A stretch of 64,000 bases of DNA from an uncultured bacterium (GTDB lineage: Bacteria > Abyssobacteria > SURF-5). Below, piece after piece: positions 1 to 64,000 of the stretch. A program made the translations under genes and the position numbers. The stretch lies in assembly GCA_964607485.1 (NCBI GenBank), contig CAZSKP010000001.1, forward strand, positions 128,001-192,000, in the 5' to 3' direction. Under the pieces are notes generated by a model, which saw only the letters and a list, made by a program, of their open reading frames with translations, did not search any database and had not been told where the DNA came from. Position 1 is the stretch's first letter. Each line of letters begins with the position of its first letter.

Positions 1-183
1 TCCGAAAGGCCTTCCGTGAGAAACTCTATGAGTCAGTGAAATCCTTGCAGAAAGACTTCGACAGGTGGCTGAAACACTACAACGAGGAGCGCTCCCGCCA
101 GGGCTATCGCAACATGGGCAAGCGGTCTCTGGACACGATCAAGGAATACATCAACTCTGTACGGAAAGAAGGCTAGTCTTACA
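1..183 (+). mobile_element. 3' end of an IS481-family insertion sequence (transposase C-terminus plus right end)
   Basis: Frame from nt 3 reads RKAFREKLYESVKSLQKDFDRWLKHYNEERSRQGYRNMGKRSLDTIKEYINSVRKEG* (TAG 174-176), resembling IS481 transposase C-termini (W..HYN.ER.HQG). The stop lies inside a putative right IR, tgtacggaaagaaggctagtcttaca (158-183), ending in ACA. Truncated by the window edge. Confidence 0.8.
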
Positions 184-320
184 AGTTAAGAAACTGGCCC
201 GAATAGACTGGAAAGATTGACAATAACGATCTTGCGTGATATATTTTGCAGCAAAGTACATATTTTTGGAGTTCTTATCTTTCCGATAATGTTTGATGGA
301 TTGCTTTCAGGAGATTGCAT

Positions 321-893
321 ATGTCTTCGATAGATAACGAAAAGACTAACGCTCTTGAAGTAATATTGAAGGAATATGAGACCGTACGTCAAGAAGCCAT
401 GGATGCAATTGGTAATAGAAATCAAGTTTTATCGTTTGGACTGGCAACTATTGGAATTATCTTCGCCGCGGCTATTAGTTCCAAGGACATCTTAGGGAAT
501 ATTAGGTTCGTTCAAATCGTTTTTTGTGGAGTGATACCAGTGATCAGCCTCCTTGTCTCTGTGGTCTGGTTTGGCGAGGTCAACCGCATGAACCGTGCCA
601 GTGTGTATATAAAGACTCAGATTGAACCGAGAATAGATTCGATATTTGAAAAGGGGGAATACAAGAGACTTCTGAATTGGGAAAACTGGCAACGAGAAAC
701 CAAAACTCAATTAGCATATCCTTATATCGCTGCCACCTTATTGTTTATTCTGATAGCTGGCTCTTCGCCGGTGGCGGGCCTCATGGCAGCTAATGTCGGA
801 ATTTGTAAGTATCCCCAGTATGTAGTGATTCCATGGTTAATCACTGGCCTCGTAGGTATCGGCATCATGCAACGCGCCCGCAAGTTTGGCTAG
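321..893 (+). CDS. Hypothetical multi-pass membrane protein (about 4 TM helices)
   Basis: ATG 321 with AGGAG RBS at 309-313. N-terminal EYETVRQEA helix followed by four hydrophobic segments. Visibly AT-richer than neighbouring genes. Confidence 0.75.
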   Translation: MSSIDNEKTNALEVILKEYETVRQEAMDAIGNRNQVLSFGLATIGIIFAAAISSKDILGNIRFVQIVFCGVIPVISLLVSVVWFGEVNRMNRASVYIKTQIEPRIDSIFEKGEYKRLLNWENWQRETKTQLAYPYIAATLLFILIAGSSPVAGLMAANVGICKYPQYVVIPWLITGLVGIGIMQRARKFG

Positions 894-1020
894 CATCCAA
901 CATTCCTCCTTGCGATTTGTCTGAAACTGGAGCAATAGTGGAGTACTGTCTCGCAGATCACGGCGAGGCATCTTTACACATCTTTTCGTCGAAGCTGCCG
1001 TGAATTCCATGTTTCAGCCC

Positions 1021-1132
1021 CATCTGCCTCAATCTGTGTTCATCCCTAGCCGGTTTCTGAATCTGTGCGACCCTTGCAATCCGTGGTTTCAAGAATGCCG
1101 TATGATTTGTGTAATTCGTGTGATCCGTGGTC
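1021..1132. repeat. Three clusters of degenerate 9-bp tandem repeats (consensus about RATCYGTGK)
   Basis: For example gatttgtgt-aattcgtgt-gatccgtgg (1104-1130) and aatctgtgc-gacccttgc-aatccgtgg (1060-1086), between convergent genes. Confidence 0.6.
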
Positions 1133-1151
1133 TGAGGGAGGCTCTGTCAGA

Positions 1152-1769
1152 CTAGTGTTTGCGGACGATGTCTTTGACTTTCATCAGGCGGGTGAGGTTG
1201 CCGCGTTCGAGTTCGCTCAGCTTGGTGCTGATGTACCGTATGGTTTCCTCGAGGCTGGGAATCAGAATGTGCTCGAGCGCGTTCACGCGGCGGCGGGTAC
1301 GCTCGAGCTCGCCCGCGAGCATCCACACGTGTTTTTCCAACTGGGCCATGAGCACCATGCGCGGGATCAAAAGCGTGAGGATTTTCAGCGACCTGTCCAG
1401 GTCGCCGTCGGTGTCGAGGTATCCGTAGGCAAACTCGCCCGTCACACGGCTGTCGAAGTAGGGCACGCGCAGGTTCATGATGGGGCCGATCCTGCTTGTC
1501 AGCTCGACCTTCTTTTCCGAGAACGTCAACGCCTCTTCCATCTCCGGCTGAAACGAATCGAGCCGCGCCGAAAAGAACGAGCGGAAAGCGACGGCTAATT
1601 CTTCTTCCACAAGCTCGCGCGACTTTCTGGCTTCCTGCACGAGCGCCATGAACTGGCGCATCAACTCCTCCTGCTTATCCTTGAGCAGCTTGTGACCGCG
1701 CCGGGCCAGTTGCAGCCTGCGCCGCAGCTTGAGCAGCTCCATGCGGTTGGGGTTGACTCGGAGGATCAT
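1152..1769 (-). CDS. ntpD: V/A-type ATPase subunit D
   Basis: NPNRMELLKLRRRLQLARRGHKLLKDKQ and RTRRRVNALEHILIP motifs; last gene of the operon. Confidence 0.97.
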   Translation of the reverse strand: MILRVNPNRMELLKLRRRLQLARRGHKLLKDKQEELMRQFMALVQEARKSRELVEEELAVAFRSFFSARLDSFQPEMEEALTFSEKKVELTSRIGPIMNLRVPYFDSRVTGEFAYGYLDTDGDLDRSLKILTLLIPRMVLMAQLEKHVWMLAGELERTRRRVNALEHILIPSLEETIRYISTKLSELERGNLTRLMKVKDIVRKH

Positions 1770-1777
1770 GCGCGCTT

Positions 1778-3196
1778 CTAACTCTCGGTTTTGCCGCCCT
1801 CGGATTCAGTCGCCTTTGCGGGGACTTCTTCGGGATAGTACTTGTCGATGTATTCCTGGCGGATTCGTTTCAGTTCGGTCTTCGGCAGGAGCGCGAGCAG
1901 CCGCCAGCCGAGCTCGATGGTTTCCTCGATCGTCCGGTTCTCGTCCTGACCCTGCCTGACAAACTTGTCCTCGAACACGTCGGCGAATTTGAAGAACGAC
2001 TTGTCTTCCTCGCTGAGCGCCGCCTCGCCCAGTATCACGGCCAGTTCCTGAACCTCGATGCCGCGGGCATAGGCGGCGAAGAGCTGATTAGACACGTCGG
2101 CGTGGTCCTCGCGCGTCTTCCCCTTGCCGATTCCCTTGTCCCGCAGCCGCGACAGCGAGGGCAGCACGTTGATAGGTGGGTAGATGCCCTTTCGGTGGAG
2201 CGAGCGGTCGAGGATTATCTGGCCCTCAGTGATGTATCCCGTGAGGTCGGGTATGGGATGCGTCTTATCGTCCTCTGGCATCGAGATGACGGGAATCTGC
2301 GTTATCGAGCCGGTGCTCGTCTTCAGTCGGCCTGCGCGTTCGTACACGGTCGAAAGGTCGGTGTAAAGGTAGCCGGGATACCCTCGCCGGCCGGGCACCT
2401 CCTTGCGCGCGGCCGAGATCTCACGCAGGGCTTCGCAGTAGTTGGTCATGTCGGTGAGGATAACGAGCACGTGCATGTTGAGGTCGAAGGCGAGATACTC
2501 GGCGGCGGTGAGCGCCATGCGCGGAGTGGCTATCCGCTCGATGGCCGGGTCGTCGGCGAGGTTGACAAACAGCACCGCGCGGTCTATTGCGCCCGTTCGT
2601 TTGAAGTCGGAGATGAAATAGTCGGCCTCCTCGAACGTGATTCCCATCGCGCCGAACACGACGGCGAACTGTTCGCCGGTGCCCCTGACTGTTGCCTGGC
2701 GCGCTATCTGCGCGGCAAGCTCCGGATGCGGCAGTCCGAATCCGGAAAAAATCGGCAGCTTCTGGCCGCGCACGAGCGTGTTGAGGCCGTCGATGGCCGA
2801 GATGCCTGTCTGTATGAATTCCGAAGGATACGCCCGCGCGTACGGGTTGATGGGGTTGCCGTTGATGTTCAGCCGCTTTTCGGGAATGACGGCGGGGCCG
2901 TCGTCTATCGGCCTGCCCATGCCGTCGAACACGCGGCCGAGCACGTCGGGCGAGACGCCCAGCTCGAGCCCGCGTCCGAGGAAGCGGACCTTGCAGTTGA
3001 CGACGTTCACGCCCGTCGCTCCCTCGAACAATTGGACGAGCGCCGTGTCGCCCGAGACCTCGAGCGTCTTGCCCCGGCGGATTTCGCCCCCGGGCAGCTC
3101 GAGCTCGACGAGCTCATCGTATTTCACGCCGGAGGTCTCGCCGACGAGAACCAGCGGACCGACGATTTCGCGGATTGTGCGGTATTCTTTGACCAT
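1778..3196 (-). CDS. ntpB: V/A-type ATPase subunit B
   Basis: [25 protein letters not shown] and [19 protein letters not shown] motifs. Confidence 0.98.
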
Positions 3197-3198
3197 GC

Positions 3199-4977
3199 TC
3201 AGCCCTCTTCCTCGGCCTTCGTGGAAAGCGTTTTCACCTGCTCCTCGGCGCGCGCCCTGAGCTCGTCCAGTTTCCCAAGCTCCTGTTCACTCGTGTAACG
3301 CATGCGGCCGATCTCTTCTCTTGCGGGCAGCTTCCCGACTTCATCTATCGATACGCCCTGCTCCAGCGCCTCGGCCGCCGCGCGATGGAAGTGCATGATG
3401 ATTTTCAGCATTCTGTACTGCTTCGAAAACGAGGCGTAGCTGTCGATTTCGTGGAACGCGTTCTGGTGCAGAAAATCTTCGCGGATGGAGCGTGCAGTCT
3501 CGAGCACGAGCCGGTCGCTGGGCGACAGGGCATCGAGTCCGACGAGGCGTGCGATTTCCTTGAGCTCCGATTCCTTCTGCAGGAGCGCCATCGACTCCAA
3601 TCTCAGCGCGGTCCAGTCGGCCGCCACATCTTTTTCGAAGAACTCGCGCAGGTTGTCGTGATAGAGCGAATAGCTCGTGAGCCAGTTGATGGCCGGGAAG
3701 TGGCGCTCGTAGGCGAGTTTGTCCTCGAGGCTCCAGAACACCTTGACGACCTTGAGCGTGGCTTGGACGACGGGGTCGGAAAGGTCGCCGCCGGGAGGCG
3801 AGACGGCCCCGATGGCGCTGACAGCGCCGACGCGTTTGTCGGAGCCGAGGCACACGACTCTGCCGGCCCGCTCGTAATACTCGGCGATGCGGGTGGGCAG
3901 ATATGCGGGGTAGCCCTCTTCGCCGGGCATTTCTTCGAGCCGGCCCGACATCTCGCGCAGCGCCTCGGCCCAGCGCGAAGTCGAGTCGGCCATGATGGCG
4001 ACGCTGTAGCCCATGTCGCGGAAGTATTCGGCCATCGTGATGCCCGTGTACATCGAGGCCTCGCGAGCTGCGACGGGCATGTTCGAGGTGTTGGCCACAA
4101 GGATGGTGCGTTTCATCAGGGGCTCGCCGGAGCGGGGGTCCTTGAGTTCCGGGAATTCGAGTAGCACGTCGGTCATCTCGTTTCCGCGCTCTCCGCATCC
4201 GACGAAGACGATAATCTCGGCGTCGGCCCACTTGGCAAGCTGATGCTGAACGACGGTCTTCCCGGCTCCGAACGGTCCCGGCACGCAGGCCGTGCCGCCC
4301 TTGCCTATGGGGAACAGGGCGTCGATCACGCGCTGGCCCGTTATGAGCGGCACTATCGGCATGAGCTTTTCCTTGTAGGGCCGGAGCTTGCGCACGGGCC
4401 ATCTCTGCATCAGGGTGAGCTCGTGCGTTTTTTCTCCGTCGCGCAGTTCGGCCACGACGTCGGTGACGGTGAACTGCCCCGATTCGATGCGCGCGACCTC
4501 GCCCTTGATGCCGGGCGGAACCATTATGCGGTGCTCGACGAGAGTCGTCTCCTGGACGGTGCCGATGATGTCGCCTTCGATCACGTTGTCGCCGACCTTG
4601 ACGGTCGGACGGAAATCCCATTTCTTTTCACGGTCCAGGCCGGGGGCATAGATGCCGCGCGTGATCTGGTTGCCGGCGAGGTCCATAATCCTGTCGAGCG
4701 GACGCTGGACGCCGTCATAGATCGCCTCTATCATTCCCGGGCCGAGTTCGACGCTGAGCGGCTGGCCCGTCGTCTCGACCGGCTCGCCCGGGCCGAGCCC
4801 CTGCGTGTCCTCGTACACCTGGATGGACGCCTTGTCGCCGCGGAGCTCGATTATCTCGCCGACGAGATTCTTTTCGCTGACGCGGACGACGTCGTACATC
4901 TTCGCGTTGTACATGCCCTCGGCGACGACGAGCGGGCCCGAAACCTTTATTATCGTCCCCCTTGGTTCCTCGTTCAT
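3199..4977 (-). CDS. ntpA: V/A-type ATPase catalytic subunit A
   Basis: P-loop [43 protein letters not shown]; no intein. Confidence 0.98.
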
Positions 4978-5032
4978 TCGGCTGTCTCCAATTTCCGGAC
5001 GGTTCTCGTTATCCTTAAACGGTTATGGATAA

Positions 5033-5341
5033 TCAGATAAATTCTGCGCCCATCGCCTTTCGGACGGAGTGGCGTATCATCCCGGTGGCAATTCCGCGGC
5101 TTCCCTTTACCGACGGTATGATTGCGAATGTAGGTGTCGATTCCTCGGCAAACCCGTCGATTCTCTCCCTCGCCCCTTCATACACGTCTTCGGTCACGAA
5201 AATTATTTTGAATTGCATCTGCGAAACTTCGGCCACGAGCCGGGGGAGGGACGCGTGTTCGTCCGCAAAGAACAAGTCGGCTCCGAACGCTTTGAACGGC
5301 CAGATGGTGTCCCGCTCGCCTATGAAAGCGATGTCAGACAT
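5033..5341 (-). CDS. ntpG: V/A-type ATPase subunit F
   Basis: 102 aa; IAFIGERDT...FKAFG and IRHSVRKAMGAEFI are typical of subunit F; lies between C and A. Confidence 0.92.
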   Translation of the reverse strand: MSDIAFIGERDTIWPFKAFGADLFFADEHASLPRLVAEVSQMQFKIIFVTEDVYEGARERIDGFAEESTPTFAIIPSVKGSRGIATGMIRHSVRKAMGAEFI

Positions 5342-6335
5342 ACAGATACCTCAAACGTTCTTCTATTCCCGCACGCGCCATGCCGATGAGCTTGCACCTG
5401 ATGATTGTGCGAATGAGTTTGGCCTCGGCTTCCTTGCGCAGGAGATAATAAATCAGAGGAGCGATGCTGAAGAGCATCATTCGCATGTTTGAAAACTGGT
5501 GGAGGATGAAGTTGTCGGCGGCGATCTCCATCCGCCAGAACGACTTCTCCTCGGGCCACATCCTGAGCCCCTGGGAGACTATGTGATGTTCGTATTGAGT
5601 CTTTGCCAGATGGTCGAGAAAATGGCCCAACTGGGTGTCGAGATGCCGGAAGAAGAAATCCAGCGTGTAGCTGCCTCCGGGGATGAAGTATCGTTCGAAC
5701 ACTTCCCGCTCTTCCGCCAACTCGTTCACCCGGAAGAAAGTCTTTATGTTCGCCAGGTTGATGTACTCCCGAAAAAGTTTTATGACAATCCTGTTTCGAA
5801 GCTTCAGAGCGTTCTGCAGGAGGTAGGTCCACATCGAGCGGTCGCAGGTGTAGCTGATGGCGTACAGCGCGCCCGTCCTGTCGTGTTCCTCCAGGGCGTT
5901 GAGGGCGGTATCCCGTATGTGTTCGGGGACGAAGCGGTAGGCGCTCTCTCCGACCGCGGCGCTCAGTTTGTCGATGCCGTAGGTTCCGAGGTCCATTATG
6001 GAATCCTCGTACGGAAGGCCGGTCAGCTTGGATTTCAGCATGGCCTTCAGATTATGAAAATCGTAGCGTACGCGGAAGAGGCCGATCAGGGTCTTGTCGG
6101 GGCAGATCTTGCCGAGGAGGTCGTGCGTTTTCTGAAGTTCCCGAATCAAGCCCTTCTCCAGTTGGGCGGGGCCCTCCACACCGGCAAAGCTCTCGGCATA
6201 CGCGGTTTCGCCCAGGATGCGGAGTATTTCATCCGGCTCCGCCGCGAGCATCCTGGCGGCGAACGCCCGGTCGAGCAGCTTGGTGCTGAGCGCGTTTATT
6301 CGGGCGACCGCGTATGTGTAACGATAATCATCCAT
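5334..6335 (-). CDS. ntpC: V/A-type ATPase subunit C (d)
   Basis: YAVARINAL, YDFHNLK, NLANIK and IEERLR motifs; operon position. Confidence 0.93.
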   Translation of the reverse strand: MDDYRYTYAVARINALSTKLLDRAFAARMLAAEPDEILRILGETAYAESFAGVEGPAQLEKGLIRELQKTHDLLGKICPDKTLIGLFRVRYDFHNLKAMLKSKLTGLPYEDSIMDLGTYGIDKLSAAVGESAYRFVPEHIRDTALNALEEHDRTGALYAISYTCDRSMWTYLLQNALKLRNRIVIKLFREYINLANIKTFFRVNELAEEREVFERYFIPGGSYTLDFFFRHLDTQLGHFLDHLAKTQYEHHIVSQGLRMWPEEKSFWRMEIAADNFILHQFSNMRMMLFSIAPLIYYLLRKEAEAKLIRTIIRCKLIGMARAGIEERLRYLYV

Positions 6336-6936
6336 CCCGTTCGCCTTTGCCGAACAAGATATTGGCTATCAGCGTCTCCAACCTGTCGCGCTGGGAGGCC
6401 ACGAGGCTTTCCAGCGTGAGGTTGGTTTCCTTGTTGCCTTCCCGCAGGATGAATCCTCCCGAGAACTCTCCGCTCTCATCGCTCAAGCGCAGGCGTCCCT
6501 TCTGCGAGCCGAGCTCGTCGTTGAGGCTCTTGACGAATTCCGGTGTGAACAGGTTTCTGTGCTCCGAGGGAGGAATGATTTCCTCCGAGCCCGATTCCAC
6601 CGCGCTCAGGATGAGGGGTTTCAAGAACGCCCGATGTTCCTCGGGAGGAAGATTTCTGATTTTGTCTTCGGCCTTTGCGAATGCGTCCTCGATGAGTCTC
6701 TTCTTTTCCCTCAGCGCATCTTTTCGCTCGTCGAGTCCGGCCAGTACCCTTACTCGGTCCGCGTGTTCCTTCGCGCGCGCCTTTGCTTTCTGCATCATTT
6801 CGGAGCGGAGCTCATCCGCCTGCTTGCGGGCCTTTTCGCGGATGGCTTCGGCCTCGGAGCGAGCCAGCGACAGGAGCGAGTCGGCCTCCGATTGCGCATC
6901 CTCGCCGATTTTCTTGATGATGTCTTCTAACGCCAT
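6328..6936 (-). CDS. ntpE: V/A-type ATPase subunit E
   Basis: N-terminal coiled coil (MALEDIIKKI...) and C-terminal SGGFIL...NLTLESL...ILFG. Confidence 0.93.
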   Translation of the reverse strand: MALEDIIKKIGEDAQSEADSLLSLARSEAEAIREKARKQADELRSEMMQKAKARAKEHADRVRVLAGLDERKDALREKKRLIEDAFAKAEDKIRNLPPEEHRAFLKPLILSAVESGSEEIIPPSEHRNLFTPEFVKSLNDELGSQKGRLRLSDESGEFSGGFILREGNKETNLTLESLVASQRDRLETLIANILFGKGERDG

Positions 6937-7014
6937 ATGCTAACGCGACCTCTTTTCCACGCTACGCCGTCGATGGAGGCTTCGGCGCGTCTTAGACTGC
7001 GCACGCAACAGGGA

Positions 7015-7512
<498 letters not shown>

Positions 7513-9528
7513 CTACCGATTGGAATCTGACAACGCCTGCCCCATATCCGACCGAACGACCGTGTACTCTCTCACATCGGCGTACGGCATAAAAGGCTCG
7601 CCGCCGCCCGTGAAGAACTTGGAGAAGAACTCAAGGTATTGCAGCCTGAGCGTGTGAACAAACGCCCCCAAGCAGTTTATCGCCAGGTTGAACGCGTGCC
7701 CGAAAACGAGGACCAGTCCCGCGAGCACATACCCTATGCCGTAGGGGATGCCCGTGACCAGACCGGCAATGTCGTTGATGGTTATCGCGAGAAACGTCGT
7801 GGACAGTCCGAGCGCCATCAGCCGCGCGTAGGAAAGCACATCGCCGAAGAAACCCAACGCGTCGCGAGCCGTCTGCAACAGGCCCATCAAGGGAACCAGC
7901 AGCACGTTTCCGACGCGGCGGCCTCGCGCGAGAACGAGCGGAACGACGATAATCAACGCGGATGTTCCTCCGATTGAGAGGAGCGTTTCGTCCACCGCGC
8001 CGCCGAAGAGGTACTTGTAGAGAACGGGGGCGACGCAAATCAGCACGAGTATCCAGAGCCCCTGTTCACCCAGTCCGCTCACTATGTCGCCTTCGCGGAA
8101 ATCCCTCACCATTCTGATGCCGAGCCCGAACAGCACCTGCACCAGGCCGAGCAGGAAAGAGATATAAAGGAAGAGCAGCACTTCTTTGGTTGGGTCGAAC
8201 AGCACGACTTTACTGAATATCGCTGGCAGGCTCTTCAGGTCGATTGCGAATATTCCGCCCGTGAGCACGCCGACAACGATGCTCGAGAATCCTCCCAGAA
8301 TCAAAATCTGCAGCAGCTTTCGGGCTCCCCCGTGAATCTCAAATTTCTTCAACGCCAGATAGCCGCCGATGGCCAGGACCAGCCCGTAGCCGGCCTCTCC
8401 GAGGCAGACGCCGAAGAAGAGGACGAAGAACGGGGCAAAGAGAGGCGTGGGGTCGAACTCGGTGTATTGAGGGCGGCCATAGAGCTCGGTGATGAGCGCG
8501 AACGGTTTTACGGCGGGACGGTTTTCGAGCAGGATGGGAACGCGGTCGTCGGGCGCAGGGTCGGAGCACCTCATTTCGACGACCTCGGTCACTCTGCTGA
8601 GCCGCCGCCTGAGCGTCTCCTCCTGGCTGGCCACGATCCATCCTCTGATGAGGAAGGTGCGCGAGGTGAACAGGAAGTTGTGCTGGACCTGCAGCGCCCG
8701 GAGTTCCTGGGAATAGTGGTCGTTGAGCAGGAGGAACTTGTCCACGGAGGACACCGACTCGTCCGCGACGCGTTCTCGGATCTGTCGATTGCGCTCCTTC
8801 AATTCGTCGGTCTGCTCTTTCAACTGCTTGAGCGCCTCGGCCGGGGTGCCTGTCAGTCCCATGAAGCTCACCGAGCGCCACCCGTGTTTTCTGAGGATGG
8901 ACGCTATGGAGTCCTCGATTTCCTTGGAATAGATGAGGACCATCGACACCGAGGTGCGCGAGCGCTCGACAATTTCGATGTGAAGCAGGGGAGAGGCCTC
9001 GGATAGTTCGTCGGTCATCGGATTGAAAGCGCGGGCGTTGCAGATTCCGAGCGAGGCGCGAGTGGTTCGCGTGTCGTGAATAAGCTCGAGCGGGCACTCC
9101 AGGCGGAGCCAGTGGGAGACGTCCGCCATGAGGTTTTCCTTCTTGTCCATCTGGCTTTCATTCTCATCGAGCTCACTTTCAACTGAAGTGCAGTCTCCGT
9201 AGAACTCCTCCATCTCGAAGTTGGCAATGCAGTCCTCAACCTCCTGGGGCGTGAAGACGGGTTTGCCCTTGAGAAGGGTTTGAGCGAGAGAACGTTTGGG
9301 AGCGAACCGTTCCAGAAACTGCAGGCAGTGCTGAATCTGCGCGAGCTTCTGCTTGACTTCGGAGAGGGAGTTCTCGAGAAAAGAGGGGAGTTCGGTCTGT
9401 GACTCGGGGAACAGTTCCCTTACGTCGGAGATATGTACGGCGCCGAGCCCACGCAGCGTCGCCAGTATCTCCTCGCGACACTCGGCGTGCGCTATGAGCT
9501 CCAGTCTTCTGACCTTGCTTACGGCCAT
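7513..9528 (-). CDS. ntpI: V/A-type ATPase subunit I (a)
   Basis: DPTPLFAPFF, DVLSYARLMALGL and HTLRLQYLEFFSKFF motifs. Confidence 0.97.
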   Translation of the reverse strand: MAVSKVRRLELIAHAECREEILATLRGLGAVHISDVRELFPESQTELPSFLENSLSEVKQKLAQIQHCLQFLERFAPKRSLAQTLLKGKPVFTPQEVEDCIANFEMEEFYGDCTSVESELDENESQMDKKENLMADVSHWLRLECPLELIHDTRTTRASLGICNARAFNPMTDELSEASPLLHIEIVERSRTSVSMVLIYSKEIEDSIASILRKHGWRSVSFMGLTGTPAEALKQLKEQTDELKERNRQIRERVADESVSSVDKFLLLNDHYSQELRALQVQHNFLFTSRTFLIRGWIVASQEETLRRRLSRVTEVVEMRCSDPAPDDRVPILLENRPAVKPFALITELYGRPQYTEFDPTPLFAPFFVLFFGVCLGEAGYGLVLAIGGYLALKKFEIHGGARKLLQILILGGFSSIVVGVLTGGIFAIDLKSLPAIFSKVVLFDPTKEVLLFLYISFLLGLVQVLFGLGIRMVRDFREGDIVSGLGEQGLWILVLICVAPVLYKYLFGGAVDETLLSIGGTSALIIVVPLVLARGRRVGNVLLVPLMGLLQTARDALGFFGDVLSYARLMALGLSTTFLAITINDIAGLVTGIPYGIGYVLAGLVLVFGHAFNLAINCLGAFVHTLRLQYLEFFSKFFTGGGEPFMPYADVREYTVVRSDMGQALSDSNR

Positions 9529-9839
9529 TCGGGATTGCCAGCGATGGAATCGATTATCAGCTTGACCGCACGCTCCATGTTATTTTGCGCGGATGCCCGC
9601 AGAGATTCGAGCGCCTTCTGATTCTCTTTTCTTGATTCCAGCGCTTGCCTCTGAGCTTCGGACTCCGCATCGGCTATCATCTGCAATTCGGTCCGACGGC
9701 ACTCTTCCTTTGAGCTTTCCAGGAGGTTTCGTCCCTCCTCGCGGGCCAGGCGGATAAGCTCATCTGCATCCTGCTTCGCCTTTGCAATCAGCCTCTCGCC
9801 GTCGCCTTCGACTTGCCTAATTTCGTCCAGAAGTTCCAT
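9519..9839 (-). CDS. V/A-type ATPase peripheral stalk subunit G/H
   Basis: ATG 9839 (MELLDEIRQVE...); Ala/Glu/Lys-rich coiled coil; first gene of the operon, overlapping ntpI. Confidence 0.85.
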   Translation of the reverse strand: MELLDEIRQVEGDGERLIAKAKQDADELIRLAREEGRNLLESSKEECRRTELQMIADAESEAQRQALESRKENQKALESLRASAQNNMERAVKLIIDSIAGNPEWP

Positions 9840-9901
9840 GTTTTTCGAGGTCTTTCGATGAGGGGGAGACGATGCGAATCGAGCCATTAACCTACCAAAG
9901 A

Positions 9902-9930
9902 ATGGTAACATAGGTGGTGAGGGATGTCAA
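9902..9930 (-). promoter_or_regulatory. Sigma70 promoter of the V-ATPase operon
   Basis: Minus strand TTGACA (9930-9925), 17 bp, TACCAT (9907-9902), with extended -10 TG. Confidence 0.7.
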
Positions 9931-10273
9931 GGAAAAACACAACTTGTTGGGCTTTGGCGAGGCTGGCACCCGCTATATAGGCCTATCAAGGGGAAAGCTC
10001 TGCGAGACACAGGGGAAAGCGACGGGTCAGGAGCGTGCCTTTTTCCACTCTTCTATTCTTGTGCGGAACTCCGAGTAGCACGCCGGGCAATACGTGTGGG
10101 AGACGAGCTTGGCGGAAAGGTCGGCCCTGCTGGGTTCTTTCCAGCCTTTTGGACCTCGGATCCTATTGCAACTGCAACATTGTACCGTCATTTCTCTCTA
10201 CCCTCCACTTTAGATTATCGGCGTGAACAGGGAGAAACTTTAGCCCGATTGGCGTTGCCCGCTTGTGCAATGG

Positions 10274-10340
10274 AGATTGCTTCGTCGCCCTGCTTCTCGC
10301 AATGTCGAAAGAGAGAAACACAATGACGAAAGAGAGAGAC
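10274..10340. repeat. Half copy of the GATTGCTTCG...CTCGCAATGAC palindromic element followed by a ~21-bp tandem duplication
   Basis: gattgcttcgtcgccc is identical to 56361-56376. caatgtcgaaagagagaaaca (10300-10320) is followed by caatgacgaaagagagagac (10321-10340). Confidence 0.65.
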
Positions 10341-10414
10341 GATGTCGCGTGAGAGCGTGTTCGGGAAACAGCCCAGGAGAGCGGAGAAACCGATTTCTTT
10401 GTCTCACCCACGCA

Positions 10415-10633
10415 TCAGAGCGCGATGGGTTCGCATACGTTGGCGGCCTTGGAGGCGGCGCGTCCGCAGATGTGGCAGACGAACTGCGCGTTCTTGGCCA
10501 GCCTGCCCACTTTGTCCATTTGACGCTTGCTCGTCAGCTCGCAAAGATGGCTCGCGTGACCACCGTGCGTCTTGGCAAGCTTGTGTTCCGGCACCGTCAT
10601 CTTCTTGGCTTTTTTCGCTTTTGCCTTTGCCAT
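10415..10633 (-). CDS. Small basic Cys/His-rich (probable metal-binding) protein
   Basis: ATG 10633 with GGGAG RBS; 72 aa; HGGHASHLC...CHICGRAA...VCEP. Confidence 0.75.
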   Translation of the reverse strand: MAKAKAKKAKKMTVPEHKLAKTHGGHASHLCELTSKRQMDKVGRLAKNAQFVCHICGRAASKAANVCEPIAL

Positions 10634-10785
10634 ATCGAATCTCCCTTCACAAATGACCACATAAGAAAAGTCTTAAGAATAGTATTTACGCTTTGCTGAT
10701 GAATGGCAAGGAGGCGGACGCCGAGTTGTCCTATTCCTCAAATCTTTCGGAAGGCGTCCGAGCGGGGGTAAGAGGAAACCGCTAT

Positions 10786-11838
10786 TCAGGAAAGACCTGT
10801 CGCTGACGCAATCTTGGCGAGCTCTTCCTCGAACTGTTGGTGGAGCCGCTTCTTATCCATGTCGGGAAGAAAACTCGCTCTGACTCCGTTAAGGCACAGG
10901 GTCTTGATCTCCGACCAGTCGAGGCCGAGTTCTTCGCCGCACAGCTTGTACTCTTTGGTCAAGGAAGTTCCGAACATGGCGGGGTCGTCGCTGTTCAAGG
11001 TGACCAGCAGTCCGCGTCGGAGGAATTCGGGAAGCGGATGGTCCGCGAGCGAACGGATCGCGCCGGTCTCCACGTTGCTCGTGAGACACATGTCCACGGC
11101 GGTACCTCGGACGCGCAAATGCTCGAGCAGTTGCTCGTCTCCGCGCGCGCCGAGACCGTGGTCGATGCGTTCGGCCCCGAGCGCTTTCACCGCGCCCCAC
11201 ACGCTGGAGGGCCCGGTGACCTCGCCCGCGTGAGCGACCAGGTGGAGTCCCTCTCTTCTGGCCCACGCGAACTGTTCCGCGAATATTTCGGGCGAATAGT
11301 GAATCTCGTCTCCTCCCAATCCCAACGCGATCACGCCGTTCTTCTGGTGACGCGCGGCCTCGCGCGCCGTCTGCCACGCGTGCTCGGTCCCGAACTGACG
11401 GCCGATGTCGAAAATGAATCGCACATCGATGTCGCCGTTCTTGCAGACGCTTCTCGCGCCCGCCGCGATTCCCGGCATGACCTCGTCCATCGAGAGCCCG
11501 TTGAGCCTGTGCGCGGTCGGAGGGATGAGTATTTCCGCATACCTGACATTTTGAGCGCGAAGATTTTCGAGGACATCACAGCACGCCATCTCGAAGTCCT
11601 CGGCGCTCCGCAGGCACGTGCATCGCATGCGGTAGTCGTCGAGAAACCCGATCAGGTGCCCGTAATGAACACGGGTGGGATTTCTGCCTTCGTTCGAACT
11701 ACGAAGCTCCACCCCGTTCTTGTGCGCGAGTTTCTCGAGCGTCTCGGAGGAGATCGAACCTTCCAGATGCACGTGGAGCTCCACCTTCGGCATCCGTTCT
11801 ATCGCCGCTCCGAGGTCTGCCTGCCGAGTTGCCTCCAT
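10786..11838 (-). CDS. add: Adenosine/adenine deaminase family protein
   Basis: PKVELHVHLEG, HAGE, RIDHG and NSDDP metal/catalytic motifs. Confidence 0.93.
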   Translation of the reverse strand: MEATRQADLGAAIERMPKVELHVHLEGSISSETLEKLAHKNGVELRSSNEGRNPTRVHYGHLIGFLDDYRMRCTCLRSAEDFEMACCDVLENLRAQNVRYAEILIPPTAHRLNGLSMDEVMPGIAAGARSVCKNGDIDVRFIFDIGRQFGTEHAWQTAREAARHQKNGVIALGLGGDEIHYSPEIFAEQFAWARREGLHLVAHAGEVTGPSSVWGAVKALGAERIDHGLGARGDEQLLEHLRVRGTAVDMCLTSNVETGAIRSLADHPLPEFLRRGLLVTLNSDDPAMFGTSLTKEYKLCGEELGLDWSEIKTLCLNGVRASFLPDMDKKRLHQQFEEELAKIASATGLS

Positions 11839-12022
11839 GCGTCCTCCCTGAGGGTCTCCCTGAATCTATTCATTTATACCATGTTTCCGGTTTGTCCGCA
11901 AACTGCTTGTGCGCTCGTATTGCAAACCGGGGGCCGGTACCAATATAATGAGTGGGCTTTTTGGAGGCAAGCGGACCGGCCGGCCTGCTTGCGATTCTAA
12001 GTGACCTTCCGGGGAGTCGTGG

Positions 12023-13171
12023 ATGCGACGCGTGGATGAAAAGCTCAACGTGCTTATTGTGTTCGGAACGAGGCCGGAGGCCATCAAGCTCGCGCCCGTG
12101 ATACATGAGGCGAAGAAGCGGGCATGGGCGCGGCCGGTGGTGTGCGTCACCGCGCAGCACAGGGAGATGCTCGACCAGATGCTCGGAGTGTTCGGCATCA
12201 GGCCCGACATAGACCTCGGCATAATGACCCGCCGGCAGAGCCTGCACTCGCTCGCGTCCAGAATTCTCACGCGGATGCGCACCGTGCTGAAAGAGCGAAG
12301 CCCGCATCTTGTCGTCGTGCAGGGTGACACGACCACCACCTTCGCCGCGAGCCTGGCGGCCTTCTATGAGAAAATTCCGGTCGCCCACGTGGAGGCGGGA
12401 TTGAGAACGTTCAGGAAGGATGAGCCGTTTCCCGAAGAGGCAAACCGCAGGCTTGCCGATTCGCTCGCCGACTTTCACTTCGCGGCCACCGACGGGAATC
12501 GTCTCAATCTCATCAGGGAAGGGGCGGACCCCGAGCGGATATTCGTCGTGGGAAACACCGTGGTGGACGCGCTGGGGCGCATCCTGCAAGAAAATCGAAA
12601 GAGAAAAACATTTCCCGGCCTGCCACGCATCGCGCCGGGAAAGAAAACGATAGCGGTGACGGCGCATCGCAGGGAAAGCTTCGGCGAGCCTCTGAGGAAT
12701 ATCTGCGAGGCGCTGAGGCGGATTTCCAAGCTGAACGACGACGTGGAAATAATATACCCCGTTCATCTGAACCCGAACGTTCTGCGTCCGGTCCGACGCC
12801 TTCTCGGCGGCGACAAGAACATTCATCTCCTGCCGCCGCTGGATTACGTGTCGTTCGTCGAGCTGCTCCGGCGGTCGTATCTCATACTCACCGATTCGGG
12901 CGGCATTCAAGAGGAGGCGCCCACGCTCAAGAAGCCGGTGGTCGTGATGCGCGAGGTGACCGAACGACCCGAGGGCGTGAGGGCCGGATTTGTGAAAGTC
13001 GCGGGGAGGAGCGTCGATGCCGTGGTGAGTGCGACGCAGGAGCTTCTCGACGACACATCGATTCACTCCCGCCTGCGGCATATTCCCAACCCATACGGAG
13101 ACGGACGCTCCGCGCGGAGAATCCTGAGCATAATCGGCCGACATCGCGCCTCGCTCCTCTCTCGCGGGTGA
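12023..13171 (+). CDS. wecB: UDP-N-acetylglucosamine 2-epimerase (non-hydrolysing)
   Basis: FGTRPEAIKLAP, QGDTTT, HVEAGLR, HRRES, TDSGGIQEEAP, NPYGDG. Upstream TTGCAA-18-TATAAT at 11920-11949. Confidence 0.96.
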   Translation: MRRVDEKLNVLIVFGTRPEAIKLAPVIHEAKKRAWARPVVCVTAQHREMLDQMLGVFGIRPDIDLGIMTRRQSLHSLASRILTRMRTVLKERSPHLVVVQGDTTTTFAASLAAFYEKIPVAHVEAGLRTFRKDEPFPEEANRRLADSLADFHFAATDGNRLNLIREGADPERIFVVGNTVVDALGRILQENRKRKTFPGLPRIAPGKKTIAVTAHRRESFGEPLRNICEALRRISKLNDDVEIIYPVHLNPNVLRPVRRLLGGDKNIHLLPPLDYVSFVELLRRSYLILTDSGGIQEEAPTLKKPVVVMREVTERPEGVRAGFVKVAGRSVDAVVSATQELLDDTSIHSRLRHIPNPYGDGRSARRILSIIGRHRASLLSRG

Positions 13172-13324
13172 ATCGTTCCCCGACCTCTCCTGTTCTAAAT
13201 CAGACATGCCCCTGTGGAAAAGCCTACATCAATTGGGAATCCTCGTCTGTATCTGCAATGTGTGTTCAGCTATAACTTAAATGATAACAACCTCTTATGT
13301 GTGATGCTGCCAGATCAGGAAGAT

Positions 13325-13340
13325 TGGCAACCGTCTTGCT
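13325..13340 (+). promoter_or_regulatory. Putative sigma54 (-24/-12) promoter
   Basis: TGGCAACCGTCTTGCT with correct GG-N10-GC spacing, about 85 bp upstream of the DUF3347 gene. Confidence 0.5.
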
Positions 13341-13423
13341 CATTCAGACCGACGAAGTCTCGGGCAAACCGAGCAGCTGGAATGTGGCACGGTCGAGGTT
13401 GATCTGGGAAAGGAGTAAGACCG

Positions 13424-13987
13424 ATGAAAAGAACCATAGTATGGATGTTGGCCTTGGCGGCGGCATTGCCGTTGCTCTTCGCATCGGCCGGTTGGGCCGA
13501 GGAGGCCCATCACGGTACGAGCGCCGACACACCGAAGCACTGCGATATGGCCTCGTGTCCCCACAAGGGAATAACGGCGAAAATATTCGAAAACTATTTC
13601 GTGATTCGCGCCTCGCTTGCAGCCGATTCCCTCGAAGGTGTGCCGACGAGGGCGAAGGCGATTGCGGAGGCCGTAGAGCCGTTTTCGCAAGAATCCAATA
13701 AATGTATGGGTCGCCGAGAAGAGTCCAACATGCATGCCCTGATGTCGGAGATAGGCGCCGCGGCGAGAACGCTGGCTGAAAAAAACAACATCACCTCCGC
13801 CCGAGAGGAGTTCGGCGAGTTGAGCATGAAGATGTTTGCGTATCAGAAAAGCCACCTGGCGGAATCCGAGAGGGCGCATGTCTTTGCGTGTGACATGGCA
13901 AAGAAGATGTGGCTTCAGCAAACCGAGGAGCCGGGCAATCCGTATTTCGGCCCTGCGATGGCCAGATGCGGGCGCATGATTGAGTGA
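13424..13987 (+). CDS. Exported DUF3347-type (heavy-metal efflux-associated) protein
   Basis: Signal peptide; His/Cys/Met-rich N-terminus; C-terminal CDMAKKMWLQ...NPYFGPAMARCG motif. Confidence 0.82.
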   Translation: MKRTIVWMLALAAALPLLFASAGWAEEAHHGTSADTPKHCDMASCPHKGITAKIFENYFVIRASLAADSLEGVPTRAKAIAEAVEPFSQESNKCMGRREESNMHALMSEIGAAARTLAEKNNITSAREEFGELSMKMFAYQKSHLAESERAHVFACDMAKKMWLQQTEEPGNPYFGPAMARCGRMIE

Positions 13988-14283
13988 GCCTCAGCGTTCC
14001 GAAGGAGGGCCTGCGCCGGCCCGCAAAAAGGTGAAGCCTTAATGTGCGACGCAAATAACCGGGGGGAGGAGAAGATCATCGGAAGGACCTGAAGATTTCG
14101 TTCGAGGTACATTTCGGGAAAGGCATCCACTCCTCCAAAAACAACCCAACGGGAGTCCCGCGTGCCCTTTGGAAGCCTTTCCCGAATCCTTATTTGCCAC
14201 GGCCTTCCCACGTTCGAAGCGGCGTAAGGCGCCGATGCAGGCATGGGAGCAACGAACACATCGAAAAGAGAGGATGATTACCG

Positions 14284-14898
14284 ATGGAAGACCTCGCGAG
14301 AGTGCGCTATGACCGTAACGCGCGGTTTTTCGATTTTGTCGATTCGCTTTTTGGGACGATGATGGCCCGACGGAAACACGAGGTCGTCGGGCGTGCAAAA
14401 GGCCGCGTGCTCGAGGTAGGTGTCGGAACCGGAAAAAGCCTGGCCCACTACCCGCAGGGAATAGAACTGGTGGGAATCGACATCAGCCCCAAAATGCTCG
14501 AGAGGGCAAAGGCGCGAGCCGGCGACTTCCCCGGTAGCCTGACCCTGCAGGTCGGAGATGTCCAGAACCTTGACTTTCCGGACGACTCCTTCGACACGGC
14601 GGTGACATCGTGCGTCTTTTGCTCCGTCACCGACCCGGTCCGGGGATTTCGGGAGATCAACCGCGTCCTGCGACCGGGCGGCAGAGGTTTGCACCTCGAA
14701 CATGTGAGGAGCAAAAGGCCCGTCATTGGCAAGTTGATGGATATCCTGAATCCGATTGCAGTCCGCATGACCGGCGCCAATATCAACCGCGACACGGCCG
14801 CAAATATCAGGAAATCGGGCCTCAGGTTGCTGGAGGAAGAAGACCTGTGGTCTGATATTTTGAAACTCTTCGAGGTCACAAAAGGCGAGAAATCCTGA
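14284..14898 (+). CDS. Class I SAM-dependent methyltransferase (type 11, PmtA-like)
   Basis: VLEVGVGTG motif I, GIDISPKML, FCSVTDP, RVLRPGG, GANINRDT. Confidence 0.9.
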   Translation: MEDLARVRYDRNARFFDFVDSLFGTMMARRKHEVVGRAKGRVLEVGVGTGKSLAHYPQGIELVGIDISPKMLERAKARAGDFPGSLTLQVGDVQNLDFPDDSFDTAVTSCVFCSVTDPVRGFREINRVLRPGGRGLHLEHVRSKRPVIGKLMDILNPIAVRMTGANINRDTAANIRKSGLRLLEEEDLWSDILKLFEVTKGEKS

Positions 14899-15098
14899 GG
14901 AAGGCGGCTCCAGCCCACAACCCCGGCATTCCCCTCCCTGACTTCATTGTGCATGTTTCCGCCCCACTGAAGTGTAAAGAAGCAATACATGTGCCTCACT
15001 ATGCGTGCATCAAAATAGAGACGCGGCCGTGGCGGCCCGTACGCCGCGAGCGTCGCATCCAATTGATATAATAGGCTTTACGTAGGTTTGTGGGCTAA

Positions 15099-15114
15099 TG
15101 GCACAAAAAGTGCT
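15099..15114 (+). promoter_or_regulatory. Putative sigma54 (-24/-12) promoter
   Basis: TGGCACAAAAAGTGCT with GG-N10-GC spacing, 90 bp upstream of the response regulator. Confidence 0.45.
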
Positions 15115-15203
15115 CTTCTCGACATCGAGGCACAGGTATTTTTCTTAATATATGCTGTCGAATTCATAATACTCTTATCCGAAATCATTAAGGAGAGAAA
15201 ACA

Positions 15204-16142
15204 ATGAGTCGAAACATAGCAATCGTAGAAGATGATCACGATCTGGGCACCATACTGCGCAGCCGGCTTCACGGGGCCGGCTACCAGTGTGTCCTCATCC
15301 GCGACAGCGAGAAGGCCTTTCCCGTGATCAAGGAGAAAAAGCCCGATCTCGCGATCCTTGACGTCATGATGCCGAAGGTGAGCGGCTACGACCTCTGCCG
15401 TCAGATCAGACGCGACCCGCTGATCTTCAACACTCCCGTGCTCATGCTCTCCGCCCTCGGAAGCGAGCCGGAGATTCTGCATGCGCTGGAGCAGGGGGCC
15501 GACGACTATCTCGTCAAACCGTTCGATGTCGGCGTCCTGTTTTCCAAGGTCAAAACGCTTCTGGAAAAACATAGGCGTATCATGCAGACAAGCCCGCTCA
15601 CCGGGTTCCACGGCGGCGAGTACATCAAGAGGCTCATCACGAACAAACTGTTTCGGGACGAGCTTGTGGCCGCGTGTTACTTCACGCTGATGCATTTCGC
15701 GCCGTACGTCAAGGCTTATGGCGGCAACAAGCGCGATCGGGCGGTAACGCTGCTGGCCGACATCCTGAAGAAAGTCACTCAGGATACGGGAGTGTACGAG
15801 TGCGCGATCTCGCACATGGGCGGCCCCGACTTCATGGTGCTTCTGTCGGTCAAGGACTTCGAGAGATACTGCAACGAGGTCGTCTTGCGTTTTCGGAATC
15901 GGAGAAGCGCACTTTACGGCGGAGTGGACCTCGACCGCGGCGCGATAGAACTCCCGGCCGAGGGCGGCGGAGTGGCCGACTACCCCCTCATGGCCGTCGC
16001 CGTCGGAGTGGTCACCAACGAGCGCGCTAAGTTCAGAGACAGCGCTCAAATGGTGAAGGTCGCGGGCGAGGTAAATCGTCGCGCTCAGCGACAGCAAAGC
16101 AACGGCCACATCGATATCATGAGGGAAGCGATATTGCTCTAA
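15204..16142 (+). CDS. Response regulator: REC plus degenerate GGDEF domain
   Basis: REC motifs (VEDD, LDVMMP, LSA, KPF), then SPLTG...HMGGPDF in place of GGDEF. Confidence 0.88.
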   Translation: MSRNIAIVEDDHDLGTILRSRLHGAGYQCVLIRDSEKAFPVIKEKKPDLAILDVMMPKVSGYDLCRQIRRDPLIFNTPVLMLSALGSEPEILHALEQGADDYLVKPFDVGVLFSKVKTLLEKHRRIMQTSPLTGFHGGEYIKRLITNKLFRDELVAACYFTLMHFAPYVKAYGGNKRDRAVTLLADILKKVTQDTGVYECAISHMGGPDFMVLLSVKDFERYCNEVVLRFRNRRSALYGGVDLDRGAIELPAEGGGVADYPLMAVAVGVVTNERAKFRDSAQMVKVAGEVNRRAQRQQSNGHIDIMREAILL

Positions 16143-16400
16143 GTTGCCCCGCGTGCGGGCGGAACGATTAGCCGATCGTCCACCCACAACGTTGTTCAAG
16201 AGCCGCTCGCCGCGCGTGGGCGACATCGAGATGTCTTCTGCATACGCATGCAAGCCATCCCCCGCGGGATGGCTTTCGTGCTTCCACAGGGCTGTTTGGG
16301 CAATTACATATCTAACAATCTTCCTAATCACAGTTTGACTTCCATATTGCTTTCGTCCTACTCTAGATGGGCGAACCGTTCGTATATGGAAAGGGAGCCC

Positions 16401-17005
16401 ATGACCTCCTCCGGCAAGGAATCTGAAGAAACACTTGTCCGAGCGGCAAGTGAAGGAAGTGTGGATAGAGTCAAGGCGCTGTTGGAGACAGCCAGCGATG
16501 TGGATGCGAGAGACGATTATATAACCAAACCGCGCTTTTTGTGGCGGCGAATCGAGGTCACGCCGAAATAGTGAAGATTCTGCTGAATAGCGGCGCAGAT
16601 GTAAATGCAAAAGACGTCTATGGCCAGACGCCCTTGTTCATGGCAGCGCTGCAGGGATGGTCGGAGATATTCAATATTCTGCTGACGAGCGGCGCCGATT
16701 TCAACGCTAAGACTAACGATGGCATGACAGCACTCATTCCCGCCGCAGGGCAAGGCAAGTATGATATCGTGAGAGCGCTCATAGATAGAGGAGCGGATCC
16801 AAATGTGCGCACAAGGACGGGAACAACGGCCCTCCTATCTGCGTGCACGCGGGGACACACTGAGGTCGTGCGGTTGCTGCTGGAGCGGGGCGTCGATATG
16901 AACGTGCGAGAGAAATTCTTCGGACTGACCGCCTTGCGGGTCGCAAGGAATAAGGATCACAAGGAGATTGTCACGCTGCTCGAGGAGGCCGGCGCCGAGG
17001 AATAG
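16401..17005 (+). pseudogene. Ankyrin-repeat protein split by a 2-bp insertion
   Basis: Frame 1 (LVRAASEGSVDRVKALLETASDVDARDDY) joins frame 2 (NQTALFVAANRGHAEIVKILL...) if the extra AT at 16521-16522 in gattatataac is removed. Confidence 0.8.
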
Positions 17006-17159
17006 AAGATACAAGTCACAAGTCGAGAATCAGCGAGTGTTATCTTAAGCCCTCGATTCGCTCCCTGAAACTATCAACAGCTTTGCTGGCAACATGACCC
17101 GACGCTAGGGCTGTCTGCGGGGCAGGCTACATGCCCAACGGGGAAGAGGACCTCCAAAG

Positions 17160-19043
17160 ATGAAAAGAACAAGCAGACTGGTCGTTTCTCTTGGAATACT
17201 GGCTGTCTCGCTCTGTATGCTTATCACGGCCAGTCAGTCATCTTTCGGAAGCGAGGGCGAGGGAAGCCGGAAGCGGAGCTTCTTGAAGGCGGACCTGCAT
17301 TGGAAGTTCTATGACCTTCTCGATAAATTCGACAAACACTTCAAGCTGCCTCTTAAGAAAATCAAGAACGGGATGCCGGACAGGTACGATAAGGTGGAGA
17401 TCGAGAAGAATGTTCGAATCCCGATGCGTGACGGCGTCGAGCTTTGTGCCAACGTTTACAGGCCGAAAACCGGCGGGAAATTTCCGGTCATTCTGACGAG
17501 GCTGCCTTACGGCAAGGACGAGTATTATTGCTCCATGCCTGCCGTGGGAAAATTCTGGGCCAAAAAAGGATATGTTTTCGTCGCTCAGGACGTTCGGGGA
17601 AAATTTTGCTCCGAAGGCGAGTTCGAGCCTCTCATCAATGAGGTTGAAGACGGATACGACACGCTCGATTGGATTTCAAAGCAGCCGTGGTGCGATGGCA
17701 ACATCGGGATGGAAGGAGAGTCGTATTTCGGCTACACAACCTGGGCCGCCGCGGTGAGCGGTCACCCAAGCCTGAAATGCATCTCGCCGATGGACACCGC
17801 GATGAATTTCCATGAGGTGATATTCCAAAATGGCGCGCTCGCACTCCAGACGGCGGGGCTGTATCCAATCCTAATGCATGGAAAAACGTACCAGAATGTG
17901 TTGCGTCTCGACCGAATGCATCTCCCCCTCATAACGATGGACGATGCTGCCGGCATCCCCACCCCAAGTTACGACACGCTCCTCAAGCATCCGTTTCGGG
18001 ATGAGGTCACCGAACAGTACAATCTGCGCAACAGACGAGAGCGCGTAGAGATTCCGATGCTTGTCGTGGCGGGCTGGTACGATGTGTTTCTCAAGACGAC
18101 CATTGATGACTGGTTCGTGCAAAGGCAGCGGAACATGCATACTGAAGCGAAAGGAAAACAATGGATACTCATATGTCCCTTCGACCACGAGTCAACGCCG
18201 GCGGGGACAAATCGGATAGGCAGGCTGGACATTGGCAATAAGAGCGCCACGACGATCTGGGAGATGAGACAGGAGTTCTATGACAAGTATCTGAAAGGAA
18301 TCGATAACGGCTTCGAAAAGAAACCACCGGTTCGGATTTTCGTCATCGGTGACAACGACTGGCGATATGAAAGCGAGTGGCCTCTGGCCCGGACGCAATA
18401 CGCGGATTACTACCTTCACAGCAATGGGAGCGCGAACACGTTGGGCGGAGACGGTGCCCTGAATCCGAGCGAGTCCATCGATGAGCCGTTTGACTCGTAT
18501 GTGTACGACCCTAAGGACCCTGTAAGAATCCACTATAATATTGATGTCTGGTCACTGGCTGCACAGATGAAGGATAGGCATCCTGTAGAGAAGAGAAAAG
18601 ACGTTCTCGTTTACACCAGCGTGCCTCTGGAGAAAGATACGGAGATCACCGGTCCGATTACGGTCACGCTTTTTGCCGCGTCATCGGCTGTGGACACGGA
18701 TTTTACCGCTGCCCTGATCGATGTTTTCCCGAATGGATATCTGCACTTGCTCCAGGAAGGTATACAGCGGGCGAGCTACCGCGAATCCGACAGAGAGCCG
18801 ACCTTTCTCCAGCCCGAAAAGATCTATCGGTACAACATCGATCTCTGGGCGACAAGTTATGTTCTGAAAGCCGGCCACAAGGTGCGCGTCGAAATATCAA
18901 GCAGCAACTTCGACCGATTCGACCGCAATCTGAACACGGGCGCCGAATTCGGCATGACTTCGGAAACGGTTAAAGCAACCCAGAATATCTACCACAGCGA
19001 GGAATACCCGTCGCACATAACTTTGCCGGTTATTCCGAGATGA
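17160..19043 (+). CDS. Secreted CocE/NonD-family serine hydrolase
   Basis: Signal peptide; IPMRDGVEL, RLPYGK, QDVRG, nucleophile motif GESYFG, GWYD; C-terminal GHKVRVEISSSNF. Confidence 0.93.
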   Translation: MKRTSRLVVSLGILAVSLCMLITASQSSFGSEGEGSRKRSFLKADLHWKFYDLLDKFDKHFKLPLKKIKNGMPDRYDKVEIEKNVRIPMRDGVELCANVYRPKTGGKFPVILTRLPYGKDEYYCSMPAVGKFWAKKGYVFVAQDVRGKFCSEGEFEPLINEVEDGYDTLDWISKQPWCDGNIGMEGESYFGYTTWAAAVSGHPSLKCISPMDTAMNFHEVIFQNGALALQTAGLYPILMHGKTYQNVLRLDRMHLPLITMDDAAGIPTPSYDTLLKHPFRDEVTEQYNLRNRRERVEIPMLVVAGWYDVFLKTTIDDWFVQRQRNMHTEAKGKQWILICPFDHESTPAGTNRIGRLDIGNKSATTIWEMRQEFYDKYLKGIDNGFEKKPPVRIFVIGDNDWRYESEWPLARTQYADYYLHSNGSANTLGGDGALNPSESIDEPFDSYVYDPKDPVRIHYNIDVWSLAAQMKDRHPVEKRKDVLVYTSVPLEKDTEITGPITVTLFAASSAVDTDFTAALIDVFPNGYLHLLQEGIQRASYRESDREPTFLQPEKIYRYNIDLWATSYVLKAGHKVRVEISSSNFDRFDRNLNTGAEFGMTSETVKATQNIYHSEEYPSHITLPVIPR

Positions 19044-19356
19044 CCAGCTCTGCGCACGCTCGACGGCTGTCGTTCTTCAGCGACCGCTCCACCAAACCGA
19101 AAAAGGGTCGGGCATTTGATAATTCTCACCCGGATGATATATACTGCGTTGGTAAGGTGACGCAGGATAAGAAGCGCAGCGCAAGGTGTCACGAGGAACG
19201 CGCATTCGAAGATGCGCAAGAGCGCACCAGGATGTAATCAACCCTGATTGGATTGCCCTGATGCCTTCCTGCCCGGTCGAAGTGAGGTCTCGTCCCTATT
19301 CCTGAATGGTCCCGGTTCAAAATCAGTAGATTGCCGTTAGTGGAACCAGGAAGCTT

Positions 19357-20994
19357 ATGAAAGAGAAACACGTCCGGCGAGAAGAACTGGTTGTCGCTCC
19401 ATGCAGCGAGGCATGCCCGGCCGGAATTGACGTGCCCAGATACATTCGAGCCATCAAGGAAGGAAAGTTCGACGAGGCTCTGGCCGTCATTCGAGAGCGG
19501 ATTCCGTTTCCTTCGATTTGCGGCTACGCATGCTACAGTCCATGCGAGGCCATGTGCGGCAATCGCCAGTTCGGCGAGCCGATTGCCATTCGCGGGTTGA
19601 AGAGGGCCGCCGCGGAACGAGGAGGCGACCTCTGGCGGAAGAGCCTTGCGATAGCACCCGATACCGGCAAGTGTGTGGCGGTAGTCGGGTCGGGCCCGAG
19701 CGGCCTGACCGCAGCCTACTATCTGGCGACGCTCGGCCACAAGGTGACCGTGATGGAAGCGCTTGAAGAGCCGGGCGGAATGATGCGCGTCGGCATTCCG
19801 GCGTATAGATTGCCCCGGGAAGCCTTGGACAGGGAGATCGGCTACCTGAGGGGAATCGGCGTTGAGATAAAGACGCGCATGCGAGTGGAAGCGGCCGACC
19901 GATTGTTTGAGCAGGGTTTCGACGCCGTCTATCTCGCCTGTGGCGCGCATCGGGGAACCACGCTCGGCATTCCCGGAGAAGATTCGCCGGGGGTAATTGA
20001 CGGCATCTCGTTCCTCAGAGAGGTCAACGAGGGGAAGACGGTCGCCGTTGGAAAGCGCGTGGCCGTTATCGGCGGCGGAAATACGGCCGTGGACGCCGCC
20101 CGCTGCGCGATTCGCCTGGGCGCCGGAGAGACGACCCTCATATACCGCAGGTCACGCGTCGAAATGACCGCATACGAAGAAGAGCTTGGCAGCGCGGTCT
20201 TCGAAGGGGTGACTCTGCATTTTCTCGCGACCCCGGTTCGTATCTCGCGCAAGGATACGGGACTGGAAGTAACGCTGACCCGCATGGAGCTGGGAAAACC
20301 CGATGCGAGCGGCCGGCGTAGCCCCGTCCCGATAAAGGACAGCGAATTCATCATGGAATTCGACACGGTGATCGTCGCCATCGGGCAGACGCCCGACATT
20401 CCGAAAAGCATGGGCGTCGCTCTGAATGAGAAGAATACCGTCGCGGCAGACGCTGAAACATTGGAGACGAACCGGCGAGGCGTGTTCGCGGGCGGAGACA
20501 TGGTTACCGGCCCGGCCTCCATCATCGAGGCTATCGCATGCGGGAGGAAGGCGGCGGCGTCCATAGACAAGTTTCTTGGCGGAACAGGACTGATAGACCA
20601 GGACCTCGCACCCGCCGAGGACGAAGTGGTGGTGATGGAATACGAGGCGCAGGACCAATCACGCATGTCTGTCCCTTGCGCGCCCCTCACAGACCGAGCG
20701 GTCGGCTTCCAGCCGGTCGAGGCCGGGTTGACCGAAGAGATGGCCGTCAGAGAGGCGGGGAGATGCAGGAGCTGCGACGCACGGCAATTTGACATAGCGG
20801 TTCACGCGGAGGGATGCAAGGAGTGCGGCTACTGCGTGGAAGTATGCGGTCTGGATGTGTTTGAGTTCGAGCAGAAGTTCAACAAGCGCGGATACAGACC
20901 CATCCTCGCCAAACATCGGGAAAGGTGCGTGGGATGCATGCTGTGCTTCTTCGCATGCCCTGATTTCTCAATCGATATTGCCGAAAAGAAATAA
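19357..20994 (+). CDS. GltD/NfnB-like FAD/NAD(P)H oxidoreductase fused to a C-terminal 2x[4Fe-4S] OFOR delta-like domain
   Basis: APCSEACP, CGYACYSPCEAMC, GSGPSGL, GGGNTAVD, YRRSR, FAGGD, EAGRCRSC, then CKECGYCVEVC and CVGCMLCFFACPDFSI. Confidence 0.9.
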   Translation: MKEKHVRREELVVAPCSEACPAGIDVPRYIRAIKEGKFDEALAVIRERIPFPSICGYACYSPCEAMCGNRQFGEPIAIRGLKRAAAERGGDLWRKSLAIAPDTGKCVAVVGSGPSGLTAAYYLATLGHKVTVMEALEEPGGMMRVGIPAYRLPREALDREIGYLRGIGVEIKTRMRVEAADRLFEQGFDAVYLACGAHRGTTLGIPGEDSPGVIDGISFLREVNEGKTVAVGKRVAVIGGGNTAVDAARCAIRLGAGETTLIYRRSRVEMTAYEEELGSAVFEGVTLHFLATPVRISRKDTGLEVTLTRMELGKPDASGRRSPVPIKDSEFIMEFDTVIVAIGQTPDIPKSMGVALNEKNTVAADAETLETNRRGVFAGGDMVTGPASIIEAIACGRKAAASIDKFLGGTGLIDQDLAPAEDEVVVMEYEAQDQSRMSVPCAPLTDRAVGFQPVEAGLTEEMAVREAGRCRSCDARQFDIAVHAEGCKECGYCVEVCGLDVFEFEQKFNKRGYRPILAKHRERCVGCMLCFFACPDFSIDIAEKK

Positions 20995-21030
20995 GCTCGA
21001 AAGAATTCGTATGAAAAGCGGACAGCATTC

Positions 21031-22203
21031 ATGAAACGTTATTTGGAGACGGGAAATTTCGCCGTGGCGCAGGCAGCCATCATGGCAGGCTGCGGAGCGT
21101 TCTGCGGCTACCCCATTACCCCCGCAACCGAGATAGCCGAGTCCATGTCGAAGCTCCTGCCGCGGTCGGGCGGATATTACGTTCAGGCGGAGGACGAGAC
21201 GGCCGCAATGCATCTGGCAATCGGCGCATCCCTCGGCGGGATGAAAGCCATGACTGCTACTTCCGGGCCCGGCTTCATTCTGTACGCCGACCCCTACGGC
21301 TGGGCCATCGGGTGCGAAATACCGCTCGTCGTACTGAACGCTCAGAGGGTGGGGCCGGTGAGCGGCATCACCGGCGCTCCCGGACAGGGCGAATTCTACC
21401 TGAGCCGCTATGTCACGCAGGGCGGCAACTTCGAGACGATAGTGCTCGCGCCAAGCACCGCTCAGGAAGCGTTCTCGCTGACGGTGGAGGCTTTCTATCT
21501 TTCCGAACGGTTCCGCACTCCCGTGACCATTCTGGCCGACCAGTTGATAACGGACGGCTGGGAGGACATCAGCATTCCCGAGACGGACAAGGAAAAGCAG
21601 GCGATGGGACTCAGGTTCGCCGAAAGAAAAGTGAACCCGGGACCTGTGTTCTATCCTCCCACGGACGAGATAGACATTCCTCCTGTTGTCCTGGGCAAGC
21701 ACACCGGCGCGCTCTGTTCCGACTGGACTCCGACCGAGGAAGGCTACGACATCGAGACCGTCGAGGCGCAGCACAAGCACGCGTACCGACTGATCTACAA
21801 GATACGCAATCACAAGGATATCATCACGCGGTATGAAACGCTTTTCCTCGACGACGACCCGGAGCTCATTGTCGTGTCTTACGGAACGCCCTCGAGGGTC
21901 GTGAAGACGGCCGTCAAGCAGGCGAGGGAAAAAGGCCGGAAGATCGGCATGATCAGGCCCATCACCCTGTGGCCGTTCCCCGACGAGCTGTTTAAGGCGA
22001 AGGCCGCGTATCTTTCGGTCGAACTGAATTATGACGGTCAGATGGTCCGAGAAGTGCAGAGAGCGACTCCGCACGACAGCAAAGTTCATTTCTTCGGCAA
22101 ATGCGGCGAGCTGCCCACGGTGGCCGAGCTGCACGACGTCTTCGACAAGCTTTTGGACGGCCGGCCGCTTCAGCGTCGGGAGTGGGAAACGGAGGCATGG
22201 TAA
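21031..22203 (+). CDS. 2-oxoacid:acceptor oxidoreductase alpha subunit (KorA/OorA-like)
   Basis: GYPITP, QAEDE, TATSGPG, QRVGP, RPITLWPFP. Confidence 0.92.
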   Translation: MKRYLETGNFAVAQAAIMAGCGAFCGYPITPATEIAESMSKLLPRSGGYYVQAEDETAAMHLAIGASLGGMKAMTATSGPGFILYADPYGWAIGCEIPLVVLNAQRVGPVSGITGAPGQGEFYLSRYVTQGGNFETIVLAPSTAQEAFSLTVEAFYLSERFRTPVTILADQLITDGWEDISIPETDKEKQAMGLRFAERKVNPGPVFYPPTDEIDIPPVVLGKHTGALCSDWTPTEEGYDIETVEAQHKHAYRLIYKIRNHKDIITRYETLFLDDDPELIVVSYGTPSRVVKTAVKQAREKGRKIGMIRPITLWPFPDELFKAKAAYLSVELNYDGQMVREVQRATPHDSKVHFFGKCGELPTVAELHDVFDKLLDGRPLQRREWETEAW

Positions 22204-23037
22204 GTGGACTACCTAGCGAGAAAACATCTGCGGTCGAGGAAAATACCGAGCACGGCGTGCTCGGGTTGCGGCCTCGGCCAGTGTCATAAGGCGCTGGTCA
22301 AGGCGATCGACGACCTTGGATACACTCGCAACGATATCGTCTGGGGGACATCCATCGGCTGCGCGGGCAGGCAGACGTTCGGCACATGGAGTGGCGACAG
22401 CTTTGCCGGAACTCACGGCCGCGTGTATGCGATCGCGCGAGGGCTCAGGCTTGCGCTGGCTCCGGAGAAGAAGATCGTCCTGTCCGTCGGCGACGGAGAC
22501 GCGTTCGGAATAGGCTTCAATCATCTTCTTCACGCGGCGAGAACGAACGCGCAGATGACCGTCATGGTATGCGATAATCTGGGCTACCAGTCCACCGGCG
22601 GGCAGTATGGCTGGACGACGCCGCAGGGAATCGTCACGGACAGCAGTCCCTACGGCATGTTCGAGCCGAACTGGGTCCAGCCGGAAAGGGACGTGCTGAT
22701 GATCGTGAAAGAGGCGGGCGCGACTTTCCTGGCGAGGCACGTGAGCATGGACGGGGCCGCCCTGGTGGAAACGCTCAGGAAGGCGATTCTGAATAACGGC
22801 TTTTCGCTGGTGCATGTCGTCTATCCGTGTACGACAAACTTCGGCAAGAATGCGCTGGGCTCGAGAAACGCCGTCGAGATATTTAAATGGATAAAGAGCC
22901 ACGCCGCTCCCCTGGGCAAGGAGAACGAGAACACCTTCTGGCGAACCGGCATATATTTTGATGCGAGCAATTCTAGGCCCGAATTTTCGCAGATGATGCG
23001 GGAAAAAGTCGCGGAGGTCCGCAAGAGAACGTCATGA
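22204..23037 (+). CDS. 2-oxoacid:acceptor oxidoreductase beta subunit (TPP-binding)
   Basis: CSGCG, IGC, THGR, GDGD TPP motif, TGGQ, PCTT. Confidence 0.92.
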   Translation: MDYLARKHLRSRKIPSTACSGCGLGQCHKALVKAIDDLGYTRNDIVWGTSIGCAGRQTFGTWSGDSFAGTHGRVYAIARGLRLALAPEKKIVLSVGDGDAFGIGFNHLLHAARTNAQMTVMVCDNLGYQSTGGQYGWTTPQGIVTDSSPYGMFEPNWVQPERDVLMIVKEAGATFLARHVSMDGAALVETLRKAILNNGFSLVHVVYPCTTNFGKNALGSRNAVEIFKWIKSHAAPLGKENENTFWRTGIYFDASNSRPEFSQMMREKVAEVRKRTS

Positions 23038-23567
23038 AGGAACGAACCGAGATACTCGCGAGCGGATTCGGCGGCCAGGGAGTCGTCAGGCTCGGCCAGA
23101 TCATCGGAGAGGCGGGCGTGAGGCAAGGCCTGCATGTCGCCATGCTCAAAAGCCACGGGACCGAGATGCGCGGAGGATATGTGAGAAGCCAGGTGGTGCT
23201 GTCCAGGGACGTCATCGACAGCCCCATCTGCGAATCGCCCGACTGCTTCATCGCTTTGTCAGGCGCGGCCTACAACCAGTTCAAGCATCTCATGCCGGCC
23301 GATGGCATCATCTTGTATGACCCCGCCTTTCTGGATGAGACGGACGCGGAGCTCAAGTGTCCGCAAAAGGCGATCCCGGCAAACGAACTGTCCGCAAACA
23401 ATTTCGGCAACCCGCTTTTTGCGAATTCCATCGTTCTCGGAGCCGTCGCCAGGCTCGTGGACGTATTGGACAAAGAGGTACTGCTGCAAAGCCTTCTGCA
23501 CGTCATGCCGAAGTTCCACCAACAGAACGCGGAGGCGTTTCAAATCGGATACGACTATGAACGCTGA
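23034..23567 (+). CDS. 2-oxoacid:acceptor oxidoreductase gamma subunit
   Basis: SGFGGQG, HGTEMRGG, ANSIVLGA and NAEAF motifs. Confidence 0.92.
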   Translation: MKERTEILASGFGGQGVVRLGQIIGEAGVRQGLHVAMLKSHGTEMRGGYVRSQVVLSRDVIDSPICESPDCFIALSGAAYNQFKHLMPADGIILYDPAFLDETDAELKCPQKAIPANELSANNFGNPLFANSIVLGAVARLVDVLDKEVLLQSLLHVMPKFHQQNAEAFQIGYDYER

Positions 23568-23618
23568 CCGGCCGGGCGCCGCCGCAGCTTCACGTATCGA
23601 GTAAACGGTTCCATTCAC

Positions 23619-25133
23619 ATGCGCACTATCAGACACATCATCGATGAAAGAGCAGACCTTCATCCCGATAAGGTCTATCTGCTCGCGCCCGAGGCGGGCC
23701 TGACGCTCACCTATGGCCGGTTGAGGGACGACTCGCTCGCGCTTGGCAGGTATTTGATGAAGCTGGGGCTCAGGAAGGGCGACAAGCTTTCGTATATGAT
23801 GGGCAACGGGTATCAGACCGCGAAAATCTTCCTCGGCGCCATGTATTCGGGATTCACGATAGCGCCTCTCAATCTCATGACGCAGTCGTCTCAGCTCGAG
23901 TATGTGCTCGCTCACTCCGACACGCGGCTCGTGTTCTTCACGAAGGAGCAAGAGGAAAAGCTGGGGAACGCCGCGGGCCGCGTGGATCGCCGCATAGAAC
24001 TTCTCAAGATCGACAACGATGCCGAAAACATCCTCCCCGCCAGGGAAGACCTCTCGGGCTTTGTTCTTCCGGAAGTGACCGAAGAAGATGATGCACTCCT
24101 GCTGTACACCTCCGGCACCACCGGCAAGCCGAAGGGCGTGGTCCTCTCTCACAAGAACATGGTCGCGGGAGGCCAATACACGGCCATGGCCCACGAACTC
24201 GGTCCGGACGACAGGGCCCTATGTTCGCTGCCCGTCTATCACATCAACGGCGCCGTGGTGACTGTGGTCGCGCCGCTGGTGAGCGGAGGAAGCGTGGTCA
24301 TGCCTCACAGGTTCAGCGTTTCAAGTTTCTGGCGGCTGCTCTCGGATTATCGCTGCACATGGTTCAGCGTGGTGCCCACCATCATTTCCTACCTTCAGAG
24401 CGCGACACAGCCTCAGGGAGCGGATCTCAACCTCGAGCAGGTGCGTTTCGGCCGTTCGGCCTCGTCGGCCCTGCCACCCGTTCTTCACAGGGCGTTCGAG
24501 GAGAAATTCAAGATTCCGCTCATTGAAACGATGGGGCTTACCGAAACGGCCGCGCCTGTGTTCTCCAACGCCCTCGACCCATCGGGAAGAAAGTACGGCT
24601 CGCCGGGGTGTCCGGTCGGGAACGAGGCGAAAATCGTTGACGAAAACGGCAGTGAGGCGCCTCGCGGCACTCATGGGGAGATCATGGTCCGGGGAGATAA
24701 TGTGATGAAGGGGTATTATAAGGCTCCGGACCTTACCGCAAAGAATATCGAGCCGGATGGATGGCTGCATACGGGCGATGTCGGATACATGGACAAGAAC
24801 GGCTTTGTCTTCGTTACGGGCCGGATCAAAGAGCTCATCATAAAGGGCGGGGAAAACATCGCGCCCAGAGAAATCGACGAAGCGCTTTATAGCCATCCCG
24901 CGGTATTGGATTGCGCCGCAGTCGGCATTCCCGACGGACACTACGGCGAGGAAATCATGTGCTGCGTGGTGCTGAAACCTGACTGCCGGGCAACGGAAGA
25001 GGAATTGCGAAGCCACTGCCTGCAGGCTCTGGGCGAATTCAAGACCCCGAAGGTCATAAAATTCCTCGAAAGCCTTCCCAAGGGACCATCGGGAAAGATT
25101 CAGCGCATAAAACTCCGCGAACTCGCTCAGTAA
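23619..25133 (+). CDS. AMP-forming acyl-CoA ligase, SauT (sulfoacetate-CoA ligase)/oxalate-CoA ligase-like
   Basis: YTSGTTGKPKG, LPVYHING, RSASSALPP, ETMGLTETAAP.FSN.LDP, KELIIKGGENIAPREIDEAL and PKGPSGKIQR; these subfamily strings recall SauT. Confidence 0.88.
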   Translation: MRTIRHIIDERADLHPDKVYLLAPEAGLTLTYGRLRDDSLALGRYLMKLGLRKGDKLSYMMGNGYQTAKIFLGAMYSGFTIAPLNLMTQSSQLEYVLAHSDTRLVFFTKEQEEKLGNAAGRVDRRIELLKIDNDAENILPAREDLSGFVLPEVTEEDDALLLYTSGTTGKPKGVVLSHKNMVAGGQYTAMAHELGPDDRALCSLPVYHINGAVVTVVAPLVSGGSVVMPHRFSVSSFWRLLSDYRCTWFSVVPTIISYLQSATQPQGADLNLEQVRFGRSASSALPPVLHRAFEEKFKIPLIETMGLTETAAPVFSNALDPSGRKYGSPGCPVGNEAKIVDENGSEAPRGTHGEIMVRGDNVMKGYYKAPDLTAKNIEPDGWLHTGDVGYMDKNGFVFVTGRIKELIIKGGENIAPREIDEALYSHPAVLDCAAVGIPDGHYGEEIMCCVVLKPDCRATEEELRSHCLQALGEFKTPKVIKFLESLPKGPSGKIQRIKLRELAQ

Positions 25134-25189
25134 ATTCTCCGGTCAAGCAATACCCTCGGCCACCGGTCATTGCCGCGCGGGCAAGCTCT

Positions 25190-25260
25190 CACCGGGAGAC
25201 AAAGCTCACTGAGAATCTTCCCCTCTTCCTTGTCTCTGAGCTCTCCGTGACCTCTGTGGC
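25190..25260. repeat. Degenerate 9-bp-unit palindromic repeat (CTCYGTG type)
   Basis: ctctgagct-ctccgtgac-ctctgtggc (25234-25260) with a weak complementary arm at 25190-25214, between convergent genes. Confidence 0.5.
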
Positions 25261-25274
25261 CAAACCTCCGCGCT

Positions 25275-25649
25275 TTACACCCTCCCGCCTTCCTGCGTCA
25301 GCTCTATCATCACGTTGTCGGGGCCGGCCACGAACGCGATCTTCACGCCTTCTCCCAGGCTCATCGGTTCCAGCATAAACTCCGCGCCCCTTTTCTTGAG
25401 TTCGGCGGCTGCCGCGTCGAGGTCGGCCACCCTGAACCCGAGGTGGTCGACCGACGTGCCCGCAGGCGGCCCGCTCGGCGGCTTGTCGTTGATAAGCAGG
25501 TGTGTCCCATCGAAGTCCACGACGATCATGTGCGTTCCGGCGACCTCTAACTCCCCGAATTTCTTGCCGCCGAATGTCGCGATGTAAAAGTCCGCCGCCG
25601 CGTTGACATCGGCGGAATTCAGGTGGACGTGGTCGAACTCGAATTTCAT
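25275..25649 (-). CDS. VOC (glyoxalase/bleomycin resistance) family protein
   Basis: ATG 25649 with AGGAGG RBS; FDHVHL, VDHLGFRVADL, AFVAGPDNVMIEL. Confidence 0.9.
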   Translation of the reverse strand: MKFEFDHVHLNSADVNAAADFYIATFGGKKFGELEVAGTHMIVVDFDGTHLLINDKPPSGPPAGTSVDHLGFRVADLDAAAAELKKRGAEFMLEPMSLGEGVKIAFVAGPDNVMIELTQEGGRV

Positions 25650-25775
25650 GCGTGTTCCTCCTTGGAGCTGCCTGTGCCTGAAGAAAGGTTGTTGGCGGGC
25701 CGCATTGTAACAGATGCGGGGCGAGCGAGTCAATTTTTCCTGTTTTTTCGGGCAAATATCGGAAATCTGTGCCGT

Positions 25776-25970
25776 GTGGGGCTATGTGGGGAATCGCATG
25801 CCTTTCCGGAGCCACGAGATTCCCGCCGTCGGACAGCCTGAGAATTTGCCATAAGTTGTTGAGTCATAGTATGTAAGGAAATGTGAGGATTGTGTGAGAA
25901 AGTTCTTGACAGTCGAGGGGCCCTGTGGTACAATGTGGGTTCAAGAGATAGGTCAGTGGGGAAATATGGG
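25776..25970 (+). promoter_or_regulatory. dcw promoter with MraZ-binding GTGGG direct repeats
   Basis: TTGACA (25906-25911), 17 bp, TACAAT (25929-25934) with extended TG. GTGGG/ATGGG boxes at 25776, 25786, 25935, 25956, 25966. Confidence 0.85.
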
Positions 25971-25981
25971 GACTCCCTCAA

Positions 25982-26422
25982 TTGCTACTATTCTCCGGAA
26001 CCTACAAATACTCCCTTGACGAAAAAAATCGCCTGATCATTCCCGTCAAATTTCGGGAGATCCTCAGTGCCGAAGGCGTCGATAAACTGTACCTCGTCAA
26101 GGGAGATTCTCACCTCTACGTCTTCCCGCTTCCGGTTTTCGTCGAACTCTCCGAAAAACTCAAATCCTGGGACTTCACCAAAGAAGCCAATCAAGACTAT
26201 GTTCGACTGCTCTTCTCCGACGCGTTCGACGTCGTGCTCGACAAGCAAGGCAGGGTCATACTGCGCAAAGAGATGTGTGACGAAGTCGGCATCGACCGTG
26301 AGGCTATCATCGTCGGCGTCCTGAACCGAATGGAAATATGGTCGCCTGAGCGGTGGAAAGAATTCCGAGGAAAGTCCACCCTCCGGGGATTCTCTGCGAA
26401 TCTTGATGCACATTCGCAGTAA
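25982..26422 (+). CDS. mraZ: Division/cell wall cluster transcriptional repressor MraZ
   Basis: LDEKNRLIIP and LDKQGRVIL AbrB-type repeats, RMEIWS; TTG start. Confidence 0.95.
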   Translation: MLLFSGTYKYSLDEKNRLIIPVKFREILSAEGVDKLYLVKGDSHLYVFPLPVFVELSEKLKSWDFTKEANQDYVRLLFSDAFDVVLDKQGRVILRKEMCDEVGIDREAIIVGVLNRMEIWSPERWKEFRGKSTLRGFSANLDAHSQ

Positions 26423-26467
26423 TAATAGCAGAACTTGGGGCGAACAGTCAAAGGAGGACAAGCCAAA

Positions 26468-26842
26468 GTGGGAGTCGAATTCGAGAAAGTGGATCGCGAA
26501 CACGTATCGGTGCTGAAAATCTCGGGCAACCTCGACACCTCCACCTCCAAGCTCCTCAAGAAAGCCCTCACGGAACTCATCAGAGAGGAGCACTACAACA
26601 TCGTGGTGGACATGAAGAAGGTGGTGCAGATCAACTACATGGGGGTCGGCACGCTCCTCGAGCGACTGAGGCAGTTGCGAAGGCTCAGCGGCGACCTGAA
26701 GCTCGCGGGCCTGAACAGGGTCACCCGCAAGGCCCTCAGCATGGTTGGCGCGTCGAAGGTTTTCGAGACTTACGACACCGAAGATGACGCGGTAGCGAGT
26801 TTCGCGGTCAGGGAGGAAGACGCGAAGGCCGTTGGCGTCTGA
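26468..26842 (+). CDS. STAS-domain (anti-sigma factor antagonist-like) protein lacking the canonical phospho-Ser
   Basis: AGGAGG RBS then GTG 26468; LKISGNLD, IVVDMKKVVQINYMGVGTL, GDLKLAGLN, FETYDTEDDAVASF. Confidence 0.88.
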   Translation: MGVEFEKVDREHVSVLKISGNLDTSTSKLLKKALTELIREEHYNIVVDMKKVVQINYMGVGTLLERLRQLRRLSGDLKLAGLNRVTRKALSMVGASKVFETYDTEDDAVASFAVREEDAKAVGV

Positions 26843-27809
26843 ACGGAATAATGCGGCAAGCGGTCCGGCCCATGCGACGGTTCTGCGAGAGGCGGCAGTT
26901 GACCTGCTCGCGTGTTCGCCGGGTAACGTGGTTGTGGACGGCACGGTCGGCGGCGGGGGGCACGCCGAGCTGATTCTCGAACGAATCGGCCCGACCGGCC
27001 GCCTGATCGGAATTGATTGGGACCGCAGGGCCATCGAGCTTGCGCGCGAGCGATTGGGCGCCGCGCCCAATGTTACGCTGGTTCGCGAAAATTTTCGGAG
27101 CCTGGCGGAGATATTGGAGCGCATGGGTTTGGCCGGGATGGACTCCCTGCTATTGGATTTGGGCCTCTCCTCATTTCAACTCGAAGAAGCAAACCGGGGT
27201 TTCAGCTTCAGGGCAGAAGGCCCTCTGGACATGCGGATGAGCGAGCGGATGCAGGCCACGGCGGCCGACATAATCAACACTTATTCCGAGCGAGAAATCG
27301 CAGACCTCCTGAGGAGATTCGGAGAGGAGCCGAATGCTCGGAGGATTGCGAAGGCAGTCGTCGGGCAGCGCGCAAAGGGCGCCATCCGCACGACGAGCGA
27401 GTTGGCCGATATCGTTCGGAGATGCGCGCCGCAGCGACCTCACCGCGCCAAGATAGACCCCGCCACAAGGACGTTTCAGGCGCTTCGCATCGAGGTCAAT
27501 TCGGAGCTCGACAATCTCCAAAACGTCCTGGACGACGGCATCTCATTGCTCAGGCCGAAGGGTCGCATATGCGTGATATCGTTTCATTCGCTCGAGGACA
27601 GGATAGTCAAGCAGACGTTTGCCCGGGCCGCTCGGGGGTGTGTCTGCCCGCCCGAGCTGCCGCAGTGCGTGTGCGGACGGAAACCCGTGTTGAGGATATT
27701 GACGCCGAAACCCGTCAGACCGTCGAAAGAGGAAGTTGGGGCGAATCCTCGTTCCCGCAGCGCCAAGCTGAGGGCCGGCGAGAAGGTTGCGGGGGAGACA
27801 TCGCATTGA
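26832..27809 (+). CDS. rsmH: 16S rRNA m4C1402 methyltransferase
   Basis: DGTVGGGGH, DLGLSS, GPLDMRM, TFQALRIEVN, SFHSLEDRIVK, NPRSRSAKLR. Confidence 0.97.
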   Translation: MASERNNAASGPAHATVLREAAVDLLACSPGNVVVDGTVGGGGHAELILERIGPTGRLIGIDWDRRAIELARERLGAAPNVTLVRENFRSLAEILERMGLAGMDSLLLDLGLSSFQLEEANRGFSFRAEGPLDMRMSERMQATAADIINTYSEREIADLLRRFGEEPNARRIAKAVVGQRAKGAIRTTSELADIVRRCAPQRPHRAKIDPATRTFQALRIEVNSELDNLQNVLDDGISLLRPKGRICVISFHSLEDRIVKQTFARAARGCVCPPELPQCVCGRKPVLRILTPKPVRPSKEEVGANPRSRSAKLRAGEKVAGETSH

Positions 27810-28312
27810 AGAGCACACAGAAAAAGAAAAAGCCGGACAAGAAAAAGAAAAGACGTCCGAAAAGCATCGCCAAGCGGAATCTGAAACATTCGCTCCGCTT
27901 TCTTCCCGCGGGTATTCTGCTTATGGTAACCGCCTTCATATATACGTGGCAGCATACCCGCCTGACCATCATCGTGCTTCCCATCGAAGACTTGAGGGCC
28001 AAGAAAAGAGACCTCATCAAACAGAACGATTCCATCCGCCTCCGCATCGAACAATTACAAGCTCCCGCACGCATCGAATCGATTGCACGCAACAAGCTGG
28101 GGATGGTCTCGCCGCAAAAATGGCAGGTGGTGGCTCTGGACGAGCCGACTCAACCGCCGGAAGCGGCCCCCGAGACAAACCAGCTGGCCGACCGCAGACC
28201 CCCGTCCGCTACAAAATCGGCCGGACTGTTTGGATTCCTGAAGAAACACGGAAGTCTTGGCAACACCTCGCAACAACACAAACCGCCGGAGACAACAGAG
28301 AAATCCGGTTGA
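27806..28312 (+). CDS. ftsL: Cell division protein FtsL
   Basis: TTG 27806 overlaps the rsmH stop. Basic N-terminus, one TM, leucine-zipper coiled coil and LQAPARIESIARNKLGMVSP; lies between rsmH and ftsI. Confidence 0.88.
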   Translation: MKSTQKKKKPDKKKKRRPKSIAKRNLKHSLRFLPAGILLMVTAFIYTWQHTRLTIIVLPIEDLRAKKRDLIKQNDSIRLRIEQLQAPARIESIARNKLGMVSPQKWQVVALDEPTQPPEAAPETNQLADRRPPSATKSAGLFGFLKKHGSLGNTSQQHKPPETTEKSG

Positions 28313-28354
28313 AGCAGGTTCTGTGTTTCATCCCGTTGGTTCGTAAGCTTAGCC

Positions 28355-30396
28355 TTGGAAAGCCTGAAGATGCGAGGAGACCTGGCATTCAAGTCTCCCG
28401 GCTCGGTTCTGGCCGGAGAAAAACTGGAGAGTCCCGGCAGATTCCGGGCCAAGCTGTGTCTGTGCCTGTTGCTCGCCGGATTCACGGCGGTGGGAATAAA
28501 GCTTGTGGACATCCAGGTCTTCCAATACGACTTCTGGGTCCGATACGTTGACGACCAGAGGAAGACCGCCATCATCATCTATCCCCAGCGGGGAACGATT
28601 TATGACCGCAACAAGAGGCCCCTGGCGACCTCGGTGGTGCAAGAGGTTCTCTGCGTGGTTCCGTCACGCGTCACCGACGTTGCGAAGCTTGCCGCCGCCC
28701 TGTCTCCGTATGCAAAGATGCCCGCCGGAAAAATTATCGAGAAGATTCGGAACACCCAGTTGTATCTGATATATCTGCGTCGGGGACTCGACGTGGAGAC
28801 CGTGGAAAAAATCAAAGCGATGAAGCTCGACGGCGTCGAGTTCCGCAGCGAAAGCTCGCGTCACTATCCCAAAGGTGTTCTTGCCAGCAACGTGATGGGT
28901 TTTGCAAATCTGGACAACAAAGGGTTGGAAGGACTCGAGTACAAATTCGACGCCCGACTTGCCGGAGAGGCTGGAAAGCAGATTGTAATCAAAGACAATT
29001 CGAGAAGAGAAATCGTGTCGCTTGCCCGAACGGTAAAGGAAGCGCGCGACGGCGACCATATCGTCTTGACAATCGACGAAATTATTCAGTATATTACCGA
29101 GAAGGCGCTTGACGGGATTGTGGAGTCGTTTTCACCCGATAGCGTCTCGGCGGTTGTGATAGACCCGAGAACGGGCGAAGTGCTGGCCATGGCGTGCAGG
29201 CCGACCTTCGTTCCCAATAAGCCGTCCACCTACAAGGCTGAAAGGCTCCGAAACCGCGTCGTAACGGATGTATTTGAGCCGGGCTCCTCGTTCAAACCGA
29301 TAGCGGCCGCTGCTGCGCTCGAGGGCAACGTGATCACTCCGGAAGATCGCGTGTACTGCGAGCTTGGCTTACTGCGATATCACGGCCATACCTTCCACGA
29401 CGTCCATCCCTTCGCCGAGATATCGTTCGCCGATGTGATAGCGCAGTCGAGCAACATCGGCATGATCAAGGTTGTAAGCCTGCTCGAGCCGCAGTACCTT
29501 TACAGCTACATCAGTGGTTTCGGATTCGGAAAGCTCACCGGAATCGACCTCCCCGGAGAATCTGCTGGAATCGTCCATCCGCCGTCGAAGTGGTCAGGCC
29601 TTTCAATGGGGTCGATCCCCATCGGCCAGGAAATAAGCGTGACATGTTTGCAGCTTGCGGTCGCCTTTTCCGCCATCGCAAACGACGGGGTCCTGATGAG
29701 ACCGTATCTGGTCTCGGAAGTCTTGAGTCCTAAATTGGAAACTCTCGAAAAGAACCGTCCCCAATCCGTTCGACCGGTGATAAAGCCAAAGACCGCAAAG
29801 AGTCTGAAGAAAATGTTGGAGCGCGTGGTAACTTCCGGCACCGGCGAGGAGGCGAGGCTCGCCGGGTACGATTGCGCGGGGAAGACGGGAACCGCGCAAA
29901 AGCCCGACCTCTTGAACGGGGGCTATTACGATCACAAATATGTCTCCGTATTCGCAGGATTTGTCTCGGCTGAGGACACTGTGGCCTGCATAGTCGTCGT
30001 CGCGGACTCGCCCAAGGGAAAGAAATATTACGGGGGACAAGTGGCTGCCCCCGCGTTCAAGGAAATCGCGCAGGGAATACTGAATCATCTCGAGATTCCC
30101 CCCGTGAAGCCCGAGGAGCAGCTTTCTCCCGAGCCCGACAAGCCGTTGATTGCCCACACTCCGGCAACCAAGGAAGCCTACACGCGACCCCTCGTTCTCA
30201 ACGACGTGGACGGCGTTCCCATAATGCCGGATGTCAGAGGGATGACGATGAGGGCGGTACTGGACTTATTGTCCGAATATTCCTCCCGCTTCGAGTTCGA
30301 GGGCTCGGGCGTTGCATTCCGTCAGGAGCCGGCTCCGAAGGAAAAGATATTGAGCGGGCACAAGTACCAGATCGCCTTCAAGAGAAGAGATGTCCG

Positions 30397-30400
<4 letters not shown>
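28355..30400 (+). CDS. ftsI: Class B penicillin-binding protein FtsI with C-terminal PASTA domain
   Basis: RGTIYDRN, EPGSSFK (SxxK), SSN, KTGTAQ, MPDVRGMT; exact start uncertain. Confidence 0.95.
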
Positions 30401-31887
<1,487 letters not shown>

Positions 31888-31890
31888 ACG

Positions 31891-33276
31891 ATGGAGAGAA
31901 TGACAGTCGGTGAATTGGCCGCTCTGTGCGGGGGCAAGCTGCTGAGGGGCGACCCGAAGTGGGAAGTGCCCGGCATCTCCACCGACAGCCGGACCATTCA
32001 AAAGGGCGAGCTCTTTCTCGCCCTGAAGGGAGACCGCTTCGACGGACACGACTTCGCCGAGGCCGCTCTCGGCAGGGGTGCCGTCGGGGTCGTCGGAGAA
32101 CGCCGCAGACTGACCGACCTGGCGCAGCAAGCCAATCGTCATGCCAGTCTGATAGAGGTCGGCGACACGCTCGCCGCGCTCCATATGCTTGCACAGGGGT
32201 ATCGCTCGAAGTTCCGCGCGCCGCTCGTCGCCGTGACTGGAAGCTGCGGCAAGACGACCACGAAGGATATGCTGGCCGGGATTCTCGGCCGGACCCGAAA
32301 GACCGTTAAGACGGAAGGCAACCTGAACAACCTGATAGGCGCGCCCCTGATGCTGTTCCGAATAGATTCGACCACCGAGGCGGCCGTCATCGAAATCGCC
32401 TCGAACGCGCCCGGCGAGATCGCGCGGCTCGCCCGAATTCTGAGACCCACTGCGGGGATAATCACGAACGTCGGCCCCGTGCATCTCGAGGGACTCGCCA
32501 CCGTCGAGGGTGTGTTCAAGGAGAAAGCTTCCCTCATCCCTCACATTTCCGCCGACGGATTTCTCGTCGTGAATGGGGAGGACATTCCGGTCGAGCGTGT
32601 GCGCCCGATGTTCGGCGGCAAAGTGATCACGTTCGGGCTGAAGGAATCGGCCGATTTCCATCCGACCGACATCCGGCAGGACGTCAAGACCGGCACGGAA
32701 TTTCTGATGAACGGCAAGGAGCCACTCCGAATTTCCACCGTCGGAACACATAACGTGCTGAACGCGCTCGCGGCGGTCGCCGCAGCGACCGTGCTCGGCG
32801 TCGATGGCGACTCAATCCGGCAGGGGTTGGAGGGATTCGCCCCCGGCAAGATGCGGATGGAGGTGCGTGAGCATCGCGGGGCGACAATCGTCAATGACGC
32901 ATACAACGCCAACCCGCGCGCGATGCGCGAGTCCATCTCTACCGTCATGGCAATGCCCGCGAAGAGGAGGATTCTCGCGCTGGGAGACATGCTGGAGCTG
33001 GGCGAACACGCGCGCGAGGAGCATCGTTCCCTCGGCCGGTTCGTCGGCCGGAGCGGCGCCGACCTGCTTTACGTGCGGGGAGACTTTAGCTCCGAAGTCA
33101 GGGACGGCGCGGTCGAGGGCGGCATGCAGTCCGAGCGAGTGTACTGCTGCGCCGACGCCGCCGAGATCGCCACATCCCTCAAGTATATTCTCGGTCCCGA
33201 CGACCTGTTGCTGGTGAAAGGCTCCAGGGGGATGCGGATGGAACAGGTTGTCCAACTGCTTTTGGAAGAAGAATAA
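31891..33276 (+). CDS. murF: UDP-MurNAc-tripeptide--D-Ala-D-Ala ligase
   Basis: TGSCGKTTTK, GNLNN, NDAYNANP, GDMLELG, KGSRG. Confidence 0.97.
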   Translation: MERMTVGELAALCGGKLLRGDPKWEVPGISTDSRTIQKGELFLALKGDRFDGHDFAEAALGRGAVGVVGERRRLTDLAQQANRHASLIEVGDTLAALHMLAQGYRSKFRAPLVAVTGSCGKTTTKDMLAGILGRTRKTVKTEGNLNNLIGAPLMLFRIDSTTEAAVIEIASNAPGEIARLARILRPTAGIITNVGPVHLEGLATVEGVFKEKASLIPHISADGFLVVNGEDIPVERVRPMFGGKVITFGLKESADFHPTDIRQDVKTGTEFLMNGKEPLRISTVGTHNVLNALAAVAAATVLGVDGDSIRQGLEGFAPGKMRMEVREHRGATIVNDAYNANPRAMRESISTVMAMPAKRRILALGDMLELGEHAREEHRSLGRFVGRSGADLLYVRGDFSSEVRDGAVEGGMQSERVYCCADAAEIATSLKYILGPDDLLLVKGSRGMRMEQVVQLLLEEE

Positions 33277-34377
33277 ATGCTGCATCTGCTGCTGACAAAA
33301 CTGACGCCGTACGTTTCGGCATTCAACCTGTTCAACTACATCACGTTCCGCTCGGCGCTCGCGGCCATGACGTCGCTTGCGCTCAGCATCTTTCTCGGTC
33401 CGTGGGTGATCAGAAAGCTGAAAGCGTTGAAGGTGGGACAACAGATACGCAGGGAGTACGTGGACGACCTTCACAAGATTCATCAGTACAAGGCAGGCAC
33501 TCCCACCATGGGTGGCGTGCTCATCATAGGTTCCGTTGCTGTCGCCACGCTGCTGTGGGCGAACATTCAAAACAGGCTGGTGATAATATCGCTTCTCTGC
33601 ACGGTATGGCTGGGGATAGTCGGCTTCACCGACGACCTCATCAAGATGAGGAAGAAGCGTTCCCTGGGGTTGACTGCTCGACTGAAATTCACGGCGCAGA
33701 TTGCGTTCGGGCTGGCGCTCGGCATATACCTCTACTACAACCCGGTCAACGTGGAATACGGCACAAAGATCGAGCTTCTGTTTTTCAAGAACGTGTACAT
33801 CTCGCTCGGCTGGCTTTATGTGCCCTTCGTGATTCTCGTGATAGTCGGCACTTCGAACGCGGTAAATCTGACCGACGGACTCGACGGGCTGGCCATCGGG
33901 TCGGTTGTCATGGCGGCCCTGGCTTACACCGGCATGGCCTACCTCGTCGGCCGCACCGACTTCGCACGATATCTCTTCGTCACCTATGTGGCCGGCGCCG
34001 GCGAGCTTGCCATTTTCCTGTCGGCGATTGCAGGAGCGGGCCTGGGATTCCTCTGGTACAACGCACACCCGGCCGACGTTTTCATGGGCGACACGGGCGC
34101 GCTTGCGTTGGGCGGCGCGCTGGGCACGGTCGCGATACTCATCAAGCAGGAGTTGTTGCTCGTGATTGTCGGGGGTCTGTTCGTCGTCGAGGCCGCATCC
34201 GTCATCATTCAGGTGCTTTCATACAAATTGCGCGGGGGCAAGAGGGTGTTCAAGATGGCTCCGCTCCATCATCATTTCGAGCTCCTGGGCTGGTCTGAAA
34301 CGAAGGTGACGGTACGGTTCTGGATTATCGCGGCAATCTTTGCGCTGCTCAGTCTCAGCACGCTGAAGGTGAGATGA
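33277..34377 (+). CDS. mraY: Phospho-N-acetylmuramoyl-pentapeptide transferase
   Basis: GTPTMGG, NAVNLTDGLDGLA, FMGDTG, APLHHHFE. Confidence 0.98.
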   Translation: MLHLLLTKLTPYVSAFNLFNYITFRSALAAMTSLALSIFLGPWVIRKLKALKVGQQIRREYVDDLHKIHQYKAGTPTMGGVLIIGSVAVATLLWANIQNRLVIISLLCTVWLGIVGFTDDLIKMRKKRSLGLTARLKFTAQIAFGLALGIYLYYNPVNVEYGTKIELLFFKNVYISLGWLYVPFVILVIVGTSNAVNLTDGLDGLAIGSVVMAALAYTGMAYLVGRTDFARYLFVTYVAGAGELAIFLSAIAGAGLGFLWYNAHPADVFMGDTGALALGGALGTVAILIKQELLLVIVGGLFVVEAASVIIQVLSYKLRGGKRVFKMAPLHHHFELLGWSETKVTVRFWIIAAIFALLSLSTLKVR

Positions 34378-35726
34378 CTATGCTCTCGCTCTCGGGGAAG
34401 AGGGTGACCGTGGCGGGAATGGGCCTGAGCGGAGCCGCCGCCGCAAGGCTGCTTCGCAAACAAAACGCGCACGTCACTCTGACGGACGACAAGAGTGAGG
34501 ACGAATTGGAAGAAGCGATGAAGACGCTTGAGGGCATCGACGTCGAGTATCGTCTGGGCCGGATCGACTCGGACCTTCTGCTCGACTCGGACCTGGTGGT
34601 CATCAGTCCGGGAGTGCCTTCGGACTTGCCCCAGGTCGAGCGCGCGCGAAGGGCCGCCGTCGATGTCATCAGCGAGATTGAACTGGCGTACTCGTTCTGC
34701 GACGCGCCCATCGTCGCCGTCACGGGAACAAACGGCAAAACGACTACGACGATGTTGACTCATCACATAGCCGCTCAGGCCGGACTCAAGGCCGCGCTTG
34801 CGGGGAACATCGAGATACCGTTTTCGCGAGTGGTAGGCGAAGGCCCCTTCGAGGTGGTCGTGCTCGAGGTAAGCAGCTTCCAGTTGGAAAACATAAGGCG
34901 TTTCAGGCCGCTGGTCGGAGTTCTCCTGAACATCTCGCCCGACCACCTCGACCGGTATCGAAGTGTCGACGACTACACCGAGGCCAAACTCTCCCTGTTC
35001 AGAAATCAGTCGGCAGGCGACTTCGCCGTGCTCAACCGGGACGATGCCGCCGTGGCGCGAATCGCCGCGCGCGTGCATTCCGCGAAGCTCGAGTTCAGCA
35101 TGCGCGAGGAGGTCGAGCAGGGCGCTTTTCTCCGTGGCAACACGCTTGTCGTGCGGTTCGACGGCAGGGAAGAAGAGGTTATGGACGCCGGCGACATCCC
35201 GCTCCCCGGCCGGCACAACATAGAAAACGTGCTCGCCGCGATAGCCGCCACATTGCCGCTCAAGGTTTCGGCGAAGCGTTGCGCGCAGGCGGTCGCAAGC
35301 TTTCCCGGCGTCGAGCACCGACTTGAAAGAGTCCGCGAGATAAACGGCGTGCTGTTTGTCAACGATTCGAAAGCGACCAACATCGGAGCTCTCGAGAAGT
35401 CGCTCGAGAGTTTCGACAGGCCCATCATATTGATAGCGGGAGGGCGGGGGAAGAAAAGCGATTACCGAGTCCTCCGGCCGCTCATCGGAAAAAGGGTGAG
35501 GGAAATGGTAGTCATAGGCGAGGACGCTCCGCTTCTGGAGGATGCCTTCGGCGACATCGTCCCGACCCGACGGGCAGAGACTCTCCCCGAGGCCGTCAGG
35601 CAGGCGGCGTCGCTCGCGCGGTCGGGCGACTGCGTTCTGCTCGCTCCCGCGTGCGCGAGCTTCGACATGTTTCTTAACTACGAGCACAGAGGCCGAGTGT
35701 TCAAGGAGGCCGTCGAGGGGTTGTGA
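34374..35726 (+). CDS. murD: UDP-MurNAc-L-Ala--D-Glu ligase
   Basis: TGTNGKTT, EVSSFQL, DHLDRY, NDSKATN, PACASFD. Confidence 0.97.
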   Translation: MTMLSLSGKRVTVAGMGLSGAAAARLLRKQNAHVTLTDDKSEDELEEAMKTLEGIDVEYRLGRIDSDLLLDSDLVVISPGVPSDLPQVERARRAAVDVISEIELAYSFCDAPIVAVTGTNGKTTTTMLTHHIAAQAGLKAALAGNIEIPFSRVVGEGPFEVVVLEVSSFQLENIRRFRPLVGVLLNISPDHLDRYRSVDDYTEAKLSLFRNQSAGDFAVLNRDDAAVARIAARVHSAKLEFSMREEVEQGAFLRGNTLVVRFDGREEEVMDAGDIPLPGRHNIENVLAAIAATLPLKVSAKRCAQAVASFPGVEHRLERVREINGVLFVNDSKATNIGALEKSLESFDRPIILIAGGRGKKSDYRVLRPLIGKRVREMVVIGEDAPLLEDAFGDIVPTRRAETLPEAVRQAASLARSGDCVLLAPACASFDMFLNYEHRGRVFKEAVEGL

Positions 35727-36853
35727 TGCGAAACGACGAATTCAAATTTCTGCTTATCATCACGGGGCTGCTTCTCTTCTTCGGCCTCACGATGGCATAC
35801 AGCGCGAGCGCGTCGGTCGGTGAGAAGATGATGGGGGATGACTATTATTACCTCAAGCGAATGATAGCGTTTGCGGTGGTGGGCTCAATCGGGTTGATTC
35901 TCGCGGCAGTCATTCATTACGAGACGTGGACTCGACACTGGCCGATCTTTTACGGGGTTTCGGTGGTGGGTCTGCTTCTCGTGTTTACGTCTATGGGAGT
36001 ACAGGTGGGCGAGGCCAGAAGGAGCCTCAACCTCGGGTTCATTACGGTACAGCCGTCGGAGTTCGCGCGACTGGCGGCCGTGTTCTTCCTCGCGAGCTTC
36101 TGCGCGAGGAAGGCTGAGCATCTGAAAAATCTGAAGAAGGGCTTCATTCCGGCCATGGCGGCCGTGTCGGTGCTGGCGGGGCTCATTCTGGCCGGGCGCG
36201 ACCTCGGCATACCGGTCACCATCGGACTGACCGCGCTCTTTGTCCTCTTCATTGCCGGCGCCAACGTTCTCCACCTGGCGGCGACCGCAGGCGCGGCGGC
36301 GGTGTCGCTGGTGCTGCTCATCGTCATCGAGCCCTATCGAATGCACCGGCTGATAGCGTTCATCGACCCTTGGGAGGACCCCAAGCGCTATGGTTGGCAG
36401 ATAATCCAGTCGATGGCAGCCCTGGGCAGCGGCGGCGTTTGGGGAGTCGGCCCCGGACGCGGACTCCAGAAGTGTCTCTATCTGCCGGCGGCGCACACCG
36501 ATTTCGTTTTTTCGATTATCGGCGAGGAGCTGGGGTTGGTCGGGACAATGGTCATCAACCTCGCCTTCGCTTTGCTTGCGGTGGTCGGAACCCGCATCGC
36601 GCTGAAGGCGACCAACAGGGAGGCCTCGTTCCTCGCACTCGGGCTCAGCTTCATGATTGCCATCACTGCGTTCATCAACATGGCCGTCGCGGTTGACATG
36701 CTTCCGACGAAAGGCATCACTCTGCCGCTCGTGAGCTACGGCGGCAGCTCGCTCTTAACAAACATGATCGCGGTTGGGATACTTATGAATATTGCGCGCC
36801 TGTCGATGGAGCGGGAAAAGTTGCAGCCCATTCCGATGATGAGCGGAATGTAA
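35726..36853 (+). CDS. ftsW: SEDS peptidoglycan polymerase FtsW
   Basis: QPSEF, LPAAHTDF, GEELG, PTKGITLPLVSYGGSS. Confidence 0.97.
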   Translation: MRNDEFKFLLIITGLLLFFGLTMAYSASASVGEKMMGDDYYYLKRMIAFAVVGSIGLILAAVIHYETWTRHWPIFYGVSVVGLLLVFTSMGVQVGEARRSLNLGFITVQPSEFARLAAVFFLASFCARKAEHLKNLKKGFIPAMAAVSVLAGLILAGRDLGIPVTIGLTALFVLFIAGANVLHLAATAGAAAVSLVLLIVIEPYRMHRLIAFIDPWEDPKRYGWQIIQSMAALGSGGVWGVGPGRGLQKCLYLPAAHTDFVFSIIGEELGLVGTMVINLAFALLAVVGTRIALKATNREASFLALGLSFMIAITAFINMAVAVDMLPTKGITLPLVSYGGSSLLTNMIAVGILMNIARLSMEREKLQPIPMMSGM

Positions 36854-36880
36854 CTAGTTGTCGCAACCACAGGGTGTCTT

Positions 36881-37984
36881 ATGAAAGTCGCACTTGCCGG
36901 GGGCGGGACGGGTGGACACGTCTTCCCCGCAGTCGCCATAGCGGAAGAGCTGAAGAGGCGCGACCCGCACCTGCAGCTCATGTATCTTGGGAAAAGCGGC
37001 TCCATAGAGGAGCGGATTGCCGCCGACAAGATGATCCCGTTTCGGTCTATCATCGTCGAGGGGCTGCCCAGAGAGAACGTGCTCAAAAAGCTGCGTTCCG
37101 CCGTGAGCAGCGGGGTCGGCCTGTTGCAGTCACTGGCGATCCTGTTTCGGTTTCGGCCGCACGTGGTCATCGGAACGGGCGGCTACGCGAGCCTTCCGCC
37201 CATACTCGCGGCGAGTATCCTACGCATTCCGACGCTGATACACGAGCAAAACTGCGTTCCGGGCAAGGCGAATCGCCTGTGTTCGCGGTTTGCAGACATC
37301 GTCACCGTCCACTTCGAGGAATCCCAACGGTATTTCCCGGAAAAGGCGCCCCGCATTGTCGGCAACCCGATTCGCTCGGATTTTCTTCCGGAGCGGCTCA
37401 AGACAATCGACCGGGCGGAATCGAAGCGAAAGCTGGGGCTGGGTCCGGACAAGTTCACCATCTTCGTTCTGGGCGGCAGCCGCGGAGCTCATTCGCTCAA
37501 CGCCGCGCTCGTCGATGCGCTTCCGCACCTCGACCCGCGCCGGTTCCAGCTCGTGTGTATGACGGGAAAGGACGATTACAGGTGGGTTCGCGACGCGTGC
37601 GAGAAGGCGGGCGTCACCGCCGCCGTCTTTCAATTCATCGACGACATGGTGGCCGCCTACAGCGCGGCCGACCTTGCCGTTTCGCGGGCGGGAGCGAGCA
37701 CGCTTGCCGAGCTCGCGGCCATGGGCCTGCCCGCGATACTGGTTCCTTACCCGCATGCGACCGACCGGCACCAGGAGCTCAACGCTCGCGCGCTGGCCGA
37801 GGCCGGCGCGGCGCAGATGATAATGAACGGCGAGCTTCGGGGAGATGTGCTCGCGGAAAAGATACAGTCGCTCGCGGGGGACGAGCAGACGCTCGACCTC
37901 ATGCGCTCACGCAGCAAACGGCTCGGCAGGCCCGACGCATCCGAGAGAGTTGTGAATATACTTTTTGAATTTGTGTTCGAATAG
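36881..37984 (+). CDS. murG: Lipid II N-acetylglucosaminyltransferase
   Basis: GGGTGGH, HEQN, GNPIR, GGSRGA, SRAGAST, HQELNA. Confidence 0.97.
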   Translation: MKVALAGGGTGGHVFPAVAIAEELKRRDPHLQLMYLGKSGSIEERIAADKMIPFRSIIVEGLPRENVLKKLRSAVSSGVGLLQSLAILFRFRPHVVIGTGGYASLPPILAASILRIPTLIHEQNCVPGKANRLCSRFADIVTVHFEESQRYFPEKAPRIVGNPIRSDFLPERLKTIDRAESKRKLGLGPDKFTIFVLGGSRGAHSLNAALVDALPHLDPRRFQLVCMTGKDDYRWVRDACEKAGVTAAVFQFIDDMVAAYSAADLAVSRAGASTLAELAAMGLPAILVPYPHATDRHQELNARALAEAGAAQMIMNGELRGDVLAEKIQSLAGDEQTLDLMRSRSKRLGRPDASERVVNILFEFVFE

Positions 37985-38007
37985 ACTCGACGATACGGAG
38001 GAATGAA

Positions 38008-39468
38008 TTGATCAGGTCGGTCAAGAAAGTTCATTTCGTAGGCATCGGCGGCATCGGCATGAGCGGCCTGGCCGAGATACTGCTCAACCTCGGCTACCAG
38101 GTCTCCGGCTCGGACCTCAACCCCAGCGCGATCACGAACCGTTTGAAAAGGCTCGGAGCAACCTTCTACGAACGGCATTCGGCCGAAAACGTCGAGGGGG
38201 CGAGCATCGTCGTTTACTCAGCCGCCATTTCTCGGGATAATCCGGAGCTTCTCGCGGCGCAGGCCGCCAAAATCCCGGCCATTCCCCGCAGCGAAATGCT
38301 CGCCGACCTCATGCGCCTGAAACCGAACGCCATAGCCGTCGCGGGCACGCACGGCAAAACGACCACCACGTCCATGATCGCGGCACTTCTGGAAAGGGCC
38401 GACATCGAATCCACGGCGATAATCGGGGGCATCCTGAACCGCAACGGAAGCAACGTCTCCTGGGGAACGGGCGACTTTCTGGTCGCCGAGGCCGACGAGC
38501 ACGACGGCTCTTTTCTGAAATTGTTTCCGACAATCACCGTCGTGACGAGCATAGACGCCGAGCATCTCGAGTACTATGGCACGATAGACGAGATAAAGCG
38601 CGCGTTCCTCGATTTCGTCAGCCGCATTCCGTTTTACGGATTTTCCGTCGTGAACAAGGAGGACGCCAACGTCCGCGACATCTTGCCGCACATACCCTCC
38701 AACCTGATCACGTACGCGATAAATCACCCTGCCGACCTCGAGGCCATCGACATCAAGACGAACCCGATGGTGCTTCAGAGCGGCAGGTTCGACGTGGAGC
38801 GCATGGAAACCTCTTTTGAAGTCAAGAATTCGAACAAGCACCTGGAACCGTTGGGGACGCTCGGCCGTGTAAGGGTCAAGGCCGCCGGGAAACACAACGT
38901 CTTGAATGCGCTCGCCGCCATCGGGGTGGGCCTGGGGCTGGGGATGCCGTTCGACCAGATTTGTGAAGGGCTGCTCCTCTACGAGGGGGTCGAACGCAGG
39001 CTTCAGGTCAAGGCGAACACGGGAGGCGTGCTCGTGGTCGAGGACTACGCGCACCACCCGACCGAGATATCGGCGACCCTCGATGCGGTGTCTCACTTCG
39101 GAGCCAAGCGCATCATCGCGGTGTTTCAGCCACATCTTTACAGCAGGACGAAGTTCTTCACGACGGAATTCGCGCAGTCGCTCTTGCCGGCGTCGAAGCT
39201 GCTTGTCACGGAAATCTATAAGGCGAGGGAGGAGCCGATGCCGGGAGTGAGCGGGCTGAATATCGTGAAGGCGGCGCGCGAGTTCGGCCATTCCGACGCC
39301 GAATTCATCGAGGATAAGTGGAGCGTGCCCGATGCCATCGAGGCCGACCTGGCGCAGGGGGATGTGGTGCTCGTGCTGGGCGCCGGCGACATATGGAAGG
39401 TGGCCGACGAGATCGCCGGCCGTGTAAAGGAGAAGTTCGGTTCGAAGGCTGAAAAGGAAGGCCGTTGA
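38008..39468 (+). CDS. murC: UDP-N-acetylmuramate--L-alanine ligase
   Basis: GIGGIGMSG, GTHGKTTTT, EADEHD, DYAHHP, FQPH. Confidence 0.97.
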   Translation: MIRSVKKVHFVGIGGIGMSGLAEILLNLGYQVSGSDLNPSAITNRLKRLGATFYERHSAENVEGASIVVYSAAISRDNPELLAAQAAKIPAIPRSEMLADLMRLKPNAIAVAGTHGKTTTTSMIAALLERADIESTAIIGGILNRNGSNVSWGTGDFLVAEADEHDGSFLKLFPTITVVTSIDAEHLEYYGTIDEIKRAFLDFVSRIPFYGFSVVNKEDANVRDILPHIPSNLITYAINHPADLEAIDIKTNPMVLQSGRFDVERMETSFEVKNSNKHLEPLGTLGRVRVKAAGKHNVLNALAAIGVGLGLGMPFDQICEGLLLYEGVERRLQVKANTGGVLVVEDYAHHPTEISATLDAVSHFGAKRIIAVFQPHLYSRTKFFTTEFAQSLLPASKLLVTEIYKAREEPMPGVSGLNIVKAAREFGHSDAEFIEDKWSVPDAIEADLAQGDVVLVLGAGDIWKVADEIAGRVKEKFGSKAEKEGR

Positions 39469-40409
39469 GAGTTGCGATTCCTAAATCGGGAATGCGGAAC
39501 ATGGACAACGAGTTGCGCGAAGAAATCAGGAAACTCATCCGGGGCGAGGTGAGGAGCCGGGAGCCCATGTCCGGCCACACTTCCTTCGGCATTGGTGGTC
39601 CGGCTGACATCTGGGCTGTGCCTCAATCGCTCGAAGACCTCTTTGCGCTGCTCGACCTGTGTGAGACAAAGAAGATTCCATACATGATAATCGGACGCGG
39701 CACGAACCTGCTCGTCCGCGACGGCGGCGTTGGGGGAGTGGTCATAAGTTTGGACGATGCCTGCGGACATCTGGACGCGAACAGGGTCCGCATTGTGGCC
39801 GGCGCGGGCATTTCGCTGAATGTTTTGGTCAGATTCGCCGCCCAGCACGGGCTGCAGGGCCTCGAATTCTGCGTCGGCATACCCGGCTCTGTCGGTGGGG
39901 GGCTGGCGACGAACGCGGGAGCGTGGGGAAGCAGCCTGGGCGAGGTCGTCAAGAGCGTCGTCATCTATGATCCCAGGAAGCGGGAGACCCAAAGGCTGGC
40001 GAAGGGCGAGATAACTTTCGAATACAGGAAGAGCGACCTCGCCTCCCGCGGAGTGATACTGGAAGCGGAGTTCGAGGTGAAAGCGGCCGAGCCCGATGCG
40101 ATATTCGCCCGGATGAGAGAACATCTTCTGCAGAGGTCGAACAGCCAGCCGCTCGGATTCAAGAGCGCAGGATGTATTTTCAAAAACCCGGCCGACCGCC
40201 CGGCAGGCGCTTTGATTGAAGCACTCGGATTCAAGGGGTACAGGCGCGGAGGCGCGGAGGTGTCCGACGTTCACGCCAACTTCATCCTCAACTCCGGTTC
40301 CGCCAGCGCGGCCGACGTGCTGGCGATAATGGCCGAGATCAAGAAGCGTTCGCTCGCTCAGGCCGGCATCGACCTGGAGGAGGAAATCGAGGTAGTGGGG
40401 AGAGATTGA
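39465..40409 (+). CDS. murB: UDP-N-acetylenolpyruvoylglucosamine reductase
   Basis: HTSFGIGGPA, GRGTNLL, GIPGSVGG, NAGA, SAGCIFKNP, HANF; start may be ATG 39501. Confidence 0.96.
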   Translation: MRVAIPKSGMRNMDNELREEIRKLIRGEVRSREPMSGHTSFGIGGPADIWAVPQSLEDLFALLDLCETKKIPYMIIGRGTNLLVRDGGVGGVVISLDDACGHLDANRVRIVAGAGISLNVLVRFAAQHGLQGLEFCVGIPGSVGGGLATNAGAWGSSLGEVVKSVVIYDPRKRETQRLAKGEITFEYRKSDLASRGVILEAEFEVKAAEPDAIFARMREHLLQRSNSQPLGFKSAGCIFKNPADRPAGALIEALGFKGYRRGGAEVSDVHANFILNSGSASAADVLAIMAEIKKRSLAQAGIDLEEEIEVVGRD

Positions 40410-41374
40410 TGGCAGCGCGCAAGTCGGCAAAGAAGAGGTCGAGGCTGCTCCGCGTATGGGACAATCTGCGCGCCGTGCTGAAACGTGGAGACCCGACGCG
40501 AGTGTTCGTCGGCAAGTTGGTCAAGGAAAACACAAAGATAATCCAGACGGCCAAGACCACTCCCCGACGCCGCCAGAAGGTGAAGCGCCGGCAGCGCGTA
40601 TTGATGGCCAGGAAGAAACGAATCGCGCGGGCGGCGCTGTCCGCCGTCAAGCTTCTCCTTTTCGGCGCCGCGTTGACTGTGCTGACCGTGAACGTGCTCA
40701 GATACGTGCGTTCTTCCCCGAGGTTTTCCATCGCTCACATTGGGGTGAAGGGGAACACGCACACCACTGCACGCGCGGTCATCCAAAAATCGGGGATAGT
40801 CGAAGGAGAAAACATCTTTCGCGTTAGCCTTGCCGACGCCAAGGCGGCCATCGAGGAGATCCCTCGGGTTCGACGCGCGCGGGTCGAAAGAAAACTACCC
40901 GACGAGATTTACATCGAGATAACAGAACGCCAGCCACTTGCGCCGCTGCTTTCGAGTGAACTTATGTGCATTGACGACGAGGGGGAGGTATTCGCTAAAT
41001 TCAGCCCGTCCGAAAAGATCGACGCTCCCATAATAACGGGCAGAACGCTTGCGGGACTCAAGGTCGGCGACACCGTGAAAGCGGAGGGCATCGTCGAAGC
41101 TCTCGAGATAATCAGAATCATGAACGAAATGAACGTACGGGAGAGTATTCGAATCTCGGAGATAAACATCGACGACCCGGCCAACATACTGATGGTCGAA
41201 CAACAATCGGGCGCAAACATATGTGTCGGGTCGGGGGATTTGCGGGGAAAGCTTTGGAGGCTGGCCAGGGTAGCTGAAACGATCAATCAGGACGAACGCC
41301 TTCAGATCGCCAACTTGGAGGGGATGGACATGAGGTTCGAAGCCATCGTTCCCGCCAAGTTCAAAGACAGTTGA
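40409..41374 (+). CDS. ftsQ: Cell division protein FtsQ/DivIB
   Basis: Basic N-terminus, single TM, POTRA domain (RKLPDEIYIEITER), C-terminal DMRF. Confidence 0.9.
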   Translation: MAARKSAKKRSRLLRVWDNLRAVLKRGDPTRVFVGKLVKENTKIIQTAKTTPRRRQKVKRRQRVLMARKKRIARAALSAVKLLLFGAALTVLTVNVLRYVRSSPRFSIAHIGVKGNTHTTARAVIQKSGIVEGENIFRVSLADAKAAIEEIPRVRRARVERKLPDEIYIEITERQPLAPLLSSELMCIDDEGEVFAKFSPSEKIDAPIITGRTLAGLKVGDTVKAEGIVEALEIIRIMNEMNVRESIRISEINIDDPANILMVEQQSGANICVGSGDLRGKLWRLARVAETINQDERLQIANLEGMDMRFEAIVPAKFKDS

Positions 41375-41447
41375 GTCGAAAAGCGCGAGCGAATTCGGTT
41401 CCATCGGAAAGCGGAATTACATCGGAAAGGCAGGTGAAGGGGCGAAT

Positions 41448-42689
41448 ATGGCGAAAGAAGCTCCGATAGTGGCTCTGGACATCGGTACGAGCAAGGTGTG
41501 CGCGCTTATCGGAGAACCCGGACCCGACCGGACGATCAGGGTGTTGGGGTTCAGCGAGAGCAGGTCCGAGGGGTTGAGAAAGGGAATCATAGTTAATGTT
41601 GAACGGACCATCGCGGCCATCCATCAGGCGGTCGAGGAGGCCGAGAACCAGGCCGGCATCGACGTCAACTCGGTTTTCGTCGGGATCTCGGGCGGGCACA
41701 TCAAGAGCTTGAACAGTCGCGGCATGACCGGCGTGGCCAGGAACGACAAGGAGATTACCCGGGATGATGTGAAGCGAGCCATCGAGGCCGCCAAGGCGGT
41801 TGCAATACCCATCGACAGGGAGGTCGTTCACGTGCTTCCCTACGGATTCATAATCGATGGTCAGGACGGCATCCGCGACCCCGTCGGAATGCTGGGCGTG
41901 CGGCTCGAGGTGGATGTGCACATCGTCACGGGATCGGTCACGTCTGTGCAGAATCTCATGAAGAGCGTCAACCGCGCCGGGTTCGATGTCGAGGGCGTCG
42001 TTCTCGAACCCCTGGCGTCGGCGGAATCGACGCTCACCGATGACGAGAAAGACCTCGGCGTGGCGATGATCGATATTGGCGGCGGGACATCGGACATAAT
42101 CGTTTACCTGAACGGTTCCGTGCGCCACAGCGAGGTCATCGGCCTGGGGGGCGAACACGTGACGCGGGATATTTCGCTCGGACTTCGCACGCCCCACGAG
42201 AAGGCCGAGGAGATGAAGAAAGCGCACGGCTGTGCGCTTCAGTCGATGGTCCGCAACGGGCAGACGATCGCCGTGCCCAGCGTAGGCGACCGTCGCGACC
42301 GCGAGGTCGCCCTGCGGGAGATGGTCGAGATAATCGAAATCAGGATGGACGAGCTGATGCGTCTGATCCAGATGGAAATTCAGCTCACGGGCTACGGCGA
42401 ACTCATCGCGGGCGGAGTCGTTCTCACGGGAGGCGCGTCGCTCCTTCCCGGTATCGCCGAAATGAGCGAGGAGATATTCGGATGCCCCGTGAGGATAGGC
42501 GGGCCCCGATACGCGGTCAATCTCGACGAATACAAATCGTTGGCCGGACCTTCCTATGCCACGGTGACCGGCCTGGCACGTTACGGGCTCATCCAGCGTA
42601 GCAGACGCGACTCCTTTGGGCCGAACATTTTTGGAGCATTTGGGAAACTTGTCGGCCGCGTCGGGGGTTGGGTGCGGACTAATCTGTAA
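41448..42689 (+). CDS. ftsA: Cell division protein FtsA
   Basis: ALDIGTSKV, DPVGMLGVRLE, IDIGGGT, VLTGGAS. Confidence 0.97.
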   Translation: MAKEAPIVALDIGTSKVCALIGEPGPDRTIRVLGFSESRSEGLRKGIIVNVERTIAAIHQAVEEAENQAGIDVNSVFVGISGGHIKSLNSRGMTGVARNDKEITRDDVKRAIEAAKAVAIPIDREVVHVLPYGFIIDGQDGIRDPVGMLGVRLEVDVHIVTGSVTSVQNLMKSVNRAGFDVEGVVLEPLASAESTLTDDEKDLGVAMIDIGGGTSDIIVYLNGSVRHSEVIGLGGEHVTRDISLGLRTPHEKAEEMKKAHGCALQSMVRNGQTIAVPSVGDRRDREVALREMVEIIEIRMDELMRLIQMEIQLTGYGELIAGGVVLTGGASLLPGIAEMSEEIFGCPVRIGGPRYAVNLDEYKSLAGPSYATVTGLARYGLIQRSRRDSFGPNIFGAFGKLVGRVGGWVRTNL

Positions 42690-42715
42690 GAATATTTTCC
42701 GGAAGGAGCGAGAAC

Positions 42716-43915
42716 ATGGCTTTCGAGTTCATTGACGAGCCCAACGTCGGCGGGCGTCTCATCGTCATAGGCGTGGGCGGCGGCGGCAGCAATGCCGTGG
42801 ACCACATGATAGAGGCCAGAATCACTGGAGTCGAGTTCATCGCCGTCAACACGGACGCCCAGGCGCTCGAGCGTTCGCGCGCGCCCATCAAGATGCAACT
42901 CGGCGCCGTGCTGACGAAGGGGCGCGGCTCGGGAGGCAACCCCGAGATCGGGCGACAGGCCGCTCTGGAGGATGTGGAACTGATTCGCGAGACGCTGAAA
43001 GGGGCGGAGATGGTGTTCGTGACGGCCGGGTTCGGGGGCGGCACGGGCACCGGCGCCGGCCCGGTGATCGCCGAGGTTGCCAAGAACATGGGTGCGCTGA
43101 CGGTCGCGATCGTGACGAAACCGTTCAACTTCGAAGGAAAACCACGCCACGACAACGCCAACGCGGGCGTCGAAGAGCTGCGAGGTTGTGTGGACACGCT
43201 GATCGTCGTCCCCAACCAGAAGCTTCTCGAGGTGGAGGTGATTGACAGGAGCACGACGATTGTCGATGCGTTCCGGATGGCCGACGACATATTGAGACAG
43301 GGAGTCGAATGCATCTCCGGCCTCATCACGATGACCGGCCTCATCAATCTCGACCTCAACGATGTCCGCCGCATCATGTCCGACACCGGGTCGGCCCTGA
43401 TGGGCGTCGGCTCCGCCACGGGTGAGGGGCGGGCCGTTGCGGCGGCGAGGGGCGCCATCACCTCGCCCCTGCTCGAAAGCTCCGACATGAGCGGCGCGCG
43501 AGGAGTCATAATAAATATCGTCGGAGGCACCAGCCTCTCGCTCTACGAAGTCAACGAGGCCGCCACAATCGTATCCAGAGCCGCCGACCGCGAGGCGAAT
43601 GTGATCTTCGGAGCGGTAATCGACCCGGAGCTCACCGACAAGATAAAGGTCACGGTCATAGCGACCGGGTTCCAGACGGAGGAAGAACGCGCAAAGAAGG
43701 CCGTCCCCAGCGAGCCGGGCAGGCCGATGGAACTGTTCTCCTACGAGGAGCTCGCCAGCACTCCCGCGTTCGTCAGGCATTCCGGCGGCAAGAAGGTGAA
43801 GGTGCTCTCGGCGAGAGGCAAAGAGGGGCTTTTCACGGAAAACCTGGAGATACCGACGTTTATTCGCCGGAAAAACGAGCGGAAGGTGCCGCTGGAGCAG
43901 GAGAACGCCAAATAA
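42716..43915 (+). CDS. ftsZ: Cell division protein FtsZ
   Basis: GVGGGGSNAV, NTDAQAL, GGGTGTG tubulin signature, PFNFEG, C-terminal LEIPTFIRR. Confidence 0.98.
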   Translation: MAFEFIDEPNVGGRLIVIGVGGGGSNAVDHMIEARITGVEFIAVNTDAQALERSRAPIKMQLGAVLTKGRGSGGNPEIGRQAALEDVELIRETLKGAEMVFVTAGFGGGTGTGAGPVIAEVAKNMGALTVAIVTKPFNFEGKPRHDNANAGVEELRGCVDTLIVVPNQKLLEVEVIDRSTTIVDAFRMADDILRQGVECISGLITMTGLINLDLNDVRRIMSDTGSALMGVGSATGEGRAVAAARGAITSPLLESSDMSGARGVIINIVGGTSLSLYEVNEAATIVSRAADREANVIFGAVIDPELTDKIKVTVIATGFQTEEERAKKAVPSEPGRPMELFSYEELASTPAFVRHSGGKKVKVLSARGKEGLFTENLEIPTFIRRKNERKVPLEQENAK

Positions 43916-43958
43916 GCGCGGACCTGAGATCGCACTCCGGCGCCCTCCCGAAGGATGA

Positions 43959-45605
43959 ATGGGAAAGAGCCTTCGTCAGGTAGAACAGTATCGCCGGGCC
44001 AGACTCTCGGTTGAGCGGGGAATGGCGTTGAAAAAGAGCGCGCCGCTGAGAGTGTGCCTCGTCTTTCCGAACACCTACCACGCGGGAATGTCGAACCTTG
44101 CGGTACACACTCTCTACTCGATATTGAACTCAAGGAGAGACTGCATCTGCGAGCGGAGCTTTTGCGAGGAGCCGCTGCTGGGACGTTCGCTCGAAACGGG
44201 CTCTCCATTGGGAAGCTTCCACATCGTGGCGTTTTCCATATCGTTCGAGCTGGATTATCCCAACGTTCTCAAGACGCTGCTCGCGGCGCGCATTCCACTG
44301 CGGACCGCCGACAGGAAGGCATCGCACCCGCTCGTCATAGCGGGCGGGCCCTGCATATTCTCGAATCCGGAACCGCTTGCCGATTGCATCGACCTGTGCG
44401 CCATCGGCGAGGGTGAGGAAATCAGCAATGAGATAGTTGACGTGTTTTCCAAGGCTCGCGCGCGCGGCCTCGACAGGACCTCCACACTTCGCGCTCTCTC
44501 GGAGATTCCGGGAGCGTATGTGCCGTCTCTTCATGAGCCCATCTACTCGGACGGTGGGGAATTGACGGGCATGGAGAGCAAGAAAGGGGGCGGCCTTCCC
44601 GTTAAGGCGCGCGTCGTCCCGGAACTCGACAAGTACCCATGTGCATCGGTTATAATAACCCCGGAGACCGAGTTTGCGGACATGGTCCTCATCGAGCTCG
44701 GAAGGGGATGCAGGCGGGGGTGCAAGTTCTGCTCGGCTTGTCATACGTATCTGGTGCGCAACCGTTCGCTCGATTCTCTGAAGAAGCAGATTCTTGCCGC
44801 CGAAGGGATGTCGGGCAGGCTGGGGCTTGTGACATCCGACCTGGCGGATTATCCGCGCAGGAGGGAACTGCTCTCCTTCCTGCTGAATAAAGGCTTCGGT
44901 TTTTCAGTCTCATCCATAAGAGCCGACGCGATAACCGACGACGTGCTCGCCGGCATGAGGGCATGCGGGCAGCGGACGCTGACGCTCGCTCCCGAGGCAG
45001 TGGGGGAAAAACTGGCCGCCCTGACCGGCAAAAGAATCACCGCCGACATGGTCCTGAGGGCGGTCGATATGGCGCTCGACCAGCATATACCTAGCTTCCG
45101 ACTGTACTTCATGATCGGTTTCCCAGGGGAGGAAGACGACGATGTCGGGGCCATAGTCGAGCTTGCCTCGCGCGTGCAGGGATTGATGCGCCGAGCCGCG
45201 AAGGGTCTCCGGAAAATCGGCAGGCTGACCATAAGCGTGAACCCTTTTGTACCCAAACCGTTCACACCTTTGGAATCGGCCCCGTTTGCGGGTATGTCGG
45301 TTCTTGCGAGCCGCGTCAAAATTCTGCGCCGGGGTCTGGCCCGGCTCGCAAACACGAGTCTTACGGTAGAGAGTCCCCGCATGGCCAAGCTCCAGTGCGC
45401 CTTCGCGCGTGGCGACAGGCGAGTGGCGAGTCTGGCGCAATCGGTGGCCGAGGGCGGGACGGTCTCTCAGGCCATGCGGAGTTTTGGAGACAGGATAGAA
45501 CGATATACAGGCGCCCAGCCGGAGGGCGTCGGCATGCGTCCCTGGCACACAATCGAACCGCCGGCGGCGCAAAGGAAAAGGGTTGCGAGAAAGGATCGAC
45601 TTTGA
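43959..45605 (+). CDS. Radical SAM protein with N-terminal B12-binding-like domain (TIGR03960-like)
   Basis: FPNTYHAGMSNL, AGGP...NPEP, RGCRRGCKFC (CxxxCxxC), TLAPE, LYFMIGFP, FVPKPFTP. Confidence 0.9.
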   Translation: MGKSLRQVEQYRRARLSVERGMALKKSAPLRVCLVFPNTYHAGMSNLAVHTLYSILNSRRDCICERSFCEEPLLGRSLETGSPLGSFHIVAFSISFELDYPNVLKTLLAARIPLRTADRKASHPLVIAGGPCIFSNPEPLADCIDLCAIGEGEEISNEIVDVFSKARARGLDRTSTLRALSEIPGAYVPSLHEPIYSDGGELTGMESKKGGGLPVKARVVPELDKYPCASVIITPETEFADMVLIELGRGCRRGCKFCSACHTYLVRNRSLDSLKKQILAAEGMSGRLGLVTSDLADYPRRRELLSFLLNKGFGFSVSSIRADAITDDVLAGMRACGQRTLTLAPEAVGEKLAALTGKRITADMVLRAVDMALDQHIPSFRLYFMIGFPGEEDDDVGAIVELASRVQGLMRRAAKGLRKIGRLTISVNPFVPKPFTPLESAPFAGMSVLASRVKILRRGLARLANTSLTVESPRMAKLQCAFARGDRRVASLAQSVAEGGTVSQAMRSFGDRIERYTGAQPEGVGMRPWHTIEPPAAQRKRVARKDRL

Positions 45606-46408
45606 AAAACACACTATTTTTCATCACTATCGTATCGTTTTTGCTCGCCGGCACCATCGCCGGCGCGACAGTCGGCTCGGAGGGGGAACAAGCCATCTCC
45701 AAAGTGAAGCTCACGCAGGAGTCGTTGCCGCCTGGCATGAGAATTGCTCAAGAAGTCTGGGCTTCCGCATCACAGTTGCTCAAGATTCGGACGAGAGTGG
45801 GGTTTCCCATACAGGCTCTGCTTAGTCAAGCAATGCTGTATGAGAACGACCAGGCGAGAGTAAACTATATGGCGGCCCCGGACGAGGAGTGGCTCAACTT
45901 CGGCTACTCGAAGCTCGTTGAAACGGATGGGGCCAAGAGCTTCATCTTCTTGAAGGATAATGTGATTGTGCAAATAGCCGCCACTACGAGAGAATTCAGC
46001 GACGAGGTCGCCCATCTGTTCAAGGCCGACCCCGTACATTATCGCAAGATCAGGACAGACCGTTTGCCGAAAGACTGGTTCTTGTTGGGTGAAGGATTCC
46101 TGACGGGTGAGGAGGCGCAAGAATATGACCGGGAACTCGGCGGGCAGTTAGAAAGTTCGCTCATGCAGGAATTCCTTGCCAATCGCATGAGAATAAAAGT
46201 CAAATACTATGAATGCGACACACCGCGTGCAGCCGACGAGATCGCGCAGTACATTGCAGACAAGAAAAGCCCGGGTATCAAGCGGACAGTCGAGGCTCAG
46301 GGAGCCGTCGTCGTGGTGACGGAATCTCAGAATGAGGAACTCAACCGCCGCGCCATGTCGCTCGTGAACTGGAAGCCGAGCATCGGAGCAGGCCTTGCTC
46401 CCCGGTAA
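45602..46408 (+). CDS. Exported hypothetical protein with two similar halves
   Basis: TTG 45602 overlaps the radical SAM stop. Signal peptide MKNTLFFITIVSFLLAGTIAGA; LPPGMRIAQE and LPKDWFLLGE open the two halves. Confidence 0.72.
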   Translation: MKNTLFFITIVSFLLAGTIAGATVGSEGEQAISKVKLTQESLPPGMRIAQEVWASASQLLKIRTRVGFPIQALLSQAMLYENDQARVNYMAAPDEEWLNFGYSKLVETDGAKSFIFLKDNVIVQIAATTREFSDEVAHLFKADPVHYRKIRTDRLPKDWFLLGEGFLTGEEAQEYDRELGGQLESSLMQEFLANRMRIKVKYYECDTPRAADEIAQYIADKKSPGIKRTVEAQGAVVVVTESQNEELNRRAMSLVNWKPSIGAGLAPR

Positions 46409-46472
46409 CGCGCGTAAAGCGCAATGCCTTGTTTGACAGGATGTTACGGGAAGGCCTGCGGCTGGAGCATAC

Positions 46473-46501
46473 TTGAGTTTGGCCCGGTTTTGTGCTATTA
46501 T
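46473..46501 (+). promoter_or_regulatory. Putative sigma70 promoter for smpB-ssrA
   Basis: TTGAGT (46473-46478), 17 bp, TATTAT (46496-46501), with extended TG. Confidence 0.5.
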
Positions 46502-46512
46502 ATTCTGGTGAT

Positions 46513-46965
46513 ATGAGCCAGAAAATCGTGGCGGTCAACCGCAAGGCAAGAAGAGATTATGAGATTCTCGAATCTTTCGAGGCGGGCATGGCACTGAGCG
46601 GGACGGAGGTGAAATCGCTCCGCGAAGGCAAGGCGAATCTGAAGGACAGTTACGCAAAGATACTGGGGGGCGAGGTCTTTCTCGTGAATGCGCACATAAG
46701 CCCTTACTCCCATGGGAACGTGCAAAACCATGAGCCGTTGCGTGATAGGAAACTGCTTCTGCATAAGGCCGAGATCAAGCGTCTGACGGGAAAGACCGAG
46801 GAAAAGGGGCTGACGCTCATTCCATTGAAATTGTATTTCGAGCGCGGCCGAGCCAAGGTCGAGCTTGCGCTTGCTCGCGGGAAAAGAGAGTACGACAAGC
46901 GGGAAACGATAAAGAGGAGGGATTTGCAGAGGGAGATAGAAAGGGAGCTTAAGGGCAGGAAGTAG
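46513..46965 (+). CDS. smpB: SsrA-binding protein
   Basis: [34 protein letters not shown]. Confidence 0.98.
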
Positions 46966-46984
46966 TGGGAGCAAGTCAACTCAT

Positions 46985-47337
46985 GGGGGCGAAATGGGTT
47001 CGACAGGGATAATCGCTTCCTGGGTCGCATGCCGAGCTCCCCGACCACTCGTTAAACGGGCGGGAACTAAAATGTAATTGCAGAACCACAGTTCGCAATG
47101 GCGGCCTGATAAGGCCACCCAGCCCTCCCGGCAGGCCTGCGGGCCGGGAACGGCTGTCGACGAGCAGGATAGCGTCGGCGGAATGTCCGAACCTCCGGCG
47201 TGAAACCCTTCGGGCTGGCGGTTCGTGAATCCCTCTCACGGGAGCCACGCGCCGCGAGAACAAAACGTGAGATAAGCATGTAGAAGCCCACGAGGTGGGG
47301 TCTCTGGACGGGGGTTCGATTCCCCCCGCCTCCACCA
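46985..47337 (+). ncRNA. ssrA: tmRNA
   Basis: 5' GGGGGCG pairs with CGCCTCC-ACCA (G3:U70 Ala identity); T-arm GGGGTTCGATTCCCC; tag frame GCA 47080 to TGA 47109 encodes (A)AEPQFAMAA; directly follows smpB. Confidence 0.97.
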
Positions 47338-47401
47338 CACCAGAGAGAGATTGGGAAACCGAAGGTTGTATAGAGAATCGCTCTTGAATGCTGGATTGAC
47401 A

Positions 47402-48994
47402 ATGGTGCGAAACGGACGGAAGGATGCGATTTTGTTGCTGAGTCGAAGAGCATTAGCAGTGCTCATGGCGCTGTGTTTGGTCGTCGGGCTTTCTTCCCCC
47501 GCGCCGGCCGAATCCCTTGCGCAGGCTCACCTGGCGGAACAAAGGGTCCCGTTGCCCGAAGCCGCCCGGTATTTCGGGGTGGAAACCTCCTGGAAACCCG
47601 CCGAACGAAGGCTGTCGTTCACTCACGAGGGTCACCGCGCGGAAATTCTCATCGGCAGTGACCGCTTGATGGTCGATGACTATCTGATGGTTCTTGCTTC
47701 TCCCGTCGTTGCCACCGGTGGGAGCATAGGCATTTCACTGGCGGATTCGGCGGAGTTGTTCTCCCGGCTGCTCGGACGACAGGTGACGGAGAAGGAAATC
47801 TCTTCGGCCGGGCTCATCCCCCGTCAGCGCTCCGAGGCGAGCGAAGCGAACCTGATCAAGAATGTGCGCTATATATCCTATCCCCGCTTCACGCGTCTCA
47901 TCATCAGTGTGGTCGGCGATCGGAGTGTCGAAGACATTGATGTGAAGTGCCTGAAGGGCGCAAAGATGTTCACGGTCGAGCTTCCGCGGTCCCGCTTCAT
48001 GCAATCGGCGGAACCGATAAAAGTCGGCGACAGGATAGTGGAACAGGTCGAGCCCGTCCAAACGAACACCGACGCCAAACTCATCGTGAGAACCATCCCG
48101 GATGAGATCGATTACGAAGTTCAGAGATATGATGATCCCCCGAGGCTGGTGGTCGATATAAAGACCATCGAGCCCGCCATAGTGGCCGATTTTTCCGACA
48201 CCCCCACCTTGTCCCCCCAACCCGAAGAGTGGACAGAGCAGCCGGCGATGCACAAGCCTCAGCAACTTCCCTTCACGACGATCGTGATTGACCCCGGACA
48301 CGGAGGCAAAGACCAGGGAGCACGCGGCCGCGGCGGGTTGCTGGAGAAGGACGTCACCCTCGATATCGCCCTCAAGCTCAAGGAACTCATCGAAAGCGAC
48401 CCCGGCATGAAGGTTGTCCTTACGCGCTCGGGCGACTATTTCGTCTCGCTCAAGGAACGCACGGCGATCGCGAACCATGCCAAGGGCGGCGCGCCCGCCG
48501 ACCTGTTCATAAGCGTCCACACGAATTCGCACAAGAGTCCAAAGGTGGCGGGATTTGAAGCGTACTACATTTCGGATGCGATAGACCCGGGCTCGGAGGC
48601 CACGGCGGCGATGGAAAACGCAGTGGTTGACCTCGAATGGGATACGGGCGGCCCGGCTGAATCCGCCCTTACTCCAATACTATGGGATTTGCAGTTTACG
48701 GAGTTTATCTCCGAGAGCAGCGAGCTCGCTTTCATAGCGAAGGAAGAGTTGGCCGAACGACTCAACACACGAAACCGTGGGGTCAGGCAGGCGCAATTCA
48801 TCGTGCTGGCAGGCGTGGCCATGCCCTCTATCCTCGTCGAAGTCGGGTTCATTTCGAACCGCATCGAGGAGGCAAAATTGAAGACGGCCGATTACAAGGA
48901 CAAGTGCGCCGAAGCGCTCGCAGCGTCCGTGGCGACCTTCAAAGAACGCTATGAAACGAGGCTCGGGCTTCTGAACAGGAAATCAAATCCTTGA
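47402..48994 (+). CDS. N-acetylmuramoyl-L-alanine amidase (Amidase_3) with N-terminal stalk/AMIN-like domains
   Basis: Signal peptide; DPPRLVVD (AMIN); IDPGHGGKD, EKD, FISVHTN, PSILVEVGFISN. Confidence 0.93.
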   Translation: MVRNGRKDAILLLSRRALAVLMALCLVVGLSSPAPAESLAQAHLAEQRVPLPEAARYFGVETSWKPAERRLSFTHEGHRAEILIGSDRLMVDDYLMVLASPVVATGGSIGISLADSAELFSRLLGRQVTEKEISSAGLIPRQRSEASEANLIKNVRYISYPRFTRLIISVVGDRSVEDIDVKCLKGAKMFTVELPRSRFMQSAEPIKVGDRIVEQVEPVQTNTDAKLIVRTIPDEIDYEVQRYDDPPRLVVDIKTIEPAIVADFSDTPTLSPQPEEWTEQPAMHKPQQLPFTTIVIDPGHGGKDQGARGRGGLLEKDVTLDIALKLKELIESDPGMKVVLTRSGDYFVSLKERTAIANHAKGGAPADLFISVHTNSHKSPKVAGFEAYYISDAIDPGSEATAAMENAVVDLEWDTGGPAESALTPILWDLQFTEFISESSELAFIAKEELAERLNTRNRGVRQAQFIVLAGVAMPSILVEVGFISNRIEEAKLKTADYKDKCAEALAASVATFKERYETRLGLLNRKSNP

Positions 48995-49596
48995 CGAAGG
49001 AGCGCTCTCTGAAAATAGCGCTCGCGGTTCTGTGGGCGCTCGTTGTGCTTTTGCTGCTGGGATTCGGGTTGAAACTGCTGAAAGATTTCGTCCTCGCTCC
49101 GGAACAGACAACCTCTTTTCCATCGAGTCGGACTCCCCCTCGGACCGAAAAGCGTGTGATTAAGCTGTATTTTGCCGACGAAGACGCCGACGCGCTGGTT
49201 TCGGAGAAACGTTCGGTCAAGTTGGGAGCCGGAGCTTCGGCGGACGCGACGACCATAGTATCGGAGCTCATGAGGGGCCCGCAATCGGCAGGACTATTCC
49301 CGACCATACCCGCCGACACCAAGCTGCTCGATGCGTACAAGCTTGGCGACACGCTCGTTCTCGATTTCACACGCGAGCTGCAGAGCAATCACCCCGGGGG
49401 GTCCACCGGCGAGTTGCTGACCGTGTACTCTATTGTGAACACCATGACGGAAAACATGTACGGCATCAAAAGGGTGCAAATATTGCTGGAGGGAGAGGAA
49501 ATAGAGACCCTGACGGGACACATGGACCTCACAAGGCCCCTTCCTCCCGATACGAAGTGGATGACGGCTCAGCCGCCCATCGAGCCGGGGGCCTGA
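48991..49596 (+). CDS. GerMN domain membrane-anchored protein
   Basis: N-terminal TM; LYFAD...LVSEKR, ELMRGP, GGSTGE..TVYSIVNT, VQILLEG, TLTGHMDL. Confidence 0.9.
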   Translation: MTKERSLKIALAVLWALVVLLLLGFGLKLLKDFVLAPEQTTSFPSSRTPPRTEKRVIKLYFADEDADALVSEKRSVKLGAGASADATTIVSELMRGPQSAGLFPTIPADTKLLDAYKLGDTLVLDFTRELQSNHPGGSTGELLTVYSIVNTMTENMYGIKRVQILLEGEEIETLTGHMDLTRPLPPDTKWMTAQPPIEPGA

Positions 49597-49768
49597 ACGT
49601 GCCATCGGGCCTGGGGTAGGCAGGGCCGGCGCGTCACCACCCATGTGAGTTAGCGTTGAAGGATCGCCTCACCAGCTTCCAGAGCCTCAAACCGGCCGCC
49701 TCAGAGACTTCCGGTCGATTCGGCGAAGAGAGTCGCCTCCCGAAAGCAATCATGTTATCCTGGGAATT

Positions 49769-50899
49769 GTGAATGAGATGAACCTCGACAAGAAAACCAG
49801 GGTGGCGCTGCTTGTACTGGCGCTCATCGTGTTTCTCGGAGGCACTTACTTCCTGGCCTCTCTGATTTTTCGACAGGGGACCAATGCCTCAATCTTGGCC
49901 CGGCAGGTTGATTCGATATTCTCGCACACTCTGTCGGCGGCAGGCGCGAAAACGTCGGAGATGCGGAAGAATTACGTCCATAAGCGCAGCGGCAAGCTCG
50001 ACTGGGAACAAATCGAAGTCGTCGTGACCCTGGATCAATCTCAGTCATTGTATTCTTTGAGCAGAAAGCTGCGCGACAGTCTGGACATCCCAGCGCTCGC
50101 GGTCACGGAGAGAGGAATATATCAAAACCCCCCGTTCAGCGAGCTTCAACTGTCGGTTTATTTCGACGAAGTGCCCATTTACCAAATGCTCCTGAGGCAA
50201 AAGCGCGTCGCGTCGATCCCCAAGCAGAAGGTCGAAGAGAAGCGTCCCAGAATCGCTCTGGTGGTGGACGACGTGGGCTATGACATAAAGCGCGCGCTCG
50301 AGCTGCTGAATATGCGCCGTCCGATGACCATATCCATCTTTCCGCAGCTGAAATATTCGAGGCACATCGCCGAAGTCGCGCACGATATGGGATACGAGGT
50401 CATGATGCACTTGCCCATGGAGCCCGGCGAGAGACTGAGGCGCAATCCCGGCTTCATCACGCTCAATATGAAGGAAGATTCGCTCTACTGGGTGCTCGAC
50501 AGGGATTTCGAATCCATCCCTTATGTTGTCGGAGTCAACAATCATCAGGGCTCCAGAATGACCGCCGACGCGGGAGCCATGGCCCGTGTCATGCGCTATC
50601 TGGCGAAGAAAGACGTGTTCTTCATCGACAGCCGCACAACGAGCGACTCGGTCGCCTATCAGGTCGCCAAGACCTTCGGCCTTCGGGCTGCCGAGAACGA
50701 CGCGTTCCTCGACAATGAGAAGGATGTCGAATACATCAAGGGGCGAATCGAGGTGTTGATGCAGGAGGCGGAGGAAAAGGGCTCGGCGATAGGCATCTGC
50801 CACGTGCGTCCGGCCACCATGCAGGCTCTCCGGGAGATGTTCCCCGTTATAGATAAGAGAGGAATCGAGATTGTTTACGCCTCCGAATTGGTCCACTGA
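49769..50899 (+). CDS. Divergent polysaccharide deacetylase (YibQ family)
   Basis: IALVVDDVG, HLPMEP, GVNNHQGS, FIDSRT, FLDN, IGICH; N-terminal TM. Confidence 0.92.
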   Translation: MNEMNLDKKTRVALLVLALIVFLGGTYFLASLIFRQGTNASILARQVDSIFSHTLSAAGAKTSEMRKNYVHKRSGKLDWEQIEVVVTLDQSQSLYSLSRKLRDSLDIPALAVTERGIYQNPPFSELQLSVYFDEVPIYQMLLRQKRVASIPKQKVEEKRPRIALVVDDVGYDIKRALELLNMRRPMTISIFPQLKYSRHIAEVAHDMGYEVMMHLPMEPGERLRRNPGFITLNMKEDSLYWVLDRDFESIPYVVGVNNHQGSRMTADAGAMARVMRYLAKKDVFFIDSRTTSDSVAYQVAKTFGLRAAENDAFLDNEKDVEYIKGRIEVLMQEAEEKGSAIGICHVRPATMQALREMFPVIDKRGIEIVYASELVH

Positions 50900-50908
50900 G
50901 ACGGGACA

Positions 50909-51937
50909 GTGCTGATTCTGGGAATCGAGACATCCTGCGACGAAACGGGCGTGGCCGTCGTCGAGGACGGAACCCGCATACTGGCCAACGAGGTGGCCTC
51001 CCAAATCCCGCTTCACGCGCGGTTTGGAGGGGTCGTGCCCGAACTCGCCTCCCGCGCGCACATCAGAGTCATCGCACCCATGCTCCGGTCGGCGCTGGCG
51101 AAGGCCGGCTGTTCTCTCGACGAAATTGACGCCATCGCCGTGACCGTCGGGCCGGGGCTGGTCGGGTCGCTCCTCGTGGGCATCAGTTTCGCCAAATCCC
51201 TCGCCTACGTCAAACGCAAGCCGCTCGTGCCCGTCCACCATCTCGAAGGTCACATATACGCCAACATCGTCACGGGCTCTTCCCTCCGGTTCCCGTTCGT
51301 GGCTCTCATCGCGTCCGGCGGCCACACCGACCTGATCGAATGCCGGGAGCCGCTTCACTATCGGATTCTCGGACGCACGCGCGACGACGCGGCCGGAGAG
51401 GCGTTCGACAAGGTCGCAAAGATGCTCAGGCTCGACTATCCCGGCGGCCCGGCGATCGAGCGCGCAGCGGTCGCAGGCGACCCGCAGGCGTTCGGTTTCC
51501 CGCGGCCGATGCTCGCGGATTCGGGACTCGACTTCAGCTTCAGCGGATTGAAGACGGCGGTGCTGTATTGCCTCAACGACCTCGATAAAGCCGGTAAGAC
51601 CTCCGAGAACATTCCCGACATCGCCGCGAGCTTTCAGGCCGCCGTCGCCGAAGTGCTGGCCGAGAAGGCTCGCCGCGCGGTGCTCGAGGCCGGCGTGTCG
51701 ATGCTGGCGCTTGGAGGCGGCGTGATGGCGAACGAGCGCGTCAAAGAGACGATCAGAAGCCGAGCCGGATGCGAGGTGTTCGCGCCGCCGCCAGAGCTCT
51801 GCCTCGATAACGGCGCGATGACCGCCTCCGCGGGATACCGCAGGCATCTCTCCGGCTGTGTCGCCGACATGACGCTCAACGCTGAACCCAACCTTCGACT
51901 CTCCTCCGAGCTATGGAAAGAACTCGAGCGACAATAG
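50909..51937 (+). CDS. tsaD: tRNA N6-threonylcarbamoyladenosine transferase
   Basis: GIETSCDET, GGVVPELASRAH, HHLEGH, SGGHT, DDAAGEAFDK, FSFSGLK, DNGAM. Confidence 0.97.
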   Translation: MLILGIETSCDETGVAVVEDGTRILANEVASQIPLHARFGGVVPELASRAHIRVIAPMLRSALAKAGCSLDEIDAIAVTVGPGLVGSLLVGISFAKSLAYVKRKPLVPVHHLEGHIYANIVTGSSLRFPFVALIASGGHTDLIECREPLHYRILGRTRDDAAGEAFDKVAKMLRLDYPGGPAIERAAVAGDPQAFGFPRPMLADSGLDFSFSGLKTAVLYCLNDLDKAGKTSENIPDIAASFQAAVAEVLAEKARRAVLEAGVSMLALGGGVMANERVKETIRSRAGCEVFAPPPELCLDNGAMTASAGYRRHLSGCVADMTLNAEPNLRLSSELWKELERQ

Positions 51938-52908
51938 GCTCAGTGAACATAAGCTCTCCCGTCGTGCTCGGACCCATGTCCGGCATCACAGACATCGCGT
52001 TTCGGTTGATTGCCAAGTCCTTTGGTGCCGCACTGGTCTATATTCCACTCATAAGCGCGAAGGCGCTCAGCCTCGGAAGCCGCAAGACGCTCGACCTGCT
52101 CGTATCCGACCCTGCCGAGCGGCCGGTCGCGGTTCAGATATTCGGCGGCGACGTCGAAACGATAGTCGAAGCCGTAAAGGTGCTCAACGCATATCCGGTC
52201 GATATGATCGATATCAACATGGGCTGTCCCGTTCCAAAGGTGGCGGGACACGCGGGCGGCGCGTCGCTCCTGCGCGACCCGAAGCTGGCGGCCGAGATTG
52301 TGAGAGCGGCCGTCGGCGCGACCGACATGCCTGTGACCGTCAAGCTGCGCGCCGGTTGGGACGCAAGCTCGATAAACGCCCCCGAGATTGCTGGTGCCGT
52401 CGAGGAGGCTGGCGCCTCGGCGATTGCGCTGCATCCGCGCACGAAAGCACAGGGCTTTTCTGGCAGCGCCGACTGGAGCTTGATCACCCGAACGAAACGG
52501 ACCGTGAGCATTCCTGTAATCGGGAGCGGCGACGTGCGCTCTCCCGAGGATGCGAAGAAGATGCTCGAGCAGACAGCTTGCGATTTCGTGATGGTCGCGC
52601 GGGCGGCCAGGGGTAACCCATGGATTTTCAGCCGGACGCTTAAGTTGTTGCTGGAAAACAAATTTGTGCCGGAGCCGTCTCCGGGGGAGAGGCTGCACAC
52701 TCTGGCCAGACACTGCACGCTTTTGGCCGGTTACGAGGGCGGGCGTCGGGCCGCGCTGAAGATGCGAAAACACGCCGGTTGGTACATAAAAGGGCTGAAA
52801 AACGCCGCAATTGCGAGGGAAAAGGTACATCGCGCCCAAACGGTGGACGAGATAATCGACATCTGTCGGGGCCTCGAAAAAGAGTGGCATGAGTCTTGCT
52901 CCCCATAA
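51913..52908 (+). CDS. dusB: tRNA-dihydrouridine synthase B
   Basis: PMSGITD, INMGCP, TVKLRAGW, HPRT, GNPWIF, RKHAGWY. Confidence 0.95.
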   Translation: MERTRATIGSVNISSPVVLGPMSGITDIAFRLIAKSFGAALVYIPLISAKALSLGSRKTLDLLVSDPAERPVAVQIFGGDVETIVEAVKVLNAYPVDMIDINMGCPVPKVAGHAGGASLLRDPKLAAEIVRAAVGATDMPVTVKLRAGWDASSINAPEIAGAVEEAGASAIALHPRTKAQGFSGSADWSLITRTKRTVSIPVIGSGDVRSPEDAKKMLEQTACDFVMVARAARGNPWIFSRTLKLLLENKFVPEPSPGERLHTLARHCTLLAGYEGGRRAALKMRKHAGWYIKGLKNAAIAREKVHRAQTVDEIIDICRGLEKEWHESCSP

Positions 52909-52970
52909 ACGCCGGATACTTCTCTGTTTCCAGTGATTGAGAAACGGCTAAACGGACCGGGGAAGAGCTC

Positions 52971-54038
52971 ATGAATCTGCATGCGTTGCTTCACACCGTG
53001 GTCGGCCAATGCGGCTCCGACATTCATTTCAAGGCCGGCAACCCGCCGGTCATCCGCTATGACGGGCGGCTGGTGAGGCTCGACTATTCGCCCCTCAGCC
53101 GGAAGGACATCGAGGAGGTGTTGCAGCAGATCCTCACCGAGGAAGAATTCAGGATATTCGAAGAGAAGCGTGAGATGGACGTCTCCTACGCGGTGTCCGA
53201 CCTGTCGAGGTTTCGCGTGAACATCTGCCGTGAAATGGGAAGCGTGAGAATCGTGTTCAGGCTGATCCCGTTCGAGATTCCGACGATACGAGAGCTGAAG
53301 CTCCCGATCGTGCTCGAGGAAATCTGCAAGACTCCCCGCGGGCTGGTCCTGGTCACCGGGCCGACCGGCAGTGGAAAATCGACCACGCTCGCGGCTATGA
53401 TAGCGTACATAAACTCACATCAGCCCAAGCACGTGGTGACTATCGAGGACCCCATCGAGTTCGTTCATCCGGATAAGATGGGGATGATCACGCAGCGCCA
53501 GCTCGGGACCGACACGAATTCGTTCATCGACGCAATGCGCACGGTTGTGCGTCAGGACCCCGATGTGATAATGTTGGGTGAAATGCGAGACGCCGAGACG
53601 GTCTTCACCGCCATGCAGGCGGCGGAAACGGGGCACCTCGTCCTGTCAACGCTCCACACGCCCGACGCGGTCGATACGGTCAACCGAATCACCGACTTCT
53701 TCGCTCCGTCTCAGCATCAGCAGGTCAGGAACCAGTTTGCTTCGAGTCTGAGAGCGGTCATCTCGCAGAGGCTCGTCCCCCGGAAATCCGGCGTGGGCAG
53801 AATCGCGGCCGTCGAGGTTCTCGTATGCACTCAGCTCGTCAGAGAGCGAATAAAGATGCAGGCCGACCCCTATCAGCTCACTGCTCTGATGACGGAAGGT
53901 CGGGACACCTACGGCATGCAGACGTTCGACCAGCACTTGTATGAGCTGTGGGAGGCCGAGGAAATATCCGAAGAAACAGCGCTGGAGTTCGCATCGAGTC
54001 CGAAAGACCTTTCATTGAGACTGCGCGGCCTCATCTAA
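52971..54038 (+). CDS. PilT/PilU-family type IV pilus retraction ATPase
   Basis: SDIH, RFRVN, Walker A GPTGSGKST, TIEDPIE, DPDVIMLGEMRD, STLHT, GMQTFDQ. Confidence 0.93.
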   Translation: MNLHALLHTVVGQCGSDIHFKAGNPPVIRYDGRLVRLDYSPLSRKDIEEVLQQILTEEEFRIFEEKREMDVSYAVSDLSRFRVNICREMGSVRIVFRLIPFEIPTIRELKLPIVLEEICKTPRGLVLVTGPTGSGKSTTLAAMIAYINSHQPKHVVTIEDPIEFVHPDKMGMITQRQLGTDTNSFIDAMRTVVRQDPDVIMLGEMRDAETVFTAMQAAETGHLVLSTLHTPDAVDTVNRITDFFAPSQHQQVRNQFASSLRAVISQRLVPRKSGVGRIAAVEVLVCTQLVRERIKMQADPYQLTALMTEGRDTYGMQTFDQHLYELWEAEEISEETALEFASSPKDLSLRLRGLI

Positions 54039-54066
54039 CGTCGCCCGCAAATTGTTTTCGGGAGTC

Positions 54067-55182
54067 ATGCGGAGGGTAATGGACGAAGTCCGCGATTGGC
54101 TGGAGTTGAGCCTCGTTCCCGGTGTCGGCCCGAAAACTTTCTTTAAGCTGCTCAACCATTTCGGAACTGCAAGAAGAGTCCTGGAAGCTTCCCGCCCGGC
54201 GCTGAAGGAAGTGCCCGAGGTAAGCGCCGCCGTAATCGAAGCGGTCATTCTCGGCTGCAAATCCGACCTCGACAAGTCACTCAAACTCATCGAAAGACAC
54301 GACGTCTCCGTCGTCACATTTAACAATCCCGCCTATCCTGAACGCCTGAAGAACATTTACGATCCCCCTCCGCTTCTGTACGTCAAGGAAGCCTTCTGCG
54401 CCGCCGACGACAACGCGATCAGCATCGTCGGTTCCAGAAGGGCCACTCATTACGGGAAGATGGCGGCGGGCAGGCTTGCCGGCGACCTCGCTCGCCTGGG
54501 CTTTACCGTGGTGAGCGGGCTCGCCCATGGAATCGACGCGGCGGCCCACAAGGGAGCGCTCGAAGCCGGCGGACGCACGATAGCCGTGCTCGGCTGCGGG
54601 GTAGATGTGGTTTATCCGAAGGCCAACGCGAAGCTCTACGAGCAGATTGTCCCATCAGGCGCACTCGTTTCCGAATTTCCAATGGGCTGCCAGCCCGACC
54701 CGGGATTCTTTCCCCTGCGCAATCGAATCATAAGCGGGCTCTCGCTGGGTACGCTCGTCGTCGAGGCGCCTCGCAAGAGCGGCGCCCTGATAACCGCCAG
54801 ACACGCGCTCGAGCAGGGCCGCGAGGTCTTCGCCGTGCCGGGCAACATCTATTCGCCGTACAGCGCGGGCTGTCACAGGCTGATAAAAGACGGGGCCAAG
54901 CTTGTGGAGAGCGTTTATGATATTATAGGCGAGGTCGAGCACAACCTTGTGGGTATCGAATCCGCCGAGCCTGCGGAAGAGCCGCCCAAACAGCTCGAAG
55001 CGCCAATGTCAGCCGACGAGAAAAGGGTTTTCAATTTCCTCTCCATGACGCCGGAACACATCGACGACATAGGGGAAGAATGCGGCCTCACCGCTTCGCA
55101 GACCGCAAGCGCGCTGATGACGCTCGAGATAAAGGGGCTGGTGCAACAGCTTTCGGGCAAACGTTTCATCCGTCACGCTTGA
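54067..55182 (+). CDS. dprA: DNA-processing protein DprA
   Basis: VGSR, VSGLAHGID, SEFP, FPLRNRIISG, SGALITA, C-terminal winged helix; start uncertain (54052-54079). Confidence 0.96.
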   Translation: MRRVMDEVRDWLELSLVPGVGPKTFFKLLNHFGTARRVLEASRPALKEVPEVSAAVIEAVILGCKSDLDKSLKLIERHDVSVVTFNNPAYPERLKNIYDPPPLLYVKEAFCAADDNAISIVGSRRATHYGKMAAGRLAGDLARLGFTVVSGLAHGIDAAAHKGALEAGGRTIAVLGCGVDVVYPKANAKLYEQIVPSGALVSEFPMGCQPDPGFFPLRNRIISGLSLGTLVVEAPRKSGALITARHALEQGREVFAVPGNIYSPYSAGCHRLIKDGAKLVESVYDIIGEVEHNLVGIESAEPAEEPPKQLEAPMSADEKRVFNFLSMTPEHIDDIGEECGLTASQTASALMTLEIKGLVQQLSGKRFIRHA

Positions 55183-55200
55183 CAACAACCTCCGCTCCCT

Positions 55201-56262
55201 ATGAACCGAGAACTCTACATGCGGGTCGTCTCAGGCGACGCAAAGGGAGTCGGCCCGTCGCTGGCCCGCGCTTCGCTTTCCGCCCTCTCCGCTATCTATT
55301 TGCTCGGATACACAGCGAAGCGGGCGGCGTACGACATCGGGCTCATGCGCCGGAGCAGCGTTGACGCGAGGGTGGTGAGCATCGGCAACATCACCGCCGG
55401 CGGCACGGGCAAAACGCCGGCGGCGATCTATTTCGGCCGGAAGTTCTTTGAGGAAGGGCAAAACATCGTCGTGCTCAGCCGCGGCTATGGCCGCACGACC
55501 CCGATGGACGAGCCGCTTGCGGTATCCGACCGCGCGCAGATACTGCTCTCGCCCAAAGAGTCGGGGGACGAGCCCTATCTCATCGCGAAGAAGCTCTCCG
55601 GAGTTCCCGTCGTGGTGTGCGGAAAGAGGGTGAGGGGAGCCGCCTTCGCCATCGAAAAATTCAGCGCCGAGACCATCGTGCTCGACGACGGATTTCAGCA
55701 CATCGCCATAGGCAGGGAAGAGGACATCGTGATCATCGATTGCACGGTTCCCTTCGGCTTCGGACATCTCCTGCCGCGAGGCCTGTTGCGCGAGCCGCTT
55801 TCAGCGCTGGGTAGGGCGACCAGCTTCCTTTTGACCCGAGCCGATGAACGCGAGCACGCCCATATCGTCGAAGGCCTGAGGCGAATCAACCCAACGGCGG
55901 AAATACTCGAGAGCCGCCATCGCCCGGTGCGATTGGTCGGGCTGAAGGAAGGAATCGAGGCCCCGCTCAGCTCCCTCTCGGGCAGACGGGTGCTCGCGCT
56001 GTCGAGCATCGGCAACCCGAAGTCGTTCGAGGAAACGCTTGGGCGGCTGGGAGCCGAGGTGGTGCGTTCCCTCAGGTTTAAGGACCATCATTGGTACGAT
56101 TCGGCCGACATCGAAAGGATACGGAGAGAGGCGGAGAGATGCTCCGCCGAACACATCGTGAGCACGGAGAAGGACGGGGTCAGGCTGGCGCTCACGGCCG
56201 GGGCTCTGGAGAACGCGCTTCTGCTGGAGGTAGAGCTTGAAGTGTTCGGTCACGCCCCCTGA
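55201..56262 (+). CDS. lpxK: Tetraacyldisaccharide 4'-kinase
   Basis: GNITAGGTGKTP, SRGYG, GDEP, LDDGFQH, LLPRGLLREP, DHH, TEKD. Confidence 0.96.
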   Translation: MNRELYMRVVSGDAKGVGPSLARASLSALSAIYLLGYTAKRAAYDIGLMRRSSVDARVVSIGNITAGGTGKTPAAIYFGRKFFEEGQNIVVLSRGYGRTTPMDEPLAVSDRAQILLSPKESGDEPYLIAKKLSGVPVVVCGKRVRGAAFAIEKFSAETIVLDDGFQHIAIGREEDIVIIDCTVPFGFGHLLPRGLLREPLSALGRATSFLLTRADEREHAHIVEGLRRINPTAEILESRHRPVRLVGLKEGIEAPLSSLSGRRVLALSSIGNPKSFEETLGRLGAEVVRSLRFKDHHWYDSADIERIRREAERCSAEHIVSTEKDGVRLALTAGALENALLLEVELEVFGHAP

Positions 56263-56274
56263 ATACAAAAGGCG

Positions 56275-56450
56275 TGTTGCCCAAATGATTCGGAGTTATT
56301 GCGAGGGAGAGTAAGGGACTCGACCGAAGCAATCCTGGGGGCGTTTCCCCAGGCCATCGGGATTGCTTCGTCGCCCGAGCTTGCAGCTCTTTGCTCCTCG
56401 CAATGACAAGGCGGGGGACCATGGTTGGGTGCGGAACCATTTGGGTAACA
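56275..56450. mobile_element. MITE-like element with a nested palindromic repeat
   Basis: Imperfect 17-bp terminal IRs tgttgcccaaatgattc / gaaccatttgggtaaca (TGT...ACA ends) enclose GTTATTGCGAG...CGAAGCAATC...GATTGCTTCG...CTCGCAATGAC (56295-56407). Confidence 0.6.
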
Positions 56451-56454
56451 AATC

Positions 56455-56491
56455 GAAAAGGCAACGCCCCGCCGCCATTGAGCGACGGGGC
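56455..56491 (-). terminator. Probable intrinsic terminator of the minus-strand envelope operon
   Basis: Minus strand gccccgtcgc-tcaatg-gcggcggggc stem-loop followed by gttgcctttt. Confidence 0.5.
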
Positions 56492-56510
56492 CCTGTCGAA
56501 ACCTATCAGG

Positions 56511-56645
56511 TTACTCGACCACGAATTCCTCGCCGACGACGTGCCTCTCTACGGTTATATCCTTCTTGGTTCTGGAGCAACTCATGAGCACGGTGATGAG
56601 CGCGAGTCCCACTATGATCAATGCAGCCTTGCGCAGTTTTGTCAT
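56511..56645 (-). CDS. 44-aa lipoprotein (absent from the ORF track)
   Basis: GGAGGTG RBS; MTKLRKAALIIVGLALITVLMSCSRTKKDITVERHVVGEEFVVE*; basic n-region, hydrophobic h-region, lipobox LMS-C. Confidence 0.8.
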   Translation of the reverse strand: MTKLRKAALIIVGLALITVLMSCSRTKKDITVERHVVGEEFVVE

Positions 56646-56683
56646 CGATGTTCACCTCCGAGGCTTCAGTCCGTCGATTCCCG

Positions 56684-57985
56684 TTATCTGTAGTCCTTCA
56701 CAATATCCCACACGCCCGACAGGGGGGCCTCCACGTCCACTTCGACCACACCGTCGTCGAGATAGCGCGTGTCCACCTTTTTTGCGCCCCTCAAGAAGGC
56801 ATCCAGCCTCGTGTTGACCTCGTCGTGCTCGGCTGCATAGTCGCGGACATACGTGGCCGAATCGACCCGGATGCCGTTAATTCTCTCGAGGAGGTTACGC
56901 TTGGCGTCCACCTCCGCCGCGCGTTCGGCCAACAGTCCCGCCTGATTGGGGTCCGTCACGTCTTCGGGCGGAATGCCCGAGCCGGTCGCACGGATGTACT
57001 GTGTCGCCCACTCGGGCTCATAAGGCGCCTCCTCCGCCGCTGCTTCCGGGACGGGGCCTGCGCTCGCGCCGTAGCTTCTGGGTACACCGGAGCCCGTCGC
57101 CACGAGCGATTTGTTCTCGTAGTAGGTGTTCACCTTGTCGAACGAGTGTTCGTGCCAGCGGCCGCCGTGGTAGTGTTCCTTCACTATCCTGCGGAGTTCC
57201 TGCTGGATTTCCTGTATCGTACATTCCACGTCAACTTCGCAGATGGGCCCGGCGACGTAACGGGTGTCGAGGATGCGGCAGCCTTTGATGAATGTGTCCA
57301 GGCTCGTGTTTATCACATCGCTCTCGGCGACGAAGTCGCGCACGTACGTCTGCGAGTCGATCTGCAATCCCTTGACGCGTTCGGCCATGTTCCGGTAGGC
57401 GTCGGCGATCGCGGCGCGTCGCGCGAGCAGCCTGTCCTGCGGAGATACGCCTTGCCAATCGGGATTCATGGCGGGCGCCGGTCTTGTCGGCGCCGGCATC
57501 GGCGGCGGAGCCGTCTCCGGTTCGAGCGGTCTGGGGGCGCCCATGCCCGTGGCCGAGATAACCTTCGGAGTGTAGTAGTCATGAATCTTGTCGAAGCTGT
57601 GCTCGTGCCAGCGGCCGCCGTGATAGTGTTCCTTCACTATCCGCTTGAGCTCTTCCTCGACCTGTTGGATGGTGACTTCGACGTCCACCTCGCAGGAGCC
57701 GTCGGCGAGCTCGCGTTCGTCAACGACACGAACGCCCTTGATGAACGTGTCCAGCGCGGTAGCTATCTCGTCGCTTTCGGCGACGAAGTCGCGCACATAC
57801 GTGGCCGACTCTATCCGCAAACCGTTCACGCGCTCGGCGAGCTGGCGATACGCATCGGCCTTCGCCGCACGACACGCGAGCAGCCTCTGTTGAGGCGTGA
57901 GCTGGGCCTCGGCGGGAACGCCCCACGCGAGAACAAGCGCCGCCACAAGCGTGATTAAGAAAACTGAGAAAATCTTCTGCCTCAT
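56684..57985 (-). CDS. Exported protein with three tandem LPP20/FlgP-like domains
   Basis: ATG 57985 with GGAGG RBS; signal peptide ending AEA; three copies of LLA.RAA..DA.R...ER..G........VRD........LD.F..G. Confidence 0.85.
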   Translation of the reverse strand: MRQKIFSVFLITLVAALVLAWGVPAEAQLTPQQRLLACRAAKADAYRQLAERVNGLRIESATYVRDFVAESDEIATALDTFIKGVRVVDERELADGSCEVDVEVTIQQVEEELKRIVKEHYHGGRWHEHSFDKIHDYYTPKVISATGMGAPRPLEPETAPPPMPAPTRPAPAMNPDWQGVSPQDRLLARRAAIADAYRNMAERVKGLQIDSQTYVRDFVAESDVINTSLDTFIKGCRILDTRYVAGPICEVDVECTIQEIQQELRRIVKEHYHGGRWHEHSFDKVNTYYENKSLVATGSGVPRSYGASAGPVPEAAAEEAPYEPEWATQYIRATGSGIPPEDVTDPNQAGLLAERAAEVDAKRNLLERINGIRVDSATYVRDYAAEHDEVNTRLDAFLRGAKKVDTRYLDDGVVEVDVEAPLSGVWDIVKDYR

Positions 57986-58034
57986 TTCCAAGCCCTCCTT
58001 CCCTACGATTCCTGAATTCCGTCGTGCATCGTTC

Positions 58035-58056
58035 GTGCGAATGAATTCGCACCTAC
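58035..58056 (-). repeat. REP-type extragenic palindrome (GTAG-capped)
   Basis: Minus strand GTAG-GTGCGAATTCATTCGCAC: GTAG tetranucleotide plus hairpin. Confidence 0.7.
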
Positions 58057-58073
58057 ACAATTGACGGCTTGTT

Positions 58074-58700
58074 TCACTGTCCCTCGGCCTCCGATTCTCC
58101 TTCTTCCGTTTTTTGCTTTTCCCTTTTTGCAAAAAGCTCTTGCCATTCCTCCTTGGTGATTTCGCGTCGTTCGGGCTCGACTTCGACCACGGCTACGCCG
58201 TTTTCTCTCAGGACATTCGTGAGGTTCTCGTAACTGACCGAACGGCCTCCGACGCGGCTGACGCTGACGGGCAGCTCCATATCGGCTTCGACGTGTCCGT
58301 CGTAGTAATAGCGGGTCTCGACGACGGTCGCGCCTTTCACGAAGTCGGTGACGGATTCATAGTACGTTCTGCCGGTCAGAGAGCTCACCACCCTGCCGCG
58401 CATGGCGGCGAGCTTTCGGTAACCGTCCACGATCGCCGCCCTGCGCGCCATCAGACGTGCCTGCGGGCCCGAATGGCGCGGAGATTCGTATCCTGTGCCC
58501 GTGGCCCGGACGACCATGCTCGCCTTGTGCGCGCTCTCGCTCACTTTCTTCCTATCAACCTTCACGAACGCGTCTTCTTTCGCAAAGGCCGTGGAGGCGA
58601 AGATTGCGAGGGCTCCGACCACACAGGTCAGAACGGCAAGAGAGCCGGATTTTTTGGCATTGGGAGGCCTCATTATCGAAGCACCACCCTTACTCTTCAT
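58074..58700 (-). CDS. Exported single LPP20/FlgP-like domain protein
   Basis: Signal peptide ending AFA; VRATGTG...QARLMARRAAIVDGYRKLA...FVKGATVVETRYYYDGHVEADMEL, homologous to the repeats of the downstream gene. Confidence 0.8.
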   Translation of the reverse strand: MKSKGGASIMRPPNAKKSGSLAVLTCVVGALAIFASTAFAKEDAFVKVDRKKVSESAHKASMVVRATGTGYESPRHSGPQARLMARRAAIVDGYRKLAAMRGRVVSSLTGRTYYESVTDFVKGATVVETRYYYDGHVEADMELPVSVSRVGGRSVSYENLTNVLRENGVAVVEVEPERREITKEEWQELFAKREKQKTEEGESEAEGQ

Positions 58701-58714
58701 GTGTCCAGCCCGAC

Positions 58715-59659
58715 TCAGCGAGGCGGCGGAGGCGCTACCTTTCGTCGAACGATCATGCCGGGCTCGATCTTGTCCAATCCGTACAGTATCAGCGCCCGGC
58801 TGACCGTATCGTACACTTTTGTGACGCTGACTTCGCCGACCTTGTCCTCTATCACGTGCCCGCCGGGCAGCTCTTCCTTGACGATGACTGCGAACACTTC
58901 GCCCACGAATACGGAATCGGCCATGCCCATGTCGAAGAAGACCTCATCGCCCGTTCTCTTCAGGATCGTCGGCACGAAGAGCTTGGTCTTGGCGTTGCGG
59001 ACGGCGTCGTTTATCGCGATGTCTATCGCTTCGCCGATAGCACCGCGGTTGAGCTGCCCCCATGCGATGCCGCGCGGATTGTATATGTCGAAGCCGACTC
59101 CGCTGCCGTTACGGTGGCCGGCGCCCTCGGCGATTATCTGTTCGCCCGTCTCGACGTTGATAAACGAGACCGCCACGCCGACGTCAACCTGGAAACTTGT
59201 CATGCCGAACCCGTCGGCGCCGTGGTTGCCCGTGATGGCGCCGATCAGCCCGCCGATGGGCAAGGCGTTTTGGATGAAGTTGAACTGATGAAGATTGCCG
59301 ACGACGAGGTAATCAATTCCCAGCAGCTTGCCGACCTCTTTGGCGGTCGAGGGGTCCACGAGCCCGCTCAGTTCCAGGTGTTGTTCCCTCATGACGTCTT
59401 CCAGGCGGAGCCTATCGACTATCGTGAATCTCTGAGTCCTGTCCAGCGCGAGGTTGAGCTTGTCGGCGAGCCCTATGCCGACTTCCAGCGGCTTGCCGGT
59501 CGAGTTCGTGAACCGGGAGACCGCCACGACGGTCCGCTTGGGGCCTTCTTCGGATTCCTGTGCGTTCGCAGATGACGGTCGTTGGAGCGCGAGCGTCAGT
59601 ACGAACACGAAGGCAAACGGCGCCAAATAATTGACAAGCCGATTCGCCGTCCTCTTCAT
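58715..59659 (-). CDS. Exported CsgG/HfaB-like protein with C-terminal FlgT_C-like domain
   Basis: VAVSRFTN, RFTIVDRLRLEDVMREQ.L..SGLVDPSTAKEVGKLLGIDYLVVG, INVETGE; C-terminal VFFDMG...VGEV.VTKV. Confidence 0.82.
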   Translation of the reverse strand: MKRTANRLVNYLAPFAFVFVLTLALQRPSSANAQESEEGPKRTVVAVSRFTNSTGKPLEVGIGLADKLNLALDRTQRFTIVDRLRLEDVMREQHLELSGLVDPSTAKEVGKLLGIDYLVVGNLHQFNFIQNALPIGGLIGAITGNHGADGFGMTSFQVDVGVAVSFINVETGEQIIAEGAGHRNGSGVGFDIYNPRGIAWGQLNRGAIGEAIDIAINDAVRNAKTKLFVPTILKRTGDEVFFDMGMADSVFVGEVFAVIVKEELPGGHVIEDKVGEVSVTKVYDTVSRALILYGLDKIEPGMIVRRKVAPPPPR

Positions 59660-59691
59660 CTGGCATCTCCTCTGATGTTTTTCGCTTCGCC

Positions 59692-60840
59692 TTACTTGGC
59701 GCGCATCTCGACACGGTTTGCCGTGAGGCCGACTATTTCCAGAGTGAACGTCCCGAAGTCGGTTGCCGCCAGTTCCTCGGCGAGGCGCTCGGCGTCGGCC
59801 CGATAGTCAACGTCGAGGACGGCGGACTTGGCCGCGAAGCTGCGCTGTTGTATGTCTTGGACGCCCTTGATTTCTCTCAAAGCTTTCTTGAAGCTGGCGA
59901 GCTGGCTGAAATCGATGTTGTTGATAGTCAATTGCACACTCGCGCCGCCCACGATGTCGGCGCTCCAGCGTTTCGCTATCTGAGCTATCAGGTCGTCGGA
60001 GAGCTGCGAGGCGGCCTGCTGGACGGCCTTCTTGCCGGCGACGGCCTCGGAGATGTCGGCTCCGCTGGCCTGTGCCGTGCCCGCGGCGATTATCTCGGCC
60101 GTGTCGCACCTGATGGCGCGGGCCTCGACGCTGCCCCGTGCCGATTCCATCCTGTAAACTTTCCCGCCGGTCTCGCTGAACGCTTTGCCGACGATGATGA
60201 CCTCCGCTCCGTAGCGCAGGCCTATCTGAGCCGCCGCCGCGTCGTCACCCTGGAGAACGGCCTTCATCTCGTCGCTCTTGCGCACCTTTTCGCTCTGCGA
60301 CTGGTCCACAACTTTGAATTCCTTATCGAGGAACTTCGAGATCATCGTGGTCTCGCTGGCGGGCTGATCGACATAGCTCCACAGGTGCTGTTCGGATATG
60401 ACTATCATGATGCGCGGCTTGTGCTTGGCTTCCTGGAGGATGTTGAGCGCAATCAGGTCTTCCTCTATCGATTCGCTTGAAACGTCGCAGCGGACGTCCA
60501 TCTTGTAGCGGTCGCCGAGCGAGTATTCTGAAAGAATTTCCCACCCCTTGACATAGCCGCGGGCCTTGGTGAAGATGTTGTCGTCTATTACCCGATAGTT
60601 TTGAACAAGTGTGTCGGCGGCGATGAGGGTTCCGACCCCTTGTTCCACCGCTTTTCGGAAGGCGTCGAGCAACGCGGCCTCTTTCGCCGAGTCGACGTTG
60701 CCCTGAATTATGGCCGCCTCTCCCGTTACGGTAATCGTCTCGGCGAAGAGGCGCCCCGATACGAAGACGAGCGACAAGGCCAACGCAACTGCCGCCAGGC
60801 CGCCGCCTTTGCAGAAAAAAATGCGCCCGACCCGTTTCAC
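59692..60840 (-). CDS. Exported FlgT N-terminal-domain protein with CsgG-like middle domain
   Basis: Signal peptide ending LFA; VTGEAAI...AKEAALLDAFRKAVEQGVG...RGYVK (FlgT_N); KPRIMIVI, FKVVD, GAEVIIVGKA, IRCDTAEIIA. Confidence 0.82.
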   Translation of the reverse strand: MKRVGRIFFCKGGGLAAVALALSLVFVSGRLFAETITVTGEAAIIQGNVDSAKEAALLDAFRKAVEQGVGTLIAADTLVQNYRVIDDNIFTKARGYVKGWEILSEYSLGDRYKMDVRCDVSSESIEEDLIALNILQEAKHKPRIMIVISEQHLWSYVDQPASETTMISKFLDKEFKVVDQSQSEKVRKSDEMKAVLQGDDAAAAQIGLRYGAEVIIVGKAFSETGGKVYRMESARGSVEARAIRCDTAEIIAAGTAQASGADISEAVAGKKAVQQAASQLSDDLIAQIAKRWSADIVGGASVQLTINNIDFSQLASFKKALREIKGVQDIQQRSFAAKSAVLDVDYRADAERLAEELAATDFGTFTLEIVGLTANRVEMRAK

Positions 60841-60971
60841 GATACAATTCCTCCCTTTCTTTTGATTGTTTTGGAATTAGACGCTCGTCGGCCGAAAATA
60901 TTCACTCTTTTCCGCCTCTAAGGCCGGTTTCTTCCCGAAGAAACGGGCAACGCAGCTGGTCCGGAAACCTA

Positions 60972-61001
60972 AATATAGCACCATGTTCGGCCCTATGTCA
61001 A
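60972..61001 (-). promoter_or_regulatory. Putative sigma70 promoter of the FlgT/CsgG/FlgP-like operon
   Basis: Minus strand TTGACA (61001-60996), 18 bp, TATATT with extended TG; leader hairpin at 60923-60948. Confidence 0.6.
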
Positions 61002-61777
61002 TTCTGTCGCGCGGGCTTTTTGTCCGCGTCGGGGGCGACTTCGAGGAGGCTGTCGAAGGTGGGCGTGTAGGTGGAGGCGATGTGCTCCGCTTTCTTAATA
61101 AGCAGCTCAGAAGCCAGCGAGCCGACCAGCGTGACCCTGTTGTTGCGGACCTCGACGTGAGCGCCGTATATCCCCGATTCGCGGAGCTCTCTCTGTATTT
61201 CCCGGGCCAAGATGCGTGCGTTGCGCGAGCTGAGGGAGGTGAGATTGATGATGGAAGGATTGTCGCCGACGGTTCGTTCTATCTCATCCATGTCCTCGAG
61301 ATAGAGCACTCTGCCATCGACGAGTATTTTGCCTTTCACCACCTCGATATCTATGCCCTGGATGTGACCGATCTTCTTCTTGAGTTCTTTTACAAACTCA
61401 TCGGGGTCGGCCACGAACACGCGAACCTTGAAAGCGACCTTCTCGCCGTTGTCCATCTGCACGATGACGCTTCCTACGCCGGGCGAGTTGGCGCTCACCA
61501 CCATCTCTTGATTTGCGGAGATGAACGCGTCGGCGACTTCGGGCCGCGTGACGGCTACGTCGAGAACTTTCGCGTCGAAGTGGACCCGCCTCTTCTCGCC
61601 GACCTTTGTCTCGATTGTCTTCTCCTTGGTGATGATGGATTCGACAGCGTCAACGGGGGAGGAAATCTCGGGCGCCTTCTCTTCGGCGGCCAGGCCGGTG
61701 CTCGGCGTCGCTACGGCCAGGCTCACAATCGCAAACAACAGCAGTCTGAGAAACTTATCCATGCCGTTCTGTTTCAT
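60998..61777 (-). CDS. Pilus secretin (CpaC/RcpA) N-terminal-like domain plus BON-like domains, no secretin barrel
   Basis: Signal peptide; VAVTRPEVADA...VSANSPGVGSVIV (T2SS-T3SS_pil_N-like); two BON-like segments (GKILVDG, NRVTLVG); ends at 259 aa. Confidence 0.72.
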   Translation of the reverse strand: MKQNGMDKFLRLLLFAIVSLAVATPSTGLAAEEKAPEISSPVDAVESIITKEKTIETKVGEKRRVHFDAKVLDVAVTRPEVADAFISANQEMVVSANSPGVGSVIVQMDNGEKVAFKVRVFVADPDEFVKELKKKIGHIQGIDIEVVKGKILVDGRVLYLEDMDEIERTVGDNPSIINLTSLSSRNARILAREIQRELRESGIYGAHVEVRNNRVTLVGSLASELLIKKAEHIASTYTPTFDSLLEVAPDADKKPARQN

Positions 61778-61857
61778 CGTTTTCGCTCGGGCCGGGCGGC
61801 TTCCTGCCGATTCAGCCTGAACGGAAAAGAAATCTTTCGGCGCACCGTATCAGCGAT

Positions 61858-62874
61858 TCAGACGCGCTCGCGGAAATGTTCGCCGTAGGGAAAGATGCCG
61901 GGATAGCCGCCGGTGTGCATGAATACGATGTTTTCGTCTTTGCGGAATTTACCCTTCCTGATGAGGTCGATCATGCCCGCCATGGTTTTGCCCGTGTACG
62001 TCGGGTCCAGAAAGATGCCTTCAAGCCGGGCCACGAGTTTGATTGCCTCGATGCATCCGGGCGTGATCTTGCCGTAGGCCTCGCCGTAATAATCGTAATG
62101 CACAATCACGTCGTCGGGCTTTGCGTTCGGCCGTTCTCCGATGAGGTCGCCGATCTCGTTGACGATCACCTCGATGGGTGGCAGGCCGAGTTCTTCGAGA
62201 GAGCCCTCCTTGTTCACCCCGACGCCGTTCACTTTCGTGGGCATGTCGAGGCACTTGACTCCGGCAAGCAGGCCCGCGTGGGTGCCGCCGGTGCCCATGG
62301 CGACGAATATGTGGTCGATCCTGATGCCGTTCTCGCGAGCCTGCTCGAACAGCTCGAGCGCGGCGAGGTAGTACCCCACGTCGCCCAGCGGTGTGGAGCC
62401 TCCGGGCGGGATCATGTACACGCTGCGTCCCTTCTCGGTCAGGTCTTGCACGATGTTGAAAACCGCCAGCCGCATCTCGTCCAGCTTGGACGAATCGCTG
62501 AAGTCGGGCAGGAAGAGGTATTCGCACCCCATGATTTCATCCAGCAGGAGGTTTCCGGTCAGTTCGCCGGACTTGTCTCCGGACAGCACGAGGAGACACT
62601 TGAGACCCAGCTTGCATGCGGCTGCGGCGGTCATGCGGCAGTGGTTGGATTGCAGCGCGCCGAACGTGAGCACTGTGTCGGCCTTGTTCTTGAGCGCGTC
62701 GGCGAGCAGGAATTCGAGCTTGCGCGCCTTGTTCCCGCCCGTGGCCAGGCCGGTCATGTCGTCGCGTTTCATCCATATCTGTGGTCCGCCGAGATGCCTT
62801 GTCAGCGCCGGCAGCGGCTCGAGAGGGGTGGGAAGAAAAGACAGCGGTACTCGGGGAATGTCATCCAGCTTCAT
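61858..62874 (-). CDS. D-cysteine desulfhydrase/cysteate sulfo-lyase family PLP enzyme
   Basis: PTPL, KRDD..GLATGGNKARKLE, QSNH, PPGGS, LDPTYTGK, HTGG; lacks the Glu/Leu pair of ACC deaminase. Confidence 0.92.
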   Translation of the reverse strand: MKLDDIPRVPLSFLPTPLEPLPALTRHLGGPQIWMKRDDMTGLATGGNKARKLEFLLADALKNKADTVLTFGALQSNHCRMTAAAACKLGLKCLLVLSGDKSGELTGNLLLDEIMGCEYLFLPDFSDSSKLDEMRLAVFNIVQDLTEKGRSVYMIPPGGSTPLGDVGYYLAALELFEQARENGIRIDHIFVAMGTGGTHAGLLAGVKCLDMPTKVNGVGVNKEGSLEELGLPPIEVIVNEIGDLIGERPNAKPDDVIVHYDYYGEAYGKITPGCIEAIKLVARLEGIFLDPTYTGKTMAGMIDLIRKGKFRKDENIVFMHTGGYPGIFPYGEHFRERV

Positions 62875-62917
62875 GGAGTTCTCCTCTTTGCATCAGCACG
62901 TCTGCGCCGCGGACCGT

Positions 62918-63412
62918 TCATTTTCTCAGGAGCGCCAGAAGCTTCTCAAGATGTTCTTGTTCTTCACCGATGAGCTCGTTGATGGCGGCTCTCCCCGTCT
63001 TATCTTGCGTGTTCTGGAGGATTTCGTTGTAAAATGAGATCGAGCGCCTTTCGACGGAGATGCCCAGCTTGAGAGCTTCCTGCGGATTGCAGAGTATGTC
63101 CGCAACGAGTTTTGGGTCCTTGAGAATATCCATCACCTTCGAGTCAACGATGTCCGTGAGGGTTTCTTCCTCGTCGAGGACGTTGTGCTTGCGGGCGAGC
63201 TCCTCGACCTTTCTCTCGAACAAGCTGACATGCTTTCGTTCATCCTTGATGAGCATTTCGAGGACTTCGCGGATTTGGGGCTTGAGCGCTTCTTCCTTCA
63301 TCCGGGAGTAATAGTAAACGCCGTCTTCCTCCATTTTCCGGGCGATTCGGTAAGCTTCGAGTTCGTCGAAATCGAATATCTGAATTTCGTCGCCGCTGAA
63401 ATCAACCTTCAT
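62918..63412 (-). CDS. Ferritin-like/rubrerythrin-family diiron protein
   Basis: Two E...ExxH halves (MEEDG...DERKH; VERRS...EEQEH). Confidence 0.88.
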   Translation of the reverse strand: MKVDFSGDEIQIFDFDELEAYRIARKMEEDGVYYYSRMKEEALKPQIREVLEMLIKDERKHVSLFERKVEELARKHNVLDEEETLTDIVDSKVMDILKDPKLVADILCNPQEALKLGISVERRSISFYNEILQNTQDKTGRAAINELIGEEQEHLEKLLALLRK

Positions 63413-63649
63413 CCTGCGCCTCCTTCCCCGCTCATCTGATATGGCGTCGTCGGTGTGAAATCGGGCGAACCTGCTTCATGCCTGGCGTGATGTTTGGACC
63501 AAGGGTGTCGATTCTCCGGGGGATCTGCCTGCATTTTTCGCTTCGGGCGAATCAACGGGCAGACAATTCCTCAATGGCGTCGGTTCGGAATCATTCTAGC
63601 ACAGGGATGGGGAATTGGCAAATTGCGTGCAGGGGCGCGATGGGCGGGA

Positions 63650-64000
63650 TCAGGCTTTCTCGACGGTCTTCTGCAGGATGGCTTGTTCGAATTTTGCCTT
63701 CGTCACCTCGGCGTCTTCGTGAATTATTTGGTAGCCGAGCTCGACAATCGGCATCTTGACACCCATCCTGTTGGCCAGCCGATACAGACTGGCAATCGAG
63801 GCGAATGTCTCGATGGTCTCGTTTCTCTCCGCGAACGCCTGTGCGGCTTTGCGGGCCGGCCGCCTTTGTCCCAGCAGTTTTCCGAACTTGCTCGAACGTC
63901 CTGCCATGGCGGTGGCGTGCAAGTCGGGCCACCAGGCGTGGCTCTCGGTGAACGTTTTCGGGTCCGCTCCGAGGGCGTTTCCGAGGTTTACGATCTCTTC
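63650..64000 (-). CDS. C-terminal part of a divergent NAD(P)H-dependent glycerol-3-phosphate dehydrogenase-like protein (partial)
   Basis: Frame open from the window edge: EEIVNLGNALGADPKTF...PDLHATAMAGRSSKFGKLLG...TIE...GVKMPIVE, matching the GpsA C-domain layout. Confidence 0.72.
   Translation of the reverse strand, partial: EEIVNLGNALGADPKTFTESHAWWPDLHATAMAGRSSKFGKLLGQRRPARKAAQAFAERNETIETFASIASLYRLANRMGVKMPIVELGYQIIHEDAEVTKAKFEQAILQKTVEKA

Follow-up and report, generated by a model that had tools for sequence, protein, structure and literature searches.

The window (the whole 64,000-nucleotide stretch of DNA analyzed) carries five consecutive plus-strand genes whose coordinates agree exactly with the tight operon described in an earlier note on this sequence, in which a flavoprotein-delta fusion, the alpha, beta, and gamma subunits of a 2-oxoacid oxidoreductase (OFOR), and an AMP-forming ligase follow one another (Table 1). 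Spacing between successive genes is 36, 0, -4 (an overlap), and 51 nt. The arrangement is not a chance one: the same OFOR genes adjoin a SauT-family ligase in 17 of 80 genome loci collected by ligase and in 12 of 39 informative metagenome loci collected by alpha subunit, the latter being loci whose alpha subunit is at least 65% identical and that extend at least 1.7 kb past gamma. Nine of the 14 OFOR-ligase loci with annotation have a sigma-54 activator gene upstream.

Table 1. Features of the OFOR-ligase operon and its upstream region
Feature	Positions	Strand	Description
Promoter-like site TTGATA-18-TATACT	19116..19145	+	Sigma-70-like consensus scan, 10/12 matches; pattern match only; ~210 nt 5' of first gene
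NAD(P)H-type flavoprotein (NfnB/GltD-like) fused to OFOR delta-type 2x[4Fe-4S] ferredoxin domain	19357..20994	+	545 aa; Pfam, NCBIfam, PDB, Cys motifs
OFOR alpha subunit, divergent subfamily	21031..22203	+	390 aa; POR_N + PFOR_II
OFOR beta subunit (thiamine diphosphate and proximal [4Fe-4S] site)	22204..23037	+	277 aa; GTG start; TPP_enzyme_C
OFOR gamma subunit	23034..23567	+	177 aa; POR domain; 4-nt overlap with beta
AMP-forming acyl-CoA ligase, SauT (sulfoacetate-CoA ligase) family	23619..25133	+	504 aa; AMP-binding + AMP-binding_C

The ligase and the search for other sulfoacetate genes

The ligase has the two-domain architecture of the ANL superfamily (PF00501, 271 bits; PF13193, 70.5 bits), and all five short strings that had been quoted as SauT-like are present in its translation. 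Its top PDB match is the oxalate-CoA ligase 5ie0 (300 bits), and no SauT-specific model occurs among the best 25 of the 108 NCBIfam families matched. In a phylogeny of the kind that had been suggested as a check, the protein falls in a 65-row clade (99% SH-aLRT) for which seven paralogs from the same genome serve as the outgroup; 26 further matches are all at most 41% identical. The OFOR-linked ligases form a clade of 22 rows nested between two SauS-linked groups. A SauS homolog adjoins the ligase in 36 of the 80 genome loci, and all five of the ligase neighbors tested pass the SauS equivalog cut-off (650-768 bits versus 600 for NF047625). One locus (L060) also encodes Xsc (956 bits; cut-off 676) and Pta.

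When the 22 ligases of the OFOR clade are compared with 35 SauS-linked ligases, 164 of the 165 columns conserved at 90% or more in both groups hold the identical residue, and the 85 family-specific columns among these 164 were used as a proxy for the acyl pocket. The earlier assignment to the SauT family therefore agrees with the tree and with the residue comparison. Judged via its SauS-, Xsc-, and Pta-linked relatives rather than against the characterized Cupriavidus necator H16 protein, the ligase is predicted to be a SauT ortholog, and this prediction is well supported.

The earlier note had remarked that SauS is missing from the window. It is missing also from the whole genome (97.5% complete), where the best match to NF047625 reaches 301 bits (cut-off 600) and lies in an 878-aa AdhE-type frame. 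Xsc was likewise not found in the genome (best match 349 bits versus 676 for TIGR03457), nor was Pta by tblastn. Lacking SauS and Xsc, this organism does not encode the canonical SauSTU/Xsc pathway. Searches of the same genome gave no TauA, ComC, ComA, or DsrA and no other sulfonate gene. The one GD_AH gene of the genome is surrounded by aconitase- and methylisocitrate-lyase-like genes, and no SAF partner for it was found. No TTT transporter and no dissimilatory sulfite reductase were found in this genome either.

In a comparison confounded by phylogeny (Desulfobacterota-type genomes versus Proteobacteria), SauS exceeds its cut-off in none of the 20 genomes with the OFOR (G000-G019) and Xsc in one of them, whereas none of the 35 SauS-type genomes has the OFOR and 31 have Xsc over the cut-off (none of 34 and 30, respectively, if G024, which is flagged as unpublished, is set aside). 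A further genome, G020, has SauT, a SauS-like gene, and Xsc, and no OFOR. Many Desulfobacterota-type genomes possess the ligase and uptake genes and neither Xsc nor a glycyl-radical lyase, and carry the conserved OFOR instead.

A divergent oxidoreductase with its own electron module

All modules of the OFOR superfamily are present: alpha, beta (thiamine diphosphate, ThDP), gamma, and delta (2x[4Fe-4S]), together with the YPITP and GDG...N motifs. The alpha subunit retains YPITP and the Arg of QR(x)GP, and the beta translation contains GDGD...N and four Cys. In Pfam terms, the flavoprotein-delta protein consists of Fer4_20, Pyr_redox_2, and a C-terminal Fer4 dicluster (Fer4_7), which correspond to a flavoprotein part with two N-terminal [4Fe-4S] sites and an FAD/NAD(P) domain, and to a delta part at residues ~468-541; the Cys motifs are visible in the translation. 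It scores 477 bits on PRK12771 (cut-off 516) and 52 bits on OGOR_delta over residues 468-541, and its nearest matches in the PDB are NfnB-like portions of 9bov and 8oh5, together with NfnA 9n5u. The genome has another NfnB-like flavoprotein, encoded after a Kor-type OFOR of the canonical kind.

The set as a whole resembles the Kor/Oor enzymes (8ys5, 6n2n, 1yd7) in subunits and in its YPITP, ThDP, and [4Fe-4S] motifs, with alpha matching 1yd7 at 212 bits and 8ys5 at 205 bits. Unlike them, however, alpha, beta, and gamma all fall below the curated NCBIfam cut-offs (PRK08659, 334 versus 411 bits; PRK09628, 161 versus 364; PRK08537, 111 versus 235), delta is fused to the NfnB-like flavoprotein, and the neighbors of the operon's relatives are sulfonate enzymes. 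Two paralogs in the same genome (C8 and C29) do pass PRK08659, at 576 bits against the cut-off of 411. Moreover, alpha belongs to an 86-row clade that is split from the Kor/Vor paralogs of its own genome at 100% SH-aLRT. By these sequence measures the OFOR is a distinct subfamily and not a canonical 2-oxoglutarate enzyme, as the description of it as divergent had anticipated.

PadEFGHI (phenylglyoxylate:NAD+) and the Azoarcus 2-oxoglutarate:NADP+ oxidoreductase reportedly combine an OFOR core with a GltD/NfnB-type flavoprotein and a ferredoxin subunit, and the Pad catabolic cluster is said to encode an acid-CoA ligase as well. The resemblance to the Pad system lies in architecture only, namely the GltD/NfnB-type partner, since the PadG, PadI, and PadE models give 69, 45, and 33 bits against cut-offs of 700, 700, and 300. 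A further difference from these enzymes is that flavoprotein and ferredoxin form one polypeptide in the window, and the direction proposed below is reductive.

Gene neighbors of the oxidoreductase in related loci

Across about 100 loci, relatives of this OFOR lie beside makers of sulfoacetyl-CoA (SauT, a SauS-like dehydrogenase, or a SucCD-like ligase), often with genes for taurine or sulfoacetate uptake. The 39 metagenome loci comprise 12 with SauT (one of which also has a SauS-like gene), eight with a SauS-like gene only, four with SucCD-like genes, six with another ANL ligase, and nine with none of these types, and on the alpha tree these contexts intermingle. Each of the eight OFOR-adjacent dehydrogenases has SauS as its highest-scoring NCBIfam family (508-536 bits; equivalog cut-off 600), and the best PDB match of the SauS-like protein is the acylating succinate-semialdehyde dehydrogenase 8cei. 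The SucCD-like genes, which adjoin the OFOR in L098, L102, L113, L145, and L152, are borderline at the SucC and SucD thresholds (379 versus 376 and 354 versus 353 bits). The adjacent aminotransferase is nearest to taurine:2-oxoglutarate aminotransferase 6jix (308 bits; next match 266) and scores only ~250 bits on the GABA-transaminase model (cut-off 507). A TauA gene beside the operon of G019 exceeds the equivalog threshold (381 versus 304 bits). Near the OFOR, three putative feeder sets occur: Toa with a SauS-like gene, Toa with AOR and SauT, and Toa with AOR and SucCD-like genes. Genes for citrate synthase, glutamate dehydrogenase, and glutamate mutase also occur near some loci.

Two separate lineages of the TctC binding protein are each common to OFOR loci and SauS/SauT loci (60-67% and 46-69% identity), which suggests that the two kinds of loci share an imported substrate. 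The sulfoacetate transporter reported for Bilophila wadsworthia is a TTT system, SauXYZ, and the pathway described for this organism proceeds anaerobically through sulfoacetyl-CoA by way of SauCD, SauS, TauF, and IseG (PMC10413351). The OFOR loci share with it the sulfoacetyl-CoA route and TTT-type transport, and relatives of the window's OFOR stand beside SucCD-like and SauS-like genes. In contrast, isethionate is not implied, the cluster described for Bilophila in that source does not include the OFOR, and glycyl-radical enzyme is absent from 6 of the 18 OFOR-ligase genomes (G000-G017), including the complete chromosome G001.

These neighbors could be read as central metabolism, with the OFOR as an NAD(P)-linked oxidoreductase for 2-oxoglutarate or another dicarboxylic 2-oxoacid; SucCD, an acylating succinate-semialdehyde dehydrogenase, and a GABA-type aminotransferase would then handle succinyl-CoA, and the ligase would be incidental or would use a dicarboxylate. 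The nearest solved OFOR relatives are 2-oxoglutarate enzymes, and the SucC/SucD scores, the 8cei match, and the three genes of central metabolism just named fit as well. We nevertheless consider this very unlikely. Nothing in the ligase points to a specificity other than that of its SauS- and Xsc-linked counterparts, the OFOR subunits fall below cut-offs that two paralogs of their genome pass, the aminotransferase points to taurine, and G019 has its TauA. In addition, the window's genome has a separate SucCD that is 37-48% identical to the borderline OFOR-linked genes.

Possible fates of sulfoacetyl-CoA

In C. necator H16, sulfoacetate catabolism is described as the sequence SauT-SauS-Xsc-Pta (PMC10413351). 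We tentatively favor the view that the window's operon is a self-contained module for the same task, in which the OFOR would reductively desulfonate sulfoacetyl-CoA to acetyl-CoA and sulfite. The ligase would convert sulfoacetate, ATP, and CoA to sulfoacetyl-CoA, which the four-subunit OFOR, as genomic context suggests, would consume with two electrons from its own NAD(P)H-oxidizing flavoprotein-ferredoxin subunit, standing in for the SauS and Xsc (and Pta) steps. Mechanistically, ThDP may attack the thioester with departure of CoA, and two electrons may turn sulfoacetyl-ThDP into the 1-hydroxy-2-sulfoethylidene-ThDP enamine, which is the intermediate that Xsc forms from sulfoacetaldehyde. Loss of sulfite would leave acetyl-ThDP, from which the acetyl group would pass to CoA, so that the predicted net reaction is sulfoacetyl-CoA + NAD(P)H + H+ -> acetyl-CoA + sulfite + NAD(P)+. 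Among relatives, taurine may supply the OFOR after conversion by a Toa-like aminotransferase and by a SauS-like acylating dehydrogenase that works in the oxidative direction; another feed would be aldehyde:ferredoxin oxidoreductase together with SauT or a SucCD-like ligase.

The scheme would keep three elements of the C. necator pathway: a SauT-family ligase making sulfoacetyl-CoA, TTT-type uptake (in relatives), and net products at the level of acetyl-CoA and sulfite for one NAD(P)H. It differs in that SauS, Xsc, and Pta are lacking from the genome and that the OFOR with its flavoprotein occupies the place of SauS in proteobacterial loci. The chemistry proposed to be shared with Xsc is the elimination of sulfite from the enamine, and the two enzymes have a complementary genomic distribution; however, Xsc belongs to an unrelated fold family (acetolactate-synthase type), needs no electrons, and has phosphate as its acceptor. 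Bringing an acyl-CoA down to the level of an aldehyde or a hydroxyalkyl-ThDP takes about -410 mV, a step that SauS performs with NADPH, and sulfite elimination is the exergonic step of Xsc. Desulfonation would require no further enzyme, which matches the finding that no extra enzyme gene is conserved beside the operon.

The metabolism of sulfolipids, of sulfoquinovose, and of animals yields sulfoacetate and taurine in abundance, and in anoxic habitats the sulfur of both ends as sulfide. To our knowledge, all described routes cut the C-S bond with Xsc or a glycyl-radical lyase. An NAD(P)H-driven enzyme of the OFOR family splitting sulfoacetyl-CoA into acetyl-CoA and sulfite would join Xsc and the glycyl-radical isethionate lyase as a third desulfonase that cuts the C-S bond of C2 sulfonates, and we advance this slightly more cautiously than the reading of the operon itself. 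If true, oxygen-free sediments would harbor a new sulfur-cycle route in which an OFOR takes the place of two known small-sulfonate enzymes, and in many uncultured anaerobic bacteria of sediments the breakdown of sulfoacetate and of taurine would converge on sulfoacetyl-CoA. Establishing that the OFOR handles sulfoacetyl-CoA would by itself add a new substrate class, and possibly a new reaction type, to the family, make genome-based prediction of sulfonate respiration more complete, and provide a marker gene set for sediment sulfonate turnover.

Several points argue against desulfonation. We know of no OFOR that catalyzes beta-elimination, and alpha retains the Thr of YPITP and the Arg, residues that bind the 2-oxoacid carboxylate in other OFORs and would suit the usual chemistry on a 2-oxoacid no less well. 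In the window's genome, neither a TTT transporter to account for uptake nor a dissimilatory sulfite reductase to account for the fate of sulfite accompanies the operon. The NfnB-like flavoprotein is not special to this OFOR. Just as SauCD derives from SucCD, and SauS from an acylating dehydrogenase of succinate semialdehyde, the analogy would make this OFOR a sulfopyruvate enzyme descended from one for 2-oxoglutarate.

Reductive carboxylation of sulfoacetyl-CoA to 3-sulfopyruvate, the reaction proposed in the earlier note, would use the canonical reverse reaction of OFORs and would suit the retained Thr and Arg, and its product closely resembles 2-oxoglutarate, on which the nearest relatives of solved structure (8ys5 and 6n2n) act. 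Sulfopyruvate would next be reduced to sulfolactate or transaminated to cysteate, and a lyase of the SuyAB or CuyA type, encoded away from the operon, would remove the sulfonate. GD_AH_C family genes are found in 15 of the 18 OFOR-ligase genomes, and split SAF and GD_AH pairs of SuyAB-like architecture in G018 and G019 keep an exit through sulfolactate in view. In G019, HpsN-like and CuyC-like genes (named after PMC12814064) also lie beside the operon.

Carboxylation, however, requires electrons near -500 mV; with NAD(P)H it would be uphill by ~25-35 kJ/mol, and an NAD(P)H-type flavoprotein is the only electron module of the operon. The proposed check for sulfonate genes near homologous operons turned up no sulfolactate dehydrogenase or lyase or other sulfopyruvate-handling gene conserved beside any locus examined. 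The window's genome lacks ComC and ComA and has its solitary GD_AH gene, G009, G010, and G015 gave no GD_AH_C match, and G004, G012, and G016 have GD_AH only as a fused 510-540-aa form. What stands of the original idea is an OFOR acting on sulfoacetyl-CoA, favored by its ties to sulfoacetyl-CoA-forming enzymes across loci; its carboxylation to sulfopyruvate we regard as unlikely on energetics and gene content. The earlier note knew of no description of such a route, and the literature searched likewise contained none of either carboxylation or desulfonation.

The same note had allowed for the OFOR running in reverse, as a sulfopyruvate:NAD(P)+ oxidoreductase whose sulfoacetyl-CoA would yield sulfoacetate with a gain of ATP (through the ligase reversed or a SucCD-like enzyme) or sulfoacetaldehyde through a SauS-like enzyme, bypassing ComDE. 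Thermodynamically, decarboxylating oxidation with NAD(P)+ is the easy direction, and it is the one taken by Azoarcus KGOR and PadEFGHI. ADP-forming ligases of the SucCD-like type typically yield ATP, the ComE beta subunit is over its cut-off in none of 21 genomes, and the window's genome lacks sulfite respiration. Even so, this direction seems highly improbable to us, as it fits poorly with the uptake systems and with several feeder enzymes converging on sulfoacetyl-CoA. Searches of the window's genome revealed no source of sulfopyruvate. The importers' TctC proteins match those of sulfoacetate-degrading loci, TauA lies beside the operon in G019, sigma-54 activators are frequent upstream, and all three feeder sets would have to run backward toward taurine.

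Layout of the operon and its surroundings

The five genes described in the earlier note are confirmed as a tight set on the plus strand, separated by gaps of 36, 0, -4, and 51 nt and preceded by a sigma-70-like site. The window (C1:128001-192000) belongs to a 4.70-Mb assembly that is 97.5% complete. Three long minus-strand ORFs gave zero matches in the family search and are probably shadow frames, because of their translations and their overlap with better genes.

Features of the window in and around the operon (OFOR, 2-oxoacid oxidoreductase)
Feature	Position	Strand	Basis or remark
Long ORF	15078-16610	-	Probable shadow frame
CocE/NonD-family hydrolase	17160-19043	+	TIGR00976, 443 bits; directly 5' of operon
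Sigma-70-like site	19116-19145		Pattern match
Operon	19357-25133	+	Five ORFs
Flavoprotein, first gene		+	Pfam Fer4_20, Pyr_redox_2; C-terminal 4Fe-4S dicluster
OFOR alpha, second gene		+	Pfam POR_N, PFOR_II
OFOR beta, third gene		+	Pfam TPP_enzyme_C
OFOR gamma, fourth gene		+	Pfam POR
Ligase, fifth gene		+	Pfam AMP-binding
Long ORF	25189-25815	-	Probable shadow frame
Small VOC/glyoxalase-like ORF	25275-25733	-	Named from translation; 3' of ligase
Division/cell-wall (dcw) cluster	25982-31887 and onwards		Directly after operon
MraZ-like ORF	25982-26422		Named from translation
Long ORF	25988-27124	-	Probable shadow frame
Small ORF of dcw cluster	26435-26842
RsmH-like ORF	26832-27809		Named from translation
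FtsL domain	within 27017-28312		Family match
SpoVD/FtsI-type PBP	28355-30400		Family match
MurE	30397-31887		Family match

No relative of the upstream hydrolase was found in the 17 OFOR-linked loci, and four other ligase loci (L036, L051, L054, and L057) hold weak matches of 25-26%. Tblastn detected a homolog of the VOC/glyoxalase gene in no related locus; among these loci, L012 has a glyoxalase gene immediately ahead of its operon.

Family membership of the ligase and the oxidoreductase

All ligase strings quoted in the earlier note are present in the translation, and its description of the enzyme as SauT-like (sulfoacetate-CoA ligase) is upheld. The ligase family forms one clade with 99% SH-aLRT support in a tree of 76 sequences, on which the OFOR-linked ligases sit between two groups linked to the acylating dehydrogenase SauS. 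Conservation reaches 90% or more within the OFOR clade (n=22) as well as within the SauS-linked group (n=35) at 165 alignment columns; 164 of them hold the same residue in the two groups, and 85 of these 164 are not conserved in paralogs. Assignment to the SauT family, which was set by genomic context and conservation, is well supported for this predicted enzyme, and the sequence comparison gives no sign that its substrate would differ from that of SauS-linked members.

The closest relatives (62-79% identity) occur in Desulfobacterota-type MAGs, followed by those at 48-64% in Burkholderiales, Gammaproteobacteria, and one spirochaete; the tier below reaches at most 39%, and the 26 further matches listed from the window's own genome are all at or below 41%. 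A SauS homolog lies directly upstream of the ligase in 36 of 80 fetched loci, often with the sulfoacetaldehyde acetyltransferase Xsc, and all five neighbors tested (650-768 bits) pass the SauS equivalog cutoff of 600. At L060, Xsc (956 bits vs. a cutoff of 676) and Pta are present as well. The best solved relative is a plant oxalate-CoA ligase (5ie0, 300 bits), which prompted consideration of oxalate as the substrate. This reading was dropped because the SauS/Xsc-linked relatives at 48-64% identity are far closer than any oxalate enzyme.

Elsewhere in the window's genome, a 1948-aa open frame (C39:33196-37878) contains two ANL-domain matches, which makes it a possible NRPS- or PKS-like gene.

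The OFOR had been called divergent, and the family scores agree. Every NCBIfam match of its subunits falls below the curated cutoff (alpha 334 vs. 411 bits, beta 161 vs. 364, gamma 111 vs. 235). Nine POR_N genes are present in the same genome, two of them canonical Kor-type genes that pass PRK08659 at 576 bits, the others of Por, Vor, or Ior type. A tree of 90 alpha-subunit sequences places the protein of the window in an 86-row clade that is split from the genome's Kor and Vor paralogs at 100% support. As judged from these scores and this tree, the OFOR is a distinct subfamily.

The electron module of the operon resembles NfnB/GltD. At another locus of this genome (L091, C29:57146-60673), an NfnB-like flavoprotein gene, truncated where the contig stops, comes after a canonical Kor-type OFOR whose alpha scores 576 bits on PRK08659; NAD(P)-linked OFORs therefore may be common in the organism.

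Genes that accompany the oxidoreductase

Metagenome loci were fetched with the alpha subunit, and the 39 counted are those with an alpha identity of 65% or more and with 1.7 kb or more of sequence after gamma. Neighbors were labeled by tblastn at thresholds of our own choosing, and gene calls in related loci were longest-ORF picks, with several shadow ORFs replaced. Beside the OFOR lies a SauT-family ligase in 12 loci (one also with a SauS-like gene), a SauS-like acylating dehydrogenase only in eight, a SucCD-like ADP-forming ligase in four, another ANL ligase in six, and none of these in nine. On the alpha tree, loci of these different contexts are mixed with one another. A more distant metagenomic cassette (L142, L144, L146, L148, and L167; alpha 54-60%) carries a different ANL ligase, of 31-34% identity, and a short delta-like match in place of the flavoprotein fusion.

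On the SauS model, the OFOR-adjacent SauS-like proteins reach 508-536 bits, below the cutoff of 600, with SauS as the best family in all eight. After the SauS-like gene comes one for a class-III aminotransferase; among solved structures, it is matched best by taurine:2-oxoglutarate aminotransferase (6jix, 308 bits vs. 266 for the next). G019, a complete genome, carries the OFOR-SauS-like-aminotransferase operon next to a TauA that exceeds its equivalog cutoff (381 vs. 304), and three loci (L103, L105, and L129) combine the OFOR and SauT with an aminotransferase like Toa (taurine aminotransferase) and an aldehyde:ferredoxin oxidoreductase. The G019 region (L178, 1961-16012) is a sulfonate island with TauABC, an HpsN-like gene of the histidinol dehydrogenase family, and a DegT-family CuyC-like gene on one strand, and the flavoprotein-OFOR-SauS-like-Toa-like operon on the other; HpsN-like and CuyC-like are used with reference to the available text of PMC12814064.

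Uptake genes agree with the SauT assignment. TctABC lies beside or inside the operon in seven of 15 annotated OFOR-ligase loci (L014, L009, L016, L020, L026, L027, and L030), and tblastn added four more. Two distinct TctC lineages are each common to OFOR-ligase and SauS-type loci: the L026 TctC shares 60-67% identity with its counterparts in L060, L063, L065-L067, L069, and L072, and the L014 TctC shares 46-69% identity with its counterparts in L073, L037, L040, L042, L046, and L081. The Bilophila sulfoacetate transporter is a TTT system, SauXYZ, according to the available text of PMC10413351. TctABC was not found in the window's own genome. A sigma-54 activator precedes the operon in nine of 14 annotated OFOR-ligase loci.

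Several different feeders, all ending at sulfoacetyl-CoA, thus converge on the OFOR. Together with the importers, they argue that it consumes sulfoacetyl-CoA, a link that is well supported by comparison. A plain 2-oxoglutarate/succinyl-CoA enzyme appears quite improbable. In its favor, the nearest solved relatives are 2-oxoglutarate enzymes, SucCD scores are borderline, the SauS-like protein matches 8cei, and citrate synthase and glutamate genes occur nearby; however, ligase conservation, the taurine-type neighbors, and OFOR scores below threshold where paralogs pass all contradict this reading.

Genome counts over curated cutoffs suggest replacement. The 20 genomes with this OFOR (G000-G019) include none with SauS and one with Xsc (G005). 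The 35 genomes with a SauS homolog beside the ligase include 31 with Xsc, plus two truncated matches, and none with the OFOR; without G024, which is flagged unpublished, the counts are 30/34 and 0/34. One further genome, G020, has Xsc, no OFOR, and no SauS over the cutoff (a SauS-like protein reaches 516 bits). The pattern is strong, although both phylogeny and MAG incompleteness confound it. As the available text of PMC10413351 describes them, all known sulfoacetate routes run via SauS to Xsc or to IseG, a glycyl-radical isethionate lyase. Six of the 18 OFOR-ligase genomes, among them the complete chromosome G001, lack glycyl-radical enzymes. DsrA exceeds its cutoff in 11 of these 18; it was not found in the window's genome, and sulfite respiration was set aside for this organism.

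G018 and G019, both complete Desulfobacterales chromosomes, carry an OFOR-SauS-like operon with the SauT-family ligase at another locus (L013 and L017, respectively), where it adjoins a type-II citrate/2-methylcitrate synthase. The L013 ligase also adjoins a D-2-hydroxyacid dehydrogenase, an amidase, and an NMT1/SsuA-like binding protein.

The reaction of the oxidoreductase

In the openly available article text searched, we found no description of an OFOR with sulfoacetyl-CoA or sulfopyruvate as its substrate, nor of the route that the earlier note had called undescribed. That note had the OFOR reductively carboxylate sulfoacetyl-CoA to sulfopyruvate. Its link to sulfoacetyl-CoA stands, given the converging feeders and importers, whereas the carboxylation step now seems unlikely. 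The resemblance of the electron module to NfnB/GltD indicates NAD(P)H as donor. With textbook potentials of about -500 mV for the acyl-CoA + CO2/2-oxoacid couple and about -320 mV for NAD(P)H, carboxylation would be uphill by ~25-35 kJ/mol. It would also require enzymes that handle sulfopyruvate, and genes for such enzymes are not conserved next to any of the loci examined. ComC and ComA were not found in the window's genome, whose single GD_AH gene, considered as a candidate SuyB, gave no match to a SuyB-specific model and had no SAF partner found. None of 21 genomes has a sulfopyruvate decarboxylase beta subunit above the cutoff, and ComDE was set aside as a sulfopyruvate exit on this count. 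Four points count against desulfonation and keep carboxylation alive: the analogy of sulfopyruvate to 2-oxoglutarate, the further NfnB-like gene next to a canonical Kor operon, SuyAB-like SAF + GD_AH pairs in G018 and G019, and the YPITP Thr and Arg conserved in alpha. Reverse flow, in which the OFOR would turn sulfopyruvate toward sulfoacetate or sulfoacetaldehyde, is thermodynamically easy but at odds with the importers and converging feeders, and we consider it very improbable.

The preferred mechanism is reductive desulfonation, with sulfoacetyl-CoA + NAD(P)H -> acetyl-CoA + sulfite as the favored, putative net reaction. Taking an acyl group no further than the hydroxyalkyl-ThDP level requires about -410 mV, which SauS manages with NADPH. 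Xsc expels sulfite from 1-hydroxy-2-sulfoethylidene-ThDP, leaving acetyl-ThDP, which an OFOR normally passes to CoA. These three precedents are the reason for favoring desulfonation. The sulfoacetyl group would be reduced only as far as 1-hydroxy-2-sulfoethylidene-ThDP, an intermediate that the OFOR would have in common with Xsc; sulfite would then be expelled as in Xsc, and CoA would take the acetyl group from acetyl-ThDP. Desulfonation would need no further enzyme, would account for a redox loop that closes within the Toa-SauS-like-OFOR operons, and is consistent with Xsc complementarity.
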